Positions 1 to 64,000 of a stretch of 64,000 nt of DNA are shown piece by piece. The stretch is from the NCBI GenBank assembly GCA_041640655.1, contig JBEPZV010000006.1, forward strand, positions 1 through 64,000. The letters are read 5' to 3'. Source of the DNA: a bacterium (GTDB lineage: Bacteria > Acidobacteriota > Blastocatellia > HR10). Position 1 is the stretch's first letter, and every line of letters starts with the position of its first letter. Position numbers and translations under genes: made by a program. The notes beneath the pieces were generated by a model. That model ran no database searches and had not been told where the DNA came from. It was given only the letters and a program-made list of their open reading frames with translations.

Positions 1-1
1 T

Positions 2-637
2 GAAGGGGAGGTGAAGATCCGACCGATCACGCATGGGAGCCTGATGCTGGAGTTTCGGGGGAAGGTCATTCACATAGACCCGTGGAGTCGCGGGAACTAC
101 GCGGGCTTGCCGAAGGCCGACATCATCCTGATCACCGACATTCACCCGGATCACATGGATCGGGCGATGGTGGATCACTTGAAGAAGGAGACGACGGTGA
201 TCTTGGCTCCGGCCGCCGTCGCCGAGACCATTCGCGAGGCGCAGATCATCCGGAACGGCGAGAGGAAGACCGTAGAGGGAATCACCATTGAGGCCGTCCC
301 CATGTACAATCTCGTTCGCGGTCCGAGCCCGGGGCAGCTCTATCACACGAAAGGACGCGGGAACGGGTACGTGCTCACGCTCGGGGGGAGACGGGTTTAC
401 ATCTCCGGCGATACCGAATGCGTCCCGGAGATCAAGGCCCTGAAGGGGATAGATGTGGCCTTCATCTGCATGAATCTCCCCTTCACGATGCCACCGGAAG
501 AAGCCGCCGAATGCGTGAAAGCCTTTCGACCGAAGATCGTCTACCCCTATCACTATCGCAATTCCGATCTGAGCCGTTTTGTAGATGCGCTCAAAGGCGA
601 GCCGGGGATGGAGGTTCGGCTGCGGAACTGGTATTAG
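2..637 (+). CDS. MBL-fold metallo-hydrolase (UlaG-like), probably 5'-truncated by the window
   Basis: Motifs TDIHPDH, YISGDT and YPYHY. The frame is open to the window edge upstream of GTG 11 (gaa ggg gag gtg). Confidence 0.85.
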   Translation, partial: EGEVKIRPITHGSLMLEFRGKVIHIDPWSRGNYAGLPKADIILITDIHPDHMDRAMVDHLKKETTVILAPAAVAETIREAQIIRNGERKTVEGITIEAVPMYNLVRGPSPGQLYHTKGRGNGYVLTLGGRRVYISGDTECVPEIKALKGIDVAFICMNLPFTMPPEEAAECVKAFRPKIVYPYHYRNSDLSRFVDALKGEPGMEVRLRNWY

Positions 638-677
638 AGCAGCGCCTTCTAAGTTGTGGGGAAGAGCAAAGGGTGGA

Positions 678-756
678 TGGGGCGAGCAGCGGGATTTGAA
701 CCCGCAACCCCTTGATCCACAGTCAAGTGCTCTGACCAGGTTGAGCTATGCTCGCC
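678..756 (-). tRNA. tRNA-His (GUG) with encoded G-1 and CCA
   Basis: Reverse complement folds as a cloverleaf: G-GCGAGCA acceptor paired with TGCTCGC-C-CCA, D arm GCTC..GAGC, anticodon arm CTTGA-CTGTGGA-TCAAG, T arm GCGGG-TTCAAAT-CCCGC. Confidence 0.97.
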
Positions 757-772
757 ACCGCTTGCGGGTGAA

Positions 773-801
773 ATTCTACACAACCTTCGGCCTTTTGGCC
801 A
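773..801 (-). promoter_or_regulatory. Putative sigma70 promoter for tRNA-His
   Basis: Minus strand reads TGGCCA-17 nt-TAGAAT just upstream of the tRNA 5' end. Confidence 0.55.
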
Positions 802-828
802 GTCCTTCAGCTCGGTCATGGCGATCGT

Positions 829-1257
829 TCAGGGGCGCGACTCTGGGGGATTCTCGGAGAACCACTGACGGACGAACGTGACGATCTCTTCGGCGAGTCG
901 GGCGGCTTCTCGCGCGGCTTCTTGCGTGTACACGCGCGCCGGAATGCTCTCGGGGAGACTATTCGGGTAACGGGTCGGCACGTAATAGCCGTCCAGGATC
1001 GCCCATCGTTTCACCCGTTCGGCGAATTCTGCCTCCCAGTGAGCAGCCCGATGACATAGCCGTTCAATGGAGTGTCCGAGGACGATCTCCTCACCTTGCG
1101 CGTACAGAAAGGCTTTGAGCGCTTTCTCCCCCACCTGTTGGGCGAGGAAGCACGCCAGATGGTATCCCCCCCGTTCGGCCAGGTCTTTGGTCCAGCGCAA
1201 GTCTTCTTCCGCTTGTTCGAGCCACCGCCAGCCTTCCTCATAGGCGGTTCTTCTCAT
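829..1257 (-). CDS. HEPN domain protein (COG2250-type)
   Basis: [36 protein letters not shown] pattern; start overlaps the end of the MNT gene. Confidence 0.88.
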
Positions 1258-1585
1258 AGAGCACCACCTCCTCCTGGAGGATTCGGCGGAGGAACGGACT
1301 CTCTTTGAGGGCTTGGAACTCCTCCGGGGTATAACAGAGCAGATCCATGTCTACCGGGCCTGCCAGAAGCTCGTACATCAGACGCAGTCGATCCACGAAA
1401 TCTCGCTCCGTTCTCATGATGATCAAGAGGTCCAAATCCGTGAAAAGATCCCTCCTGCCCCTGGCATAGGAGCCGAAGATGCTCACACGCTCGACGTCCT
1501 CCCGGCGTGAGAGCGTCGCGACGATGTGTTGGAGCGTCTGTTCCAGCAGGTTGACGTACTCGGTCTGCTCCTGAGGGGCACTCAT
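1238..1585 (-). CDS. Minimal nucleotidyltransferase (MNT), partner of HEPN
   Basis: GS-x10-DLD motif ([15 protein letters not shown]) and [15 protein letters not shown] at 1585 follows a GGGAGG RBS. Confidence 0.88.
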
Positions 1586-1774
1586 TCGTTCCTCCCGGAT
1601 CCTCCCATCGGGATAGGAAGGCCTTTGGGGGACCTTGAGGCGATACCTCCCTTGCAGGGTCACGATCGTTTGGCCTCAAGACCCCCGTATCCTCGTGCGA
1701 TCACCTCTCGCCGCCGAGCCATTCCCGGATGGGAGGCGGCGAGATCATCACGCGGGATCAGGATACGCGTGTGC

Positions 1775-2074
1775 TCACTTCTTCTTGGTGCCCGCTTTCT
1801 TCGTCCCTTTGGCCGTCTTCTTGGTTGTCTTCGCCGTGGCCTTCGCCGCTTTCTTCGCGGGCTTCTTGGCTGCGGCTTTCTTCGCCGGCTTCTTGGCCGC
1901 GGCCTTCTTGGCGGCCGGTTTCTTGGCAGCCGCCTTCTTCGCGGGCTTCTTGGCTGCGGCTTTCTTCGCGGGCTTGGCCGCAGGCGGGGCGGCCTCTGGA
2001 GCAGCCCCAGCGCCGGCGGGGGCCTCAGGGGCGATCGAAGGTGTCGTGCCCAGGGCTTCCGGTTCCAGTTGCAT
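1775..2074 (-). CDS. Histone H1-like / AlgP-like Lys-Ala-Pro-rich small basic protein
   Basis: Tandem KKPAKKAAA repeats; ATG at 2074 follows a GAGGAGG RBS; lies directly downstream of purH. Confidence 0.75.
   Translation of the reverse strand: MQLEPEALGTTPSIAPEAPAGAGAAPEAAPPAAKPAKKAAAKKPAKKAAAKKPAAKKAAAKKPAKKAAAKKPAKKAAKATAKTTKKTAKGTKKAGTKKK
1845..1980 (-). repeat. Coding tandem repeat, ~27-30 nt unit encoding KKPA(A)KKAAA
   Basis: Repeated gctttcttcgcgggcttcttggctgcg-like units on the + strand. Confidence 0.85.
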
Positions 2075-2155
2075 AAGCTCCCCTCCTCCTCGATAGGATT
2101 TTCGCTTGTCGGATCGCTCATCGGGGATACGTCCCGAGCACTCCGACAAGCGGTC

Positions 2156-3736
2156 TCAGTGCTTGAAGTGCCTCACGCCCGTGAAGACCATAGCCAGGCC
2201 GTGCTCATCCGCGGCCGCGATCACCTCCGCGTCGCGAATGGAGCCACCCGGTTGGATGATCGCGCGAACGCCATGTCGTGCGGCCTCATCCACCCCGTCC
2301 CGGAAGGGGAAGAAGGCGTCCGAGGCGAGGACCGACCCTTCCATCGGGAGGATGGCCTTCATCGCGGCGAGCTTGACCGCATCCACCCGACTCATCTGCC
2401 CAGCCCCGACGCCGATGAGTTGGCCTGGACGCGCCAGGACGATGGCGTTCGATTTCACGTGTTTGCACACGACCCATGCGAAGCGCAGGGCTTCGAGCTC
2501 TTCGTTCGTCGGCTCGCGTCGGGTGACGACCCGAAGCGTGGTGCTCTCCCAAGCGATCCGGTCGCGTGTCTGCAGGAGGATTCCCCCGCGGATTCGCTTC
2601 AAGTCGTAGCCGCTCCATTGCTCACTCCCCGATGCTCGCTCCATGAGCATTACTCGCAGATTCTTCTTCCGCGAGAGCACGGTGAGGGCCTCCGGCTCAT
2701 AGCCCGGGGCGATGATCGCTTCCAGAAAGAGTTCCGCGAGCGCACGGGCCGCCTCTTCATCCACAGGGCGGTTGAAGCCGACGATGCCTCCGAAAGCGGA
2801 GACCGGATCGGTGGCCAGGGCCTTCCGATACGCCGCGGCCGGCGTCTCCCCAGTCGCCGCTCCGCATGGATTCGTGTGTTTGATGATCACGCATGCGGGC
2901 TCGGAGAACTCTGTGACGAGGGCCCATGCGGCATCCAAATCCAGGTAGTTGTTGAACGACAGCTCCTTCCCCTGCAATTGTCGGGCAGCGGCCACGCCCG
3001 GTTCATCCTGGGGGATTCGGTAAAGGGCTGCCTTTTGGTGGGGATTCTCGCCATAGCGCAGCGGCTCTTGTTGCTGCAGCCAGAGCGTCAGTCGCGTCGG
3101 CATCTCCGGCTCGGACTCCACGCGCACCTCTTCGTCGGTCAGGCGGAGCCGGTTCGCAAAGAAGTCGGCGATCGCCGCGTCGTACTCGGCGACATGCGCG
3201 AACGCCTTTTGCGCCAGGCGGAACCGGGTCGCCAGACTCACCCCTCCGTGAGCCCGCAGCTCTTCCAGGAAGGGCTCATAGTCGGAGGGATCTACGATGA
3301 CCGCGACGTCACGAAAGTTCTTCGCGGCCGCTCGAATCAACGTCGGCCCCCCGATGTCGATGTTCTCCATCACGTCGGTGAGAGCGACCTCGGAGCGGGC
3401 CACCGTTTGAACGAAGGGGTAGAGATTCACGACGACCAGGTCAATGAGCGGAAGGCCGTAGGCTTCGACCTCACGTTGATGCTCCGGATACTGGCGCACG
3501 GCCAGAAGACCACCGTGAATCTTGGGGTGAAGGGTCTTGACCCTTCCGCCCAGGATCTCGGGGAATCCGGTCACCTCCGAGACGTCTCGGACGGGAAGAC
3601 GAGCCGCGCGGAGGAGGGAGGCCGTGCCTCCGGTCGAGATGAGTTCAACTCCTTGAAGATGAAGATATTGGGCGAACTCGAGGAGCCCTCGCTTGTCCGA
3701 GACACTCAACAGCGCGCGTGTGATCTTCAGGGTCAT
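2156..3736 (-). CDS. purH: Bifunctional AICAR transformylase / IMP cyclohydrolase
   Basis: RALLSVSDK, GRVKTLHP, IDIGGPT, LRYGENPHQ, KHVKSNAIV and RHFKH motifs. Confidence 0.98.
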   Translation of the reverse strand: MTLKITRALLSVSDKRGLLEFAQYLHLQGVELISTGGTASLLRAARLPVRDVSEVTGFPEILGGRVKTLHPKIHGGLLAVRQYPEHQREVEAYGLPLIDLVVVNLYPFVQTVARSEVALTDVMENIDIGGPTLIRAAAKNFRDVAVIVDPSDYEPFLEELRAHGGVSLATRFRLAQKAFAHVAEYDAAIADFFANRLRLTDEEVRVESEPEMPTRLTLWLQQQEPLRYGENPHQKAALYRIPQDEPGVAAARQLQGKELSFNNYLDLDAAWALVTEFSEPACVIIKHTNPCGAATGETPAAAYRKALATDPVSAFGGIVGFNRPVDEEAARALAELFLEAIIAPGYEPEALTVLSRKKNLRVMLMERASGSEQWSGYDLKRIRGGILLQTRDRIAWESTTLRVVTRREPTNEELEALRFAWVVCKHVKSNAIVLARPGQLIGVGAGQMSRVDAVKLAAMKAILPMEGSVLASDAFFPFRDGVDEAARHGVRAIIQPGGSIRDAEVIAAADEHGLAMVFTGVRHFKH

Positions 3737-3836
3737 TCGCCGTCCTTCCTCGTGATGTCATCCCTCCGCCGCCGATCGCTCATATTCGCGTCCCTTTTGT
3801 CCCCCCTCATGCGATTTCCTCACCTGTTGCGACACA

Positions 3837-3865
3837 ATTATAGTGCGATTCGCGCGATTTGGGAA
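3837..3865 (-). promoter_or_regulatory. Putative sigma70 promoter for purH
   Basis: Minus strand reads TTCCCA-17 nt-TATAAT. Confidence 0.5.
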
Positions 3866-3941
3866 TCCCCCTCGCTCGTTGGAGGACAAAATGTGGAGAT
3901 GCGAAGCGAGGGCGAGGTGCACTTTCCGTTGACCGATGACC

Positions 3942-4910
3942 TCACTCTCGGGAGACGTAGCTCTTCCGAGTGGTCTGCACGCGCACTCCAGCGCGCTTCA
4001 CCCGGACGCGAATCCGGTGTCGGGTCCCACTTGGGGCGTTCGGGGCGTAATACCCGATATAGTACTGGCCCCACAGCTCTTCCACAATATCTTGAAAGAT
4101 CGGGGTGATGTCGAGCGTCGTCCGGGGATCGAGTACGTCCCTCACGTCACCGGCGAAGAACACCCGGCCCCCGGTCCGACGGGCGATCTCGAGGAGGCCC
4201 TTGGCGACCGGGCGAGGGCGCAAGCGACCTTCGACGGGGGAATAGAGAGGGATGATGATGGCGTAGAGCGTGATCCCGGCCGCCTCGGCGATCTGAAGGC
4301 ATTGGGCCGGATCCACGGTGCTCGCCGTGTCCAATCCATCGGTCAGCAGAAGGGCGAGCTTCCGCGCGTGGGCATCGGGAAGTGCGGCGAGCTGTTGAAA
4401 CGCAAACAGCAGCGCGTCGAAGATGGCCGTTTGACTCCAGACCGGGCGATGGCGCTGCACGGCGCGTTCGAGGACGGTCTTCTCGGTCGTGAATCCTTCG
4501 GTGAGAGGTTCGGGGCGCTCGTGAAAGCGGATGAGGCTCACGCGAACTTCCGGCCCGAGCCACCGCAGCAGGCTTCGGAGAGCCGAGGCTTGTGCGGGCC
4601 AGGTCGCGGCGATGCTTCCACTAGCATCGAGCAAAAGGCTCAGCGCCAGGGGACGCGAGAGCAGGCCGGAGACGGGCTCGGTCGAGAAAAAAGCGATCGC
4701 TTGCTTGCGGCCGTTATCGAAGACCTCGAAATCCTCCACGGTGAGCCCGCGCACACGGCGGCCCTGCTGATCTCTCACGGTCACCGGCACGAGGACGAGG
4801 TCCGAACGCAGCGTGACCTGAGAGGGAGCCTCCAGGGCAAGGAGAAGGCTGAGTCCACATGCCCAGAGTGGGCGTGGGAGAGATCGTGCCCATGTCCTAA
4901 ATTCCGCCAT
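3942..4910 (-). CDS. Secreted VWA domain protein (acidobacterial type)
   Basis: Signal-like N-terminus, LVLVPVTVRDQQGR..GLTVEDFEVFD, MIDAS DASGS/T/TDG, C-terminal QYYIGY. Confidence 0.85.
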   Translation of the reverse strand: MAEFRTWARSLPRPLWACGLSLLLALEAPSQVTLRSDLVLVPVTVRDQQGRRVRGLTVEDFEVFDNGRKQAIAFFSTEPVSGLLSRPLALSLLLDASGSIAATWPAQASALRSLLRWLGPEVRVSLIRFHERPEPLTEGFTTEKTVLERAVQRHRPVWSQTAIFDALLFAFQQLAALPDAHARKLALLLTDGLDTASTVDPAQCLQIAEAAGITLYAIIIPLYSPVEGRLRPRPVAKGLLEIARRTGGRVFFAGDVRDVLDPRTTLDITPIFQDIVEELWGQYYIGYYAPNAPSGTRHRIRVRVKRAGVRVQTTRKSYVSRE

Positions 4911-4924
4911 CGGGGCGGCTCTCG

Positions 4925-5875
4925 CTAGGTGATCGTGATGGGGAAGGGCATGAAGCTGAGGGCGAAGACGATCAAGGCGATGATTCCCAAGACCTTCCGC
5001 CGGCGGTCGAGCGGTTGATGTTCATCCCCGACCGGAGGGTGTTTCAGCCCGATGAGCAGCCCGATGAGCCCGACATAGACGAACCACCCCGCCCACCGAT
5101 GGCGGCTATAGGCGTAGAAGGCCAGGCCGATCATCAGGAAGAAGATCCCCCGCGCCATCCATCGGTGTCCCCGACGCCCAAGCAGCGCGTAGGCGATGTG
5201 CCCACCATCCAGTTGACCGAGGGGCAGCAGATTCAGGCTCGTCGCCAGCATTCCCACCCAAGCCGCGAAGTGGACGGGGTTCCACTGGATCATGACCGGC
5301 AGATCGAAAACGCGCTGCAGAAGGATAAACAGAGGCGGGTCGTTGAAGGTGATCACCCCCTCGGTCAAAGGAATCGGGGGCGCGGGGTCCGCGAACCAAA
5401 GGCCGACGATCGCCGCTGGCAAGGCGACGGCGAATCCGGCCAGCGGGCCCGCGATGCCGACATCGAAGAGCGCGCGGCGCGAGCGGATGGGTTCCTGAAT
5501 GCGAATGAACGCGCCGAAAGTTCCAATGCCGATCACGGGCGGGGCCGGGATGAAATAGGGTAAGCTGGCCTGGATCCCGTAGTATCGGCACGCCAGATAA
5601 TGTCCCAGCTCATGCGCCAGCAGGATGGTCAAAAGGGTGAACGAATAGGCGAGGCCGCTGGAGACGATGGCCGGATGGGTGAGGGCGGCTCCCAGGTCCT
5701 CCACCACCGCTCCACTCAGAGCGAAGAACGCTCCCGCCAGGAAGGTCGTCGCGAACGTGCTCAGGAAGAGAACGGCGTGCAGGATCACGCGCCGCAGAGG
5801 GATGCGAGATTCCCGCATCAGGAGGACGTCATATGCGGAGAGGGGCTCGGCGGAATGGGACGTGTGCCCGTTCAC
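4925..5875 (-). CDS. Site-2 protease family (M50) intramembrane metalloprotease
   Basis: HELGH and NLLPLGQLDGGH motifs; multiple hydrophobic segments. Confidence 0.92.
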   Translation of the reverse strand: MNGHTSHSAEPLSAYDVLLMRESRIPLRRVILHAVLFLSTFATTFLAGAFFALSGAVVEDLGAALTHPAIVSSGLAYSFTLLTILLAHELGHYLACRYYGIQASLPYFIPAPPVIGIGTFGAFIRIQEPIRSRRALFDVGIAGPLAGFAVALPAAIVGLWFADPAPPIPLTEGVITFNDPPLFILLQRVFDLPVMIQWNPVHFAAWVGMLATSLNLLPLGQLDGGHIAYALLGRRGHRWMARGIFFLMIGLAFYAYSRHRWAGWFVYVGLIGLLIGLKHPPVGDEHQPLDRRRKVLGIIALIVFALSFMPFPITIT

Positions 5876-5884
5876 GACACTCGT

Positions 5885-6145
5885 TCACCGCAGCTCTTTT
5901 CCGGGTTTGAACCGAATCGTCTTCCCCTCGGGGATCGGCACGACGGCTCCGGTCTTTGGGTTTCTCCCGATGCCGCGTTTCCGCGGTCGAACGGAGAAGA
6001 CGCCGAAGCCACGCAACTCGATCCGATACCCGTTCTTCAACGCTTGTTTCATCGCCTCGAAGAACGCATCCACGGCCATTTCGACCCGGCTCTTGGGCAA
6101 GCCCGTCTTCTCGGCCACGCGATTGACGATGTCTTGTTTGATCAC
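5885..6145 (-). CDS. HU/IHF family DNA-binding protein
   Basis: IELRGFGVF and GRNPKTG..FKPGKELR; GTG at 6145 follows an AGGAGG RBS. Confidence 0.95.
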   Translation of the reverse strand: MIKQDIVNRVAEKTGLPKSRVEMAVDAFFEAMKQALKNGYRIELRGFGVFSVRPRKRGIGRNPKTGAVVPIPEGKTIRFKPGKELR

Positions 6146-6182
6146 GCTCGACGGCCTCCTTGACTCAACCTGTTGAACATGC

Positions 6183-6200
6183 GCCACTTGATCAAGTGGC
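6183..6200. promoter_or_regulatory. Perfect 18-bp palindrome GCCACTTGATCAAGTGGC, putative operator
   Basis: Exact self-complementarity; lies immediately downstream of the -10 box of the HU promoter. Confidence 0.6.
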
Positions 6201-6201
6201 C

Positions 6202-6230
6202 ATTATAGGTGCGTGGTCTCTCCATGTCAA
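6202..6230 (-). promoter_or_regulatory. Consensus sigma70 promoter for the HU gene
   Basis: Minus strand reads TTGACA-17 nt-TATAAT, a perfect consensus. Confidence 0.88.
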
Positions 6231-6267
6231 GCACGCGCGTTTTGGACGCCTTCGGCTCGCCCCAGGG

Positions 6268-6798
6268 CTACTTCTTCTTCGGTTTCGCGAAGCGGGCTTC
6301 GCCCTCGCGGGCGTCGGCATTCGCCAGCTCCGTGGCTTCGAGGGCGCGGCGCAAGACTTCCAGAGCATCAGCGCTCTTGAGCTTCTCCATGAGCGCCTTC
6401 AGGCGGAGCAGATAGTGGTCGGTCGCTTCTCGAAACGTCTTCAGAGCCGGGTGGAGGAACTCATTCTCGGGGTCCTGGCCGTGAGCATCCTCGATGTTGA
6501 GGATCGTCTCGTCAATGGCCTTGATGTACTGCTGGAGCAATTCCTCGGGCGTGCCTTTCGGGATGGGGCCCCAGGCGTCTTCCTCTTTCTTCGACAGCGG
6601 CGTGGTCGCTTGCTCCAGGGCCATGAGGCGGCGTTCCGCGATCTTCATGAGCACCTTCACACGCAGGTCAATGCGCTGCGCTTCCTTCATTTGCTCGATC
6701 TCTTTGCTCGTCAGGTACTCGCCAGACTCCTGCAGGCGGGCGGAGGGGAAAGGCCCCAGCAGGATCCCGATCACAAGCAGTGGCCATGCGTTTCTCAT
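6268..6798 (-). CDS. Hypothetical exported helical protein
   Basis: Signal-peptide-like N-terminus and charged helical composition; co-oriented with neighbours. Confidence 0.7.
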   Translation of the reverse strand: MRNAWPLLVIGILLGPFPSARLQESGEYLTSKEIEQMKEAQRIDLRVKVLMKIAERRLMALEQATTPLSKKEEDAWGPIPKGTPEELLQQYIKAIDETILNIEDAHGQDPENEFLHPALKTFREATDHYLLRLKALMEKLKSADALEVLRRALEATELANADAREGEARFAKPKKK

Positions 6799-6816
6799 AG
6801 ATGTACCCTGTGGGGT

Positions 6817-9231
6817 TCACTGGAACCGCACCAGGCGGATCCAGAGGGGGACGGCGATCTCCCCCGGGATTGTCCGATCGCCGTCGGAGATGAAGACGTA
6901 CCCTTCGGCATCCGTCATCCCTAAGGGGATGGCGGACTCCACAGCGAGTGTCACGGTGACTGTCGCGCTCTCGCCCGGCAGCAGGCGCAGTTCCGTGACG
7001 CTCGTCCTGGCGCGCACAAGCTGAGCGCCCAAAGTGAGGACGACGCGCAGGCGGTATTCGGTTGGCACGGCGGATTTATTCGTCAAGCGGAAGGCGCGCT
7101 CGAACTCGGCCGATCCGGTTACGAGCTGGCGGCCGAAGCTGAGACTCGAGGGGAGTGCAATAGTCTGCAAGCGAGCGGCCGCCGGGAGATTCAGCAGTCC
7201 CGCCCCGCGATCCATCACGCCGAGTGCGGCTATCTCCGGCGGTCGCGCTGCTGTCGTCACCAAGGCGGACTTGATCTCAGCGGGCGTCCAATCCGGATGA
7301 AGCTGGCGAAGCAAGGCGGCGGCTCCAGCCGCTCGTGGCGCCGAGAAACTTGTCCCTTGTGAGAAGGCGAATCCCGAAGGGTCGTACATGGTACTCTGGC
7401 CGATACCGGGCGGAGAGGTGGGGAAGCGGTTCTCGCCGCGCGGATCATCGTCCTGAACCGCCGCGTAGCTTCCTGTGCCGACGGTCACCAGATCCGGCTT
7501 GATCTGATAATCGTTGCTCGGCCCACGTGAACTGAAGCTCGCCAGAAGGTTCGGCACATCCGGGAACGTTCGGGGCGCTTCAAGCCGCATGCGGGCGATC
7601 AGCGAGCGCTCGCGAACGCCGGCCAGGCGAGCCTTCAGGCGCAATCCTTCGGAGCGCGGGAGAGAGAGGGCCGGAAGCGGAGCCCCTTGGAGATCCATGC
7701 GAAAGAGCTGATCGCCGCCTTCCGGAGAGTTATAGATGACGACGGCGATAGCTCCCGCTTGCGCGGCATTGGTCACCTTCGTTTGAAAGGTGCACTGGCC
7801 TCGCTGCACAAGGGCGATGGCTCCCTGCAATGATCCGGCCGGAAGCGGGTCGCAGAGAAGCCCTGAGGCCTCGCCGTCTACGAGGTCTACGTCCACCAGC
7901 GGTCCGGCGATCTCCGGAGGGAAAGGAGCTGCGCCGTTGGCCCCGCGAACGCCGGAGACGAGGATGTCGTCCCCTTCGAGCTGAAGCGTCGCGCGCTCGA
8001 TCCCATCGCTCACATGGAGATTGGTCGAGGCGCCGACTGTAAGCGCTTCGCTCGATTCGGCAGCTCCGCCGACGGTCCCCCCCGCGGAGTTGAACGGAGG
8101 CGAAAGGCCTTTGTTCCCGGCCGCGATGACCGACAGAACGCCCGCTTGCGCGGCATTGTTCACAGCGATCACCTGGGCATTGAAGGCGGGATCGCTCGTC
8201 GGAGGCGTGCGCGGGCCGAAGCTCATGTTGAGGATGTCCATGCCGTCCTGCACCGCCTCTTCGATCGCGGCCACGATATTATCCGTGAAGGCGCGGGGGG
8301 CGAAGATGCGATAGCTGCCGATATACGCCTTCGGGGCGACGCCGCTCATGACGACCGGGCGGGCGCCGGGGATTCCCTCCAGGCGCACCGTGGCTCCCGC
8401 CGCGCAGCTGGCGACGTGGGAGCCATGCCCGACAAGGTCTTGCGCCGTTCGATGTCCGGGATCCAGGCGCGTGTCGGTTTCGTCAAAGATCGAGCGGATG
8501 ACCTTGGCGACGATGACCTTATTCGTGGCGAGCGCAAGATCACCGCGTGGGAATCCGGGAGGAGGAAGGAGATCGAGGTCGTGAAACATCGGATTGCTGA
8601 AGTCCACGCCCGTGTCGAGGACGCCGATCTTCACTCCGCGCCCCGCGTTCTCTCGCCCGCCGAGCCTCTCCCAGACCAGGGGAACGCCCATCAGATCATT
8701 GCTCACGTCGAGGGCAGGCAGCGCAGTGGGTTCGGCCACGAGCTCATATTCGACTACCGGAAGGAGCGCCTTCACCTCCGGATGGCGAACGAGTGCCGGG
8801 ATGTCCGACGAGGGGACCAAGGCGACGAAGCCGTTGAGCACGATGTGATAGTGGCGAAAGACCTGCACGCGAGGGAGATGCTGTTGCAGCGTTCGAAGAA
8901 GTGCCTGATGTCGTTGTTCCAGATAGTCGAGGTATCGGCGGCTCGTCTGAGAGTGCACGTCCAACTTCCCCTGGCGCCGGTTGCGGGGGGAGACGCGCAC
9001 GCTCGTCGCCTCAAGACCCGGCACATGGCCCTCATAGGTCGCCAGCGGCTCGTCGCGGAGTTGAATGATGAACGCCTTGCGATCCCCCAGACTCGTCGTC
9101 TGTTCGGCGGCGTGCGCGGCCTGAAGGAGCTTGATCACCAGCGAGGGATCGGTGGCATCTGAGAATCCGATCCCTGAAAGGGACACCGTGATGCGAAGGA
9201 TTGCCTGCAGGAGGGTGAGTGCGTCCATCAT
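6817..9231 (-). CDS. S8 subtilisin-like serine protease (Vpr-like: I9 propeptide, PA domain, C-terminal Ig-like domain)
   Basis: Catalytic triad motifs LDTG, GHGSHVA and GTSFSAP; PA-domain IALVQRGQCTF; FSSRGP. Confidence 0.93.
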   Translation of the reverse strand: MMDALTLLQAILRITVSLSGIGFSDATDPSLVIKLLQAAHAAEQTTSLGDRKAFIIQLRDEPLATYEGHVPGLEATSVRVSPRNRRQGKLDVHSQTSRRYLDYLEQRHQALLRTLQQHLPRVQVFRHYHIVLNGFVALVPSSDIPALVRHPEVKALLPVVEYELVAEPTALPALDVSNDLMGVPLVWERLGGRENAGRGVKIGVLDTGVDFSNPMFHDLDLLPPPGFPRGDLALATNKVIVAKVIRSIFDETDTRLDPGHRTAQDLVGHGSHVASCAAGATVRLEGIPGARPVVMSGVAPKAYIGSYRIFAPRAFTDNIVAAIEEAVQDGMDILNMSFGPRTPPTSDPAFNAQVIAVNNAAQAGVLSVIAAGNKGLSPPFNSAGGTVGGAAESSEALTVGASTNLHVSDGIERATLQLEGDDILVSGVRGANGAAPFPPEIAGPLVDVDLVDGEASGLLCDPLPAGSLQGAIALVQRGQCTFQTKVTNAAQAGAIAVVIYNSPEGGDQLFRMDLQGAPLPALSLPRSEGLRLKARLAGVRERSLIARMRLEAPRTFPDVPNLLASFSSRGPSNDYQIKPDLVTVGTGSYAAVQDDDPRGENRFPTSPPGIGQSTMYDPSGFAFSQGTSFSAPRAAGAAALLRQLHPDWTPAEIKSALVTTAARPPEIAALGVMDRGAGLLNLPAAARLQTIALPSSLSFGRQLVTGSAEFERAFRLTNKSAVPTEYRLRVVLTLGAQLVRARTSVTELRLLPGESATVTVTLAVESAIPLGMTDAEGYVFISDGDRTIPGEIAVPLWIRLVRFQ

Positions 9232-10148
9232 GGCTCGGATTCGATCGGGGGGGAGACCTCAGCCGGAACGGAGGCTTTGCGCCCCAGGCGCAGCAGGGCG
9301 AATCCCTTCATCACGATCCCGTGGGCGACGTATGTGCTGGCCAGAAGGATCAGCACCCAGCGGGAGTAGAAGTAGATGCTGGCCACAAGGAGCGAGAGCA
9401 GAAGCACCGTCCAACGTGGGCTGAGCGCGGTGACGCCGAGGTCCTTGAAACTTCGGTATCGGATCGTGCTGATCATCAATCCGCTCAAGGCAACGACCAG
9501 AAGCAGGAGGAGGAATCCCAGGAGAGCGCTCTCCATCTGAAGCGGATTCCCGAAGAGCGCGAGCGAGTGGGTCGGTCGGGCCGAGAGCGGCATTGGTGAG
9601 AAATGCACGATCGCTGCGATCAATCCCGCGGCAGCGGGAATAGGCAGACCGATGAATTGCCGTCGGTCCTTCACCGTGGTTGCGCGTCGGGCATGAACGT
9701 TGAAGCGGGCCAAGCGGAAGGCGCCGCAGACGAGGTAGAGGAAGGAGACGACCCACGCCGCCTTCCCCATCTCCAGCCCATAGATGTCCGGTGTCGTGCC
9801 ATACCCCCACGCGTAGGCGAGCACGGCAGGGGCCAGGCCGAACGAGAGCACATCGGCCAGGCTGTCCAGCTCCAGGCCGAAATCGCTCGTCGTCCGCGTC
9901 ATGCGGGCGATGCGTCCGTCCAGGGCGTCGAAGAGCACGGCGAAACCGATCGCCTTCGCGGCGTTGTCGAAGAGGCGCATGGCTTCCGCCACGTCCGTCG
10001 AGAGGGCCTGGTATCCCTTGAGAGCCGCGACCACCGCATAGAAGCCGCAGAAGATATTGGCCGTCGTGAAGAGGCTGGGGATGACATACGCCCCGCGCCG
10101 TCGTCCCGCCTCCGTCGGGAGGTAGCCCGGGATGGGATTCTCGCTCAT
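9228..10148 (-). CDS. pssA: CDP-diacylglycerol--serine O-phosphatidyltransferase
   Basis: CDP-alcohol motif DALDGRIARMT..FGLELDSLAD and RLARFN; coupled to psd. Confidence 0.93.
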   Translation of the reverse strand: MSENPIPGYLPTEAGRRRGAYVIPSLFTTANIFCGFYAVVAALKGYQALSTDVAEAMRLFDNAAKAIGFAVLFDALDGRIARMTRTTSDFGLELDSLADVLSFGLAPAVLAYAWGYGTTPDIYGLEMGKAAWVVSFLYLVCGAFRLARFNVHARRATTVKDRRQFIGLPIPAAAGLIAAIVHFSPMPLSARPTHSLALFGNPLQMESALLGFLLLLLVVALSGLMISTIRYRSFKDLGVTALSPRWTVLLLSLLVASIYFYSRWVLILLASTYVAHGIVMKGFALLRLGRKASVPAEVSPPIESEP

Positions 10149-10804
10149 CCTCGAATCCTCGCGAGGATTGTGCTTCCCCCCAAGACGCGATCGCCCACGC
10201 GCACGAGGACTTCGACATTTGGTGGAAGAACGAGGTCCGCTCGGGAGCCGAATTTGATCATGCCGATGCGCTCCCCTTTGTGCACGAAATCCCCGGGGCG
10301 CTTCCAGCAGACGATGCGGCGCGCCAAGATGCCCGCGATCTGTCGCAGGATCAGCTCCGCGCGCTCCCCCACGATCCGGATCTCCGTCTGCTCGTTCTCC
10401 ACCGACGCTTCGGCTCGCATGGCCGGGAGGAAGCGACCCGGACGGTGATGAACGGCTGCGATGCGCCCTGCCATCGGCGCGCGGTTCACATGCACGTCAA
10501 ACGGGGAGAGGAAGATCGAGAGGCGCACGGGCGAACGCGGATCGTTCGGATCGAGCGCAGCCAGAGCGACCACGCGGCCATCGGCCGGGGAGACGATGGC
10601 GCGCTCGTCATCGGGGATCGTCCGCTCGGGATCGCGAAAGAAGTACGCGAAAAAGAGCGCCAGACCGAGGCCCGCCAGGGCCATCGGCCACAGATGCAGC
10701 CAGGCGCCGACGAGCGCCGGAAGCAGAGCCCATGCGATATACGGCCATCCTTCCCGAACGATCACACCGTCCTCCGCTTGAGGAGGCGCTTGGGAGATGC
10801 TCAC
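10145..10804 (-). CDS. psd: Phosphatidylserine decarboxylase
   Basis: FFRDPER, SPADG, DVHVNRAP and the FGS autocleavage motif. Confidence 0.93.
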   Translation of the reverse strand: MSISQAPPQAEDGVIVREGWPYIAWALLPALVGAWLHLWPMALAGLGLALFFAYFFRDPERTIPDDERAIVSPADGRVVALAALDPNDPRSPVRLSIFLSPFDVHVNRAPMAGRIAAVHHRPGRFLPAMRAEASVENEQTEIRIVGERAELILRQIAGILARRIVCWKRPGDFVHKGERIGMIKFGSRADLVLPPNVEVLVRVGDRVLGGSTILARIRG

Positions 10805-10840
10805 CCGCGTCTCTCGGCACCTGCGATCGGCAGGCTCGCG

Positions 10841-11077
10841 CTACTTCAGCCCCATCTGCCGCTTGTAGCGATTGAGCATGGCCTCCATCTTGTCCTTGAC
10901 GAGCAGCTTCTTCTTCTTCAAGATCGTCTCCTCCATCAACTCTTCCGGCGTGGGGTAGGGGAGCGCTGTCAATTCGCTCAAACGCGCTTCGTACTGCTGA
11001 TGCTCCAGGACGAGAGCGCGAAACTCCGGATCAATCGCCATCAGATGTTCCTTGAGAGACACGGAGTTGGCATTCAT
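10841..11077 (-). CDS. DUF465/YdcH-like small coiled-coil protein
   Basis: EFRALVLEHQQYE..LKKKKLLVKD pattern; strong GAGGAGG RBS. Confidence 0.8.
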   Translation of the reverse strand: MNANSVSLKEHLMAIDPEFRALVLEHQQYEARLSELTALPYPTPEELMEETILKKKKLLVKDKMEAMLNRYKRQMGLK

Positions 11078-11188
11078 CCCCCTCCCTCCTCGTGAAGTGA
11101 TCGTAGCGTCGCGTCGTGCTCATCCTCATGTGCAGGGCGAATCTTAGTACAAAACCCCGGTGGAGGCAAGGAGGCGGGGTGCGGCCTC

Positions 11189-11695
11189 TCACGACACGGC
11201 CGAATCGGCGAAGTCGCAGCGCATGAGGAGCGCGTCCTCTGGCGGATCGGCATAGTAGTTCTTGCGGCGGTGGACGACGCGGAACCCGAGCTGGTGGTAG
11301 AGTTGCTGGGCGGCGAGATTGGAGGCGCGCACCTCCAGAAGGGCGCATCGTGCTCCGCGCGCTTCGGCCTGCGCGCGGCCCTCACGGAGCAGGGCGCGCG
11401 CGATCCCCTGGCGACGGAACTGCGGATGTGTCGCCAGATTGTGGATATGCCATTCGTCGAGCGCGAGCGTGGAGCAGAGGAAGCCGAGGACGCGGCGGGA
11501 GAGGGGGGGCTCCACCGGGCGCGCGACCAGGAGGATCGAGCGCTCGGGCAAAGCGAGTTCGCGCGCGTACCCCCGATAGCCCCACCGGCTCAAGCCGGAG
11601 AGCTCTTCGATCTCGACCACTTCCGGCAGATCGTCCTCGCGCATGCTCTCAATTCGGAAGCGGATCGGCGCGCGATCGCCATCGGACTTCCGCAT
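11189..11695 (-). CDS. rimI: Ribosomal-protein-alanine N-acetyltransferase
   Basis: GNAT motifs RRQGIA, LEVRASN and YY..EDALLM; downstream of tsaB. Confidence 0.9.
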   Translation of the reverse strand: MRKSDGDRAPIRFRIESMREDDLPEVVEIEELSGLSRWGYRGYARELALPERSILLVARPVEPPLSRRVLGFLCSTLALDEWHIHNLATHPQFRRQGIARALLREGRAQAEARGARCALLEVRASNLAAQQLYHQLGFRVVHRRKNYYADPPEDALLMRCDFADSAVS

Positions 11696-12419
11696 CGGAG
11701 GACCTCACATAGAGGGCATCGAGTGTCGCCCCTTCGGGCACGGCGTCGTGCAAGCGGCGAGCGGCGAGAGCGGCGACGGCCGGGGCGAGGAACATCGGGC
11801 GCTGCAGGAGTATCCACCCGCGCGCTTGAAGCGGGGCATGGGTGAGGGAGATGAGCGTTCGCCCGATTCGCTTCCCCGCTTCTTCGAGCGCCCGGAGCAG
11901 CGAAGCCGTGGCGTCGCAGACGAAGATGAGCGGATCGTCCTCCAACGAAGCGACCAGGACATCCGGCGGCACCAGACGCGGTTCGCTGAGGGCGTCGAGC
12001 GTGCCGTGGGGATCGAGCCGGAAGAGCTGCGCGTACAGGTCGCCGCGCAAGGCATCGCGACACGCGCAAATGGTTCCGCTCAGGCCGGCGCTATAGGCCA
12101 GAGCCTCGAGCGCGCCGATTCCAACCACCGGTTTGGCGAGCGCGTGCGCGAGCCCCTGGACCGACGCGATCCCCACGCGCACGCCGGTGAAGGAGCCGGG
12201 GCCAACAGCGACGGCAAGCAGTGCGATCTGTTCGAGCGCGACGCCGGCGCGGCGGAGGATGAGGTCCACGTCCTCATGAAGCTTCTGCGAGTGGGCCCCC
12301 GGGCGCCAGCTCCCGAAGACAGCCAGCAACTCCGATCCTCGCTGCAGGGCTACGCTCCCGCGCTCGGAGGTCGTATCCACGGCGAGGATCAGCGGCGCAT
12401 CATCGGTGGGAATCTCCAT
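11649..12419 (-). CDS. tsaB: tRNA t6A biosynthesis protein TsaB
   Basis: ILAVDTT, GPGSFTGVRVG and DALRG motifs. Confidence 0.93.
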   Translation of the reverse strand: MEIPTDDAPLILAVDTTSERGSVALQRGSELLAVFGSWRPGAHSQKLHEDVDLILRRAGVALEQIALLAVAVGPGSFTGVRVGIASVQGLAHALAKPVVGIGALEALAYSAGLSGTICACRDALRGDLYAQLFRLDPHGTLDALSEPRLVPPDVLVASLEDDPLIFVCDATASLLRALEEAGKRIGRTLISLTHAPLQARGWILLQRPMFLAPAVAALAARRLHDAVPEGATLDALYVRSSDAEVRWRSRADPLPN

Positions 12420-12447
12420 CGTCGCTCACGCTCTGAGAATCGCTCAT

Positions 12448-12477
12448 TTGACACGTCCAACGGGCCAATTATATATT
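12448..12477 (+). promoter_or_regulatory. Putative sigma70 promoter for mutS
   Basis: TTGACA-18 nt-TATATT in an AT-rich patch. Confidence 0.6.
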
Positions 12478-12564
12478 CTGCATGCCTATGGGGACAATGG
12501 GCGCGCGCGTGAGGCGAATCGCGGAGCATGTCTCCGAAGCGCGCGGAATTCGGGGGAGGTTCCC

Positions 12565-15234
<2,670 letters not shown>

Positions 15235-15276
15235 GTCGCGCTCCGGGGACTCGGCGCTCTGGAGGGCGAGTGGCTG

Positions 15277-15285
15277 TGATAGAAT
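15277..15285 (+). promoter_or_regulatory. Putative extended -10 promoter for fur-guaA
   Basis: TG-A-TAGAAT about 20 nt upstream of the fur ATG. Confidence 0.45.
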
Positions 15286-15304
15286 ATGTGCGAGGAGATC
15301 GCCG

Positions 15305-15817
15305 ATGACGGGATCGAAGGCGAAGGCGCCGCGCGTTTCGGCGTCGGCAGCGAAGACGGCCGCCTCTGAGGAGCGTCCGGAGAAACGCCTCTTCTACGAG
15401 TATCTGCGTCGGAAGGGGTTGAAGCGCACGGCGCAGCGCGATCTCATCTTGGAGACGTTCCTGGAGAGCGAGAAGCATATCACGAGTGAGGAGCTCTATC
15501 GTAAGGTGCGGGAGCGCGATCCGACCGTCGGGTTCACGACGGTCTATCGCACGCTCAAGCTGCTCACTGAGTGCGGGATCGCCCGCTCCATGCAGCTTGG
15601 GGATCGTTACACGCACTACGAGCGGGGATTGGACGAGCAGCATCACGATCACCTCATCTGCATCGAGTGCGGGGGGGTCACGGAGTTCTTCAGTCAGCAG
15701 CTGGAGAACATCCAGGCCGAGGTGGTGCGGCGGCACGGTTTTCAGATGGTGGATCACAGCCTGCGCATCTGGGGGATTTGTCGGGAATGTCAACGGAGGC
15801 GCGCCTCTCGGAGATGA
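15305..15817 (+). CDS. fur: Fur-family transcriptional regulator
   Basis: [27 protein letters not shown] and a C-terminal CREC. Confidence 0.9.
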
Positions 15818-17361
15818 GGACGGAGTCGAGTCCCTCGGAGGTCGTCCTCGTCCTGGACTTCGGCTCGCAATACACGCAGTTGATCGGTCGGCGCGTGCGC
15901 GAATTGGGCGTGTATTCGGAGATCGTGCCCTTTTCTCTCCCTCTTGAGCGCATCCGAGAGCGGCGGCCGCGCGCGCTCATCCTCTCAGGAGGGCCGAGAT
16001 CGGTCTACGAGGAGGGGGCGCCGCGTTGTGATCCGGCGCTTCTGGAGTTGGGGATTCCCGTGCTTGGCATCTGCTATGGCGTGCAATTGATGGCGCACGT
16101 GCTTGGCGGGCGCGTCGTTCCCTCGGAGCGACGGGAATACGGGGCGGCGCGCCTGGAGGTGGTGGGCGAGAGTCCGCTCTTCGCCGGACTACCGCGCGAG
16201 ATGACCGTGTGGATGAGTCACGGCGATGAGGTACAGCAGCCGCCGGAGGGATTTCAGGTCCTGGCGCGCACGGAACGAGCCCTGGGCGCCATCGCTCACC
16301 CGGAGCGTCGGCTCTATGGCGTGCAGTTTCATCCCGAGGTCGCCCATACCCCGCATGGGCGGGAGATCCTGCGCCGCTTCCTCTTCGACATCGCCGGATG
16401 TCGCGGCCAGTGGCGCTTGAGCGCGTTCATCGAGTCGGCCATCGAGCGGATGCGCAAGGAGGTGGGATCGGGGCGCGCGCTGTGCGCGCTCTCTGGTGGC
16501 GTGGATTCCTCGGTGGCGGCCGCGTTGGCGGCCCGTGCGCTCGGCCCGCGATTGATCTGTCTCTTTGTGGACAATGGCCTGCTGCGCCGGGGAGAGTTCG
16601 AGGAGGTGCTCCGCCTCTATGAGAGCATGGGGTTGCGCGTGCAGGGCGTGCGCGCTGGAGAACGTTTCCTGCGCCGACTGCGCGGGGTCACCGATCCTGA
16701 AGAGAAGCGGAAGATCATCGGCGCGGAATTCATCGCCGTCTTCCGGGAGGAAGCGGCGCGCTTCGGCCCTGTGGAATTCCTCGTGCAGGGGACGACCTAT
16801 CCCGATGTGATCGAGTCCACGTCGGTCAAAGGCCCCTCGGCGGTCATCAAGAGCCACCACAATGTGGGGGGCTTGCCCGAGCAGCTCGGCTTCCGATTGC
16901 TCGAGCCCTTGCGCGAGTTGTTCAAAGACGAGGTGCGCGAGGTGGGTCGGCACCTGGGCGTTCCGCGAGAGATTCTCGAACGGCATCCGTTCCCCGGTCC
17001 CGGATTGGCCGTGCGGGTGCTCGGCGAGGTCACCCCGGAGCGTGTGGAGCTTGTGCGCGCAGCCGATGCGATCGTCCTCGAGGAGATTCGGCGCGCGGGG
17101 CTCTACGAGCAGGTGTGGCAGGCGTTCGCCGTTCTGCTTCCGGTTCGCAGCGTCGGCGTCATGGGCGATGAGCGCACGTATGAGCAGACGATCGCCATTC
17201 GCGTCGTCAGCAGTGTGGATGGGATGACGGCCGATTGGGTCCGCCTGCCCCATGAGGTTCTCGAACGGATGGCCAATCGCATCGTCTCCGAAGTGCGGGG
17301 GGTCAATCGCGTCGTCTATGACATCAGCTCGAAGCCGCCGAGCACGATCGAATGGGAGTGA
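15814..17361 (+). CDS. guaA: GMP synthase (glutamine-hydrolysing)
   Basis: [32 protein letters not shown] and [13 protein letters not shown] overlap with fur. Confidence 0.98.
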
Positions 17362-17368
17362 CCGTCGG

Positions 17369-18244
17369 TCATCGCTCCGTGGGCGCTTCGGAGGCCTCCT
17401 TCGGCGCGCGTCCAGAGCCTCCTTGTGATGCCGCGTGGGATTTCTTTTCCGCTCCGCGTCTGGTGCGCTGGACGCGGGCGAGCGCCTTGAGTGTCGGATC
17501 GTCGGGATAGAGCTTCAGCATGACGGTCACGAAGGCGCGGATGAGGTCTTCGCGCATCTGTGGCGTGTAGGGGTTGTAGTGCTGGAGGTCGTGAAAGAGC
17601 TGCCACGTGTCGTGGGTCGTCTGCTCGATCACACCACGGATGGCCTCGAAGCCTTTGGTCGTGATCTCCCCCGATTCCAGAGGCAGCTCGCCGAGGATGC
17701 GGCCGACAAAGTGGGTGATGCCCTGGGAATAGGCGGCTCGCCGGTCGTGCTCATCCGGGGACATCTCGATCACCTGTACGCCGCGCCGCTGCCAGAAGGC
17801 GCGCCAGAAGTGGAGGGTGACGGGGCTCACGCGCACCGGGCAGAAGACGATGCGCAATCCTCGCAGACCATCCCGAGCGCTGTCGGGGCCAAAGAGTGGA
17901 TGCGTCCCCAGAGCTTCCACCCACGGTGGTAGCTCACGGCGCATGACTTCGATCGGATGGACCTTGACCGAGCAGGTGTCCAGGATCAGCCGGCCCGGAC
18001 CGAGGTGCGCGCGCGCCTCCCGAATGGCCGATTCGAACTCCGAGATGGGGACGGCGAAAAAGAGCGCGTCGGCCGCGCAGGCAGCTTCCAGGGAGACGAT
18101 CTGGACGCCGAGCTCGCGCGCGGCGATCGGATCAGGGTGCCGATCGTACACGAGGACGGGGAACTCTTCGCGAAGGATGCGGGCCAGCAGCCGACCGAAG
18201 CGGCCGAAGCCGATGATCGCGCATGTCCGCATCTGATCGCGCAT
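17369..18244 (-). CDS. Prephenate/arogenate dehydrogenase (short TyrA family)
   Basis: Rossmann GFGRFG, DTCSVK, HPLFGPDS and EHDRRAAYSQGITH. Confidence 0.88.
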   Translation of the reverse strand: MRDQMRTCAIIGFGRFGRLLARILREEFPVLVYDRHPDPIAARELGVQIVSLEAACAADALFFAVPISEFESAIREARAHLGPGRLILDTCSVKVHPIEVMRRELPPWVEALGTHPLFGPDSARDGLRGLRIVFCPVRVSPVTLHFWRAFWQRRGVQVIEMSPDEHDRRAAYSQGITHFVGRILGELPLESGEITTKGFEAIRGVIEQTTHDTWQLFHDLQHYNPYTPQMREDLIRAFVTVMLKLYPDDPTLKALARVQRTRRGAEKKSHAASQGGSGRAPKEASEAPTER

Positions 18245-18335
18245 CGTCCGAGAGCAGGGTAACAGAGAGTGCGCTCATCCGTCCAGGGGGGCGGCGCCGA
18301 GCGGTTGACCTCTCGTGTTCGGGGCGGATCGCGTG

Positions 18336-18344
18336 TGGTATAAT
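18336..18344 (+). promoter_or_regulatory. Extended -10 promoter upstream of the MoxR operon
   Basis: Perfect TG-G-TATAAT in the divergent intergenic region. Confidence 0.65.
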
Positions 18345-18495
18345 CGCGCGGGTGCACGAGGAATCCTACGGCGATCGGGAGATCGTCAGGGCCTCGCGGG
18401 GTGAGGGATGAGGTGATGGGACACGGCGCGCGGGCATCAGGAGAATGACGCAACCGGAGAGAGCCGCGGGACGTCCCTTGTGGTGAGGGTGTCGT

Positions 18496-20802
18496 GTGAA
18501 TCGCGTGTTTGAATGGCTCTTCAAATATCCGCCGGTCGTCTTCGAGCGCGGTGAGATCTCGTTCGCCGCGCTCTCCTCGACGAGCGCGTGGATGGCGTTC
18601 GGAGCGGTGGCGCTCGGTGGCGCATATGTGATCGTGCGGCGCGTTCGTCAGCCGCTCCCCCGCCGCTTGAAGATTCTCTTGATCGGCCTTCGGCTCGGCG
18701 CGTTCGTGCTTGTGATCTTGTGCCTGTTGCAACCCGTCGTGATCGTCCCGTCGGTCATCCCGCACCGCGCGACGGTCGCGCTCCTGGTCGACGATTCCTT
18801 GAGCATGGCGATCCCGGACGTGGACGGCCGGTCCCGCCTGGAAGCCGTGCGGGCGCTTCTGGCGCCGGAGGGTCCTTTTCTGCGTCAGCTCACGGCGAGA
18901 TTCGACGTGCGCCTCTTCTCGCTGAGCGGAGAGGATCTCTCATTGTCGGCGCGCGCGTCGGAGGCACCGCGCGCGATCTTCGGATCGGGTGGGAGGGCCG
19001 TGCGGACGGATCTCGGTGCCGGGCTCGAGCGCGTCCTCGCGACCCCTTTGGAGAAGCCTCTAGCGGCTGTCGTCCTCATCAGCGATGGCGGACATAATGT
19101 GCCGCGAGACCTCTCGACAATCCCCTCGCTCTTTCTCGCGCGGCGCGTTCCCCTTCACACGATCGGCGTGGGGCAGGAGCAGATCGCGCGCGACGTCGAG
19201 GTGGTACGGGTGAACGTCCCGCGACGGATTCTGAGGGGATCTTCGGTGAAGGCCGATCTCCTCGTGCGATGCGGGGGAGAGTCGCCTCGTCGTGTGACGC
19301 TCCGCGTCACCGAAGACGGGCGGACGCTGCAGAGCACGGAGATCGAATGCGCGGAAGCGTCGAGGCCTCAAGCCATCTCCCTCGAATTCACGCCAGCTGA
19401 GGCGGGGGTGCACCGGTACGTATTCAGCGCCGATCCGCAACCGCGAGAGCCGATCGTTGAGAACAATCGCGTGGAGGCGATCGTCGAAGTGCGCGATGAG
19501 GTCGCGCGCGTGCTCTACATCGAGGGGGAGCCCCGATGGGAATATGGGAAGATTCGGGCGGCCGTGGCCGATGACGAGCACCTCAATCTCGTCTCGGTCG
19601 TGCGCACGGCTCCGGGAAAGTTCTATCGTCAGGGCGTCGAGAGCGGGGAGGAGTTGGTGAAGGGATTCCCGGAGCGGCCGGAGGAGCTGTTCCGATTCAA
19701 AGGCGTGATCCTGGGGAGTGTGGAAGCCGGATTCTTCACGCGCGAGCAGTTGGAGTGGATGGAGGCCTTTGTCGCTCGGCGGGGTGGGGGGATGCTCATG
19801 TTGGGAGGGCCGCGCGCGTTCTCGGCTGGGGGGTATGCGTTGACGCCGCTGGCGGATGTTCTGCCGGTGGAGCTTCGGCGGCCCTCGGAAGTTCCGGCTC
19901 TCGCGGAAGCTTCGGCGTATGCGCCGGTGGTGACCGAGGCGGGGCGCGAGCATCCCCTCGCGCGGTTGGCGGCCGATCCGAAGGCCAATGAACGCGCCTG
20001 GCGCGCCTTGCCGCACGTGACTGTGCCGGAGATCTTCACGCGCGCCAAACCCGGTGCCCTCGTCGTGCTGGAGGGGGCGAATAGGTCGCGTGGGGGGACC
20101 CGCCCGATCTTGCTGGCCGTGCAGCGGTATGGACGTGGTCTGAGCCTGGCGTTCACCCCCTCGGACTCCTGGCGGTGGCAGATGGAGATGAGCTCGGTGG
20201 ATCTCTCGCACGAGACTTTTTGGAGACAGATGTTGCGGTACCTCATCAGCTTCGCCGATGATCCGGTGAATCTCCTGACCGATGCGGACGCGTACGAGGT
20301 GGGAGACGACGTGCCTGTTCGCGTCGAGGTGCGGGATGAGCTCTTCCACCCCGTGGCGGATGCCGCTCTGGACGTCCGCGTGCGAACTCCGCAGGGGGCG
20401 ACCGAACGTGTGCGCGTGAATCCCGCTCTGGAGAATGAAGGGGAATATGTCGGCCGGATCCTCGTGCGAGAGCCGGGGATCTATCGGCTTCAGGCGCGCG
20501 CGCGGCGGGGCGATCGGGAGCTGGGGCAGGCCGAAGCTCATCTGGTCGTCCGCGTGCCGGATCGGGAGTATCGCGAAGCCGGACAGAACGTCGAGCTGTT
20601 GAAATGGCTGGCTCGCGAGACCGGGGGGCGATATGCTCCGTTGTCAGATGCGGAGACGCTGCCTCCGGAGCTGGAGTACGTGGCGGGGGAGCACTCGATT
20701 CGCGTGACCAAAGAGTTGTGGGATATGCCGATCGTGTTCCTGCTCCTGGTGGGGCTGCTGTCGCTCGAGTGGAGCGTGCGACGAAAGCGAGGATTGATAT
20801 GA
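18496..20802 (+). CDS. Membrane-anchored VWA + Ig-like + glutamine-amidotransferase-like protein of the MoxR operon
   Basis: N-terminal TM segments, MIDAS DDSLS/T/SDG, VLYIEGEPRWE, GGGMLMLGG, WRW and a C-terminal TM ending EWSVRRKRG. Confidence 0.85.
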   Translation: MNRVFEWLFKYPPVVFERGEISFAALSSTSAWMAFGAVALGGAYVIVRRVRQPLPRRLKILLIGLRLGAFVLVILCLLQPVVIVPSVIPHRATVALLVDDSLSMAIPDVDGRSRLEAVRALLAPEGPFLRQLTARFDVRLFSLSGEDLSLSARASEAPRAIFGSGGRAVRTDLGAGLERVLATPLEKPLAAVVLISDGGHNVPRDLSTIPSLFLARRVPLHTIGVGQEQIARDVEVVRVNVPRRILRGSSVKADLLVRCGGESPRRVTLRVTEDGRTLQSTEIECAEASRPQAISLEFTPAEAGVHRYVFSADPQPREPIVENNRVEAIVEVRDEVARVLYIEGEPRWEYGKIRAAVADDEHLNLVSVVRTAPGKFYRQGVESGEELVKGFPERPEELFRFKGVILGSVEAGFFTREQLEWMEAFVARRGGGMLMLGGPRAFSAGGYALTPLADVLPVELRRPSEVPALAEASAYAPVVTEAGREHPLARLAADPKANERAWRALPHVTVPEIFTRAKPGALVVLEGANRSRGGTRPILLAVQRYGRGLSLAFTPSDSWRWQMEMSSVDLSHETFWRQMLRYLISFADDPVNLLTDADAYEVGDDVPVRVEVRDELFHPVADAALDVRVRTPQGATERVRVNPALENEGEYVGRILVREPGIYRLQARARRGDRELGQAEAHLVVRVPDREYREAGQNVELLKWLARETGGRYAPLSDAETLPPELEYVAGEHSIRVTKELWDMPIVFLLLVGLLSLEWSVRRKRGLI
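18962..19000. repeat. Degenerate in-frame copy of the 39-bp palindromic element
   Basis: aggcaccgcgcgcgatcttcggatcgggtgggagggccg aligns without gaps to 29271-29309. Confidence 0.75.
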
Positions 20803-21809
20803 CGGCGCCATGGCTCGAGCGGCTGATGGTGATCGCCTCGCTGCTCCTTCTGTGGCGAGGCGGGGCGCTCGCGTCGCCGCAGGAGGCGGCACCAGACCTG
20901 CGGTTCGCGGTGATCGTGCGCGGCCTGGGCGGAGATCCGGCCTTCGAGCGCACGTTCGCTTCGTGGGCGGAGCGTCTGTGCCAGCTCTTCATCGAGCGAT
21001 GGCGATTTCGTCCGGAGCATGTCTTTGTACTCACGCCCGAGGGCCGGGGATGCTCCCCGCAGGCGGCGCGGGCGACGGCCGAAGCTCTCCGGCGCGTGTT
21101 CGAGCGGCTGCGCGCGGAGAGCACGGAGGAGGGCGTCCTCTTCATCATGCTGATCGGGCATGGGAGCTTCGATGGCCAGCGCGGATATTTCCATCTTGTG
21201 GGACCGGATCTCTCGGCGGAGGATTTCGACGCGCTTCTGGCGAGCGTGAGAGCGCGTTCTGTCGTCTTCGTGAATACGGCGAGCGCCAGCGGCGCTTTCC
21301 TCCCCGTCGTGAGTCGGCGCGGGAGGATCGTCATCACGGCCACGCGCAGTGGGCGAGAGCAGCAAGCTCCGGTCTTCGCCCGCTATTTCATCGAGGCCCT
21401 CACGGATGCGCGAGCCGATACGAATAAAGACGGGCGCACCTCGCTTGCCGAAGCGTTCGCCTTCGCGACTCGGATGACGGCGGAGCATTATGCGCAACAG
21501 GGCCTTTTGGCGACCGAGCATCCCCTGTTGGATGATGATGGTGATGGCGTGGGGCATGGTGAGCTCTCGGGGGGAGATGGCGCGCTGGCGCGAATGGTGT
21601 ACCTGGAGGCGCCGGCCGAGGTGGAGGAAGCGGACGAGGAGTTGCGCGCCCTCTTGCGCGAGCGCGATGCGCTCTTGCAGAAGATCGAGGCGTTGAAGGC
21701 TCGCAAGGCCGAGATGCGTCCGGAGGATTATGAGCGGGAGTTGGAGCGGTGGCTGGTGGAGCTGGCTCGGATCACCGAGCGCATCCATGCGCGGGGGAAG
21801 AAGCCATGA
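20799..21809 (+). CDS. Exported caspase/C13-like fold protein with C-terminal coiled coil
   Basis: Signal peptide, LIGHGS, VFVNTASASG, VITAT and ADTNKDG. Confidence 0.75.
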   Translation: MTAPWLERLMVIASLLLLWRGGALASPQEAAPDLRFAVIVRGLGGDPAFERTFASWAERLCQLFIERWRFRPEHVFVLTPEGRGCSPQAARATAEALRRVFERLRAESTEEGVLFIMLIGHGSFDGQRGYFHLVGPDLSAEDFDALLASVRARSVVFVNTASASGAFLPVVSRRGRIVITATRSGREQQAPVFARYFIEALTDARADTNKDGRTSLAEAFAFATRMTAEHYAQQGLLATEHPLLDDDGDGVGHGELSGGDGALARMVYLEAPAEVEEADEELRALLRERDALLQKIEALKARKAEMRPEDYERELERWLVELARITERIHARGKKP

Positions 21810-24538
21810 TGCACCGGGGCGCCGGGCATGGGTCGTGGTTCCTCTTGGGAGCGCGGGGCGGGAGCGGGATCCTCTTGCTGGTGCTCGCTTTTCTGTGTGG
21901 GGGCGAGCGGGCCTGGGCGCAATCGTCGCTGGAAGCGGGGATGGAGAAGTTGCGACGGGGGGAGTATGCGGAGGCGATCGCCCTCTTCCGCACCGTGCTC
22001 GAGCGGGATCCGGAACAGACGCGCGCCATTGAGGGAACGATCATGGCCTTTGTCGAGACGGGGCGATATGAGGATGCCGAACGGATGGCGCGCGAGTTCC
22101 TGAGGCGGGCGTCCTCGGTGGGAGAGTCGGACGCGGCGCGCATTGAGATGTGGCTCGGGGAGGTGTATCTGGCGACGGGTCGGTATTGGGAGGCTTTGGC
22201 AGCGCTGGATCGGGCGCTCGCCCGCGAGGGATGGTCGGGCTTTCTGCGGGCCAGCGTGCAAAGAGGGCGAGTCCTCTGGCAGATGGGGCGCGTCGAGGAA
22301 GCGCGCGAGGGATTTCAGCAGCTCTATCGGAGGGCCATCGAGCGCGGGTTACACGCGGCGGAGGACCTGACGTGGATGGCGCGCGCGCTCGCGTATTTGG
22401 ATCGTCCACACGAGGCGAACGATCTCTACGCCGCGGCGATCGAGCGCGATCCTTCGTTCCTGGAGGCGTATCTGCAAGCCGGCGAGCTCTTCGTCGAGAA
22501 GTACAATTACGCGGAGGCCGCCGATTTCTTCCGCGAGGCGCTACGCCTCAATCCGCAGTGCGCGCGCGCGCATCTGGGATTGGCCCGCAGCGTGCGGCTG
22601 GAGCGTGGAGGGGAAGCGTGGGCGCATGTTCAGCGGGCGCTCGCCGTGAATCCACACTTGGTTGACGCGCATGATCTGGCGGCCGCGTTACTGCTGGAAG
22701 TGGGGGAGATCGAAGCCGCCGAGCGTCATCTGGAGCAAGCGCTCAGCGTGAATCCGCATTCGCTCTCGACGCGCGCCTATCGTGCCGTGGGGTTCTACCT
22801 GCGAGACCGCACGGCGGAGCTGGAGGAGGAGATTCGACGGGTGCAGCGTGTGAATCCGCGTTATGGCGAGGTGTATGCGACGCTCGCCGATTTCGCCGTG
22901 CTCAATCGCCGGTATCCGGAAGCTGTCGGATTCGCGCGGAAGGCCGTCGAGCTGTCGCCATGGCTGTGGCGCGCGTGGGCGACTCTGGGCCTCAACCTGC
23001 TGCGCGTGGGGCGCGACGCTGAGGGGCGTGAGGTCCTGGAGCGCGCTTTCGCTGGCGATCCGTTCAACGTGTGGGTGAAGAACACGCTCGATCTGCTCGA
23101 TCGCATGCGAGAGTATCAGGAGACGATCACCGAGCATTTCCTCATCCGCATGGCTCCGCGCGAGAGTCCAGTCTTGGCTCCACTGATGGCCGAGCTGCTC
23201 GAGCGGGCGTACGTGCAGCTCACCGAGCGGTATCGGTTTCGTCCTGAAGGGCCGATCATCGTCGAGGTGTTCCCGAACCACGAGGACTTCGCCGTGAGGA
23301 CCATTGGGCTGCCGGGCTTGGGGGCGCTCGGCGCGTGCTTCGGGCGTGTGATCGCCATGGATTCGCCGTCAGCGCGCCCGCGCGGGTCGTTCAACTGGGC
23401 GAGCACGGCCTGGCACGAATTCGCGCACGTGATCACGTTGCAGGCGACGGCCTATCGGATCCCGCGATGGTTCTCCGAGGGCATCTCCGTCTCCGAGGAG
23501 TGGCGGGTGCGAGGGGCACCTGATGCGCTCTTCGAATCGCGGGGGGACTCCGCGGGGTGGGGGGCTCGGTGGACGCTCGAGACCGTGCGCGCCTTCGGCG
23601 AGGGGCGATTCGTCCCCCTGCGGCAGTTGGAGGCGGCGTTCCTTCGCCCCTCGTCTCCGCATGCGCTCTCGCTCGCCTATTTCCAGGCGGGACTGATCGT
23701 CGAATTCCTCCTGGAGCGGTTCGGCTTCGAGCGCGTGCGACATATGCTCGAGCTGTATCGGCAGGGGGAGCGCACCGAGGGTGTCTTCCAGAAGGCGCTC
23801 GGCCTCACGCCGGACGAGCTCGATCGCCTCTTTCGCGAGCGCGTCGTTCAGGAGATCGGACCGTATCTGGCGCGCCTCGATGTATCGTTGCTTCAGCGAT
23901 CGGAGGTCTCGGAGGAGGAATTGCGCGAGGTGCTCGCGAGGCAGCCGGAGAATTTCGTCGCGCACCTTCGTCTGGGGCACCTCTATCGAGCGCGGGGGGA
24001 TGCCGCTTCGGCTCTTGTCCATCTGCGCGAGGCTATTCGTCTTTTCCCCTTCGACACGAGACCGGGGAATGCTCGCGAGATGCTCGCGGCGATCCTCGAG
24101 GAGCGCGGCGAGGAGGCTGAGGCCTTGCGGGTGCTGCAGCCGTGGGCGGCTCGCGAGGAGGCGAATCCCGAGCTGCATTGGCGGATCTTGCGCCTGGCGC
24201 TGAAGCTGGGGCGGAAGGGGCATCGGATCCCGTGGGAGGAGATCGCCGGGGGGGCGGTCGAAGCGCTTCTGGCGCTCGCTCCTTTGGATCGCGACGTGCA
24301 GATGCAGGCTGGCGAATTCTATCTGGAACAGGGTCGGCCCGAGCGCGCCGCGCGTGCGTTCTCGGCCGCGCTGCATTTGGATCCGCCCGATCGCGCGGAG
24401 GTCCATTATCAGCTCGCGCGAGCCCTCTTGGCGAAGGGGGCGCCGGATGACGCGCGGCGCGAGGTCTTGCGCGCGTTGGAGATCGCGCCCGGATTTGAGA
24501 AGGCGCTGGCGCTTCTGCTGAAACTCATCGAGAAGTGA
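21806..24538 (+). CDS. TPR-repeat protein with gluzincin (peptidase MA-like) domain
   Basis: Many TPR-like helical repeats; HEFAH plus downstream PRWFSEGI. Confidence 0.85.
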   Translation: MMHRGAGHGSWFLLGARGGSGILLLVLAFLCGGERAWAQSSLEAGMEKLRRGEYAEAIALFRTVLERDPEQTRAIEGTIMAFVETGRYEDAERMAREFLRRASSVGESDAARIEMWLGEVYLATGRYWEALAALDRALAREGWSGFLRASVQRGRVLWQMGRVEEAREGFQQLYRRAIERGLHAAEDLTWMARALAYLDRPHEANDLYAAAIERDPSFLEAYLQAGELFVEKYNYAEAADFFREALRLNPQCARAHLGLARSVRLERGGEAWAHVQRALAVNPHLVDAHDLAAALLLEVGEIEAAERHLEQALSVNPHSLSTRAYRAVGFYLRDRTAELEEEIRRVQRVNPRYGEVYATLADFAVLNRRYPEAVGFARKAVELSPWLWRAWATLGLNLLRVGRDAEGREVLERAFAGDPFNVWVKNTLDLLDRMREYQETITEHFLIRMAPRESPVLAPLMAELLERAYVQLTERYRFRPEGPIIVEVFPNHEDFAVRTIGLPGLGALGACFGRVIAMDSPSARPRGSFNWASTAWHEFAHVITLQATAYRIPRWFSEGISVSEEWRVRGAPDALFESRGDSAGWGARWTLETVRAFGEGRFVPLRQLEAAFLRPSSPHALSLAYFQAGLIVEFLLERFGFERVRHMLELYRQGERTEGVFQKALGLTPDELDRLFRERVVQEIGPYLARLDVSLLQRSEVSEEELREVLARQPENFVAHLRLGHLYRARGDAASALVHLREAIRLFPFDTRPGNAREMLAAILEERGEEAEALRVLQPWAAREEANPELHWRILRLALKLGRKGHRIPWEEIAGGAVEALLALAPLDRDVQMQAGEFYLEQGRPERAARAFSAALHLDPPDRAEVHYQLARALLAKGAPDDARREVLRALEIAPGFEKALALLLKLIEK
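23514..23552. repeat. Degenerate in-frame copy of the 39-bp palindromic element
   Basis: gggcacctgatgcgctcttcgaatcgcggggggactccg matches 29271-29309 at 31/39 positions without gaps. Confidence 0.75.
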
Positions 24539-24555
24539 AGCGTGGGGAGGTGAAG

Positions 24556-25320
24556 ATGAGGAGATGGGGGGGCCGACGTTCGCTTCGCGCGCGTCTCTGG
24601 ATCATCGGGGGCGCGATCTGTCTGCTCATGGGGGGGGCTCCATCGGGGGGCGCGTCTTCGTCGGGTCCTGATTCGGACGCGCCCTCGGATCGGTTCACAT
24701 TCGCGCGCATCCAGTACGGCGGACGGTTCTCCGCGCGCGCGTTCTTCGGAGCCGTGCCGCCGTGGGCGCACGATTATCCGCGCGGTGGACGCCATCTGAT
24801 GAAGATCCTGAGCGAGGTGAGCCTCGTGCGGGTGCATCCCGAGGAGGTGATCCTCCGTTTTGACGATCCTCGAGTGTTCAAATACCCGTTCGCCTATCTC
24901 TGCGAGGTGGGGTTCATGGATTTGAGCGATCGGGAGATCGAGGGCTTGCGGGAGTATCTGCTGCGTGGCGGCTTCCTCATTGTGGACGATTTCCGTGAGG
25001 AGTGGGCGCTGGAGAATCTCCGCGCGCATCTGCGCCGCGCCTTCCCGGAGCTGGAGCTGGAGGAGTTGGATCTCTCTCATCCCATCTTCAACTGCTTCTT
25101 CAGCATTCGGACGCTCGAGGTGACGCCCCCCTATGGCGAGGGCGTGCCCAAGTTCTTCGGCCTCTCGGACACGAAGGGGCGCTTGATGATGATCGTCAAC
25201 TACAACAACGACATCAGCGAATACTGGGAGTGGTCGGATGACCCCTTCGCGCCCATCGAGCAGACGAACGAGGCCTTCAAATTCGGCGTGAATTACGCCA
25301 TCTATGCGCTGACGCATTGA
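24556..25320 (+). CDS. DUF4159 domain protein
   Basis: FTFARIQY, WAHDYP, YPFAY, LREYLLRGGFLIVDDF, SHPIF and FGVNYAIYALTH. Confidence 0.87.
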   Translation: MRRWGGRRSLRARLWIIGGAICLLMGGAPSGGASSSGPDSDAPSDRFTFARIQYGGRFSARAFFGAVPPWAHDYPRGGRHLMKILSEVSLVRVHPEEVILRFDDPRVFKYPFAYLCEVGFMDLSDREIEGLREYLLRGGFLIVDDFREEWALENLRAHLRRAFPELELEELDLSHPIFNCFFSIRTLEVTPPYGEGVPKFFGLSDTKGRLMMIVNYNNDISEYWEWSDDPFAPIEQTNEAFKFGVNYAIYALTH

Positions 25321-25346
25321 TGTTGCGGAGGAAGGAGATCGACGCG

Positions 25347-26375
25347 ATGCTCACCAACAAAGCCATTGATCCCACCCGCGATGAGGAGCTACTGGAGAGA
25401 CTCGTCCGGGCGAAGGCGCAGATCTTGCGAGAGATTCGGAAGGTGATCGTCGGACAGGATGAGGTGATCGAACAGGTGCTCATCTCGCTCTTCGTCGGCG
25501 GGCATTCGATCATCACGGGGGTGCCGGGGCTGGCCAAGACGCTCTTGATCAAGACCATCGCCAACGCCCTCGATCTGAAGTTCAAGCGCATTCAGTTCAC
25601 CCCGGATCTCATGCCGAGCGACATCACGGGGACGGAGGTCATCGAAGAGGATCGGACGACGGGCAAGCGGCATTTTCATTTCGTCCCGGGGCCGATCTTC
25701 GCCAACATCGTCCTGGCGGATGAGATCAATCGGACGCCACCGAAGACGCAGGCGGCGTTGTTGGAGGCCATGCAAGAGGGGGCGGTGACGGTCCAGGGGG
25801 CGACGTACGAGCTGCCGAAGCCCTTCTTCGTGCTGGCCACGCAGAATCCGATCGAGATGGAGGGGACGTATCCGTTGCCGGAGGCGCAACTGGATCGCTT
25901 CATGTTCAATATCCGGATCAGCTACCTGAGCGAAGACGACGAGGTGGAGGTCGTGCGGGCGACGACGGCGCCGCAGGAGGTCGTCGTCGAGCGGCAGATC
26001 ACGGGGCGGGAGATCGTCGAGTTCCAGCGATTGATTCGGCAGGTGCCGGCTGCCGATCCGGTCATCCGCTACGCCGTGCGCCTGGTGGGGGCCAGCCGCC
26101 CCGAGAATGGGACCTTCGATTTCGTGCGCCGCTGGGTCAATTGGGGAGCGAGCCTGCGCGCTTCGCAGTTCCTCATCCTGGGGGGGAAAGCCCGCGCCAT
26201 CTTGAACGGTCGGTACCATGTCTCGTGCGAGGATGTGCGGGCGCTGGCCTATCCCGTCTTGCGCCATCGCATCCTCGTGAACTTCCAGGCGGAATCCGAA
26301 GGTGTGACCTCGGAGGAGATCGTCCGTCGCCTGCTGGAGGCGGTGCCGGAACCGGCATCGGGACTCTCGGTATGA
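25347..26375 (+). CDS. MoxR-family AAA+ ATPase
   Basis: GVPGLAKT, RIQFTPDLMPSDITG, ADEINR, ATQNPIE and YPLPEAQLDRF. Confidence 0.96.
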   Translation: MLTNKAIDPTRDEELLERLVRAKAQILREIRKVIVGQDEVIEQVLISLFVGGHSIITGVPGLAKTLLIKTIANALDLKFKRIQFTPDLMPSDITGTEVIEEDRTTGKRHFHFVPGPIFANIVLADEINRTPPKTQAALLEAMQEGAVTVQGATYELPKPFFVLATQNPIEMEGTYPLPEAQLDRFMFNIRISYLSEDDEVEVVRATTAPQEVVVERQITGREIVEFQRLIRQVPAADPVIRYAVRLVGASRPENGTFDFVRRWVNWGASLRASQFLILGGKARAILNGRYHVSCEDVRALAYPVLRHRILVNFQAESEGVTSEEIVRRLLEAVPEPASGLSV

Positions 26376-27301
26376 ATGGCTCGGCTCAGTACGGGGTTCC
26401 CACCGCGGGGCGTCGGTTTCGATTCCTGCGCCCCGAGGTGCTGGCGAAGATCGCCTCGCTGGAGCTTCTGGCGCGCACGGTCGTGGAGGGGTTCCTGGCC
26501 GGTCTGCACCGCTCGCCGCACATTGGCTTCAGCATGGATTTCGCGGAATATCGCCCGTACATGCCCGGTGACGATCTGCGCTATCTCGACTGGAAGGTGT
26601 TGGCGCGGACCGATCGCGCCTACATCAAGAAGTTCCGTGGCGACACGAACACGCGCTTGTATGTGCTGCTGGATGTGAGCGCCTCGATGACCTATCGGCT
26701 CCCGCCGGCGATCGAGAAGCGGGAATATGCATGCTATCTGGCGGCTTCGCTCGCGTATCTGGCGACGCGACAGAACGACGCCGTCGGGGTGATCACCTTT
26801 GATCGCGGAATCGTGGACTATATTCCCGCGCGATTGCGTCCGGGCCAACTTCATCGGATCTTGAGCGCGTTGGAGCGGATGAAGCCGGGCGGGACTTCCG
26901 CGATCTCCGAGGCCCTGCGGCGCATCGCCGAACGCCTGCGGCGACGCGGCCTCGTCGTGCTGCTCTCGGACCTGTACGAGCCGCTGGAGACGCTCGGCCC
27001 CGCCCTGCGGCTCTTTCGTGCTCATGGGCAGGACCTCATCGTCTTTCAGATTCTGGACGAATCGGAAGTGGAGTTTCCGTTCACCGAGGCCGCGCGCTTT
27101 GTCGACGTAGAGACGGGAGAAGACGTGCCCGTGGCTCCCGAAGCGCTTCGGGCCAGCTATCGCGAGGCTGTGCGTCGGCATCTGGACGAGATCGAGCGCT
27201 TCTGTCGCGCGCACGGGATCGGGTATCAGCGGATGTTCACGAGGCAGCCGCTCGATGAGGCGCTCTTGGCTTACCTCGGGCGGCGGGCTCGCTGGCCGTA
27301 A
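26372..27301 (+). CDS. DUF58 domain protein
   Basis: GLHRSP..FAEYRPYMPGDDLRYLDWK, LDVSASM and LSD. Confidence 0.93.
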   Translation: MNGSAQYGVPTAGRRFRFLRPEVLAKIASLELLARTVVEGFLAGLHRSPHIGFSMDFAEYRPYMPGDDLRYLDWKVLARTDRAYIKKFRGDTNTRLYVLLDVSASMTYRLPPAIEKREYACYLAASLAYLATRQNDAVGVITFDRGIVDYIPARLRPGQLHRILSALERMKPGGTSAISEALRRIAERLRRRGLVVLLSDLYEPLETLGPALRLFRAHGQDLIVFQILDESEVEFPFTEAARFVDVETGEDVPVAPEALRASYREAVRRHLDEIERFCRAHGIGYQRMFTRQPLDEALLAYLGRRARWP

Positions 27302-27317
27302 GGGGGGAGGACGCGCC

Positions 27318-29561
27318 ATGTCGTTTCTGAGTCCGTGGTTCTTGCTCGGCGCGCTCGCGCTCCTTGTGCCCGTGCTCATTCATCTGAGGCGGCGGGAGCC
27401 TCAGCAACGCGTCCCGTTCGCATCGGTCTTGTTTCTGCGCCGATTGCCTGGGCCCATCCATCGGCGCCGGCGCCTGCGGTATTGGCTGCTCTTTCTGCTG
27501 CGCTCGGGGGCATTGCTGCTGCTCGTTCTGGCGTTCGCGCGTCCGTATTGGCGCGGTCATGGAGCGGGGGAGTTGTCCGGGACGGCGCTCGTCGTGCTGC
27601 TGGACTGCTCGTTCAGCATGCGCTATGGGGCGCGCTTCGCGCGGGCGCAGGAGAGGGCCGAGGAGGTTCTGGCGCGCGCTCCTGATGGGGCCCGCGTAGG
27701 CGTGATCGGGTTCTCCACGACCGCGGAGGTCCGCGTGCCACTGGGACGTGATCGAGAGGTGGCGCGCGCGGCCGTGCGGGCGCTGCGCCCGACGTTTCGC
27801 GCGACCGATTATGCGCGCGGGCTGCAGGCGGCGCTCGCGCTTCTGGAGAATGCCGAGGAGGGGGAGAAGATCATCTACCTCATCTCGGATTTCCATCGTT
27901 CGGAACAGCGAGTGAGTGGGGGGGATCCCGGGTGGCGTCTCCCTCGCGGCGTGCGTGTGGTGCCGATTTCGGTCGCCTCTGAGGTGGGTGAGAACCGCGC
28001 CATCGTGGACGTGCGCGTGCTCTCGGGCGCGGCGCAGTCGGGACGTGGAGCCCCGTGGCGCCTCCTTGTGCGTGTGGGGAACTTTCAGAGCGCGAGGGCG
28101 CGCATGGGGATTCGCCTCTCGGTCAATGATCGGCTCGTTCAAGGGAAGGCGATCGAGCTGGATCCGGATGCCGTCGCGACGGTCGAATTCGCCGACGTCC
28201 CCCTCGATCCGGGGGACAATCGGGTTCGTCTCGAAGCGGATCCCGATCGGCTGCCCGAGGACGATCGCTTCTTCCTCGTCCTGCGGCGCGAGCTGCCGAA
28301 GCCGGTGCTCATCCTGGAGGGCTCGCGAGCGCGCGCGCCGTCGCAGCGGGCGAGCTTCTACGTGCAGCAAGCACTTCTGGCCGATGATGCTCTCGGCCCG
28401 GAGCGGGTCGTCGTGCGAACCGTCGCGGAGGCCAGGGAGGGGAACCCCGTGGCGGAAGTCGCGGAGGCGGAGGCGGTGGTGGTCGTGGATCCCATCGCCC
28501 TTGACGCGAGGTGGGCGACGGCCCTTCGCCGGTTCGTCACAGAAGGTGGAGGGGCGATTCTGGCGCTTGGTCCTCAGACGGAGGCGCGCGCGTTCAATGC
28601 GGCGTTCGGATCATGGCTGGGCGTGCGTGTGGAGGAGCCGGGAGGTTCCCTGAGAGAGCCCGCGTTGCTCGCGGAGATCGCGACCGAGCATCCGATCTTT
28701 CGTCCCTTTGCGGATCCGCGGCGGGCGAATTTCTCCCGCGTGCGATTCTCCGGATATGCCGGGTTGGTGCTCGATGAGACGGGAGGGAGCGCGCCTTCTT
28801 CGGCGATCCTCGTTCTGGCGCGGTTTTCAGATGGGCGACCGGCCATTGTGGAGATCACGCGCGGGCGGGGGAAGGTGATTTTGCTCGCCTTCGGTCTCGA
28901 TGCGCGTTGGAGCACGCTCCCGCTCACGCCGCTGTATGCTCCACTGCTGCATCAAATGCTCGGGGCGGTGAGACGACCCTCACCGCCGCCCTTTTTCCGC
29001 GTGGGGGAGAGCATCGCCGTGGAGGGGGAGGAGTTCACCGCGTCGGTCATCGTGCGAGCGCCCGATGGAGAACGTCTGCGGCTCGATGAGGTGGGGGGGA
29101 CCTGGGGATTCACTCCGGAGCGCGTGGGCTTTTATCACCTGCGGCGTCTGCGTGGGGAGGAGCCTATCGCGGTCAACGTCGAGGCGGGAGAGTCGGACGT
29201 GCGACCCATGGAGGGGGCGGAGCTGGACCACTTCCTGGCCTCCCTGGGCGGGCGGGAATCAGGGCTGCGTGGGCACCCCACGCGATCTTCGGATCGCATG
29301 GGGACCCCGAGTGACTCTACCCTGAATGCCAGCGGTGGGCGCGCGACGGATGCGGGGGCATCCCAGGGGGATCTCGTGGCGGCGGAGCGAAGCCGGGCGT
29401 GGCGCGCGTTGCTGCTGGCTGCCATGCTGCTGCTTCTCTCGGAAGCCATCCTGGCCGAGCGCGCTCCTGGCAGGCACCCCACGCGATCCGAAGATCGCAT
29501 GGGGATCCCGAGACGGCGTCGTCCGATCGGCGCCTCTGTGCAAGAGGAAGGGAGGAGGTGA
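27318..29561 (+). CDS. BatA-domain + VWA membrane protein
   Basis: MSFLSPWFL..PVLIHL N-terminus, LAFARP, MIDAS DCSFS/T/SD and a C-terminal TM. Confidence 0.88.
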   Translation: MSFLSPWFLLGALALLVPVLIHLRRREPQQRVPFASVLFLRRLPGPIHRRRRLRYWLLFLLRSGALLLLVLAFARPYWRGHGAGELSGTALVVLLDCSFSMRYGARFARAQERAEEVLARAPDGARVGVIGFSTTAEVRVPLGRDREVARAAVRALRPTFRATDYARGLQAALALLENAEEGEKIIYLISDFHRSEQRVSGGDPGWRLPRGVRVVPISVASEVGENRAIVDVRVLSGAAQSGRGAPWRLLVRVGNFQSARARMGIRLSVNDRLVQGKAIELDPDAVATVEFADVPLDPGDNRVRLEADPDRLPEDDRFFLVLRRELPKPVLILEGSRARAPSQRASFYVQQALLADDALGPERVVVRTVAEAREGNPVAEVAEAEAVVVVDPIALDARWATALRRFVTEGGGAILALGPQTEARAFNAAFGSWLGVRVEEPGGSLREPALLAEIATEHPIFRPFADPRRANFSRVRFSGYAGLVLDETGGSAPSSAILVLARFSDGRPAIVEITRGRGKVILLAFGLDARWSTLPLTPLYAPLLHQMLGAVRRPSPPPFFRVGESIAVEGEEFTASVIVRAPDGERLRLDEVGGTWGFTPERVGFYHLRRLRGEEPIAVNVEAGESDVRPMEGAELDHFLASLGGRESGLRGHPTRSSDRMGTPSDSTLNASGGRATDAGASQGDLVAAERSRAWRALLLAAMLLLLSEAILAERAPGRHPTRSEDRMGIPRRRRPIGASVQEEGRR
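29271..29309. repeat. 39-bp palindromic element, best-preserved copy, in frame (GHPTRSSDRMGTP)
   Basis: gggcaccccacgcgatc-ttcg-gatcgcatggggaccccg forms a hairpin with a cTTCGg loop. Confidence 0.9.
29472..29510. repeat. 39-bp palindromic element copy with inverted loop, in frame (RHPTRSEDRMGIP)
   Basis: aggcaccccacgcgatc-cgaa-gatcgcatggggatcccg. Confidence 0.9.
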
Positions 29562-32500
29562 TGACGATGCATTCGTCGGAGGAACTGCTGGATCTCGTTC
29601 GTCGCCTGCGTCGGCGCTGGATGTGGGGACATCTGCTTGAGCGCGCGGCTTATGGGGCGTTGGTGGTTCTCGGGTGGATGGTTCTGGCGGGGATCGTGAC
29701 CGCGCGCGCACCCATGGCGTCGGGGACGATGATGGTCCTTCGCGTGGGCACGCTCGTTGTTCTTCTCGGGGCGGCATACGTGTGCGTCTTTCGACCGCTG
29801 CGTCGGCGTCCCGATGAGGTGACCTTCGCGCGCTTCATCGAGGAGCGCGAGCCGCGGCTGGAGGATCGGCTGGTGACTGCCGTCGAGATTCTCGCTCCAT
29901 CGAGAGCGACTGCGGCGGGGACGGTCGTCTCTTCGGGCGAACGTGCCGGCGGTTTCTCTCCGGTGATCGTTCGGCGGTTGATCACCGACGCTCTCGCGCA
30001 GTGTTCGACGGTGAGCCGGGAGAGTGTGCTGCCGACGCGCGTCTTGCGCCTTCGAGCGATCTTGGCAATCGCCCCTGTCGTTCTCTTTGGAGCGTTGGTG
30101 TTGCTTGGTCCGGGATCGTTGCGCATGGGTTGGCAGCGGCTCTATTGGCCGTGGGGGATCGCCGCGCCGCCCCATGTCGCGATTCGCGTGCATCCGGGAG
30201 ATACGCGCGTTCCCCGCGGCCTGGATCAGGTCGTGACGGCCACGCTGCACAACTTCGAGGCGGAATCGGCGCGTCTGGTCTTTCGACCGCGCGGGGAATC
30301 GAACTGGCAGGCACACGCGATGCAGCGCGTGGAGCCTCGAACCTTTCGGTTCCTCTTCTCCGACCTCCAGCGGACGGTCGAATACTACGTGGAAGCCCGC
30401 GCGGTTCGTTCTCCTGCGTTCCGGATCGAAGTCGTGGACTGGCCGCGGGTGAGTCGGCTGGAGGTGATCTACACCTATCCGGCGTACACGGGGCACGCGC
30501 CGCGAAAGGTGGATGACGGAGGGGAGATCACGGCGGTGAAGGGGACGCGCGTGACGGTGATCGCCCATCTGAATGGGCGCGTGCGCGAGGCGCGGTTGGT
30601 CTTCGATGATGGGACCTCGGTGGCGATGCAGGCGCTCCACGGGGACCCCGAAGCGCCTGAGGGGGAGGCGCGCTTCACTGCGCAGATCGTCATCCGGAGA
30701 GATGCCCGCTACCACGTTCGCGTGCGGCCATTTGTGGGGGAGGAATATGCGGCCTCGCGCGAGTACACCATCACGGCGCTTGAGGACGCGCCGCCGACGA
30801 TCGTCATCGAGAAGCCGGGGCGCGATCTGAAGGTGACGGCCATTCAGGAAGTGTTCACCGAGGCGCGCGTCGAGGATGACTATGGCATCGCCCTGGTGGA
30901 ATTGCGCTACTCGATCAATGGTGAACCCGAACAGACGGTCATCCTTCACCGCGCGGGTACCCCCCGAGGGTCGGGGGCGCCTGTTCGGGTGATCACAGGC
31001 TCGCATACGTTCTTCCTGGAGGAGCTGAATCTGAAGCCCGGCGATGTGATTAGCTACTACGTCAAGGCGCGCGATACGAACACGGTGACCGGACCCGGCG
31101 AAGCGACGAGCGACATCTACTTCCTTGAAGTGCGTCCCTTCGATCGGCGATTCCGTCAGGCGCAGCAGGCGCCGACCGGTCAGGGGGCGGAGGAGCACGA
31201 GGGCGCCTTCGCCGAGCGGCAGAAAGAGATCATCGCCGCCACGTGGCGCGTCCTTCGGGAGAAGGATCGCGTCCCGGGCGAGGAGTTTCGAGCGAACGTG
31301 AATACGCTCGAGTTGGCGCAGACCAAGCTGCGCGAGGACGTGCAAGCGGTCGTGGACCGCATGTGGCGGCGATTGGGCGAGAGCCTGGAGGAGATGGAGG
31401 ATTTCAAGAAGCTCTTCGAGGCGTTGAGCGCTGCCGTTCGGGAGATGGAGCGCGCCGCGGACGAGCTGCGGGCGCGCCGGTTGAGAGAGGCCTTGCCCTT
31501 CGAGCAGCGCGCGTATCAGCAACTGCTTCGCGCCGATGCGGTCTTTCGAGAGGTTCAAGTCGCTCTCGCCAATCGGGCCGAGAGTGGGGGGAGCGCGCGG
31601 GCTCAAGATTTGGCCGATCTGTTCGAGCTGGAGCTGGACAAGATGCAGAATCAGTACGAGACGATTCAGCGCGATCGCGGTCGGGCGCGCGATCGGCAGT
31701 TGGAGGAGGTGGAGCGCCGACTCCGGGAGTTAGCTGAGCGGCAGCAACGGCTCTTGGAGCAGAGCTTGCGACAAGGCGCCGCGCGGGCACCCCGTGGGGA
31801 CCCAGGGCGCTCGGGCGAGGACGGGCGCCTGGCCCAAGAGGTGCGTGAGTTGGCTCGACGCCTGGAGCGGTTGACGCGGGAGCGACCGCTGTCGGAATTG
31901 GATCGGGTGCGCCAGCAACTGGAGCGAGCCGCGCGCGAGCTGCAGCGCGCGCGCGGCGCTTCGACCGAGGGCGAGGCTGCTGCTCATCGGCAACAAGCTC
32001 TGGAGCATATGCGGACGGCGCAGCGTCAGCTCCAGTTGGCGCAACGTTCGCAGCTTGGAGAGGACGTCGCTCGGTTGCGCGAACAGGCGCGCCAAGCGCA
32101 CGAGCAGCAGGAGCGCATCGCGCGCGAGGTCGAACGTCTGGCGCGGGAAGCCGGACGGGCGACCGATGTGCTCCGGGAGCGAAAATCGGCGCTCGCCGAG
32201 GAGGTGGCGCGTTTGAGGGAGCGCATCGAGGATGCGGCGCGACGAGCCCGTCAAGAGAATAACGCGCGCGCGGCCGGGAGCCTCTCTGCGGCTGCCGAGA
32301 CCATTCGGCGTCAACGCCTTCCGGAACGGATCGCGCAGGGGAATCGCTGGCTTGAGAACCGATGGCTCGACCGTGCCACTTCGGAGGAGCGCGCCATCGG
32401 ACGCGCTTTGGATGAGGTCGTTCGTCATTTGAACGAAGCCGCGCGGGATGTGAGATCGCGCCAATCGGGAGATCACGTGGCCGAAGCGTTGGATCGCGCG

Positions 32501-33142
32501 CGTCGCTTGGCCGAGAATCTCGAATCGCTTCGGGACCGACTGTCATCGCGTGAGGGCGCGCGCGCTCGTGGTGAAGAATCGCCGAGCGGGCCGCGTTCGT
32601 CCTCGCCGCAGAGGGCCGATCAATCTGGTGGGCGAGCTCGGGCGACGGCTGAACCGTCGCGGGAGGTGTCCGGGGAACGGCGCACGGGCGAGGCATGGAG
32701 GAATCCTATAGGGAGCCGGGGACCAGCTCGCGACTCCACTACCGATGCCACGGCCTTTGGACAGCCTCGACTGCGATCCGAGCGCGATCTGGGGGAAGCG
32801 CTCCGGCAACTTCGCCGCGAACTGGATGAGCGCGTGCGGGAGGCCGAAGCGTTGCGGCGTAGCCTTCTGCCTGTGCGCGATCTGGTGGATGACGCGAGCC
32901 GCCTCATCGCCGAGCTTCGACGACTCGATGCCGAGCGGCTCTTCAACGATCCTGAGGAGATCGAGCGCTTGAAGCGTCAAGTGCTCGATCCCCTGCGCCG
33001 ATTGGAGTGGGAGTTGAGCCATCGGCAGCAAGAGCAACTGGGCGCAGACCGATTGCAATTGGGGGAGGAAGCAGCCGTCCCGCCAGAATACCGGCGCTTG
33101 GTCCAGGAGTACTATCGCCGGCTCGCCCGCCAGCCGAAGTGA
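29561..33142 (+). CDS. DUF4175-like large membrane-anchored coiled-coil protein
   Basis: N-terminal TMs, Ig-like middle region (DDYGI, LKPGDVISYYVKARD), long coiled coil and C-terminal VPPEYRRLVQEYYRRL; TGATG coupling. Confidence 0.85.
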   Translation: MTMHSSEELLDLVRRLRRRWMWGHLLERAAYGALVVLGWMVLAGIVTARAPMASGTMMVLRVGTLVVLLGAAYVCVFRPLRRRPDEVTFARFIEEREPRLEDRLVTAVEILAPSRATAAGTVVSSGERAGGFSPVIVRRLITDALAQCSTVSRESVLPTRVLRLRAILAIAPVVLFGALVLLGPGSLRMGWQRLYWPWGIAAPPHVAIRVHPGDTRVPRGLDQVVTATLHNFEAESARLVFRPRGESNWQAHAMQRVEPRTFRFLFSDLQRTVEYYVEARAVRSPAFRIEVVDWPRVSRLEVIYTYPAYTGHAPRKVDDGGEITAVKGTRVTVIAHLNGRVREARLVFDDGTSVAMQALHGDPEAPEGEARFTAQIVIRRDARYHVRVRPFVGEEYAASREYTITALEDAPPTIVIEKPGRDLKVTAIQEVFTEARVEDDYGIALVELRYSINGEPEQTVILHRAGTPRGSGAPVRVITGSHTFFLEELNLKPGDVISYYVKARDTNTVTGPGEATSDIYFLEVRPFDRRFRQAQQAPTGQGAEEHEGAFAERQKEIIAATWRVLREKDRVPGEEFRANVNTLELAQTKLREDVQAVVDRMWRRLGESLEEMEDFKKLFEALSAAVREMERAADELRARRLREALPFEQRAYQQLLRADAVFREVQVALANRAESGGSARAQDLADLFELELDKMQNQYETIQRDRGRARDRQLEEVERRLRELAERQQRLLEQSLRQGAARAPRGDPGRSGEDGRLAQEVRELARRLERLTRERPLSELDRVRQQLERAARELQRARGASTEGEAAAHRQQALEHMRTAQRQLQLAQRSQLGEDVARLREQARQAHEQQERIAREVERLAREAGRATDVLRERKSALAEEVARLRERIEDAARRARQENNARAAGSLSAAAETIRRQRLPERIAQGNRWLENRWLDRATSEERAIGRALDEVVRHLNEAARDVRSRQSGDHVAEALDRARRLAENLESLRDRLSSREGARARGEESPSGPRSSSPQRADQSGGRARATAEPSREVSGERRTGEAWRNPIGSRGPARDSTTDATAFGQPRLRSERDLGEALRQLRRELDERVREAEALRRSLLPVRDLVDDASRLIAELRRLDAERLFNDPEEIERLKRQVLDPLRRLEWELSHRQQEQLGADRLQLGEEAAVPPEYRRLVQEYYRRLARQPK
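31785..31803. repeat. Collapsed derivative of the palindromic element (arms only)
   Basis: gggcacccc-gt-ggggaccc, encoding RAPRGDP. Confidence 0.6.
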
Positions 33143-33263
33143 GACTGTTCCGATGTGTCCCTCCCTGCTGAACTTGCTCAGGATGCGGGAGCGTGGGATC
33201 TTCTTCTGATCTGGAGCCCGCAGGCGGTGCTGGTGGACGACGCTTTGCGCATCGTGCGGCTGC

Positions 33264-35033
33264 TTGTCCAGGACTAAGCGGTGCGAGTCGTCTTGGTTGG
33301 GTGGAGGTTTCCTTGGAGCCATGGGCTCAGGTTCTCCACAAGTGGTGGGATTGAGAAAGTCACGTCTGATAACAAAAAGCATCCTTTGTTTGCTGGGTGT
33401 TCTTGCAGGGGGATGGCCTGAGGCTCTCACTATTCTCACTACACGGGACCCTGCTGATAGGTCCTTCAAGGTCATTGCTGCCGGTGCTTCTTCTCATCGT
33501 GCCCGTGAGTTGAGGAGACAGGGTGCGTCGAACCGACCGGCGAATCAAGATACTGAGGCCTTCTGGAAGCTGAAGGCGGAGGAGGGGTTCTCGTTTGCTT
33601 CTGGTGCTTGGTTGGACTTGGGTTTTGTCCAGGCCCAGACGCAGACACGGATTCTTCCCATGCGAACGATACGTATTGGGTTGAACCCAACGCGTTTCTC
33701 GGAATCGGGTGAGGTCCTCGCGGAGTTTGATACCAGTACGGCACAGAGGCACTCGCGAATCGTCCTCACGGCTACGGGACCTTTCATCTTGCTGCAGTCG
33801 ACATGTGAAGAGGGCAGCATTCCCATTGCGTTCGGGGAAGCTGGGGAGGCCTTTGCCTTCACAGCGACTTTTGGGGGGATCGCCGTCGAGTTCCCCTCTG
33901 GGATCACTGTGAGTCTGATAACGAATAGCATTTGCATAGCTCCCGTTGCATCTGACGTTCTCCTTGCGGTCATGAGCATTCGACGTCGCAATCTGAACCG
34001 CGCTGGGAATCCCTTTGAGCCACCCTACTATCGGGGTGTGCTTGAGATTCAGCGCGCCACAGGCCTTGGCGAATCGGGGCTTCGGCTCATCAATGTCCTT
34101 GATCTTGAAGAATACTTGCAGGGCGTCATCACCAACGAGATGCCCGCCTCGTTTCATCCCGAGGCATTACGAGCTCAAGCGGTGGCAGCTCGCACCTACG
34201 CTTTGGCCAATCGAGGCCGCTTCGCCAGCCGAGGGTTCGATCTTGACGATTCGACGCTCTCGCAAGTTTATCGCGGTGTGCTCTCCGAACATCCGAACGG
34301 CACGGCAGCCATTCAGAGCACGCGCGGATTGGTCGTCGTCCGGGATGGGGAACTGATTCCCACATTCTACTCGTCCTCGATGGGCGGGCATACGGAGGGC
34401 ATCGAATGGATCTTCAATGCTCCGGCTGATCAACTTCCCGGGTCAAATGCTCATCCGGCGCTGCGGGCCGTTCACGATGGTGATTTCCCGGTGCCTGTGG
34501 ATCTCTTGTCGGACGAAGGGGCGCTGGTGTTCTACAGCCGGAGTTGGGATCATTTCGATAGCCCGCAGCGCAGCGGAAACTCCCGCTACCGATGGGTAGT
34601 CACGCGCAGTGTGGAGTTCATTGCTGAGCGTCTGGCCAGCACTCGCGGCCTCTGGCTTGGTACGATCCTGGACGTGATCGCGACGCTGCGCAGCCCGTCA
34701 GGACGCATCGCTCAACTGCAAATCGTAGGCGAGCGCGGGACGGTGACGCTGCAGGGGTGGCGAACACTGCGGGATTTCTTCCAGCTGCTCAACAGCCCGA
34801 GTGCCATCGTCCCACGGCGAGATGCCACGGGACGGGTGACGGGCTTTGATCTCTACGGTGGGGGATGGGGGCATAATGTCGGCATGAGTCAGTATGGAGC
34901 ACACGGTCGGGGCCGCAGCGGACAGACCTTTCGGGAGATTCTCGCCGCCTATTACATGGGCGCTGAAGTCGTTTCCATCGAGGTTGAGGCGTCTGAGAAG
35001 CCCAATTGGGTGATCTGGCGAGAGCGCCGGTAG
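33264..35033 (+). CDS. SpoIID/LytB domain protein (start uncertain, possibly ~33342)
   Basis: YRGVLEI, LEEYLQGVITNEMP, AQAVAARTYA, SQVYRG and GWGHNVGMSQYGA. Confidence 0.85.
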   Translation: MSRTKRCESSWLGGGFLGAMGSGSPQVVGLRKSRLITKSILCLLGVLAGGWPEALTILTTRDPADRSFKVIAAGASSHRARELRRQGASNRPANQDTEAFWKLKAEEGFSFASGAWLDLGFVQAQTQTRILPMRTIRIGLNPTRFSESGEVLAEFDTSTAQRHSRIVLTATGPFILLQSTCEEGSIPIAFGEAGEAFAFTATFGGIAVEFPSGITVSLITNSICIAPVASDVLLAVMSIRRRNLNRAGNPFEPPYYRGVLEIQRATGLGESGLRLINVLDLEEYLQGVITNEMPASFHPEALRAQAVAARTYALANRGRFASRGFDLDDSTLSQVYRGVLSEHPNGTAAIQSTRGLVVVRDGELIPTFYSSSMGGHTEGIEWIFNAPADQLPGSNAHPALRAVHDGDFPVPVDLLSDEGALVFYSRSWDHFDSPQRSGNSRYRWVVTRSVEFIAERLASTRGLWLGTILDVIATLRSPSGRIAQLQIVGERGTVTLQGWRTLRDFFQLLNSPSAIVPRRDATGRVTGFDLYGGGWGHNVGMSQYGAHGRGRSGQTFREILAAYYMGAEVVSIEVEASEKPNWVIWRERR

Positions 35034-35357
35034 TGAGAGAGGCGCGTTGCCTGTCGCGCCATGTCAGTATGGATAGCCATCGTCTGGAGTGCGGGGGAAC
35101 GGCGGACAAAAGCCTCGCAGGGGTTGTGTTAATTGTGCACCGGGCGAAGATCAACCATGAGAGCGCCGCAGCGTCTGACGCGCAGATGGTATCGGGCTGA
35201 AGGCCGCTCGGCTGCTTGACCTCCTCGGGCTGGCGGAAAGTTGTGGATGTGCGCCAGATGCATGGGGAAGGTGCACGATCTTTGGAAGCGCATCGAGTCC
35301 GATAAGAAATCTTCTGACATAAAATCTATAAATAGCGCGCCATCAACGGGGAGTTGC

Positions 35358-37774
<2,417 letters not shown>

Positions 37775-37811
37775 GCTCGCCCCTCCTGCTTCTTGAACTC
37801 ATGAGCGCGTG

Positions 37812-37841
37812 ACTGTATCACATCGACAATCGGCGTGTCAA
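37812..37841 (-). promoter_or_regulatory. Putative sigma70 promoter for metK-ahcY
   Basis: Minus strand reads TTGACA-18 nt-TACAGT. Confidence 0.55.
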
Positions 37842-37870
37842 GAAAACGCTCCCGATGCCCTGCCGGTGAT

Positions 37871-38755
37871 TCACGCTCGAGGGTGGCAGCGATCGTAAAT
37901 CTGACGAAGGCGCTCGTTGGTGACATAGGTGTACACCTGGGTCGTACTGAGATCAGCATGTCCGAGCATCATCTGAACGGATCGCAGATCGGCCCCGTGC
38001 TCCAGAAGATGTGTGGCGAACGTATGGCGCAGCATATGGGGCATGACGCGCCCCAGTCCGGCCGCGCGCCCGTATCGCGCGACAATCTTCCAAAGGGCTT
38101 GACGCGTCAGCGCACGCCCTCGCGGCGAGATGAAAAGCCACGCCGAAGTCCTCTGCCCCAACCACCGCTGTCGCACCGGAAGATACCTCAGGACCCACTC
38201 GATCGCCGAGCGACCCAGCGGAACCAACCGCTCTTTGCTCCCCTTCCCCAAACAGATCACAATCCCTTGATCCACATCCACATCCGTGAGCTTCAAGGCG
38301 ACCAACTCTGACGCCCTCAATCCGGTCGCATACAAGACTTCGAGAATCGCGCGATCCCGAATCCCAATATCTCGAGTCACATCAGGTTGCTCAAGTAAAA
38401 GATTAACCTCTTCGACCGTGAGGAACTTCGGGAGCATCTGCCAAGACCTTGGAGTATCAAGACCTGCCGTCGGATCGGTTTTCAAGACGCCGTCGAGGAT
38501 CAAGAACTTGAAGAAATTTCTCAACGTCGTCATGCTTCGCGCGATGCTCTTCGCATCATACCCCCGCTCCTTCATCTCCCGAAGGAAGTCCCGAACGTCC
38601 TCCCGCGAGAGGCTCGGCAAATCTCTCCCCCTCTCCCGCCTCGCCCAGGCAGCGGCCTGCTCCAGGTCACGGCGATAGGCCTCGATCGTGTTGGCCGAGA
38701 GCCCTCGCTCGACTCTCAACGACGTGAGGAACTCTCTCACGAGATCGCGCGACAT
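37871..38755 (-). CDS. xerD: Tyrosine recombinase XerD
   Basis: ERGLSANTIEAYRRDL, YATGLRASEL, GKGSKERLVP, HMLRHTFATHLL, LRSVQMMLGHADLSTTQVY and HPRA end. Confidence 0.9.
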   Translation of the reverse strand: MSRDLVREFLTSLRVERGLSANTIEAYRRDLEQAAAWARRERGRDLPSLSREDVRDFLREMKERGYDAKSIARSMTTLRNFFKFLILDGVLKTDPTAGLDTPRSWQMLPKFLTVEEVNLLLEQPDVTRDIGIRDRAILEVLYATGLRASELVALKLTDVDVDQGIVICLGKGSKERLVPLGRSAIEWVLRYLPVRQRWLGQRTSAWLFISPRGRALTRQALWKIVARYGRAAGLGRVMPHMLRHTFATHLLEHGADLRSVQMMLGHADLSTTQVYTYVTNERLRQIYDRCHPRA

Positions 38756-38836
38756 CGTTCGCACCTTGACTCTCTCGCCACAGTCCCCGTAGATTTACTC
38801 ACCTTAAATAGCCCATATCGAGGGACCGAGTCAACC

Positions 38837-39874
38837 ATGAGACTCTCCGACATCGCCCGATACATCGGCGCGCGGCTCGAGGGCGAGGATCTCGAAATCA
38901 CGGGGATCGCTCCGATCGCCGAAGCCCAACCCGGAGAGCTGACCTTCATCGCCAATCCCAAGTACGCTCCCCTGATCAAGACGACGCGCGCCTCGGCCGT
39001 GATCGTCGCCGAGGACTTCGCCCCCGCGCCGATCGCGCTTCTGCGAACGCCCAACCCCTATTTCGCCTTCGCTAAAGCCCTGGAGCTGTTCCACCGCCCT
39101 CTTCAACCAGAGCCCGGGATCCATCCGACGGCCCTCGTGCACCCGAGCACCAAGCTCGGCACCGGCGTCGCCATTGGCGCGTACACGGTCATCGCCGCCG
39201 AATGCGAGATCGGCGACCATGTCGTCATCTACCCCCATTGTATGATCTACCCGAACGTCCGCATCGGCGCGCATACGACCATCCATTCCCACGTGACCAT
39301 TCGCGAGAACACGCAGATCGGCGCCCGCGTCATCATCCACAACGGAGCGCGCATCGGCACCGATGGCTTCGGATACGCGCGCGATCCCGAAGGCCGATGG
39401 TATAAGATCCCTCAAACGGGACGGGTGATCATCCGAGACGGGGTCGAGATCGGCGCCAATACGACCATTGACCGCGCGGCCATTGGCGAGACGGTCATCG
39501 CCGACCACGTGAAGATCGATAATCTGGTGCAGATCGGTCATGGGTGTAAGGTGGGCGAGAACTCGCTCTTGTGCGCTCAGGTCGGACTGGCCGGAAGCAC
39601 TGAGGTCGGGCGCAACGTCATGCTCGCCGGTCAAGTGGGGGCCGCCGGCCATCTCCGCATCGGCGATAATGTGATCGCCACGGCTCAAACTGGCATCCCC
39701 TCCTCGGTCGAACCCAACCGCGTCATCTCGGGTTATCCGGCCATGGAGAATGCCCTCTGGCGGCGCGCCTCGGTCCTCTTCGCCCGCTTGCCGGAGATGT
39801 ACCGCCTCTTGCGCGAGATGAAGGGACGGCTGGAGCGTCTCGAACGCCTCCATGCGCAGACAAATTCGGAGTGA
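38837..39874 (+). CDS. lpxD: UDP-3-O-(3-hydroxyacyl)glucosamine N-acyltransferase
   Basis: Hexapeptide repeats, DGFGY, IGANTTIDR and KIDNLVQIGH. Confidence 0.96.
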   Translation: MRLSDIARYIGARLEGEDLEITGIAPIAEAQPGELTFIANPKYAPLIKTTRASAVIVAEDFAPAPIALLRTPNPYFAFAKALELFHRPLQPEPGIHPTALVHPSTKLGTGVAIGAYTVIAAECEIGDHVVIYPHCMIYPNVRIGAHTTIHSHVTIRENTQIGARVIIHNGARIGTDGFGYARDPEGRWYKIPQTGRVIIRDGVEIGANTTIDRAAIGETVIADHVKIDNLVQIGHGCKVGENSLLCAQVGLAGSTEVGRNVMLAGQVGAAGHLRIGDNVIATAQTGIPSSVEPNRVISGYPAMENALWRRASVLFARLPEMYRLLREMKGRLERLERLHAQTNSE

Positions 39875-39877
39875 GCC

Positions 39878-40423
39878 ATGACGCTGAAGATCGAGAACCG
39901 AACGACTGTGCGCCTCAACGTCCAGAAGCTGACCGAGCACATCCACTCTGTTCTGGAGACGATCCCTCGCGAGCATCTGCGCGGAGTGAGCAAGCTCGTT
40001 CTGGTGGATTACGTCACGGATTCGCGTCTGGACCCGCAGACCCGCCGCGAGCTCCCCGGACTCTATCATCCGCGGATGCCCGGTTCCCCACACGCCTGGC
40101 TGGAGATCGCGCTCAAGCCCCTCACCCCCGAAGGCTCGCTCTGGAAGCGCCTCTCGGCCCGTCTGGCCCTCAAGGCCAATGTGACGGCCACGCTGCTGTC
40201 GCTCATCGCCCAGCACTATTATCTGACGCTCTCGCACGGTGTGCGGAAGGGGCAATACGAACAGGCCATCCGAAGTTACGTGGATCGGCAGCTCTCGATC
40301 TACGCCCGAACGCGCAAGGGGTGGCGAGCGCGACTCATCCGCCCTTTCCTCCCTTGGCTCGAAAAGCTCGCCCGCTGGTTGCAGAAGAAATCCCATCAGC
40401 AGGCGCGCCAAAGACGCGCCTGA
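39878..40423 (+). CDS. Hypothetical protein, possibly a degenerate zincin-like fold
   Basis: Clean ORF 3 nt after lpxD; contains IPREHLRG..GLY..LEI..TLLSLIAQHYY. Confidence 0.7.
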   Translation: MTLKIENRTTVRLNVQKLTEHIHSVLETIPREHLRGVSKLVLVDYVTDSRLDPQTRRELPGLYHPRMPGSPHAWLEIALKPLTPEGSLWKRLSARLALKANVTATLLSLIAQHYYLTLSHGVRKGQYEQAIRSYVDRQLSIYARTRKGWRARLIRPFLPWLEKLARWLQKKSHQQARQRRA

Positions 40424-40426
40424 CGC

Positions 40427-41239
40427 TCAGACGGCCCGCTCGATCTCCTCGGCCACTCGGCGCAGACACTCGGCCACTTCTCCAGGAGTCACCTCCGCCT
40501 TCTTGAACCGCACCTCCAGACGGAATTCGGCCGCGCGATAGCGATAGACGAAGGGGCGAGGCCGCTTCTGCACCGCCCGCTTTTGACGCCGAACGTCATC
40601 TCGCCGCAGCCCCTCGCGGCGGATGCGCTCAATGAGCGCTCGCATCTGCTCGACATCCTTCAATCGGGCGATCTGCAGCAGCACGGACTTCGACTGAATG
40701 TCGGCGCGCCGACAGAGTTCCTTGATCTCCTCCGGCATCTCGGCCAACGCCAACGTCTCGGTCACCGACGATCGCGACTTCCCGATCTTGCGCGCGATCT
40801 CCTCATGCGTGTAGCCGAACCGCTCGACCAGCATCTTGAACCCCTGCGCCTCCTCAAACGGCGTCAGGTCCTTCCGCTGCAAGTTCTCGATCAGGTTGAT
40901 CTCGGCCACCGCCTGATCGTCCACGTCCATCTCAATGCACGGGACCTCGCGCAAACCGACAATCAGCGCCGCTCGATACCGCCGCTCGCCGCTGATGATC
41001 ATGAACCGCCCATCCCCCTTCGGACGCACAAGGAGCGGCTCCAGAATCCCCTTCTCCCGAATCGAGGCCACCAGATCCGAGAGATCCCCGATCTCCACCC
41101 GAGGCTGCTCCAGATTCAGATCGAGCCGATCAATGGGGATCATCCGTCCGATCGGAGCCCCTGTGCGCGAGGCCAACTGCTCGACAAAGTGCAGATCATG
41201 CCGCAATCGGAGATTCGCCGGAAGTCCTCGCTTAGACAC
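40427..41239 (-). CDS. parB: ParB/Spo0J family protein
   Basis: [28 protein letters not shown] and an HTH. Confidence 0.9.
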
Positions 41240-42026
41240 GCTCGATCACCTCCTCGCAGAGTCGTTCGTACTCCAGCGCCGCCGTCGACTGGGGCGCGAA
41301 GGTGAAGATCGATTCCCGATACGCCGGGCTCTCCTCCAAACGCACCGACCGCGAGATCACGGTTCGGAACACCTGATGGCCGAAGACCTGCTTGATCTGC
41401 TCCAGAGAATCGCGCGCGATGGCCGTCCGCCGATCATAGAGCGTCACGACGACCCCAAGGAGCAAGAGATTGGGATTCGGCCGCGCTTTGATCTTCTCCA
41501 CCGTCTCCAACAGATCATCCGTGCCCTCCAGAGCGAAATACGAGGATTGAATGGGGATGATCAGATGCGAGGCGGCCACCAGGGCATTCACCGTCAACAG
41601 ACCGAGCGTCGGCGGCGTATCCAGGATCACGAAGTGGTACTGACCCTTGATCTGATCCAGCCGATCCTTCACCCGATAGGGCGCATCGAACTCCCCAATT
41701 AACATGCTCTCAAATTTGGCCAAGCTGATGCGCGAGGGCAGCAGCTCCAGATTCTGAACCGGCGTCGCGCGGATCACCTGCTCGGCCGTCACCGAACGAT
41801 CCATGAGCCAATCGAAGATCGAGACCCCGACCTCACGCAGGTCCACATAGGAGAGCGAACTGTTGGCCTGCGGATCCAAATCCACCAGCAGCACGCGATA
41901 GCCTTTGCGCGCCAGTCCGGCCGAGAGATTGATCGCCGTGGTCGTCTTCCCAACCCCGCCTTTTTGATTCGCGATCGCGATGACGACGGATCGGATCGTC
42001 TTCTCCGTCACGGCCTGTCGCCTCAC
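41232..42026 (-). CDS. parA: ParA/Soj family ATPase
   Basis: [18 protein letters not shown] and DTPP. Confidence 0.92.
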
Positions 42027-42035
42027 CCAAAAGGC

Positions 42036-42509
42036 TCACCTCCGATACGGACCACCGGATTCCCCACCGATGTCGTCGGACCACTCCTCGGATTCGACCT
42101 CCTCATCCGAGATCACACTGCGCGAGCTGCGCATGACGTGCTCGGCCACGAAGATCGGACTGTCGGTCCGAAGCGCCAGGGCGATCGCATCGCTCGGGCG
42201 CGAATCCACAATCACCTTCTCCCCGCCGACATCCAGAATGATGACGGCATAGAAGGTGCTGTCGCGCAGATCGGTGATGATGACCCGCTCCACGGTCGCC
42301 CCGAGCTGAGCGATGACGTTCTTCAAGAGATCGTGCGTCATCGGACGCTGAGGCACCGCCTTCTCGATCTCCATCGCGATGGCATTGGCCTCGAACACCC
42401 CGATCCAGATGGGAAGCATCGCCTCGGAGGCCACATCCTTGAGGATGACCACGGGCGAATTGTTCGTCGGATCGAGGATGAGCCCCCGAACCTTCACTTC
42501 ACGCTCCAT
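42036..42509 (-). CDS. Bifunctional nuclease family protein (DUF151)
   Basis: LPIWIG..EA.AI, RPMTHDL and DSRPSDAIALA. Confidence 0.92.
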   Translation of the reverse strand: MEREVKVRGLILDPTNNSPVVILKDVASEAMLPIWIGVFEANAIAMEIEKAVPQRPMTHDLLKNVIAQLGATVERVIITDLRDSTFYAVIILDVGGEKVIVDSRPSDAIALALRTDSPIFVAEHVMRSSRSVISDEEVESEEWSDDIGGESGGPYRR

Positions 42510-42524
42510 AAGATGTCCCTCGCC

Positions 42525-43853
42525 TTAACGGAGAACCTCGAGGCTCCGCCCGAAGAGACTATGCGGATTCACTCTCGTGATCTCAACTTTCACGAGAGCT
42601 CCTTCGATGTTCTCTCTTGAATCCTCAAAGTTTACGACGATATTCTCGCTCGTATGACCGGACCAGTGATATTCTGACTTAGCACTCTTTCCTTCAACCA
42701 AAACTTCAACAACTCGGCCGACATATCGCTGCCACCTCTTGAGCTGAATCTCCCGCTGCCGCTGCTCAAGTCGCATCAACCGCTCCGTCTTCACCTCATC
42801 CGGAACCTGATCCGATAACCGCGCGGCCGGCGTCCCCGGCCTCGGCGAGTACTTGAAGATGTAAAGCCCATCGAATTCCACCTCCTCGATCAACGCCATC
42901 GTCTGCTGAAAGTCCCGCTCGGTCTCCCCAGGAAACCCCACGATGATGTCCCCCGTCACCGCGATCTCCCGCTTCGCCGAACGGATCCACTCGATGCGCC
43001 GCAGGTATTCGGTCCTCGTGTAGCCGCGGTTCATCAACGCCAGAATCCGATCCGACCCCGACTGCGGCGGCAGATGAACCCAATTGCAGAGGTTCGGATA
43101 CTCCTCGATCATCCGCACGATCTCCGGCGTGAAATCCCTCGGATGCGAGGTCGTGAACTTCAGACGCGGGATGCCGCCGGCTTCAGCCAAGAGCCGCAGT
43201 AGCTTCGGGAAGCAGAGGCGCTGCCCGAGCTCCAGCCGCTCGCTCAGGCCATAGCTGTTGACGTTCTGCCCAAGCAGATGCACCTCCCGATACCCGGCCT
43301 CGGCCAAGGCCCGCACTTCGGCCAGGATCTTCAGCGGGGATCGGCTGCGCTCTCTGCCGCGCGTGAAGGGGACGATACAGAAGGTGCAGAACTTATCGCA
43401 CCCCTCCATGATGGTCACATAGGCGACGTGTCGCAGGCGCCGTTCAGCCGGTGAGATCTCCAGAAACTCGGGACGATTCGGCGTGCGCGTCTGCACGAGC
43501 GGACGTCCCTGCTGCAGGCGCTCGAGGATCTCTGGCAGCTCCCCGAGCGCCTGAGTCCCCAGGACGAAATCCACGCCCGGCACCCGCTCCAGCAACCGCC
43601 GTCCGTACAACTGCGCGACGCACCCTATGACCCCAATGAGCACGTCAGGGGACCGGCTCCGGAGCTGCCGAATGCGGCTGTAGACCTTCTCCTCGGGCCT
43701 CTCCCGCACCGAGCACGTGTTGAACAGGATGAGCTCGGCCTGTTGCGGATCATCGCTCCACTCATAGCCGAGACGGCGCAAGAGCGCCGCCGCCTTCTCC
43801 GAATCCACGACGTTCATCTGACATCCGAAGGTCTCGATGAAGAAGCGCTTCAT
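42525..43853 (-). CDS. miaB: tRNA-i6A37 methylthiotransferase
   Basis: FGCQMN, NTCSVRE, CDKFCTFC, IVGFPGET, YSPRPGT and a TRAM domain. Confidence 0.95.
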   Translation of the reverse strand: MKRFFIETFGCQMNVVDSEKAAALLRRLGYEWSDDPQQAELILFNTCSVRERPEEKVYSRIRQLRSRSPDVLIGVIGCVAQLYGRRLLERVPGVDFVLGTQALGELPEILERLQQGRPLVQTRTPNRPEFLEISPAERRLRHVAYVTIMEGCDKFCTFCIVPFTRGRERSRSPLKILAEVRALAEAGYREVHLLGQNVNSYGLSERLELGQRLCFPKLLRLLAEAGGIPRLKFTTSHPRDFTPEIVRMIEEYPNLCNWVHLPPQSGSDRILALMNRGYTRTEYLRRIEWIRSAKREIAVTGDIIVGFPGETERDFQQTMALIEEVEFDGLYIFKYSPRPGTPAARLSDQVPDEVKTERLMRLEQRQREIQLKRWQRYVGRVVEVLVEGKSAKSEYHWSGHTSENIVVNFEDSRENIEGALVKVEITRVNPHSLFGRSLEVLR

Positions 43854-43904
43854 TGTCGGCCCGCCGACATTCAAACTAATCTCCTGAAATGCAAGAAAAT
43901 ACCA

Positions 43905-45566
43905 TCAACCCCCGATCAGCTCGCGCGCATGTCGGCGCACGGTCTCGGTGATCTCCCGCCCCCCGAGCATCCGGGCCAACTCCTCAATCCGCTCCGCCTC
44001 GCTCAGGCGCTCCACCCGAACCCGCGTCCGCCCGCCCACGGCCTCCTTCACCACGCGATAGTGCGCGTCGGCGAAACGCGCGATCTGCGGCTGATGCGTC
44101 ACACACAAGACCTGATACCGCTCCCCGAGCCGCCGAAGGCGCTCCCCCACGATCTCGGCGACCCGCCCCCCAATGCCCGCGTCAATCTCATCGAAGATCA
44201 GCGTGCGCGGCCCCCGCCACCGAGCCGCCACCGTCTTCAACGCCAGCATAAGACGCGACAGCTCCCCGCCGGAAGCCGCCTTCGCCACCGGTCTGGGCTC
44301 CTCACCCACGTTCACGGCGACGAGAAACTCCGCGCGCTCGGCCCCCTCCGGGCTCGGGAACTCCTCGACCGGCTGCAGAACGACCTGAAACCGCCCCCGT
44401 TCGAAAGCCAACTCCCTGAGCTCGGCCGTCACCGCCCGCTCAAGCGCCCGAGCCGCCTGCTGCCGCCTCTGACTCAGTTCAGCCGCCACACGGCGGTACT
44501 CCTCCTCCAGCTGCCGCCGCCGATGTTCCAGTTGCTCGCGCCGAAGATCGGCGCCCGAGAGCTCTTCATACTTGGCCTTCAAGCTCGCCCACGTCTCCAG
44601 AACTTCGCGCAGCGTCGGCCCATACTTGCGCTTCACCCGCTCCAACTCGGCCAACCTCGCCTCGACTTCCGCCAGCCGCTCAGGAGAGAAGCGGATCCCA
44701 TCCCGATACTCCCGCAGAAAATAGGCGACCTCCTCCACACAGATACGGGCTCGCTCCAGCAGCTCTACGGAGCCGCCCACCCGTTCGTCCACCTCCCGAA
44801 GCTGCTCCAGCCGCCGACAGATGCGCGCGAGCGCCCGCAGCACGGAATCCTCAGCTTCGTAAAGCTCCGCGTACGCCTCTTGCGCCAGATGAAAGAGCCT
44901 CTCGGCATTGGCCAGAAGCGCCCGCTCGCGCCCGAGCTCATCGTCTTCTCCCAAGACCGGACGCACCCGCTCGATCTCCCGAATCTGAAACTGATAGATG
45001 TCCAGAAGGCGCAACCTCTCGGCCTCAGCCCGGGCCAGCTCCTCCAAGGCCCGCTCCGTCTCTCGATACGCCCGGGCCAGCTCCTCGACGCGCCGCCGCA
45101 TATCCTCGACCTGCGCGAAGCTGTCCAACAGACGCAACGGCGTTCCCGCCGCAAGCACCATCGGCGCTTCCCCCTGACTGTAGACGTCCACCAAATACGG
45201 GCGCACGGCTCGAACCAGCGCCTGCGTCACCAGACGATCGTTGGCGAAGATCCGACTCCGCCCAGCCGCCGTGATCTCCCGCCGGAAGATGAGCTCCTCG
45301 CCCACCTCCACGCCCGCCTCCTGAAAGCGCGCTCTCAGATCCTCAGGCAGCTCCTCGATCCGAAAGACCCCCTCGATATAGCCCTTCGCCTCCCCGGAGC
45401 GCAGAACATCGGCTCCCGCCCGCTCCCCAAGCAGCAGCGTCACCGCATCCACGATCAGCGACTTCCCCGACCCCGTCTCCCCCGTCAACAAATTCAGCCC
45501 CGGCTCGAACTCCACCTCCACGTTCTCGATCACCGCGATGTTGGCGACTCTCAAGAACCTCAACAT
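43905..45566 (-). CDS. recN: DNA repair protein RecN
   Basis: TGETGSGKS, ASGGELSR, FDEIDAGIGG and VTHQPQIA. Confidence 0.97.
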   Translation of the reverse strand: MLRFLRVANIAVIENVEVEFEPGLNLLTGETGSGKSLIVDAVTLLLGERAGADVLRSGEAKGYIEGVFRIEELPEDLRARFQEAGVEVGEELIFRREITAAGRSRIFANDRLVTQALVRAVRPYLVDVYSQGEAPMVLAAGTPLRLLDSFAQVEDMRRRVEELARAYRETERALEELARAEAERLRLLDIYQFQIREIERVRPVLGEDDELGRERALLANAERLFHLAQEAYAELYEAEDSVLRALARICRRLEQLREVDERVGGSVELLERARICVEEVAYFLREYRDGIRFSPERLAEVEARLAELERVKRKYGPTLREVLETWASLKAKYEELSGADLRREQLEHRRRQLEEEYRRVAAELSQRRQQAARALERAVTAELRELAFERGRFQVVLQPVEEFPSPEGAERAEFLVAVNVGEEPRPVAKAASGGELSRLMLALKTVAARWRGPRTLIFDEIDAGIGGRVAEIVGERLRRLGERYQVLCVTHQPQIARFADAHYRVVKEAVGGRTRVRVERLSEAERIEELARMLGGREITETVRRHARELIGG

Positions 45567-45574
45567 CGGTCACA

Positions 45575-45603
45575 AGTGTATCACAGATCGCCCGGGCTGT
45601 CAT
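45575..45603 (-). promoter_or_regulatory. Putative recN promoter giving a near-leaderless transcript
   Basis: Minus strand reads ATGACA-17 nt-TACACT, ending 8 nt before the ATG; no SD sequence seen. Confidence 0.45.
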
Positions 45604-45611
45604 CCATCTCA

Positions 45612-45641
45612 TTGACAGTCGTTCGATCCAATCGGTACAAT
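45612..45641 (+). promoter_or_regulatory. Putative promoter for the tol-pal operon
   Basis: TTGACA-18 nt-TACAAT. Confidence 0.7.
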
Positions 45642-45677
45642 CACTTTTCGCGCGCAACCTCGGGACGAGGGGGACGA

Positions 45678-46367
45678 ATGCTCGGACCGACAACGGCCTT
45701 CGACGTCTCTCAGCTCATCGGGCACGCCTCGCTGCCGGCGAAGGTCGTCCTCCTTTTGCTCGCCGCGCTCTCGATCTATTCGTGGGCCGTCATTCTCAGA
45801 AAGTACGCGCTCTTTCGCCGCCTGGCCCGGCGCTCGGCGGCTTTCCTGGAGATCTTCCGAACGACGACGAACCCCCATCAGGTCTACCGACTGAGCGAGC
45901 GCTATCGGCCGAGCCCTCTGGTCGAGATCTTTCGCGCGGGCTACGAGAGCCTTCGCGAGCAGATGACCGATGAGGGCCGCGCGCTCGAGCCCCATGCGAT
46001 CGAACGCGCCCTCAAGCGAGCGGCCCTCTCGGAGATGGGGAAGCTCGAGGAGGGCATCAGCGGGCTCGCCTCCATCGCCACCTCCGCCCCTTTCATCGGT
46101 CTGTTCGGCACAGTCGTCGGCATCATCATCGCTTTCCAAGGGCTCTCGGTCGAGACGCAAACCTCGATTCAAGCCGTCGCCCCCGGCATCGCCGAGGCGC
46201 TGGTGGCCACCGCCTTGGGACTCTTCGTCGCCGTCCCGGCCTACATGGCATACAATTATTTTGTGAGCCGGTTGCGCGCCCTCTCGACGCTCATGGAGGA
46301 TTTCGCGCTCGAATTTCTGGACGTCGCCGAAAGGAGTGCGACTCGCGATGGCGTTTATCGATCATAA
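45678..46367 (+). CDS. tolQ: TolQ (MotA/TolQ/ExbB proton channel)
   Basis: APFIGLFGTV and VAPGIAEALVATALGL; ATG at 45678. Confidence 0.92.
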   Translation: MLGPTTAFDVSQLIGHASLPAKVVLLLLAALSIYSWAVILRKYALFRRLARRSAAFLEIFRTTTNPHQVYRLSERYRPSPLVEIFRAGYESLREQMTDEGRALEPHAIERALKRAALSEMGKLEEGISGLASIATSAPFIGLFGTVVGIIIAFQGLSVETQTSIQAVAPGIAEALVATALGLFVAVPAYMAYNYFVSRLRALSTLMEDFALEFLDVAERSATRDGVYRS

Positions 46368-46779
46368 TCGGCGCGTTCACGCCTCGCTCTCGGAGATCAA
46401 CGTGACGCCCCTGGTGGACGTCATGCTCGTGCTGCTGGTGATCTTCATGGTGACGGCCCCGCTGCTGCACACGGGGATTCAGGTGAATCTGCCGCGCACG
46501 CGAACCGGAGAGCCGCAGGCGGCCTCCCCATACGCGCTCATCGTGACGGTGGATCGAGAGGGAAACATCTACCTGAGCTCCGGAGGGCGCACGGCCCACA
46601 CGCCCATCCCCGCTGGCGAGCTCCCCGGCCGATTGCGGGAAGAACTGGCACGACGTCCCGAAAAACGCGTCTACGTTCGGGGCGATGGCGATACCCCCTA
46701 CCGGGTCATCGCCTATGTGCTCGGCCTCTGCAAGGAGGCCGGCGCCTCGGTGAGCCTGGTGACGGATGTCCAACGATGA
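46348..46779 (+). CDS. tolR: TolR/ExbD
   Basis: [23 protein letters not shown]. Confidence 0.92.
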
Positions 46780-47603
46780 TGCGATTCCGAGCACATCTTC
46801 TCGATCGGTGGCTGGCGCTCTCGCTGGCCGGCCACATCGCGCTGGGAGCCGCCCTCCTCGGGCTGAAAATCGGCGGCACTCCGCCACAGTTCCTCCTGGT
46901 CGCCGGGCCAGGAGGCGAAGGCGGGGGTCGAGGTTCCGCCATCGAGGTCGGTCTCATCCAGGGATGGGAGCTGGCCGAGCTCTTACCGCCGCAGCCGATG
47001 GGTGCTCTCGGAGAAGAGCCCGGATTGCTCACGGCCCGGATCCAACAACGAGCGCCGATCGCAGAAAACCCGGATCTCGTCCTCCCGGGTCGCAGACGCA
47101 CCCCTCCTGAGCCGGGAACGATCACGACCGATCGCCCGGTCCTGCACCGTCCTCGCCCCTATACCGGGCGCTCCGAAGCTGGCGGGTCTTCGAGCACAAG
47201 TGCCATGGTCGGCCCAACGCTACCCACCCACTGGCAGGGCGGTGTCGGTCTCGGAGAAGGCGGCGGCTTCGGCTCTGGAAGCGGCGCGGGCATTCCGGGA
47301 GGCTCCGACTACGGTCGTCGGCTTCAGCAGGCCCTCAGTTCGTACTATCGGTTCACACCGACGGCGGCCCTCGGTCAACGCTTCGTCATCATTCGCGTTC
47401 GCATCGCCCGCAGCGGCCGCATCCTCTCGATTGTGAACGGACGCCTGGACCCGGCGGCCTTTCTCGCGCGCAGCGGCAATCCCGTCGTGGATGCGCGCGT
47501 GGAAGCCGCGCTCTTGGAGCTGGATCGGCATCCCATCCCCTTCCCCCCGGATTTCTTGCCGGGAGCTCGCGAGGCCATCGCGGAGATCTACTTCCAATAT
47601 TAG
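46776..47603 (+). CDS. TolA/TonB-like energy transducer (divergent)
   Basis: N-terminal TM with SxxxH, Gly/Pro-rich linker and C-terminal beta domain; lies between tolR and tolB. Confidence 0.7.
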   Translation: MMRFRAHLLDRWLALSLAGHIALGAALLGLKIGGTPPQFLLVAGPGGEGGGRGSAIEVGLIQGWELAELLPPQPMGALGEEPGLLTARIQQRAPIAENPDLVLPGRRRTPPEPGTITTDRPVLHRPRPYTGRSEAGGSSSTSAMVGPTLPTHWQGGVGLGEGGGFGSGSGAGIPGGSDYGRRLQQALSSYYRFTPTAALGQRFVIIRVRIARSGRILSIVNGRLDPAAFLARSGNPVVDARVEAALLELDRHPIPFPPDFLPGAREAIAEIYFQY

Positions 47604-47606
47604 CCT

Positions 47607-48932
47607 ATGCGCGCTCGTAGGACAGCATGGTGCGTTCCGTGGTTGATCGGCCTGCTTGTCTCAGCCTCGTCTTCGCAGCAACCCCAGGACCTGCGTCAGC
47701 AGATCGGCAAGATCATCGTCACACCGGGAAGCGGGCCATCGCTGGCCGTCGCCGAATGGGTGCCCCGAAATGAGCTGGCCGTCCCGGCTGCCGCGCTCAT
47801 CACGCAGGTCCTCGCGCAGGATCTGGACTTCGCCCGCATCGCCAATATCGTCGGCAAGAGCCTGCATCCCTCGAATCGGCCCGCCCAGCCCGAACAGGTC
47901 GACTTCACCGCCTGGAGTGCAGACCCCGCGCGCGCCGATTATCTCGTCTTCGGGAACGTGAGCGTCATCGGCCAGGAGCTGGTCATTGAAGCGTATCTCT
48001 ATGATGTCCAAGCGCGAAACCGCCTCTACGCCCGACAATATCGCTTCCCAACGGCGCAGGCCCGACGGGCCGCGCATCAGATCGCCGATGAGATCGTCAA
48101 GACGCTCACGGGCCTGGACGGCGTCGCTACCAGCCGCATCGCCTTCGTCTCCGGCCAGGGGCGCCACAGCGAGATCTATGTCATGGACTACGATGGCGCC
48201 AATGTCCGACCGTTCACCCGCGACGGCTCGACCGCGCTCTTTCCCGCCTGGTCCCCGGATGGCCGCAAGATCGCCTACGTCTCGTTCATGACCGGGATCC
48301 CGAACATCCACATTCGCTCGTATCCCGAGGGAATCCCCCTGCCCTTCCCGACGTTCCCACAGGGGACGACGATCTCTCCCGTTTTCTCCCCCGATGGACG
48401 GTGGATCGCCTTCTGCTCGAGCAAGGACAGCAACAGCACGCAGCTTTATGTCGCCTCAGCCGATGGCTCCGTCATCCGACAGCTCACCAATGAGCGCGGC
48501 GTGATTCACTCCTCCCCCCGATGGAATCCCAGGACGGGACGGGAGATCGCCTTCATCTCCAATCGCAGCGGGACGCCGCAGATCTACATCATTGACGCGG
48601 ACGGAGCGAATCTGCGTCGCCTGCTCGATCGCGGGGGCTTCGCCGACTCCCCCGCCTGGTCTCCCGATGGCCGCTTCCTCGCCTTCGCGTGGCGGCCACC
48701 GCAAGCCAGTCGCTTCGATATCTTCCTCATGGATGTCGCCACGCGCCAGATCGTGCAGCTGACCGATGGCCCGGGAGATAACGAGAGCCCGGCGTGGGCT
48801 CCGAACGGGCGGCATCTCGCCTTCCAATCCAACCGAACGGGCCGATTCGAGATCTATCTCATGCATATTGACGGGACAGGCGTTCGACAGATCACGCAGA
48901 TTGGAGGACGTTCGCCGACATGGGTGCGATAG
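47607..48932 (+). CDS. tolB: TolB beta-propeller protein
   Basis: TolB_N-like region and PD40 repeats (PAWSPDG). Confidence 0.93.
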   Translation: MRARRTAWCVPWLIGLLVSASSSQQPQDLRQQIGKIIVTPGSGPSLAVAEWVPRNELAVPAAALITQVLAQDLDFARIANIVGKSLHPSNRPAQPEQVDFTAWSADPARADYLVFGNVSVIGQELVIEAYLYDVQARNRLYARQYRFPTAQARRAAHQIADEIVKTLTGLDGVATSRIAFVSGQGRHSEIYVMDYDGANVRPFTRDGSTALFPAWSPDGRKIAYVSFMTGIPNIHIRSYPEGIPLPFPTFPQGTTISPVFSPDGRWIAFCSSKDSNSTQLYVASADGSVIRQLTNERGVIHSSPRWNPRTGREIAFISNRSGTPQIYIIDADGANLRRLLDRGGFADSPAWSPDGRFLAFAWRPPQASRFDIFLMDVATRQIVQLTDGPGDNESPAWAPNGRHLAFQSNRTGRFEIYLMHIDGTGVRQITQIGGRSPTWVR

Positions 48933-48964
48933 GCATCTCACTCCAATTGAGGAGAGCGACGCTT

Positions 48965-49915
48965 ATGAGACGATACCTCTGGATTCTGATCCCCCTCGCA
49001 CTGGTCGTCTTCGGATCAGCATGCCGGCCGCAGATCTCGCTGACGGCCTCTCGCGACCGCATCAACCGCGGCGAGGAGGTCGAGTTGAGCTGGACGTCCA
49101 AGCACGCGCAGACGGTGACGATCAACGCTCGGCCGGTCGCGAAGTCCGGGACGATGAAAGTCGCCCCGACGGAGACGACCACCTATGAGGCCATCGCCCG
49201 ACGCGGCAAGCGCGAAGCGCGCGCATTCGCCCGCGTCGAGGTCATCCAGCCGCGCCCGACCATCGCCCTCTCGGTCGAGCCGGCCCGGATCGAGCGCGGA
49301 CAGCGAGCGACGCTGCGCTGGTCGAGCACCGATGCGCAGACGGTCGAGATCACCGGCATCGGTCCGGTTGAGCCAAGCGGCAGCCGTTCGGTCTCGCCGC
49401 CTCAGACGACGACCTACACGGCGATCGCGCGCGGTCCCGGAGGAGAGGCCACGGCGAGCGCGACGCTCACGGTCACCGAACCTCCGCCGCCGCCACCACC
49501 GCCTCCTCCGCCACCGCCGCCACCCCGCAATATCTCGGCCGAATTCGCCGAAGCGGTCACCGTCATCTACTTCGCCTTCGATAGCGCGGAGTTGGACGAG
49601 GAAGCCCAGACGCGGCTCCGCCGCGCCGCCGAGTGGTTGAATCGTCCGGAGAACCGCACGATCATCTTCCGCATCGAAGGCCACTGCGACGAGCGAGGCA
49701 CGGAGGAGTATAACATGGCCCTGGGCGATCGTCGCGCCAATGCCGCTCGGGACTTCCTCATCAGCCTCGGAGTCTCCCCGGATCGCATCCAGACTGTCAG
49801 CTTCGGAGAGACCCGCCCGGCCGTTCCCGAGAGCAACGAGCGCGCCTGGGCGCTGAATCGGCGCGATGAATTCGTCTATATCCAGGGTGGAGATCCCACG
49901 CCACCCAGACGGTGA
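48965..49915 (+). CDS. pal: Pal-like peptidoglycan-associated lipoprotein with two Ig-like repeats and a poly-Pro linker
   Basis: Lipobox GSAC; OmpA domain IEGHCDERGTEEYNMALGDRRA..NRR; P15 tract at 49481-49525. Confidence 0.88.
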   Translation: MRRYLWILIPLALVVFGSACRPQISLTASRDRINRGEEVELSWTSKHAQTVTINARPVAKSGTMKVAPTETTTYEAIARRGKREARAFARVEVIQPRPTIALSVEPARIERGQRATLRWSSTDAQTVEITGIGPVEPSGSRSVSPPQTTTYTAIARGPGGEATASATLTVTEPPPPPPPPPPPPPPPRNISAEFAEAVTVIYFAFDSAELDEEAQTRLRRAAEWLNRPENRTIIFRIEGHCDERGTEEYNMALGDRRANAARDFLISLGVSPDRIQTVSFGETRPAVPESNERAWALNRRDEFVYIQGGDPTPPRR

Positions 49916-49924
49916 CGCTCGCGA

Positions 49925-49955
49925 CCCCCGCGCGATCCCCGCGATCGCGCGGGGG
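49925..49955. repeat. Intergenic GC-rich hairpin related to the palindromic element
   Basis: cccccgcgcgatc-cccgc-gatcgcgcggggg, a perfect 13-bp stem just after the pal stop; no U-tract. Confidence 0.7.
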
Positions 49956-50065
49956 CTTGCCTCTGACTCGCTCCTGTCGTAACATCTGGCGTGAAGCCGG
50001 AGTTGGCTCCGGTGGCCTCACCTCACAAGAGGCCCCCTGAGCCATCTTCCGCAAGGAGGAAACCG

Positions 50066-50923
50066 ATGATGAAGCGACGTGGTCTCTTAGTGAGCGCCGC
50101 CTTCATCAGCGCACTGCTTCTGTTCGCCTCACCGACTCAGGCCGGTAAGAAGGAGTTGGAGGCCATCGCCAAACTTCAGGCCGAAGTCCTCGTCCTTCAA
50201 CGACAGCTCCGCGACCTGCAGGAGTCCTTCGATCGTGGCACCGGTCAATGGCTGACGCTCCTTGGGCAAATCGGAGAGAATATCACGGCGCTGCAGCGAA
50301 CGCTCACGGCACTTCAGGAGACGTTCGGAGATGCACAGACGCGCCTGACGAGCCAATTCACGCACGTGGATTCCCGCTTGACGGCCCTGGAGACTCACCT
50401 GCGCACGACCTCCGAACGGCTCGTCCAACTGAACGACCAAATCGCCGCCCTGAGCCAAAATCTCGCTCACGCGCAGCAGCGGGGACCGACCGCGCTCGAT
50501 CCCACCGATCCGATCCAACTCTTCAGCGCCGCCTATGGCGAGTACCTCAAGGGGAACTACGAGCTCGCCATAGACCAATTTCGACAGTACATCGAGCGCT
50601 TCCCGACACTGGAGACGACCGATAATGCTCAGTACTGGATCGGCGAGTGCCTCTACAGCTTGGGACGCTATGAGGAGGCCATCGCCGAATTCGATACCCT
50701 GCTCCGCACCTATCCGCGCAGCGATAAGGCGCTGGCCGCTCGCCTGAAGAAAGCACTCGCTCTGTTGGAGCTCAACCGCCGCGACGAGGCTATCGCCGAG
50801 CTTCGCGCGATCGCCCAAGAGCCCGTCTCTTCCGGCGAGGTGCTCGCGGCCCGTCAGCGGTTGCAGCAACTCGGCGTCTCTCTTGAAGAACCCCGCCCGC
50901 CGAGGCGGCCGCGCCGTCGCTGA
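50066..50923 (+). CDS. cpoB: Tol-Pal system protein CpoB/YbgF
   Basis: Signal peptide, coiled coil and TPR (NAQYWIGE); downstream of pal. Confidence 0.88.
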   Translation: MMKRRGLLVSAAFISALLLFASPTQAGKKELEAIAKLQAEVLVLQRQLRDLQESFDRGTGQWLTLLGQIGENITALQRTLTALQETFGDAQTRLTSQFTHVDSRLTALETHLRTTSERLVQLNDQIAALSQNLAHAQQRGPTALDPTDPIQLFSAAYGEYLKGNYELAIDQFRQYIERFPTLETTDNAQYWIGECLYSLGRYEEAIAEFDTLLRTYPRSDKALAARLKKALALLELNRRDEAIAELRAIAQEPVSSGEVLAARQRLQQLGVSLEEPRPPRRPRRR

Positions 50924-50946
50924 TGTCATCGAAGGAGAAGAAGCTT

Positions 50947-51363
50947 ATGTCCTTCAACAAGATCATCGTCGTCGGCAACCTGGGACGCGATCCCGAGCTT
51001 CGCTACACCCCGCAAGGCATCCCCGTGTGCACGTTCTCCGTCGCCACCAATGAGCGCCGTCGCGACAGCGCCGGAGAGCTTCAAGAACGCACGCTCTGGT
51101 TCCGCGTGACCGCGTGGCGCCGACTCGCCGAACTGACCCACCAGTATCTGAGAAAAGGAAGCCTGGTCTACGTCGAGGGACGACTCTATTTGGACGAGTA
51201 CACGGATCGGGACGGATTCCAGCGCACGCAGCTTCGCATTGAAGCTTCGGACGTGCGTTTCCTCGATCGAAAGCCAGCCGAAGCCCTTGAGGAGGGAATC
51301 GCCGAAGAGCCCCTCAGCCCTATCTCCGGCCCTGAACCGGGCGAGGATGACGTCCCATTTTAG
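50947..51363 (+). CDS. ssb: Single-stranded DNA-binding protein
   Basis: NKIIVVGNLGRDPELRYT, KGSLVYVEGRL and C-terminal DDVPF. Confidence 0.97.
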   Translation: MSFNKIIVVGNLGRDPELRYTPQGIPVCTFSVATNERRRDSAGELQERTLWFRVTAWRRLAELTHQYLRKGSLVYVEGRLYLDEYTDRDGFQRTQLRIEASDVRFLDRKPAEALEEGIAEEPLSPISGPEPGEDDVPF

Positions 51364-51499
51364 ACGTCATGACTTCATGTGAAACTCGATCCTCGCCTCC
51401 TGACGGAAGTCGCCTCACCGGAGAGCCGGATCGAAAGAGACATCCGGGCAATAACCATCGTTCTTCGCGAGCGATACAGCGACTCGTTCCCAAAGGACT

Positions 51500-52306
51500 T
51501 CATGGTCGGGGCTCTCCCTGCCTATTCACCCCAGCCCCCTTCCCCAGCTCATGTGACGCCTCATCAGAAGCCGGATGAAGCGCAAGAGGGCCAATCCCCT
51601 CAAGGAACGACGTGAGTTCAGAAAGAGGGTGAACGACAGGAAGTGTCACAGGAGCGGACACAGGGAGCGGAAGCCACACTTCGCTACGTGCCGATTCGCC
51701 GAACGTCCTCACTCCGACCTTCTCCCTGTGCGCGAGCGCGCGCATCGGGCGCTTCGCCAGTCGCCGATCGGCCCGATGCTTCCCCAGCTTCTGTCCATTC
51801 CCGGCGACGAACGCCTTCCCCCCCACGGCGATCGCGCGCAGCGGTACCGAGAGAACACCCGAAGGAGCATCGCTCACGATCCGAAGCCAATCGGCGACAG
51901 CCCCCGGCTTTTCAGCAGCGAACGCCACATTCACCCGTACGCTCACGCCAGGACCAATCCGCGCCGGAAGCAAAGGAGCCCGCGCCACAGCGAACACCCC
52001 CTCAGTTCGAACCTCGGAGATCTTCACCGGAGCCGTCCCCACGTTCGTCAGGACGAAGGAGACCTCTCTCACACTCCCACAGGAGATGGATCCCAGGTCA
52101 CCATCCGAAGGCGAAAGGCGGAGCGCTGGAACTCCCCGTTCCTCCCCCCGCCAGAGAAGCCGCTCATCAGAGGATCGAGCGCTCCATCCGCCACGAAGTC
52201 CCTCCAGAGGAAAGCCGGAGAACGCTCCACCCCACAAGCGAAGGATCCCCGCACCCATCACCACACTCCCGCCAATGAGCACGAGCACAAGACGTCGCAC
52301 GCGCAT
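51500..52306 (-). CDS. Hypothetical membrane-anchored protein with an ASH/DUF1573-like Ig domain
   Basis: N-terminal hydrophobic segment and LTNVGTAPVKI..IGPG..VAF..LRIVSD. Confidence 0.65.
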   Translation of the reverse strand: MRVRRLVLVLIGGSVVMGAGILRLWGGAFSGFPLEGLRGGWSARSSDERLLWRGEERGVPALRLSPSDGDLGSISCGSVREVSFVLTNVGTAPVKISEVRTEGVFAVARAPLLPARIGPGVSVRVNVAFAAEKPGAVADWLRIVSDAPSGVLSVPLRAIAVGGKAFVAGNGQKLGKHRADRRLAKRPMRALAHREKVGVRTFGESARSEVWLPLPVSAPVTLPVVHPLSELTSFLEGIGPLALHPASDEASHELGKGAGVNRQGEPRP

Positions 52307-52413
52307 AGTCGCTCCTCCTCCACAAGATTCGGACTGAGCCTATCCACTTGTCCATCCACGTCCGCATGTCGGCCTGCATCTTGACTGAATCCGGACGAAA
52401 AGTCAAGCGAAAT

Positions 52414-54372
52414 CTACAGCCCCGACCTCTGCCCGACCGCGTGCGCGCCACGCATCCCCACGTAGATGCCTCCACCGGTCGAAGCTGCAAAAACCCGATC
52501 CCGATCATGAGGATCAAAGGCCACAATCCACGCCCGCCAGACCGCCCGATCAATCCGCCGCCACGTCTCCCCCCGATCGGATGAAAAGTACACCGCCCCC
52601 GTCCGATAGTCCGCGACCGACATCTCTCGTGGTTCATCAGGGCGAACGGCGATCGCCGTGACATCCGCATGAGGCAGTCCATGAGCACACCGCTCCCAAT
52701 CCCGGCCGCCGTTTCGCGATCGATAGAGTCCCCACGGAGTCCCGACGAAAAGAAGCTCAGGATCCTCCGGATGTTCAAGAAACACGTGAACTCTCCCCAG
52801 ACGGCGAGGTAACTCACGCTCTATCCATGAGGCACCACCATCGGCGCTCATCAGAAGGCGTCCCTCTGCCCCGATCCATATTCGCCCGGTCCGCCCCACG
52901 TGCACCACCACCCAGTCACCCCCCGAATGCACGCGCTCCCAACGGCCCTGCACCTCATCATAGCGAAAGAGTCCGCTGGCCGTGAGCGCCAGGATCTTTC
53001 CATCCCGAGTCTCGGCCAGCTGCCGAGTCTCCTCCGGTAAAGGAGGTCCTCTCCTCCAACTCCCCCCTCGATCGTCCGAGATGAAGAGTCCCATATCCGT
53101 GAGCACCCAGAGCCGTCGCCCCTCCCGCCGCGATTGCAGGATCACCCGTACCGATCCCGATACTCGCCCGCTCGGCCACCAGCTCATGCCGCCATCTTCG
53201 CTGATGAAGAGGCTGCCTTCAATCCCCCCCTTCATCACCCCACAGTAGATGCGCCCCGGGACATCTCGATCCACGAGAAGGCTCGTGACAACCCAACTGG
53301 AGAACCCTCGATTCGAAGGCTGAAACGTCATCCCCCCATCACGGCTGATCCAGATGCCCGCCTCTTCCGTAGCAATGAGAACACGCCGGGGTTCTTGAGG
53401 ATGAAGGGCGATGTCCTGGACAGTCAACCTTCTATTTGTTATCAGACGCCACGTTGCCCCGCCATCTCCCGTCCGCCACAACCCCTCGGTCGTCCCCGCA
53501 AAAAGCACCATGGTCTGCCCCACCGGCCGCGCCAACACCAAAACCCGACGACTTCGTGACGGCATCGCCGTCAAGCGCACCCAGCTTCGCCCTCCATTCG
53601 CCGAACGATAGACCCCCGTACACGCGCTCAACCACATGAGCTCCGGATCCCGTTCGTCCATGAGAATGCTGAAGATCTCCGAGTCGTCCAGAATCCCCGT
53701 CTCCCGACTCCCCGCCTTCACCCACGTCCGTCCCCCATCGGTCGTCTTCCAGGGCAAATGCCATGTCCCCACATACAGGACCTGATCCGACCGTGGATGA
53801 ATCGCCACGGACTCGATGTTTCGAATCTCCGGGTCTCCAGCCGGAGAGATCCGCCGCCACGATTCCCCCCGGTCCTCGCTCCGAAAGACTCCATCCAAAG
53901 CTCCGAAGATGAGAACTCGCGGAGCGCTCGGCGCTTGAGCCAGAGCCCGCACGGCATGCCCCTCCGTCCCCGACAAAAGCGCCCATGTCCGCCCGCCATC
54001 ACGACTCCGATAAATCCCCCCGTTGTTTTCAGCGAACACGGACCACCCCCCGACGTAGATCGTTTGAGAATCCTCCGCATCCACCAAGATGTCGGAGACG
54101 CAGAATCCCGGACGATGGAATCCCGAGAGCGCCTGCCAGCTCTCCCCTCCATCCTCGGAGAGGTAAAGTTGCCCATCGCAGGTTCCGACGAAGATCCGGT
54201 GCGGATCACGAGGATCAACGGCCAGCCGCCGTGCTTCTCCGCCAAACGGCCCCACCAGGGTCCAGGACCAGGGCGTCTCCCAATCGTCCTCCACACCCGG
54301 AACCACCATCACAAGCAGAAGAATCCCCACAAGCCCTCGCCCCATGTCCTCCTCCGCACGCCAGAGGTTCAC
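52414..54372 (-). CDS. Exported BNR/Asp-box (Ycf48/VPS10-like) beta-propeller protein
   Basis: Many SxDGGxTW repeats and a signal peptide; likely ATG at 54345. Confidence 0.85.
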
Positions 54373-55649
54373 GCATAGATCCCGCGCATGCGCACGTCAT
54401 ACGCCACGCGATCAATGGCCAGCATGTACGCGGCCGTTCGCAAGCTCACCCCATATCGCTCCGCGTACTGGAGCACATCGCGAAAGCTGTTGGTCATGAC
54501 CTCCTTCAGCCGATGATTCACCACGCGCTCGCTCCAGAAATACCCCATTCGATCCTGCACCCACTCGAAGTAGCTCACCGTCACCCCTCCCGCATTCGCC
54601 AGAATGTCCGGCACCACGAGAATCCCTCGCTCCTGGAGAATACGATCGGCCTGCGCCGTCGTCGGTCCATTCGCCCCCTCGCAGAGGATGCGACAGCGAA
54701 TCCGCTCGGCATTGCGAGAGGTGATCTGGTTCTCGACGGCCGCCGGGACCAGCAGCTCGCACTCCAGCTCGAGCAACTCCTCATTGGTGATCGGCTCCGC
54801 CTGCGGGTACCCCAGAAAGCTCTTCTGCTGGCGGTGGTATTCCAGGACCTCGGGGATGTTCAGGCCGTCGGGATTGAAAATCCCTCCATGAACGTCCGAG
54901 ATGGCGATCACCTTGTACCCGGCCTCGTGCATGAGCCGAGCGGCGACCCCCCCGACATTGCCCGCCCCCTGAATGACGACCCGCGCCCCCTTGGGCGAGA
55001 GCCCCAGATGCCGAAAGGCCTCATTGGCCACGATCAAAAGCCCGCGTCCGGTCGCCTCGCGTCGTCCCTGCGATCCCCCCAAGCCAATCGGCTTCCCCGT
55101 CACCGACGCCGTCACCACATGGCGCGCGTGCATCGAGTACGTGTCCATGATCCAGGCCATGACCTGCTCGTCCGTATTCAAGTCCGGTGCCGGCACATCT
55201 CGCTCCGGTCCCAGGATGTCCAGAAGTTGCGCCGTATAGCGGCGGGTCAACCGTTCCAACTCCCCCCGCGACAACTCGGCCGGATTGCAGACGACGCCAC
55301 CTTTCGCCCCCCCGAAGGGGATATTCACGACCGCGCACTTCCAGGTCATCCACGCCGCCAGAGCCCGAATCTCATCCAACGTCACATCGGGCGCGAAGCG
55401 AATCCCCCCCTTGGCCGGCCCGCGCGCGAAGTTGTGCTGCACCCGATACCCGACGAAGACCTGCAAGTGCCCGTCATCCATGATCACAGGAATGTACACG
55501 GTCACCTCCAGGCTCGGATACCGCATGAACGTATAGAGGTCCGGTTCCAGACGCAGGAGCCGCGCCGCTTGATCGAAATGATAGAGCATGGAGTCGAGCG
55601 GATTCTCCTCCTTCACGTCTTCGACCTTCTCGAATTCTCTCATCGTCAC
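54369..55649 (-). CDS. Glu/Leu/Phe/Val dehydrogenase, glutamate dehydrogenase type
   Basis: [34 protein letters not shown] and [12 protein letters not shown]. Confidence 0.93.
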
Positions 55650-55771
55650 CCCTCGCTGCGGTGAAGATCATCCATCTCCGAGCAAGATTTTAGCACACGC
55701 CCCTGCGAAGACAACGCACGGGCTGCGCCCCATTGCCCAGAGAGACCGCATCTGCCTATACTTCTTCGCTT

Positions 55772-58597
55772 ATGGGAGAGAAGACGGCGCTCATCGTACG
55801 CGGCGCGCGCGTGCACAATCTCAAGAACATCACCTGCCAGATCCCGCACGGGAGTCTGACGGTCATCACCGGCGTCTCTGGATCGGGGAAGTCGAGCCTG
55901 GCCTTCGACACGATCTACGCCGAAGGGCAACGCCGATACGTGGAATCGCTCTCGGCCTACGCCCGCCAATTCCTGGAGCGAATGAGGAAGCCGGACGTGG
56001 ACGAGATCTCGGGCCTCTGCCCGACGATCGCCATTCACCAAAAGCCCCTCAGTCGGAATCCGCGCTCGACCGTCGCCACGCAGACGGAACTCTACGATTA
56101 CCTCCGATTGCTCTTTGCGCGGATTGGACGCGTCTTCTGCCTGAACTGCGGGATCGAAGTCACCCGCCAAACGCCCGAGACGATCGCCGATCACCTGCTA
56201 CAGTTTCCCGAAGGCCTCCGATTCTATGTCCTCTTCCCCCTCCGGCCAAAGGATCCGGTCGGCAACGGTCGCTCCCGACGCCGGCGCGATGACCTCTCGC
56301 CACAGGCGCATCTGCTCTCGCTGCGACAACGCGGCTTCACGCGCCTCTACGTGCAGGGGGATGTCCGGGAGATCACCGATCAGGAGGCGCTCCCCTCCCT
56401 GGAGGCGGCCAGCGTCCTCGTGGACCGCCTCGTCGTCCGACCCGACGTGCGATCGCGCTTGATCGACTCCCTGGAGTTATGCTATCGAGAAGGCGGTGGC
56501 ATCGCCGAGATCGTCCTGCTCAGCGATCCTCCGCAAAAGCTCACGTTCACGGAGCAGTTGACGTGCCCGCGCTGCCAGGCCCGTTACCTCGATCCCGAGC
56601 CCCAACTCTTCAGCTTCAACAGCGCCTACGGCGCGTGCCCGAGTTGCCAGGGATTCGGCAATCTCATCGGGCTCGATCTGGACCTGGTCATCCCAGATCG
56701 CGGGCGCTCCCTGCAAGAGGGCGCCATCGAGCCGTGGACGAAGCCGCAATTCGAGTGGGCGCAGGCCGAGCTGCTCGCCTTCTGCCGCCGCGCCAAAATC
56801 CCCACCGATGTCCCCTTCGCCCAACTCTCCCGAGAGCACCAGCGATGGATCCTCAACGGCAAGGATGACTTCCCCGGCGTGCGCGGCTTCTTCGAGTGGT
56901 TGGAGACCAAGAAATACAAGCTGCACGTGCGCGTCTTCTTGAGCAAATATCGCGGCTACACGACCTGCCCGACGTGCAAGGGGACGCGCCTGAAACCCGA
57001 AGCCTTGGCCGTGCGCGTCGGCGGGAAGACGCTCCCGGACATCTGCGCCATGAGCATCGGCGAGTGCGCCGCCTTCTTCCACGCCCTCACCCTCACGCCG
57101 CACGAGGACGCCATCGCCGGTCGGCTCCTGCATGAGATCCGACAGCGCCTGACGTTCCTGGTGGAGGTCGGCCTCGACTACATCACGCTTGATCGGCTCT
57201 CCTCCACCCTCTCCGGCGGAGAGGCGCAGCGCATCCAGCTCGCCACCAATCTCGGCGCTTCCCTGGTCGGCACCCTCTATGTCCTGGATGAGCCGAGCAT
57301 CGGACTGCATCCGCGCGATACCCACCGCCTCATCCGCCTCCTCAAGCGCCTGCGCGATATCGGCAACACCGTCCTGGTCGTCGAACACGACCGCGAGATG
57401 ATCCTCGCCGCCGATCACGTCATTGACCTCGGCCCGGGAGCGGGCGAGCACGGCGGCGAGGTCGTCTTCCAAGGTCCTCCCGAAGCGCTGCTCCGCAGCT
57501 CGACCTCGCTGACCGGGAAGTATCTGCGCGGTGAACTTCAAGTCCCCGTTCCTTCCATGCGCCTTCAGCCGACAGCGCGCCGCCTCTCGATTCGCGGCGC
57601 CCGCGCGCATAACCTCAAGGATATTGACCTGGACATCCCCCTGGAGATGATGGTCTGCATCACGGGCGTCTCCGGCTCCGGGAAGTCCACGCTCGTCTAC
57701 GACGTCATCTACGCCAATCTCAAAAAACAACGCGGGGAGTGGAACCAGCCCGTCGGTCCGGTCCGGAAGATCGAGGGAGGACAGTGGCTCGAAGACATCG
57801 TCCTCGTGGATCAATCCCCCATCGGACGCACCCCGCGCTCCAACCCGGCGACCTATCTGAAGGTCTTCGACGCCATCCGCGAGCTCTTCGCCGCCACGCG
57901 CGATGCCCAAGCGCGCGGCCTCACCCCCGCGCACTTCTCGTTCAATGTTCCCGGAGGCCGATGCGAAGCCTGTGAGGGCAACGGCGTCGTGACCGTCCAG
58001 ATGCAATTTCTGGCCGATGTCGAACTGATCTGCGAGCAGTGCCAGGGGACGCGCTTTCAACCGGCTCTTCTGGAGGTCCGGTATCGAGGGAAGACCATCC
58101 ATGATGTCCTCACCATGACCGTCCGCGAAGCTCTCCACTTCTTCGCCGATGTGCCGAAGATCACGCGGCGGTTGGAGATCCTGGATCACATCGGCCTCGG
58201 CTATATCCGCTTGGGCCAATCGGCGACAACCCTCTCCGGAGGCGAGGCCCAACGGATCAAGCTCGCCGCCCACCTGGCGAAGGAGACGAGTGCCCGAACC
58301 CTCTATCTCTTCGACGAACCGACCACGGGCCTTCACTTCGATGACGTGCACAAGCTGATCGCCGCCTTCCGCCGATTGATCGCCGCCGGAGGCTCGGTCA
58401 TCATCATCGAGCATAATCTGGACGTCATCAAAGCGGCGGACTGGATCATTGACCTCGGCCCCGAAGGCGGAGAGCGCGGTGGATATGTCGTCGCTCAAGG
58501 CCCACCGGAGGTGATCATGCGCGTCCCCGAATCGTACACGGGTCGGTTCCTCGCCGCCCACCTGCAACGAGAGAGAGAGACAACGTCCGCATCGTGA
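55772..58597 (+). CDS. uvrA: Excinuclease ABC subunit A
   Basis: Two ABC cassettes ([16 protein letters not shown]), HNLKNI and zinc-finger Cys pairs. Confidence 0.95.
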
Positions 58598-58660
58598 CGG
58601 CCACTTTTCAGGCCGCACCGCGTGTGCTAAAGTACATCCTTCAGCATGGAGACGATGCCT

Positions 58661-59158
58661 ATGAAGCGATTCCTTGTGCTCACAGCCGCACTGATCGCCC
58701 TCGGAGCGCATCCCCACCCGCCGCAGAAGCGAATACCCCTGAAGCTCCCCTCCCTCGACGGTCGCACAGTGGATCTGGCCCAATATCGAGGGCAGATCAT
58801 CGTCCTCTCCTTCGGCGCCACCTGGTGCCCCCCATGTCGCGAGGAGCTGCCCGTCCTGCAAAAAGTCGCCGATCAGTACAAGGGACGCCCCGTCGCCTTC
58901 TTCTGGGTCAGCATAGATGATCCCGATGTCTCCGCGGAACAACTGCGCCAGTTCGTCTCGCGACTCGGCGTGCGTATCCCCGTGCTTCGCGATCCCGAGG
59001 CGAGCATCCTCCAGGAGTTCAAGACCGATGGAGTTCCTGCCCTCCTGATCCTCGATCGGGACGGAACCCCCATTGGCCCCCCGCACGTGGGCTTCGCCGA
59101 TCCGGAGAGCTACAGAAGCGAGCTGACCAAAACTCTTGAGGCCCTGCTCAAGCCATGA
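58661..59158 (+). CDS. TlpA-family thiol-disulfide oxidoreductase
   Basis: Signal peptide and ATWCPPCREE. Confidence 0.88.
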   Translation: MKRFLVLTAALIALGAHPHPPQKRIPLKLPSLDGRTVDLAQYRGQIIVLSFGATWCPPCREELPVLQKVADQYKGRPVAFFWVSIDDPDVSAEQLRQFVSRLGVRIPVLRDPEASILQEFKTDGVPALLILDRDGTPIGPPHVGFADPESYRSELTKTLEALLKP

Positions 59159-60057
59159 GCCCGCCCCCCGTGGTCCTGGAGACGAATATCCCGACCTATC
59201 CCCTCCTTCGTCGGGGGAAGGTCCGCGATATCTATGCCATTGATGAGGAGCGCCTGTTGATCGTCGCAACCGATCGCATCTCGGCGTTCGACGTCGTCCT
59301 GCCCGACGGGATCCCCGGTAAGGGAGCGATCCTCACCCAGCTCTCGGCCTTCTGGTTCCGCCTCCTGGAACCGATCGTCCCGCACCACCTCATCACGACG
59401 GAGATCGAAACGCTCGAGGGCCTCACGGCCGCCGAGCGCGATCTCTTGCGCGCGCGTAGCATGCTCGTCTATCGTGCTCGTCCAATCCCCATCGAATGCG
59501 TCGTCCGCGGGTACCTGGCGGGATCGGCCTGGAGCGAGTACCAACACTCGGGAACCGTCTGCGGCCTCCCCCTGCCCGAAGGGCTCGTTGAAGCCGCTCG
59601 CCTCCCGGAGCCGATCTTCACCCCGGCCATCAAAGCTGCCGAAGGACACGATGTCAATATCTCCGAGGCCGAGATGGCCGATCGCATCGGGACAGAGCTG
59701 ACCCGACGGCTCAAGGACCTCAGCCTGACGCTCTATAGCCGCGCTGCCGACTACGCCCTCGCCCGCGGCCTCATCCTCGCCGATACGAAGTTCGAGTTCG
59801 GATGGCGAGATGATGCGCTCCTGTGGATTGATGAAGCGCTGACGCCGGATTCCTCCCGCTTCTGGGCCGTCGAGGACTACGCGCCGGGACGTTCGCAACC
59901 CTCCTTCGATAAGCAATTCCTCCGCGACTATCTGAATGCCATCGGATGGGACAAATCGCCTCCGGCTCCCCACCTCCCCCAGCCCATCATCGAGCAAACG
60001 GCCGAGCGATACCGAACAGCATATCGCCTCTTGACTGGAGAGGACCTGAAGCCATGA
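59155..60057 (+). CDS. purC: SAICAR synthase
   Basis: GKVRDIY, TDRISAFD, DTKFEFG, TPDSSRFW and DKQFLR. Confidence 0.97.
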   Translation: MSPPPVVLETNIPTYPLLRRGKVRDIYAIDEERLLIVATDRISAFDVVLPDGIPGKGAILTQLSAFWFRLLEPIVPHHLITTEIETLEGLTAAERDLLRARSMLVYRARPIPIECVVRGYLAGSAWSEYQHSGTVCGLPLPEGLVEAARLPEPIFTPAIKAAEGHDVNISEAEMADRIGTELTRRLKDLSLTLYSRAADYALARGLILADTKFEFGWRDDALLWIDEALTPDSSRFWAVEDYAPGRSQPSFDKQFLRDYLNAIGWDKSPPAPHLPQPIIEQTAERYRTAYRLLTGEDLKP

Positions 60058-60542
60058 CCGTTCTCGATGCCCTCGTTCTCTTCACCGTCGGCCTCTCAAT
60101 GCTCAGGGGCTTCGCTCGAGGACTCGTGCGAAGCCTGATCACGACCATTGCCGCAATCGGTGGTTTCTTCCTGGCCAGCTCTTCCTACCGCGGGGCCGTG
60201 CCACTTGTCCGCCCCATGGTCGAATCTGAGACGATGGCCCACCTGCTCGCCTTCCTCGGCACCTATCTGCTTGTGCTCGCCATCGGCCTCATGCTCGCTC
60301 GCATTCTTCACTCGGGCGTGCGACGAGCCCATCTGAGCTGGCTCGATCACCTGATGGGCAGCCTCTTCGGATTCCTACGCGGATGGGCGCTCTGTTCGGT
60401 CGTCTACCTCGCCCTGAGCGTCTTCCCCTGGCACCCCGATCTGCTGCGCGAGAGCCGATCCTCCCCATATCTCGAGCGCGGAGCAGCACTCATCAGCCGC
60501 TTGGCCTCCCAACACCTGCCCCGTTTTCCATCCCCACTGTAG
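60054..60542 (+). CDS. cvpA: CvpA family membrane protein
   Basis: GFARGLVR and LDHLMGSLFGFLRG; hydrophobic; ATGA-coupled to purC. Confidence 0.85.
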   Translation: MTVLDALVLFTVGLSMLRGFARGLVRSLITTIAAIGGFFLASSSYRGAVPLVRPMVESETMAHLLAFLGTYLLVLAIGLMLARILHSGVRRAHLSWLDHLMGSLFGFLRGWALCSVVYLALSVFPWHPDLLRESRSSPYLERGAALISRLASQHLPRFPSPL

Positions 60543-60681
60543 GCGCGTCCCCCTTTGCTCCCTCCGCGCCATACGACGGGCCACGAAGACCACTCCAAAA
60601 ACCGCGAATTTAGTCCCCCCCCAGTGAGCGCGCGAACGATCCAAAAAGAATAGCAGTTATCGGACGTGAGTTTCACAAGAG

Positions 60682-61164
60682 CTAGAGCTTGTACCCGATC
60701 CGCCGAAGCAGCTCCTTTCGCTTCCCACGCTCTTCCTCACCCTCAACCCCTTTAGCGGCCAAACCATCTACCACGCCTAAAATCCCCCGCCCTTGCTCCG
60801 TCTCCACCAGAATGACCTGCACAGGATTGGCCGTCGCGCAATGGACCGTGCACACCTCCTGACAGGCCTTGATCGCGTTGAGGACATTGATCGGATATCC
60901 CTCTCGCAACAGGAGCACGAACGTATGCCCGGCTCCCAATTGCTGCGCATTCCGAATGGCCGCGTCCCGCAACTCCGCGTCGTTTCCCTCATGCCGGATC
61001 AAACACGGGCCGGACGCTTCGCAAAAGGCCAATCCGAATTTGAGATGTGGCGAGCTGGTCACCATCACCTCATAGAGATCCTCGACCGTCTTGATGAAAT
61101 GCGCATGCCCGACGATGATGTTGCAGCCGGGAGGAATCTCCAAGGGAACGATCTTCAATTCCAT
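60682..61164 (-). CDS. Adenosine-specific kinase family (DUF355)
   Basis: GHAHFIKTVEDL, AFCEASGPCL, CATANP and GRGILGVVDG. Confidence 0.9.
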   Translation of the reverse strand: MELKIVPLEIPPGCNIIVGHAHFIKTVEDLYEVMVTSSPHLKFGLAFCEASGPCLIRHEGNDAELRDAAIRNAQQLGAGHTFVLLLREGYPINVLNAIKACQEVCTVHCATANPVQVILVETEQGRGILGVVDGLAAKGVEGEEERGKRKELLRRIGYKL

Positions 61165-61246
61165 GCCTCCCTCCTCGATGTGTGAGATGGAGTCATATTC
61201 TGCCCGAGCGCGACGTGCTCACGCAAGCGCCCATGCCAATGCGCCC

Positions 61247-62884
61247 TCACACCTTCAGGATCGTCCTGCTCTCAACGGCGTCGCTCCCGGAAGCAGCGAA
61301 ATACGCCTCCAGAGGGACAGAGAAGCTCCGCTCGATCCTCTCTCGGAACGTGATCCCCGAGTTGTACGTGCAGAAGGGATAGATCCGCCCATCCGGCGCC
61401 GCGTAATGGATCACGCAGCGCATGACGCGATCGAGCTGATAGTTGTAAGCGTCCATGAAATGCATCCCGGCGACCATGAGTGTGCGATAGGTGAGGCGTT
61501 CCTCGTTCTCCCCGCGCCCGATGCGCTTATCCACAAGCCCCTCTAATGTCCGGAGGAACTTCGGATAGGTCAATCCCGGCGGGGCCGCTTCGGGACGGAA
61601 GAAGCGCCGGAGGACGACGTAGGCCAGGAGGGCCCGCCCCCTTCGGGACGGAACGCGCGCGATCCTCGGTGCCCATTCCCGAAAGGCCCGCAGCATCCCC
61701 TCCACATCCACGAAGCGCGTGACGGGAATCGCCGTCTTCGTGCGCGCATCCACAAAGAGGTAGGTCGCCAGCGAACAGTGGGGGTGACACGTGAGGGCGA
61801 TCGTCTCTTCCCCCTGCAATGCGCTCAGAAATTCCGAGAACGAGACGGTACACGGCGTGGGATACCAATCGTGATAGGTGTCCACGATCCCGGTCTGCTC
61901 GGCCAAGTCCTTCACCAGATCCGTGAGCGTATAGCGCATCTGCTGACGCTTCTTCTGCGCGATACGCCCGGTGAAGGTCACCGGCTGATAGGTGATCCCC
62001 GAGGCGACGTCTATGTTCTCGATGGCGAATCGCAGGATGCGGCCCACTTCGTGATCGTTCACGCCCCGCGCGACCGTCGGGACGAAGACGATCTTCAACC
62101 CGGCTCGACGAGCCGCCTCAACGGCTCGCAGCTTCAACTCCAAAAGCGCTTGCCCCCGCGTCCGGCGATAGATCTCATCGCTCAAGCCGTCGAACTGCAG
62201 ATAGAGCGTATGGAGTCCGGCCTCGGCGCACCGCTCGGCGAAATCCGGTTCGATGGCGAACCGAAGGCCATTGGTGGCGACCTGAATGTGCGAGAACCCC
62301 AGGTCTCGCGCCATCCTCACGGCTTCGAGGAAATGGGGGTAAATGGTCGGCTCCCCGCCGGAGAATTGAACGACGCGAGCCGCCACGGGGCGCATCTCGC
62401 GCAGTTGCCGAAGCATCCGAAAGACCTGCTCCAGCGACGGTTCGTACACATATCCCGCCGCGTTCGCATTGGCGAAGCAGACGGGGCAGGTCAGATTGCA
62501 CCGATTCGTCAGGTCAATATTGGCCAGCCCCGTATGGCTCACATGCATCTGACAGAGACCGCAGTCTTGCGGACACAACACGGCATCCGGCACGGCCGGA
62601 TTGGAAACCCCTCGTCCGCCCTCGAAGGCCCATTGCTCGGCCTTCAGGTAGAGGCGGACATCGGACCAGACGATGTCCTGAAACTCGCCGTGTTCGGGAC
62701 ACTGCTTCGCCATGAGCACCTTCTCCTCATGCTCGAAGAGTCGTGCCGGGATGATCCGGAGACATTCCGGACAGAGAGAGGCGACGGTCTTCGGCAATCC
62801 CGTCGCCAAAGGCGCAATGGGCGCTCCGCCATGAGTTCGCTCCGGAGAGCATCTGGCCGGCCTTCTCACCTTGAGCGGTCTCAT
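61247..62884 (-). CDS. Radical SAM enzyme, tetraether lipid synthase (Tes/MJ0619)-like
   Basis: CPEC..CPEHG, CPQDCGLCQMH, CNLTCPVC, HPHC, GMHFMD and RCVIHY..PDGRIYPFCTYN; ATG 62884 follows GGAGGAGG. Confidence 0.82.
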   Translation of the reverse strand: MRPLKVRRPARCSPERTHGGAPIAPLATGLPKTVASLCPECLRIIPARLFEHEEKVLMAKQCPEHGEFQDIVWSDVRLYLKAEQWAFEGGRGVSNPAVPDAVLCPQDCGLCQMHVSHTGLANIDLTNRCNLTCPVCFANANAAGYVYEPSLEQVFRMLRQLREMRPVAARVVQFSGGEPTIYPHFLEAVRMARDLGFSHIQVATNGLRFAIEPDFAERCAEAGLHTLYLQFDGLSDEIYRRTRGQALLELKLRAVEAARRAGLKIVFVPTVARGVNDHEVGRILRFAIENIDVASGITYQPVTFTGRIAQKKRQQMRYTLTDLVKDLAEQTGIVDTYHDWYPTPCTVSFSEFLSALQGEETIALTCHPHCSLATYLFVDARTKTAIPVTRFVDVEGMLRAFREWAPRIARVPSRRGRALLAYVVLRRFFRPEAAPPGLTYPKFLRTLEGLVDKRIGRGENEERLTYRTLMVAGMHFMDAYNYQLDRVMRCVIHYAAPDGRIYPFCTYNSGITFRERIERSFSVPLEAYFAASGSDAVESRTILKV

Positions 62885-63060
62885 AGGCCTCCTCCTCGAC
62901 CACCGTTTCTCGGACGAAAAGAACCCTTTACATGAATCTCTGAAAGCAAACATCGGGCCGGAGCTCGGCCTCCCCCTCACAAGTTCCCGAGCATGAGCCC
63001 GTTACCGCCATCTCGGGGATGCTCCCGGGACGAGCTCGAGCGCGGGATTTCCCGCGCCCT

Positions 63061-63076
63061 TGTGTGAAAAGACACA
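63061..63076. promoter_or_regulatory. Inverted repeat TGTGT-N6-ACACA (CRP/FNR-family-like site)
   Basis: tgtgtgaaaagacaca in the divergent tes-like/thiC intergenic region. Confidence 0.35.
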
Positions 63077-63086
63077 CCCACTGTCC

Positions 63087-63115
63087 TTGCCCCCCGATCC
63101 CCCCACAGCTATACT
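63087..63115 (+). promoter_or_regulatory. Putative sigma70 promoter for thiC
   Basis: TTGCCC-17 nt-TATACT. Confidence 0.65.
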
Positions 63116-63151
63116 TTCGGTCTTCGAAACCCTGAACGGGAGGCGCTGAAC

Positions 63152-64000
63152 ATGCCGAGGACGAGGAAGGACGCACCTGTCGAGCTGGACCGTGAATCTC
63201 TGCGCATCCCTCCGTTCCCAGCTTCGCGAAAGGTGTATATTCGGGGAACGCGGCCGGATGTGCGCGTTCCCGTGCGCGAGGTGACCCTCACGCCCACTTT
63301 GAGTCGCACCGGCGTGCTCCGAGAGAATCCCCCGATCTACCTCTACGACACGACCGGTCCATATACGGACCCGGAAGTCACGGTGAATGTGCGCGAAGGG
63401 CTACCGCCGCTTCGTCTGACCTGGATTCGGGAACGGGGCGACGTGGAAGCCGTCGAGGACCCTCCTCGCCGAAGGGCCTGTCTGGATCGGCTCCCGCTCT
63501 CCTCACGACGTCCGCGCTTACGGGCCAAACCCGGCCATCGCGTCACACAGATGTACTATGCCCGCCGGGGCATCATCACTCCGGAGATGGAGTTCGTCGC
63601 CTTGCGCGAGAACATCTTGCGAGAGATCGCGCGGGAATACCCGCACGCCCGCCCGCCACACCGCGGAGAGCCTTTTGGCGCGTCCTTCCCTCGTGAGATC
63701 ACCCCGGAATTCGTCCGACAGGAAGTCGCTCGCGGCCGCGCCATCATCCCCGCCAACATCAACCACGTGGAACTGGAGCCGATGATCATCGGCCGGAACT
63801 TCCTGGTGAAGATCAATGCCAATATCGGGACCTCGGTCGTCGCCTCCTCCATCGAGGACGAGATCGAGAAGATGCTCTGGGCGATTCGCTGGGGAGCTGA
63901 CACGGTCATGGACCTCTCGACGGGGACGCACATCTACGAGACGCGCGAATGGATCATTCGAAACTCGCCCGTCCCGGTCGGGACAGTCCCCATCTACGAG
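63152..64000 (+). CDS. thiC: Phosphomethylpyrimidine synthase, 3'-truncated by the window and absent from the ORF track
   Basis: Manual translation gives [54 protein letters not shown] and [12 protein letters not shown]. Confidence 0.97.

Follow-up and report, generated by a model that had tools for sequence, protein, structure and literature searches.

The 64-kb window (i.e. the whole stretch of DNA that was analysed) was found to contain a gene cluster in which a short palindromic element recurs in frame. The host genes are as follows.

18496..20802, plus strand: 768-aa protein, encoded in the same gene cluster, for which Pfam gave weak matches only (MG2, GATase1_like)
21749..24538, plus strand: 929-aa protein with TPR repeats and a Peptidase_MA_2 domain (HEFAH motif)
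27255..29561, plus strand: 768-aa BatA N-terminal and VWA protein (PF07584, 9.7e-17; PF13519, 3.3e-18)
29561..33142, plus strand: DUF4175-like protein, whose start ATG overlaps the BatA stop

In total, five copies of the element were identified in the window: two near-perfect copies, two decayed copies and one internally deleted remnant.

29270..29309, minus strand: copy 1, 40 nt, CGGGGT...TGCCCA on the minus strand, in frame in the BatA_N and VWA gene
29471..29510, minus strand: copy 2, 40 nt, 17 codons before the stop of the BatA/VWA gene, in frame in its C-terminal tail
18962..19000, minus strand: copy 3, decayed, in-frame insert in gene 18496-20802 (768 aa), peptide APRAIFGSGGRA
23514..23552, minus strand: copy 4, decayed, in-frame insert in the part of the TPR-peptidase gene that encodes Peptidase_MA_2, peptide GAPDALFESRGDS
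31783..31806, minus strand: copy 5, remnant of 24 nt (8 codons) in the DUF4175 gene, CGGGCACCCC/GTGGGGACCC

An exact-match search of the window returned two matches (29274-29303 and 29475-29504), with none expected in 100 shuffles. Both BatA copies, which carry GHPTRSSDRMGTP and RHPTRSEDRMGIP, agreed in sequence and frame with the 39-nt palindromes described in an earlier, sequence-only reading of this DNA. Copy 1 is located at residues ~673-686, in the linker ahead of the C-terminal TM helix of the protein. Copy 2 has the same orientation with an inverted loop (CGAA); the loops TTCG and CGAA are mutual reverse complements, and the arms and outer flanks keep one orientation. Copies 3 and 4, which that reading had listed as degenerate, exhibited 4 and 5 mismatches, respectively, to the 24 specified core bases, for which the reversed pattern served as a control and gave no match genome-wide. 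Their nhmmer scores were weak (E of 0.13 and 3.3, respectively), and orthologue alignment identifies both as real insertions. Copy 5 retains the outer parts of the element, its central 18 nt being deleted, and explains why the reading had extended the feature to 31803. The same reading had called gene 18496-20802 a VWA gene.

The repeat unit was defined as 40 nt, CGGGGT-CCCCAYGCGATC-N4-GATCGCRTGGGG-TGCCCG (consensus CGGGGTCCCCACGCGATCTnnAGATCGCGTGGGGTGCCCG), forming a hairpin in which a 4-nt loop is closed by an inner stem of 12 bp and, further out, by an outer stem of 4 bp. Between the two stems lies a conserved 2x2 mismatch (GT/TG), kept in 22 of 31 distinct copies, which gives the element its polarity. 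The ends of the unit are sharp, with an information content of ~0 beyond the 40 nt.

For comparative analysis, the present genome (G000) was aligned with six sister genomes of the same genus, of which G002 is the closest. All five window copies were shown to be insertions without counterpart in orthologues, the three older copies being common only to G000 and G002 and the two young BatA copies missing in all six sister genomes. Orthologues of the BatA/VWA gene were found in 22 of the 31 genomes searched (G000 included). At copy 1, a 42-column gap was observed in all six same-genus orthologues, with the 42-bp footprint placed by MAFFT at about 29273-29314, and a 42-column gap relative to G002 was observed at copy 2; neither insert is present in any of 13 aligned homologues. 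Conservation among orthologues resumes at the GGAGG...ATG of the DUF4175 gene. G002 carries diverged copies at the sites of copies 3 and 4, where G003, G001 and G006 display 42- and 39-column gaps, respectively; G005 has a 33-column gap at the former site and also lacks the insert at the latter. Copy 5, present in G000 and G002, corresponds to a 24-column gap in G005 and to shorter gaps in G001, G003 and G006. Copy 1 was bridged with 0 differences by contigs from two independent runs (X3 and X4) and copy 2, likewise with 0 differences, by contig records 16 and 22. Joints of low depth in X3 (skips of 10, 113 and 117 nt; depth 14 versus ~3000) were attributed to a diverged relative and left out.

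Of 12 clean comparisons between filled and empty sites, 11 yielded a footprint of exactly 42 bp (14 codons), which exceeds the 40-nt element by 2 nt. One footprint of 45 bp was also observed. Of 14 sites examined on one contig of the present genome (C1), eight correspond to gaps of exactly 42 columns in relatives. The converse was also observed, as G002 and G005 carry copies at sites that are empty in the window (gaps of 42, 42 and 45 columns). The sequence-only reading had proposed that a length that is a multiple of three lets the element persist. The 42-bp footprint holds even at the probably non-coding site C1:58526, so the multiple of three looks intrinsic and the length would therefore not derive solely from selection on insertions. 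Flanking bases matched in register more often than expected (-2 versus +1 in 19 of 38, 12.9 expected; -1 versus +2 in 16 of 38, 9.9 expected), with off-register comparisons at expectation in this per-base test. Flanking dinucleotides were identical in 11 of 40 copies (3.6 expected), although one off-register control was also high (9). These data weakly support a 2-nt target duplication. A series of ages was also apparent: copies confined to G000 have 0 core mismatches, and those shared with G002 have 4-5 mismatches or the 18-nt internal deletion. At other element sites, parts of the element (27, 15 and 30 nt) have been deleted in frame in G002.

Beyond the window, nhmmer identified 27 copies in G000 at E<=0.014, and a pattern census allowing <=2 mismatches counted 15 copies in G000, 21 in G005, 10 in G002 and 3 in G006, with none in G001, G003, G004 or G007 and none for the reversed patterns used as a control. 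At least 11 of the 27 G000 matches, together with the three decayed window copies, are intragenic in ORFs backed by Pfam or orthologue alignment, and further hosts include an ETF protein and MerA/MerT-like proteins. At several sites, the element is found at the end of a gene or between genes of an operon. Relative to the sense strand of the host gene, the tally was 14 versus 9; an orientation bias was rejected, as this difference is not significant. In metagenome contigs, the element is joined to many different flanks. Two of the checks suggested by the sequence-only reading, orthologue alignment and a genome-wide count, revealed lineage-specific inserts that distant homologues lack and further copies in G000 and its relatives. 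Both outcomes support its proposal of a short, non-autonomous hairpin carried in frame by protein regions that tolerate it.

The mobilising enzyme suggested in that reading, a RAYT/IS200-like Y1 transposase, was not found: PF01797 (Y1_Tnp/RAYT) gave no match at E<=0.01 in G000, G002, G005 or G006, which are 90, 87, 73 and 97% complete, respectively, and the GTAG/CGTC tag is missing. Positive controls gave matches in 6 of 14 genomes, and a RAYT gene may have been missed, the carrier MAGs being incomplete. DDE_3 (IS630), rve and DEDD_Tnp_IS110 gave no match in G000, G002 or G005. A Pfam scan of the C1 island (25 ORFs) revealed metabolic, mer and redox genes, with TnpB as the sole transposase. 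The TnpB-only element at C1:28738-30254, which is the sole IS observed, was rejected as the source of the hairpin, as its ends are without such sequence. No parent IS with ends matching the element was found, and no fixed flanking word that could act as an insertion target is conserved (flank information ~0).

It is conceivable that no dedicated transposase is involved and that the hairpin is copied by replication template switching, or by microhomology-mediated repair, from a nearby extruded copy. Such copying would explain the clustering of the element (20 of the 27 G000 copies are on C1, which represents 7% of the assembly, and five fall in a 13-kb part of the window) as well as the varying extent of microhomology at the junctions (1, 2, 4 and 7 nt). 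Consistent with it are also the tandem or abutting pairs in G005 and the negative transposase searches in the carrier genomes. We nevertheless regard it as unlikely, because copying of this kind sits poorly with the sharp ends and the constant 42-bp footprint, with the conserved polarity mismatch, which suggests recognition by a protein, and with the presence of identical 38-40-nt units between unrelated flanks in unrelated MAGs that bear the titles Thermoflexus sp. and Pseudomonadota bacterium.

The hairpin itself is under constraint. Across copies, 95.2% of alignment cells are paired, and pair 12-29 occurs as CG (22), UG (3), GC (2), UA (2) and AU (1); the covariation score exceeded all 500 shuffles and all slid controls. 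The predicted DNA fold has an energy of -15 to -16 kcal/mol (z of -3.6 to -4.2), and one strand has more G.T wobbles than the other (18 versus 8). Such a stable hairpin with an uneven share of wobbles between its strands, several copies of which are at gene ends or between operon genes, could represent a cis-element selected at each site, as the site of a dimeric regulator or as an mRNA hairpin that acts in stability, in attenuation or in processing by an RNase, rather than a selfish sequence. This explanation is very unlikely, given that older copies lose the palindrome (z of -1.3 and -1.5) or are partly deleted, that the host genes are unrelated and hold the element in both orientations, and that sister species function without these copies. 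Furthermore, no Rfam family matched, a scan of 18000-32000 at E<=1 returning only a chance hit to sR38 (19.8 bits versus a gathering score of 50).

The arms contain zero stop codons in all six frames. Among distinct copies, 23 of 31 are stop-free in six frames, compared with 101 of 256 possible loops, and stop-free loop variants are enriched among the copies. Peptides from every frame are rich in Gly, Pro, Arg, Ser, Thr and Asp. The earlier reading had the element read in two frames, which were correctly described; over all copies, the element appears in three reading frames and both orientations and is present outside ORFs as well. That reading's argument against protein-level convergence is upheld, and convergence, ancestral sequence or an assembly artefact can be dismissed, in view of these frames, the absence of the insert from 64 of 64 peptidase and 13 of 13 BatA homologues, and the identical copy 1 in contigs of two independent runs.

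The peptidase provides the closest view of an inserted peptide. Copy 4 sits 9 residues past the conserved SEGISVxEE motif and adjoins the metalloprotease active-site helix, and its 13 insert columns hold residues in none of the 64 distant homologues. In the AlphaFold model, the insert is predicted to be coil with a pLDDT of ~63 (<50 at 119-122), compared with a model mean of 92.9. The 14 residues added by an insertion are presumably translated; contigs from RNA run X20 cover just 28800-28947 and 29741-29899, outside the element copies. An example of a predicted insert-spanning peptide is ...GLRGHPTRSSDRMGTPSD....

Several known systems resemble the element in part. Rickettsia palindromic elements (RPEs; Ogata et al. 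2000, as summarised in PMC10969869 and PMC3733652) are likewise palindromes located in frame in unrelated, apparently functional genes, with a peptide that is missing from orthologues, and in those summaries their mobilising enzyme is not identified either. However, RPEs are ~150 bp (PMC10969869) and belong to obligate intracellular Alphaproteobacteria, whereas the present element is a single simple hairpin of 40 nt (42-bp footprint; 13-14 aa) in free-living hot-spring bacteria; the distinction is drawn from length and description. As summarised for repetitive extragenic palindromes (REPs) of the GTAG and CGTC superfamilies (RAYT/TIRYT), the element is a dispersed, GC-rich, imperfect palindrome in the 20-40-nt range. 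Frequent G.T pairing in REP stems is described in PMC3733652, and REPs entirely within ORFs are reported there for Opitutus terrae, R. conorii and Thauera (Di Nocera et al. 2013). In contrast to REPs as so described, the consensus is without a GTAG or CGTC tag, no Y1 transposase was found in the four carrier genomes searched, ~30 strongly clustered copies are present instead of hundreds, and intragenic sites account for roughly half, or more, of the copies that could be classified, where REPs are mostly extragenic. Prokaryotic MITEs, as outlined in PMC10969869, are similarly non-autonomous and little more than a pair of inverted repeats; they may show a short target duplication and are at times fused in frame with host ORFs. 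They measure 50-500 bp, compared with the GC-rich 40 nt here, and neither a parent IS with matching ends nor, in G000, G002 or G005, a match to DDE_3, rve or IS110 was found. Palindromes derived from IS200/IS605 differ in that the element has no fixed tetra- or pentanucleotide target and no PF01797 match, and a RAYT-type mechanism is at most a tentative analogy. The 12-mers of the arms had no match in the bacterial literature searched, with matches only in unrelated eukaryote papers, and no literature on repetitive extragenic palindromes in hot-spring Acidobacteria was found there. The family and its mobiliser appear to be undescribed so far, the behaviour being known from Rickettsia and some REPs.

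The family, which displays insertion polymorphism, a constrained hairpin, a defined footprint, a series of decay states and, at the level of DNA, in-frame read-through, very probably represents mobile (or recently mobile), non-autonomous, REP/MITE-like palindromic repeats of 40 nt. In the mechanism that we propose, the element would transpose as a single-stranded hairpin by means of a trans-acting enzyme, new copies landing with the fixed 42-bp footprint and so adding 14 codons. Proteins would tolerate the read-through of inserts in their linkers, tails and surface loops. After insertion, a copy would no longer be maintained and would drift by point changes and in-frame internal deletions. More tentatively, and with considerable doubt, the element could be a selfish hairpin suited to the genes of compact thermophile genomes, moved by machinery other than the known Y1, DDE or IS110 transposases and passing between hot-spring phyla. 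Adaptation to genes would fit the 14-codon footprint, the six-frame-open arms, the stop-free loops and the loop-prone peptides, and passage between phyla is suggested by the identical units in Thermoflexus- and Pseudomonadota-labelled MAGs.

As no recognisable transposase of the families searched accompanies the element, its mobilising mechanism becomes a testable question. In-frame palindromic elements are not peculiar to Rickettsia or to RAYT-linked REPs. In annotation, copies make ORFs longer and can lead to wrong assignments of domains and orthologues. Furthermore, the young, old and partly deleted states in sister species constitute a natural, datable series of 14-residue insertions in conserved proteins, which can serve to study the tolerance of proteins to insertions in loops.

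The sequence-only reading had placed two near-perfect copies of a palindromic element in the BatA gene, and these positions were borne out by a 30-nt pattern derived from the copies, which matched the window at 29274-29303 and 29475-29504 only and gave no matches in 100 shuffles. The end coordinate that it had assigned to the finding (31803) is explained by a fifth copy, a remnant at 31783-31806.

Genes and element copies in the window

27255-29561: 768-aa ORF with BatA_N and VWA_2 domains, holding both near-perfect copies in frame
18496-20802: 768-aa gene, with an older copy at 18962
23514: older copy in the TPR-peptidase gene
31783-31806: fifth copy, a 24-nt remnant (CGGGCACCCC joined to GTGGGGACCC) in the DUF4175 gene, central 18 nt deleted

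The BatA copies encode the peptides GHPTRSSDRMGTP and RHPTRSEDRMGIP. When six genomes of the same genus were aligned over the 3' part of the gene, every relative had a clean gap at each copy, measuring exactly 42 columns against the closest relative, G002 (91% protein identity). At the protein level, both 14-residue segments were missing from 13/13 aligned homologues (genus, n=6; family to class rank, n=7), two further genomes having no tblastn hit for the C-terminal query. Contigs from two other hot-spring sequencing runs (X3 and X4) cross both copies with 0 differences, and a ~96%-identical relative in a third run (X19) also possesses both.

The degenerate copies previously noted at 18962 and 23514 were shown to be real insertions, but older ones, as they are present in diverged form in G002 and missing from G005, G003, G001 and G006, with gaps in G003, G001 and G006 of 42 columns at the former site and 39 at the latter. 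The remnant at 31783-31806 is common to the genome of the window (G000) and G002, and is missing from G005. At sites other than these, three orthologous G002 copies are shortened by 27, 15 or 30 nt; the window remnant is shortened by 18 nt. Every one of these losses is divisible by three, which would be expected of host genes that remain under selection.

For the peptidase, a search of 1.84 billion cluster representatives returned 3350 hits at E<=0.001, and the query was aligned with 64 of the best 150; the 13 insert columns are empty in all 64 homologues. The insert lies nine residues past the conserved SEG(I/L)SVxEE, downstream of HEFAH and shortly before a conserved PGWG. In an AlphaFold2 model based on this alignment (mean pLDDT 92.9), it forms a coil following helix 94-110, with a pLDDT of ~63, falling below 50 at residues 119-122. 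The peptidase insert is thus predicted to be a loop, in agreement with the earlier proposal that the element persists in tolerant protein loops.

Copies from the whole G000 assembly and its relatives, oriented by their asymmetric outer flanks, define a 40-nt unit, CGGGGT-CCCCAYGCGATC-N4-GATCGCRTGGGG-TGCCCG, outside which information content is approximately zero. The structure ((((..((((((((((((....))))))))))))..)))) is 95.2% paired (n=31 distinct copies), although collection by a palindromic pattern with <=3 mismatches biases most columns towards pairing. Pair 12-29 is not favoured by this pattern, as its G-C and A-T variants cost two mismatches each, and it occurs as CG (22), UG (3), GC (2), UA (2) and AU (1). 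The covariation score was reached by none of the 500 shuffles and by no slid control. A GT/TG 2x2 internal mismatch, retained in 22 of the 31 distinct copies, confers polarity on the hairpin; G.T wobbles are commoner on the GT/TG-oriented strand than on its complement (18 versus 8), a bias from small numbers and related copies which tentatively points to one of the strands as active. Folding energies of the young copies as single-stranded DNA lie between -15 and -16 kcal/mol (z -3.6 to -4.2), while folds of old copies are unremarkable (z -1.3 and -1.5). No matching family was found in Rfam.

The two BatA copies carry 4-nt loops, TTCG and CGAA, that are reverse complements, with arms and outer flanks in equal orientation, a point overlooked in the sequence-only reading; the loop is therefore flipped between the hairpin arms. 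Both copies also share one G-to-A change in the right arm (29298 and 29499; C.A mismatch, + strand). The X19 relative reads G at both positions, restoring perfect palindromes, a reading given little weight because short-k contigs may be chimeric across repeats. Together, the shared change, the opposite loops and the X19 bases suggest gene conversion between the two copies, which lie 201 bp from each other, or correction of the palindrome; alternatively, the pattern at 29298 and 29499 could be an artefact of contig assembly.

In G000, the proposed genome-wide nhmmer search returned 27 hits with E<=0.014, of which 20 are on another contig, C1 (7.2% of the assembly), two on the window contig and five elsewhere; the two decayed window copies fail this threshold and lie outside the count. 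The insertion footprint was surveyed at 14 C1 sites. At eight of them, between one and four relatives had a gap of exactly 42 columns, the remaining six being unclean (diverged flanks, one flank not located, sharing of the copy with the sole alignable relative, or partial deletions).

Features of contig C1

37866, 49363, 57601, 58526, 61553, 169583, 173704 and 175016: sites with an exact 42-column gap
28738-30254 (locus excerpt L047:1738-3254): TnpB-only insertion sequence (HTH_OrfB_IS605, OrfB_IS605, Cas12f1-like TNB)
56713-57828 and 58467-59642 (L048:12713-13828 and 14467-15642): DUF3179 paralogues
Host genes: OpcA, MerA-like protein (HMA/Pyr_redox_2 linker), MerT-HMA protein, DUF3179, Crp-family regulator, ETF

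Across C1 and window sites, clean filled/empty comparisons gave 42 bp in 11/12 cases and 39 bp in one. Flanking dinucleotides were identical in 11/40 copies (3.6 expected), with one off-register control also high, and per-base flank matches (19/38 and 16/38 versus 12.9 and 9.9 expected) were enriched in register only; a 2-bp target duplication is accordingly plausible, but not proven. Reciprocally, G002 and G005 copies occupy sites empty in the window (a gap of 45 columns at about 26698 and gaps of 42 columns at about 29032-29043 and 20882), alongside several more complex cases, tandem pairs included. The ~14-kb operon has thus been targeted by many independent insertions: the window contains five copies, of which three recur in G002, while G002 has another that is private to it and G005 has about ten. 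In G005 orthologues of this operon, abutting or overlapping pairs (L040:1424-1503 and L022:3174-3245; one tandem, one in opposite orientation) indicate that the element also inserts beside or into existing copies.

Conceptually translated in three frames and both orientations, the element reads RGPHAIxRSRGVP, GHPTRSxDRMGTP or GTPRDLxIAWGP. Its arms are free of stops in all six frames; so, over their whole length, are 23/31 distinct copies, compared with 101/256 possible loops. In both DUF3179 paralogues on C1, a U-P-x-C motif (AYUPVCGTG, TWUPLCSSG) includes an in-frame TGA, at an identical position of the profile, which probably specifies selenocysteine in place of a redox cysteine; one of them also holds an in-frame element copy.

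A pattern census (<=2 mismatches) identified 15 copies in G000, 21 in G005, 10 in G002 and 3 in G006, with none in G001, G003, G004 or G007 and no matches to reversed-pattern controls. Scanning one genome per species for the exact pattern gave 18 loci, by record title in Bacterium HR08 (11), Bacterium HR10 (3), MAG Pseudomonadota bacterium SAR270 (3) and MAG Thermoflexus sp. (1), the flanks in both MAGs being unrelated to G000. In the Pseudomonadota MAG (G031; L110, L111, L112), the identical 40-nt hairpin is the centre of a longer repeat, with ~115 nt common to three copies, more in two, and outer inverted repeats CGCCGATTTTGGCCGC / GCGGCCAAAATCGGCG.

The C1:27-63 kb segment encodes mer-like and redox functions (two MerR, two MerT-HMA, MerA-like, CopZ-like, AhpC/TSA and OsmC) and is syntenic in G002, G005 and partly G006 only, not in G001 or G003. 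With approximately half of all G000 copies inside it, this segment may represent an accessory island and, possibly, the route by which the element entered.

The suggested RAYT/IS200-like transposase was not recovered, no Y1_Tnp match being found at E<=0.01 in G000, G002, G005 or G006 (MAGs, 73-97% complete); G031 has one hit, elsewhere than its three hairpin repeats. Searches of seven genomes of the genus for DDE_3, rve and IS110 found nothing in G000, G002 or G005 (73-97% complete MAGs). Given this completeness and these four families, the negative searches do not make a mobiliser absent. The TnpB-only element on C1, the sole insertion sequence seen, was rejected as the hairpin source, as the hairpin is missing from its ends. 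It adjoins a truncated 6-phosphogluconolactonase-like ORF at a site empty in G002; several contig ends of G006 carry related termini.

In-frame palindromic insertions are described for Rickettsia RPEs and some REPs (PMC10969869, PMC3733652), and the present element resembles them in this behaviour. It differs from REPs, as neither a GTAG nor a CGTC tag is present, a RAYT was not found and copies are few and clustered, and from RPEs in its length (40 nt versus ~150 bp; PMC10969869), and does not fit the defining features of either group. Its arm 12-mers do not occur in the bacterial papers searched. The element is genuine: a mobile palindrome of REP/RPE-like character, restricted by lineage and kept in frame within genes, and a variation on a kind of insertion already known from RPEs and REPs.
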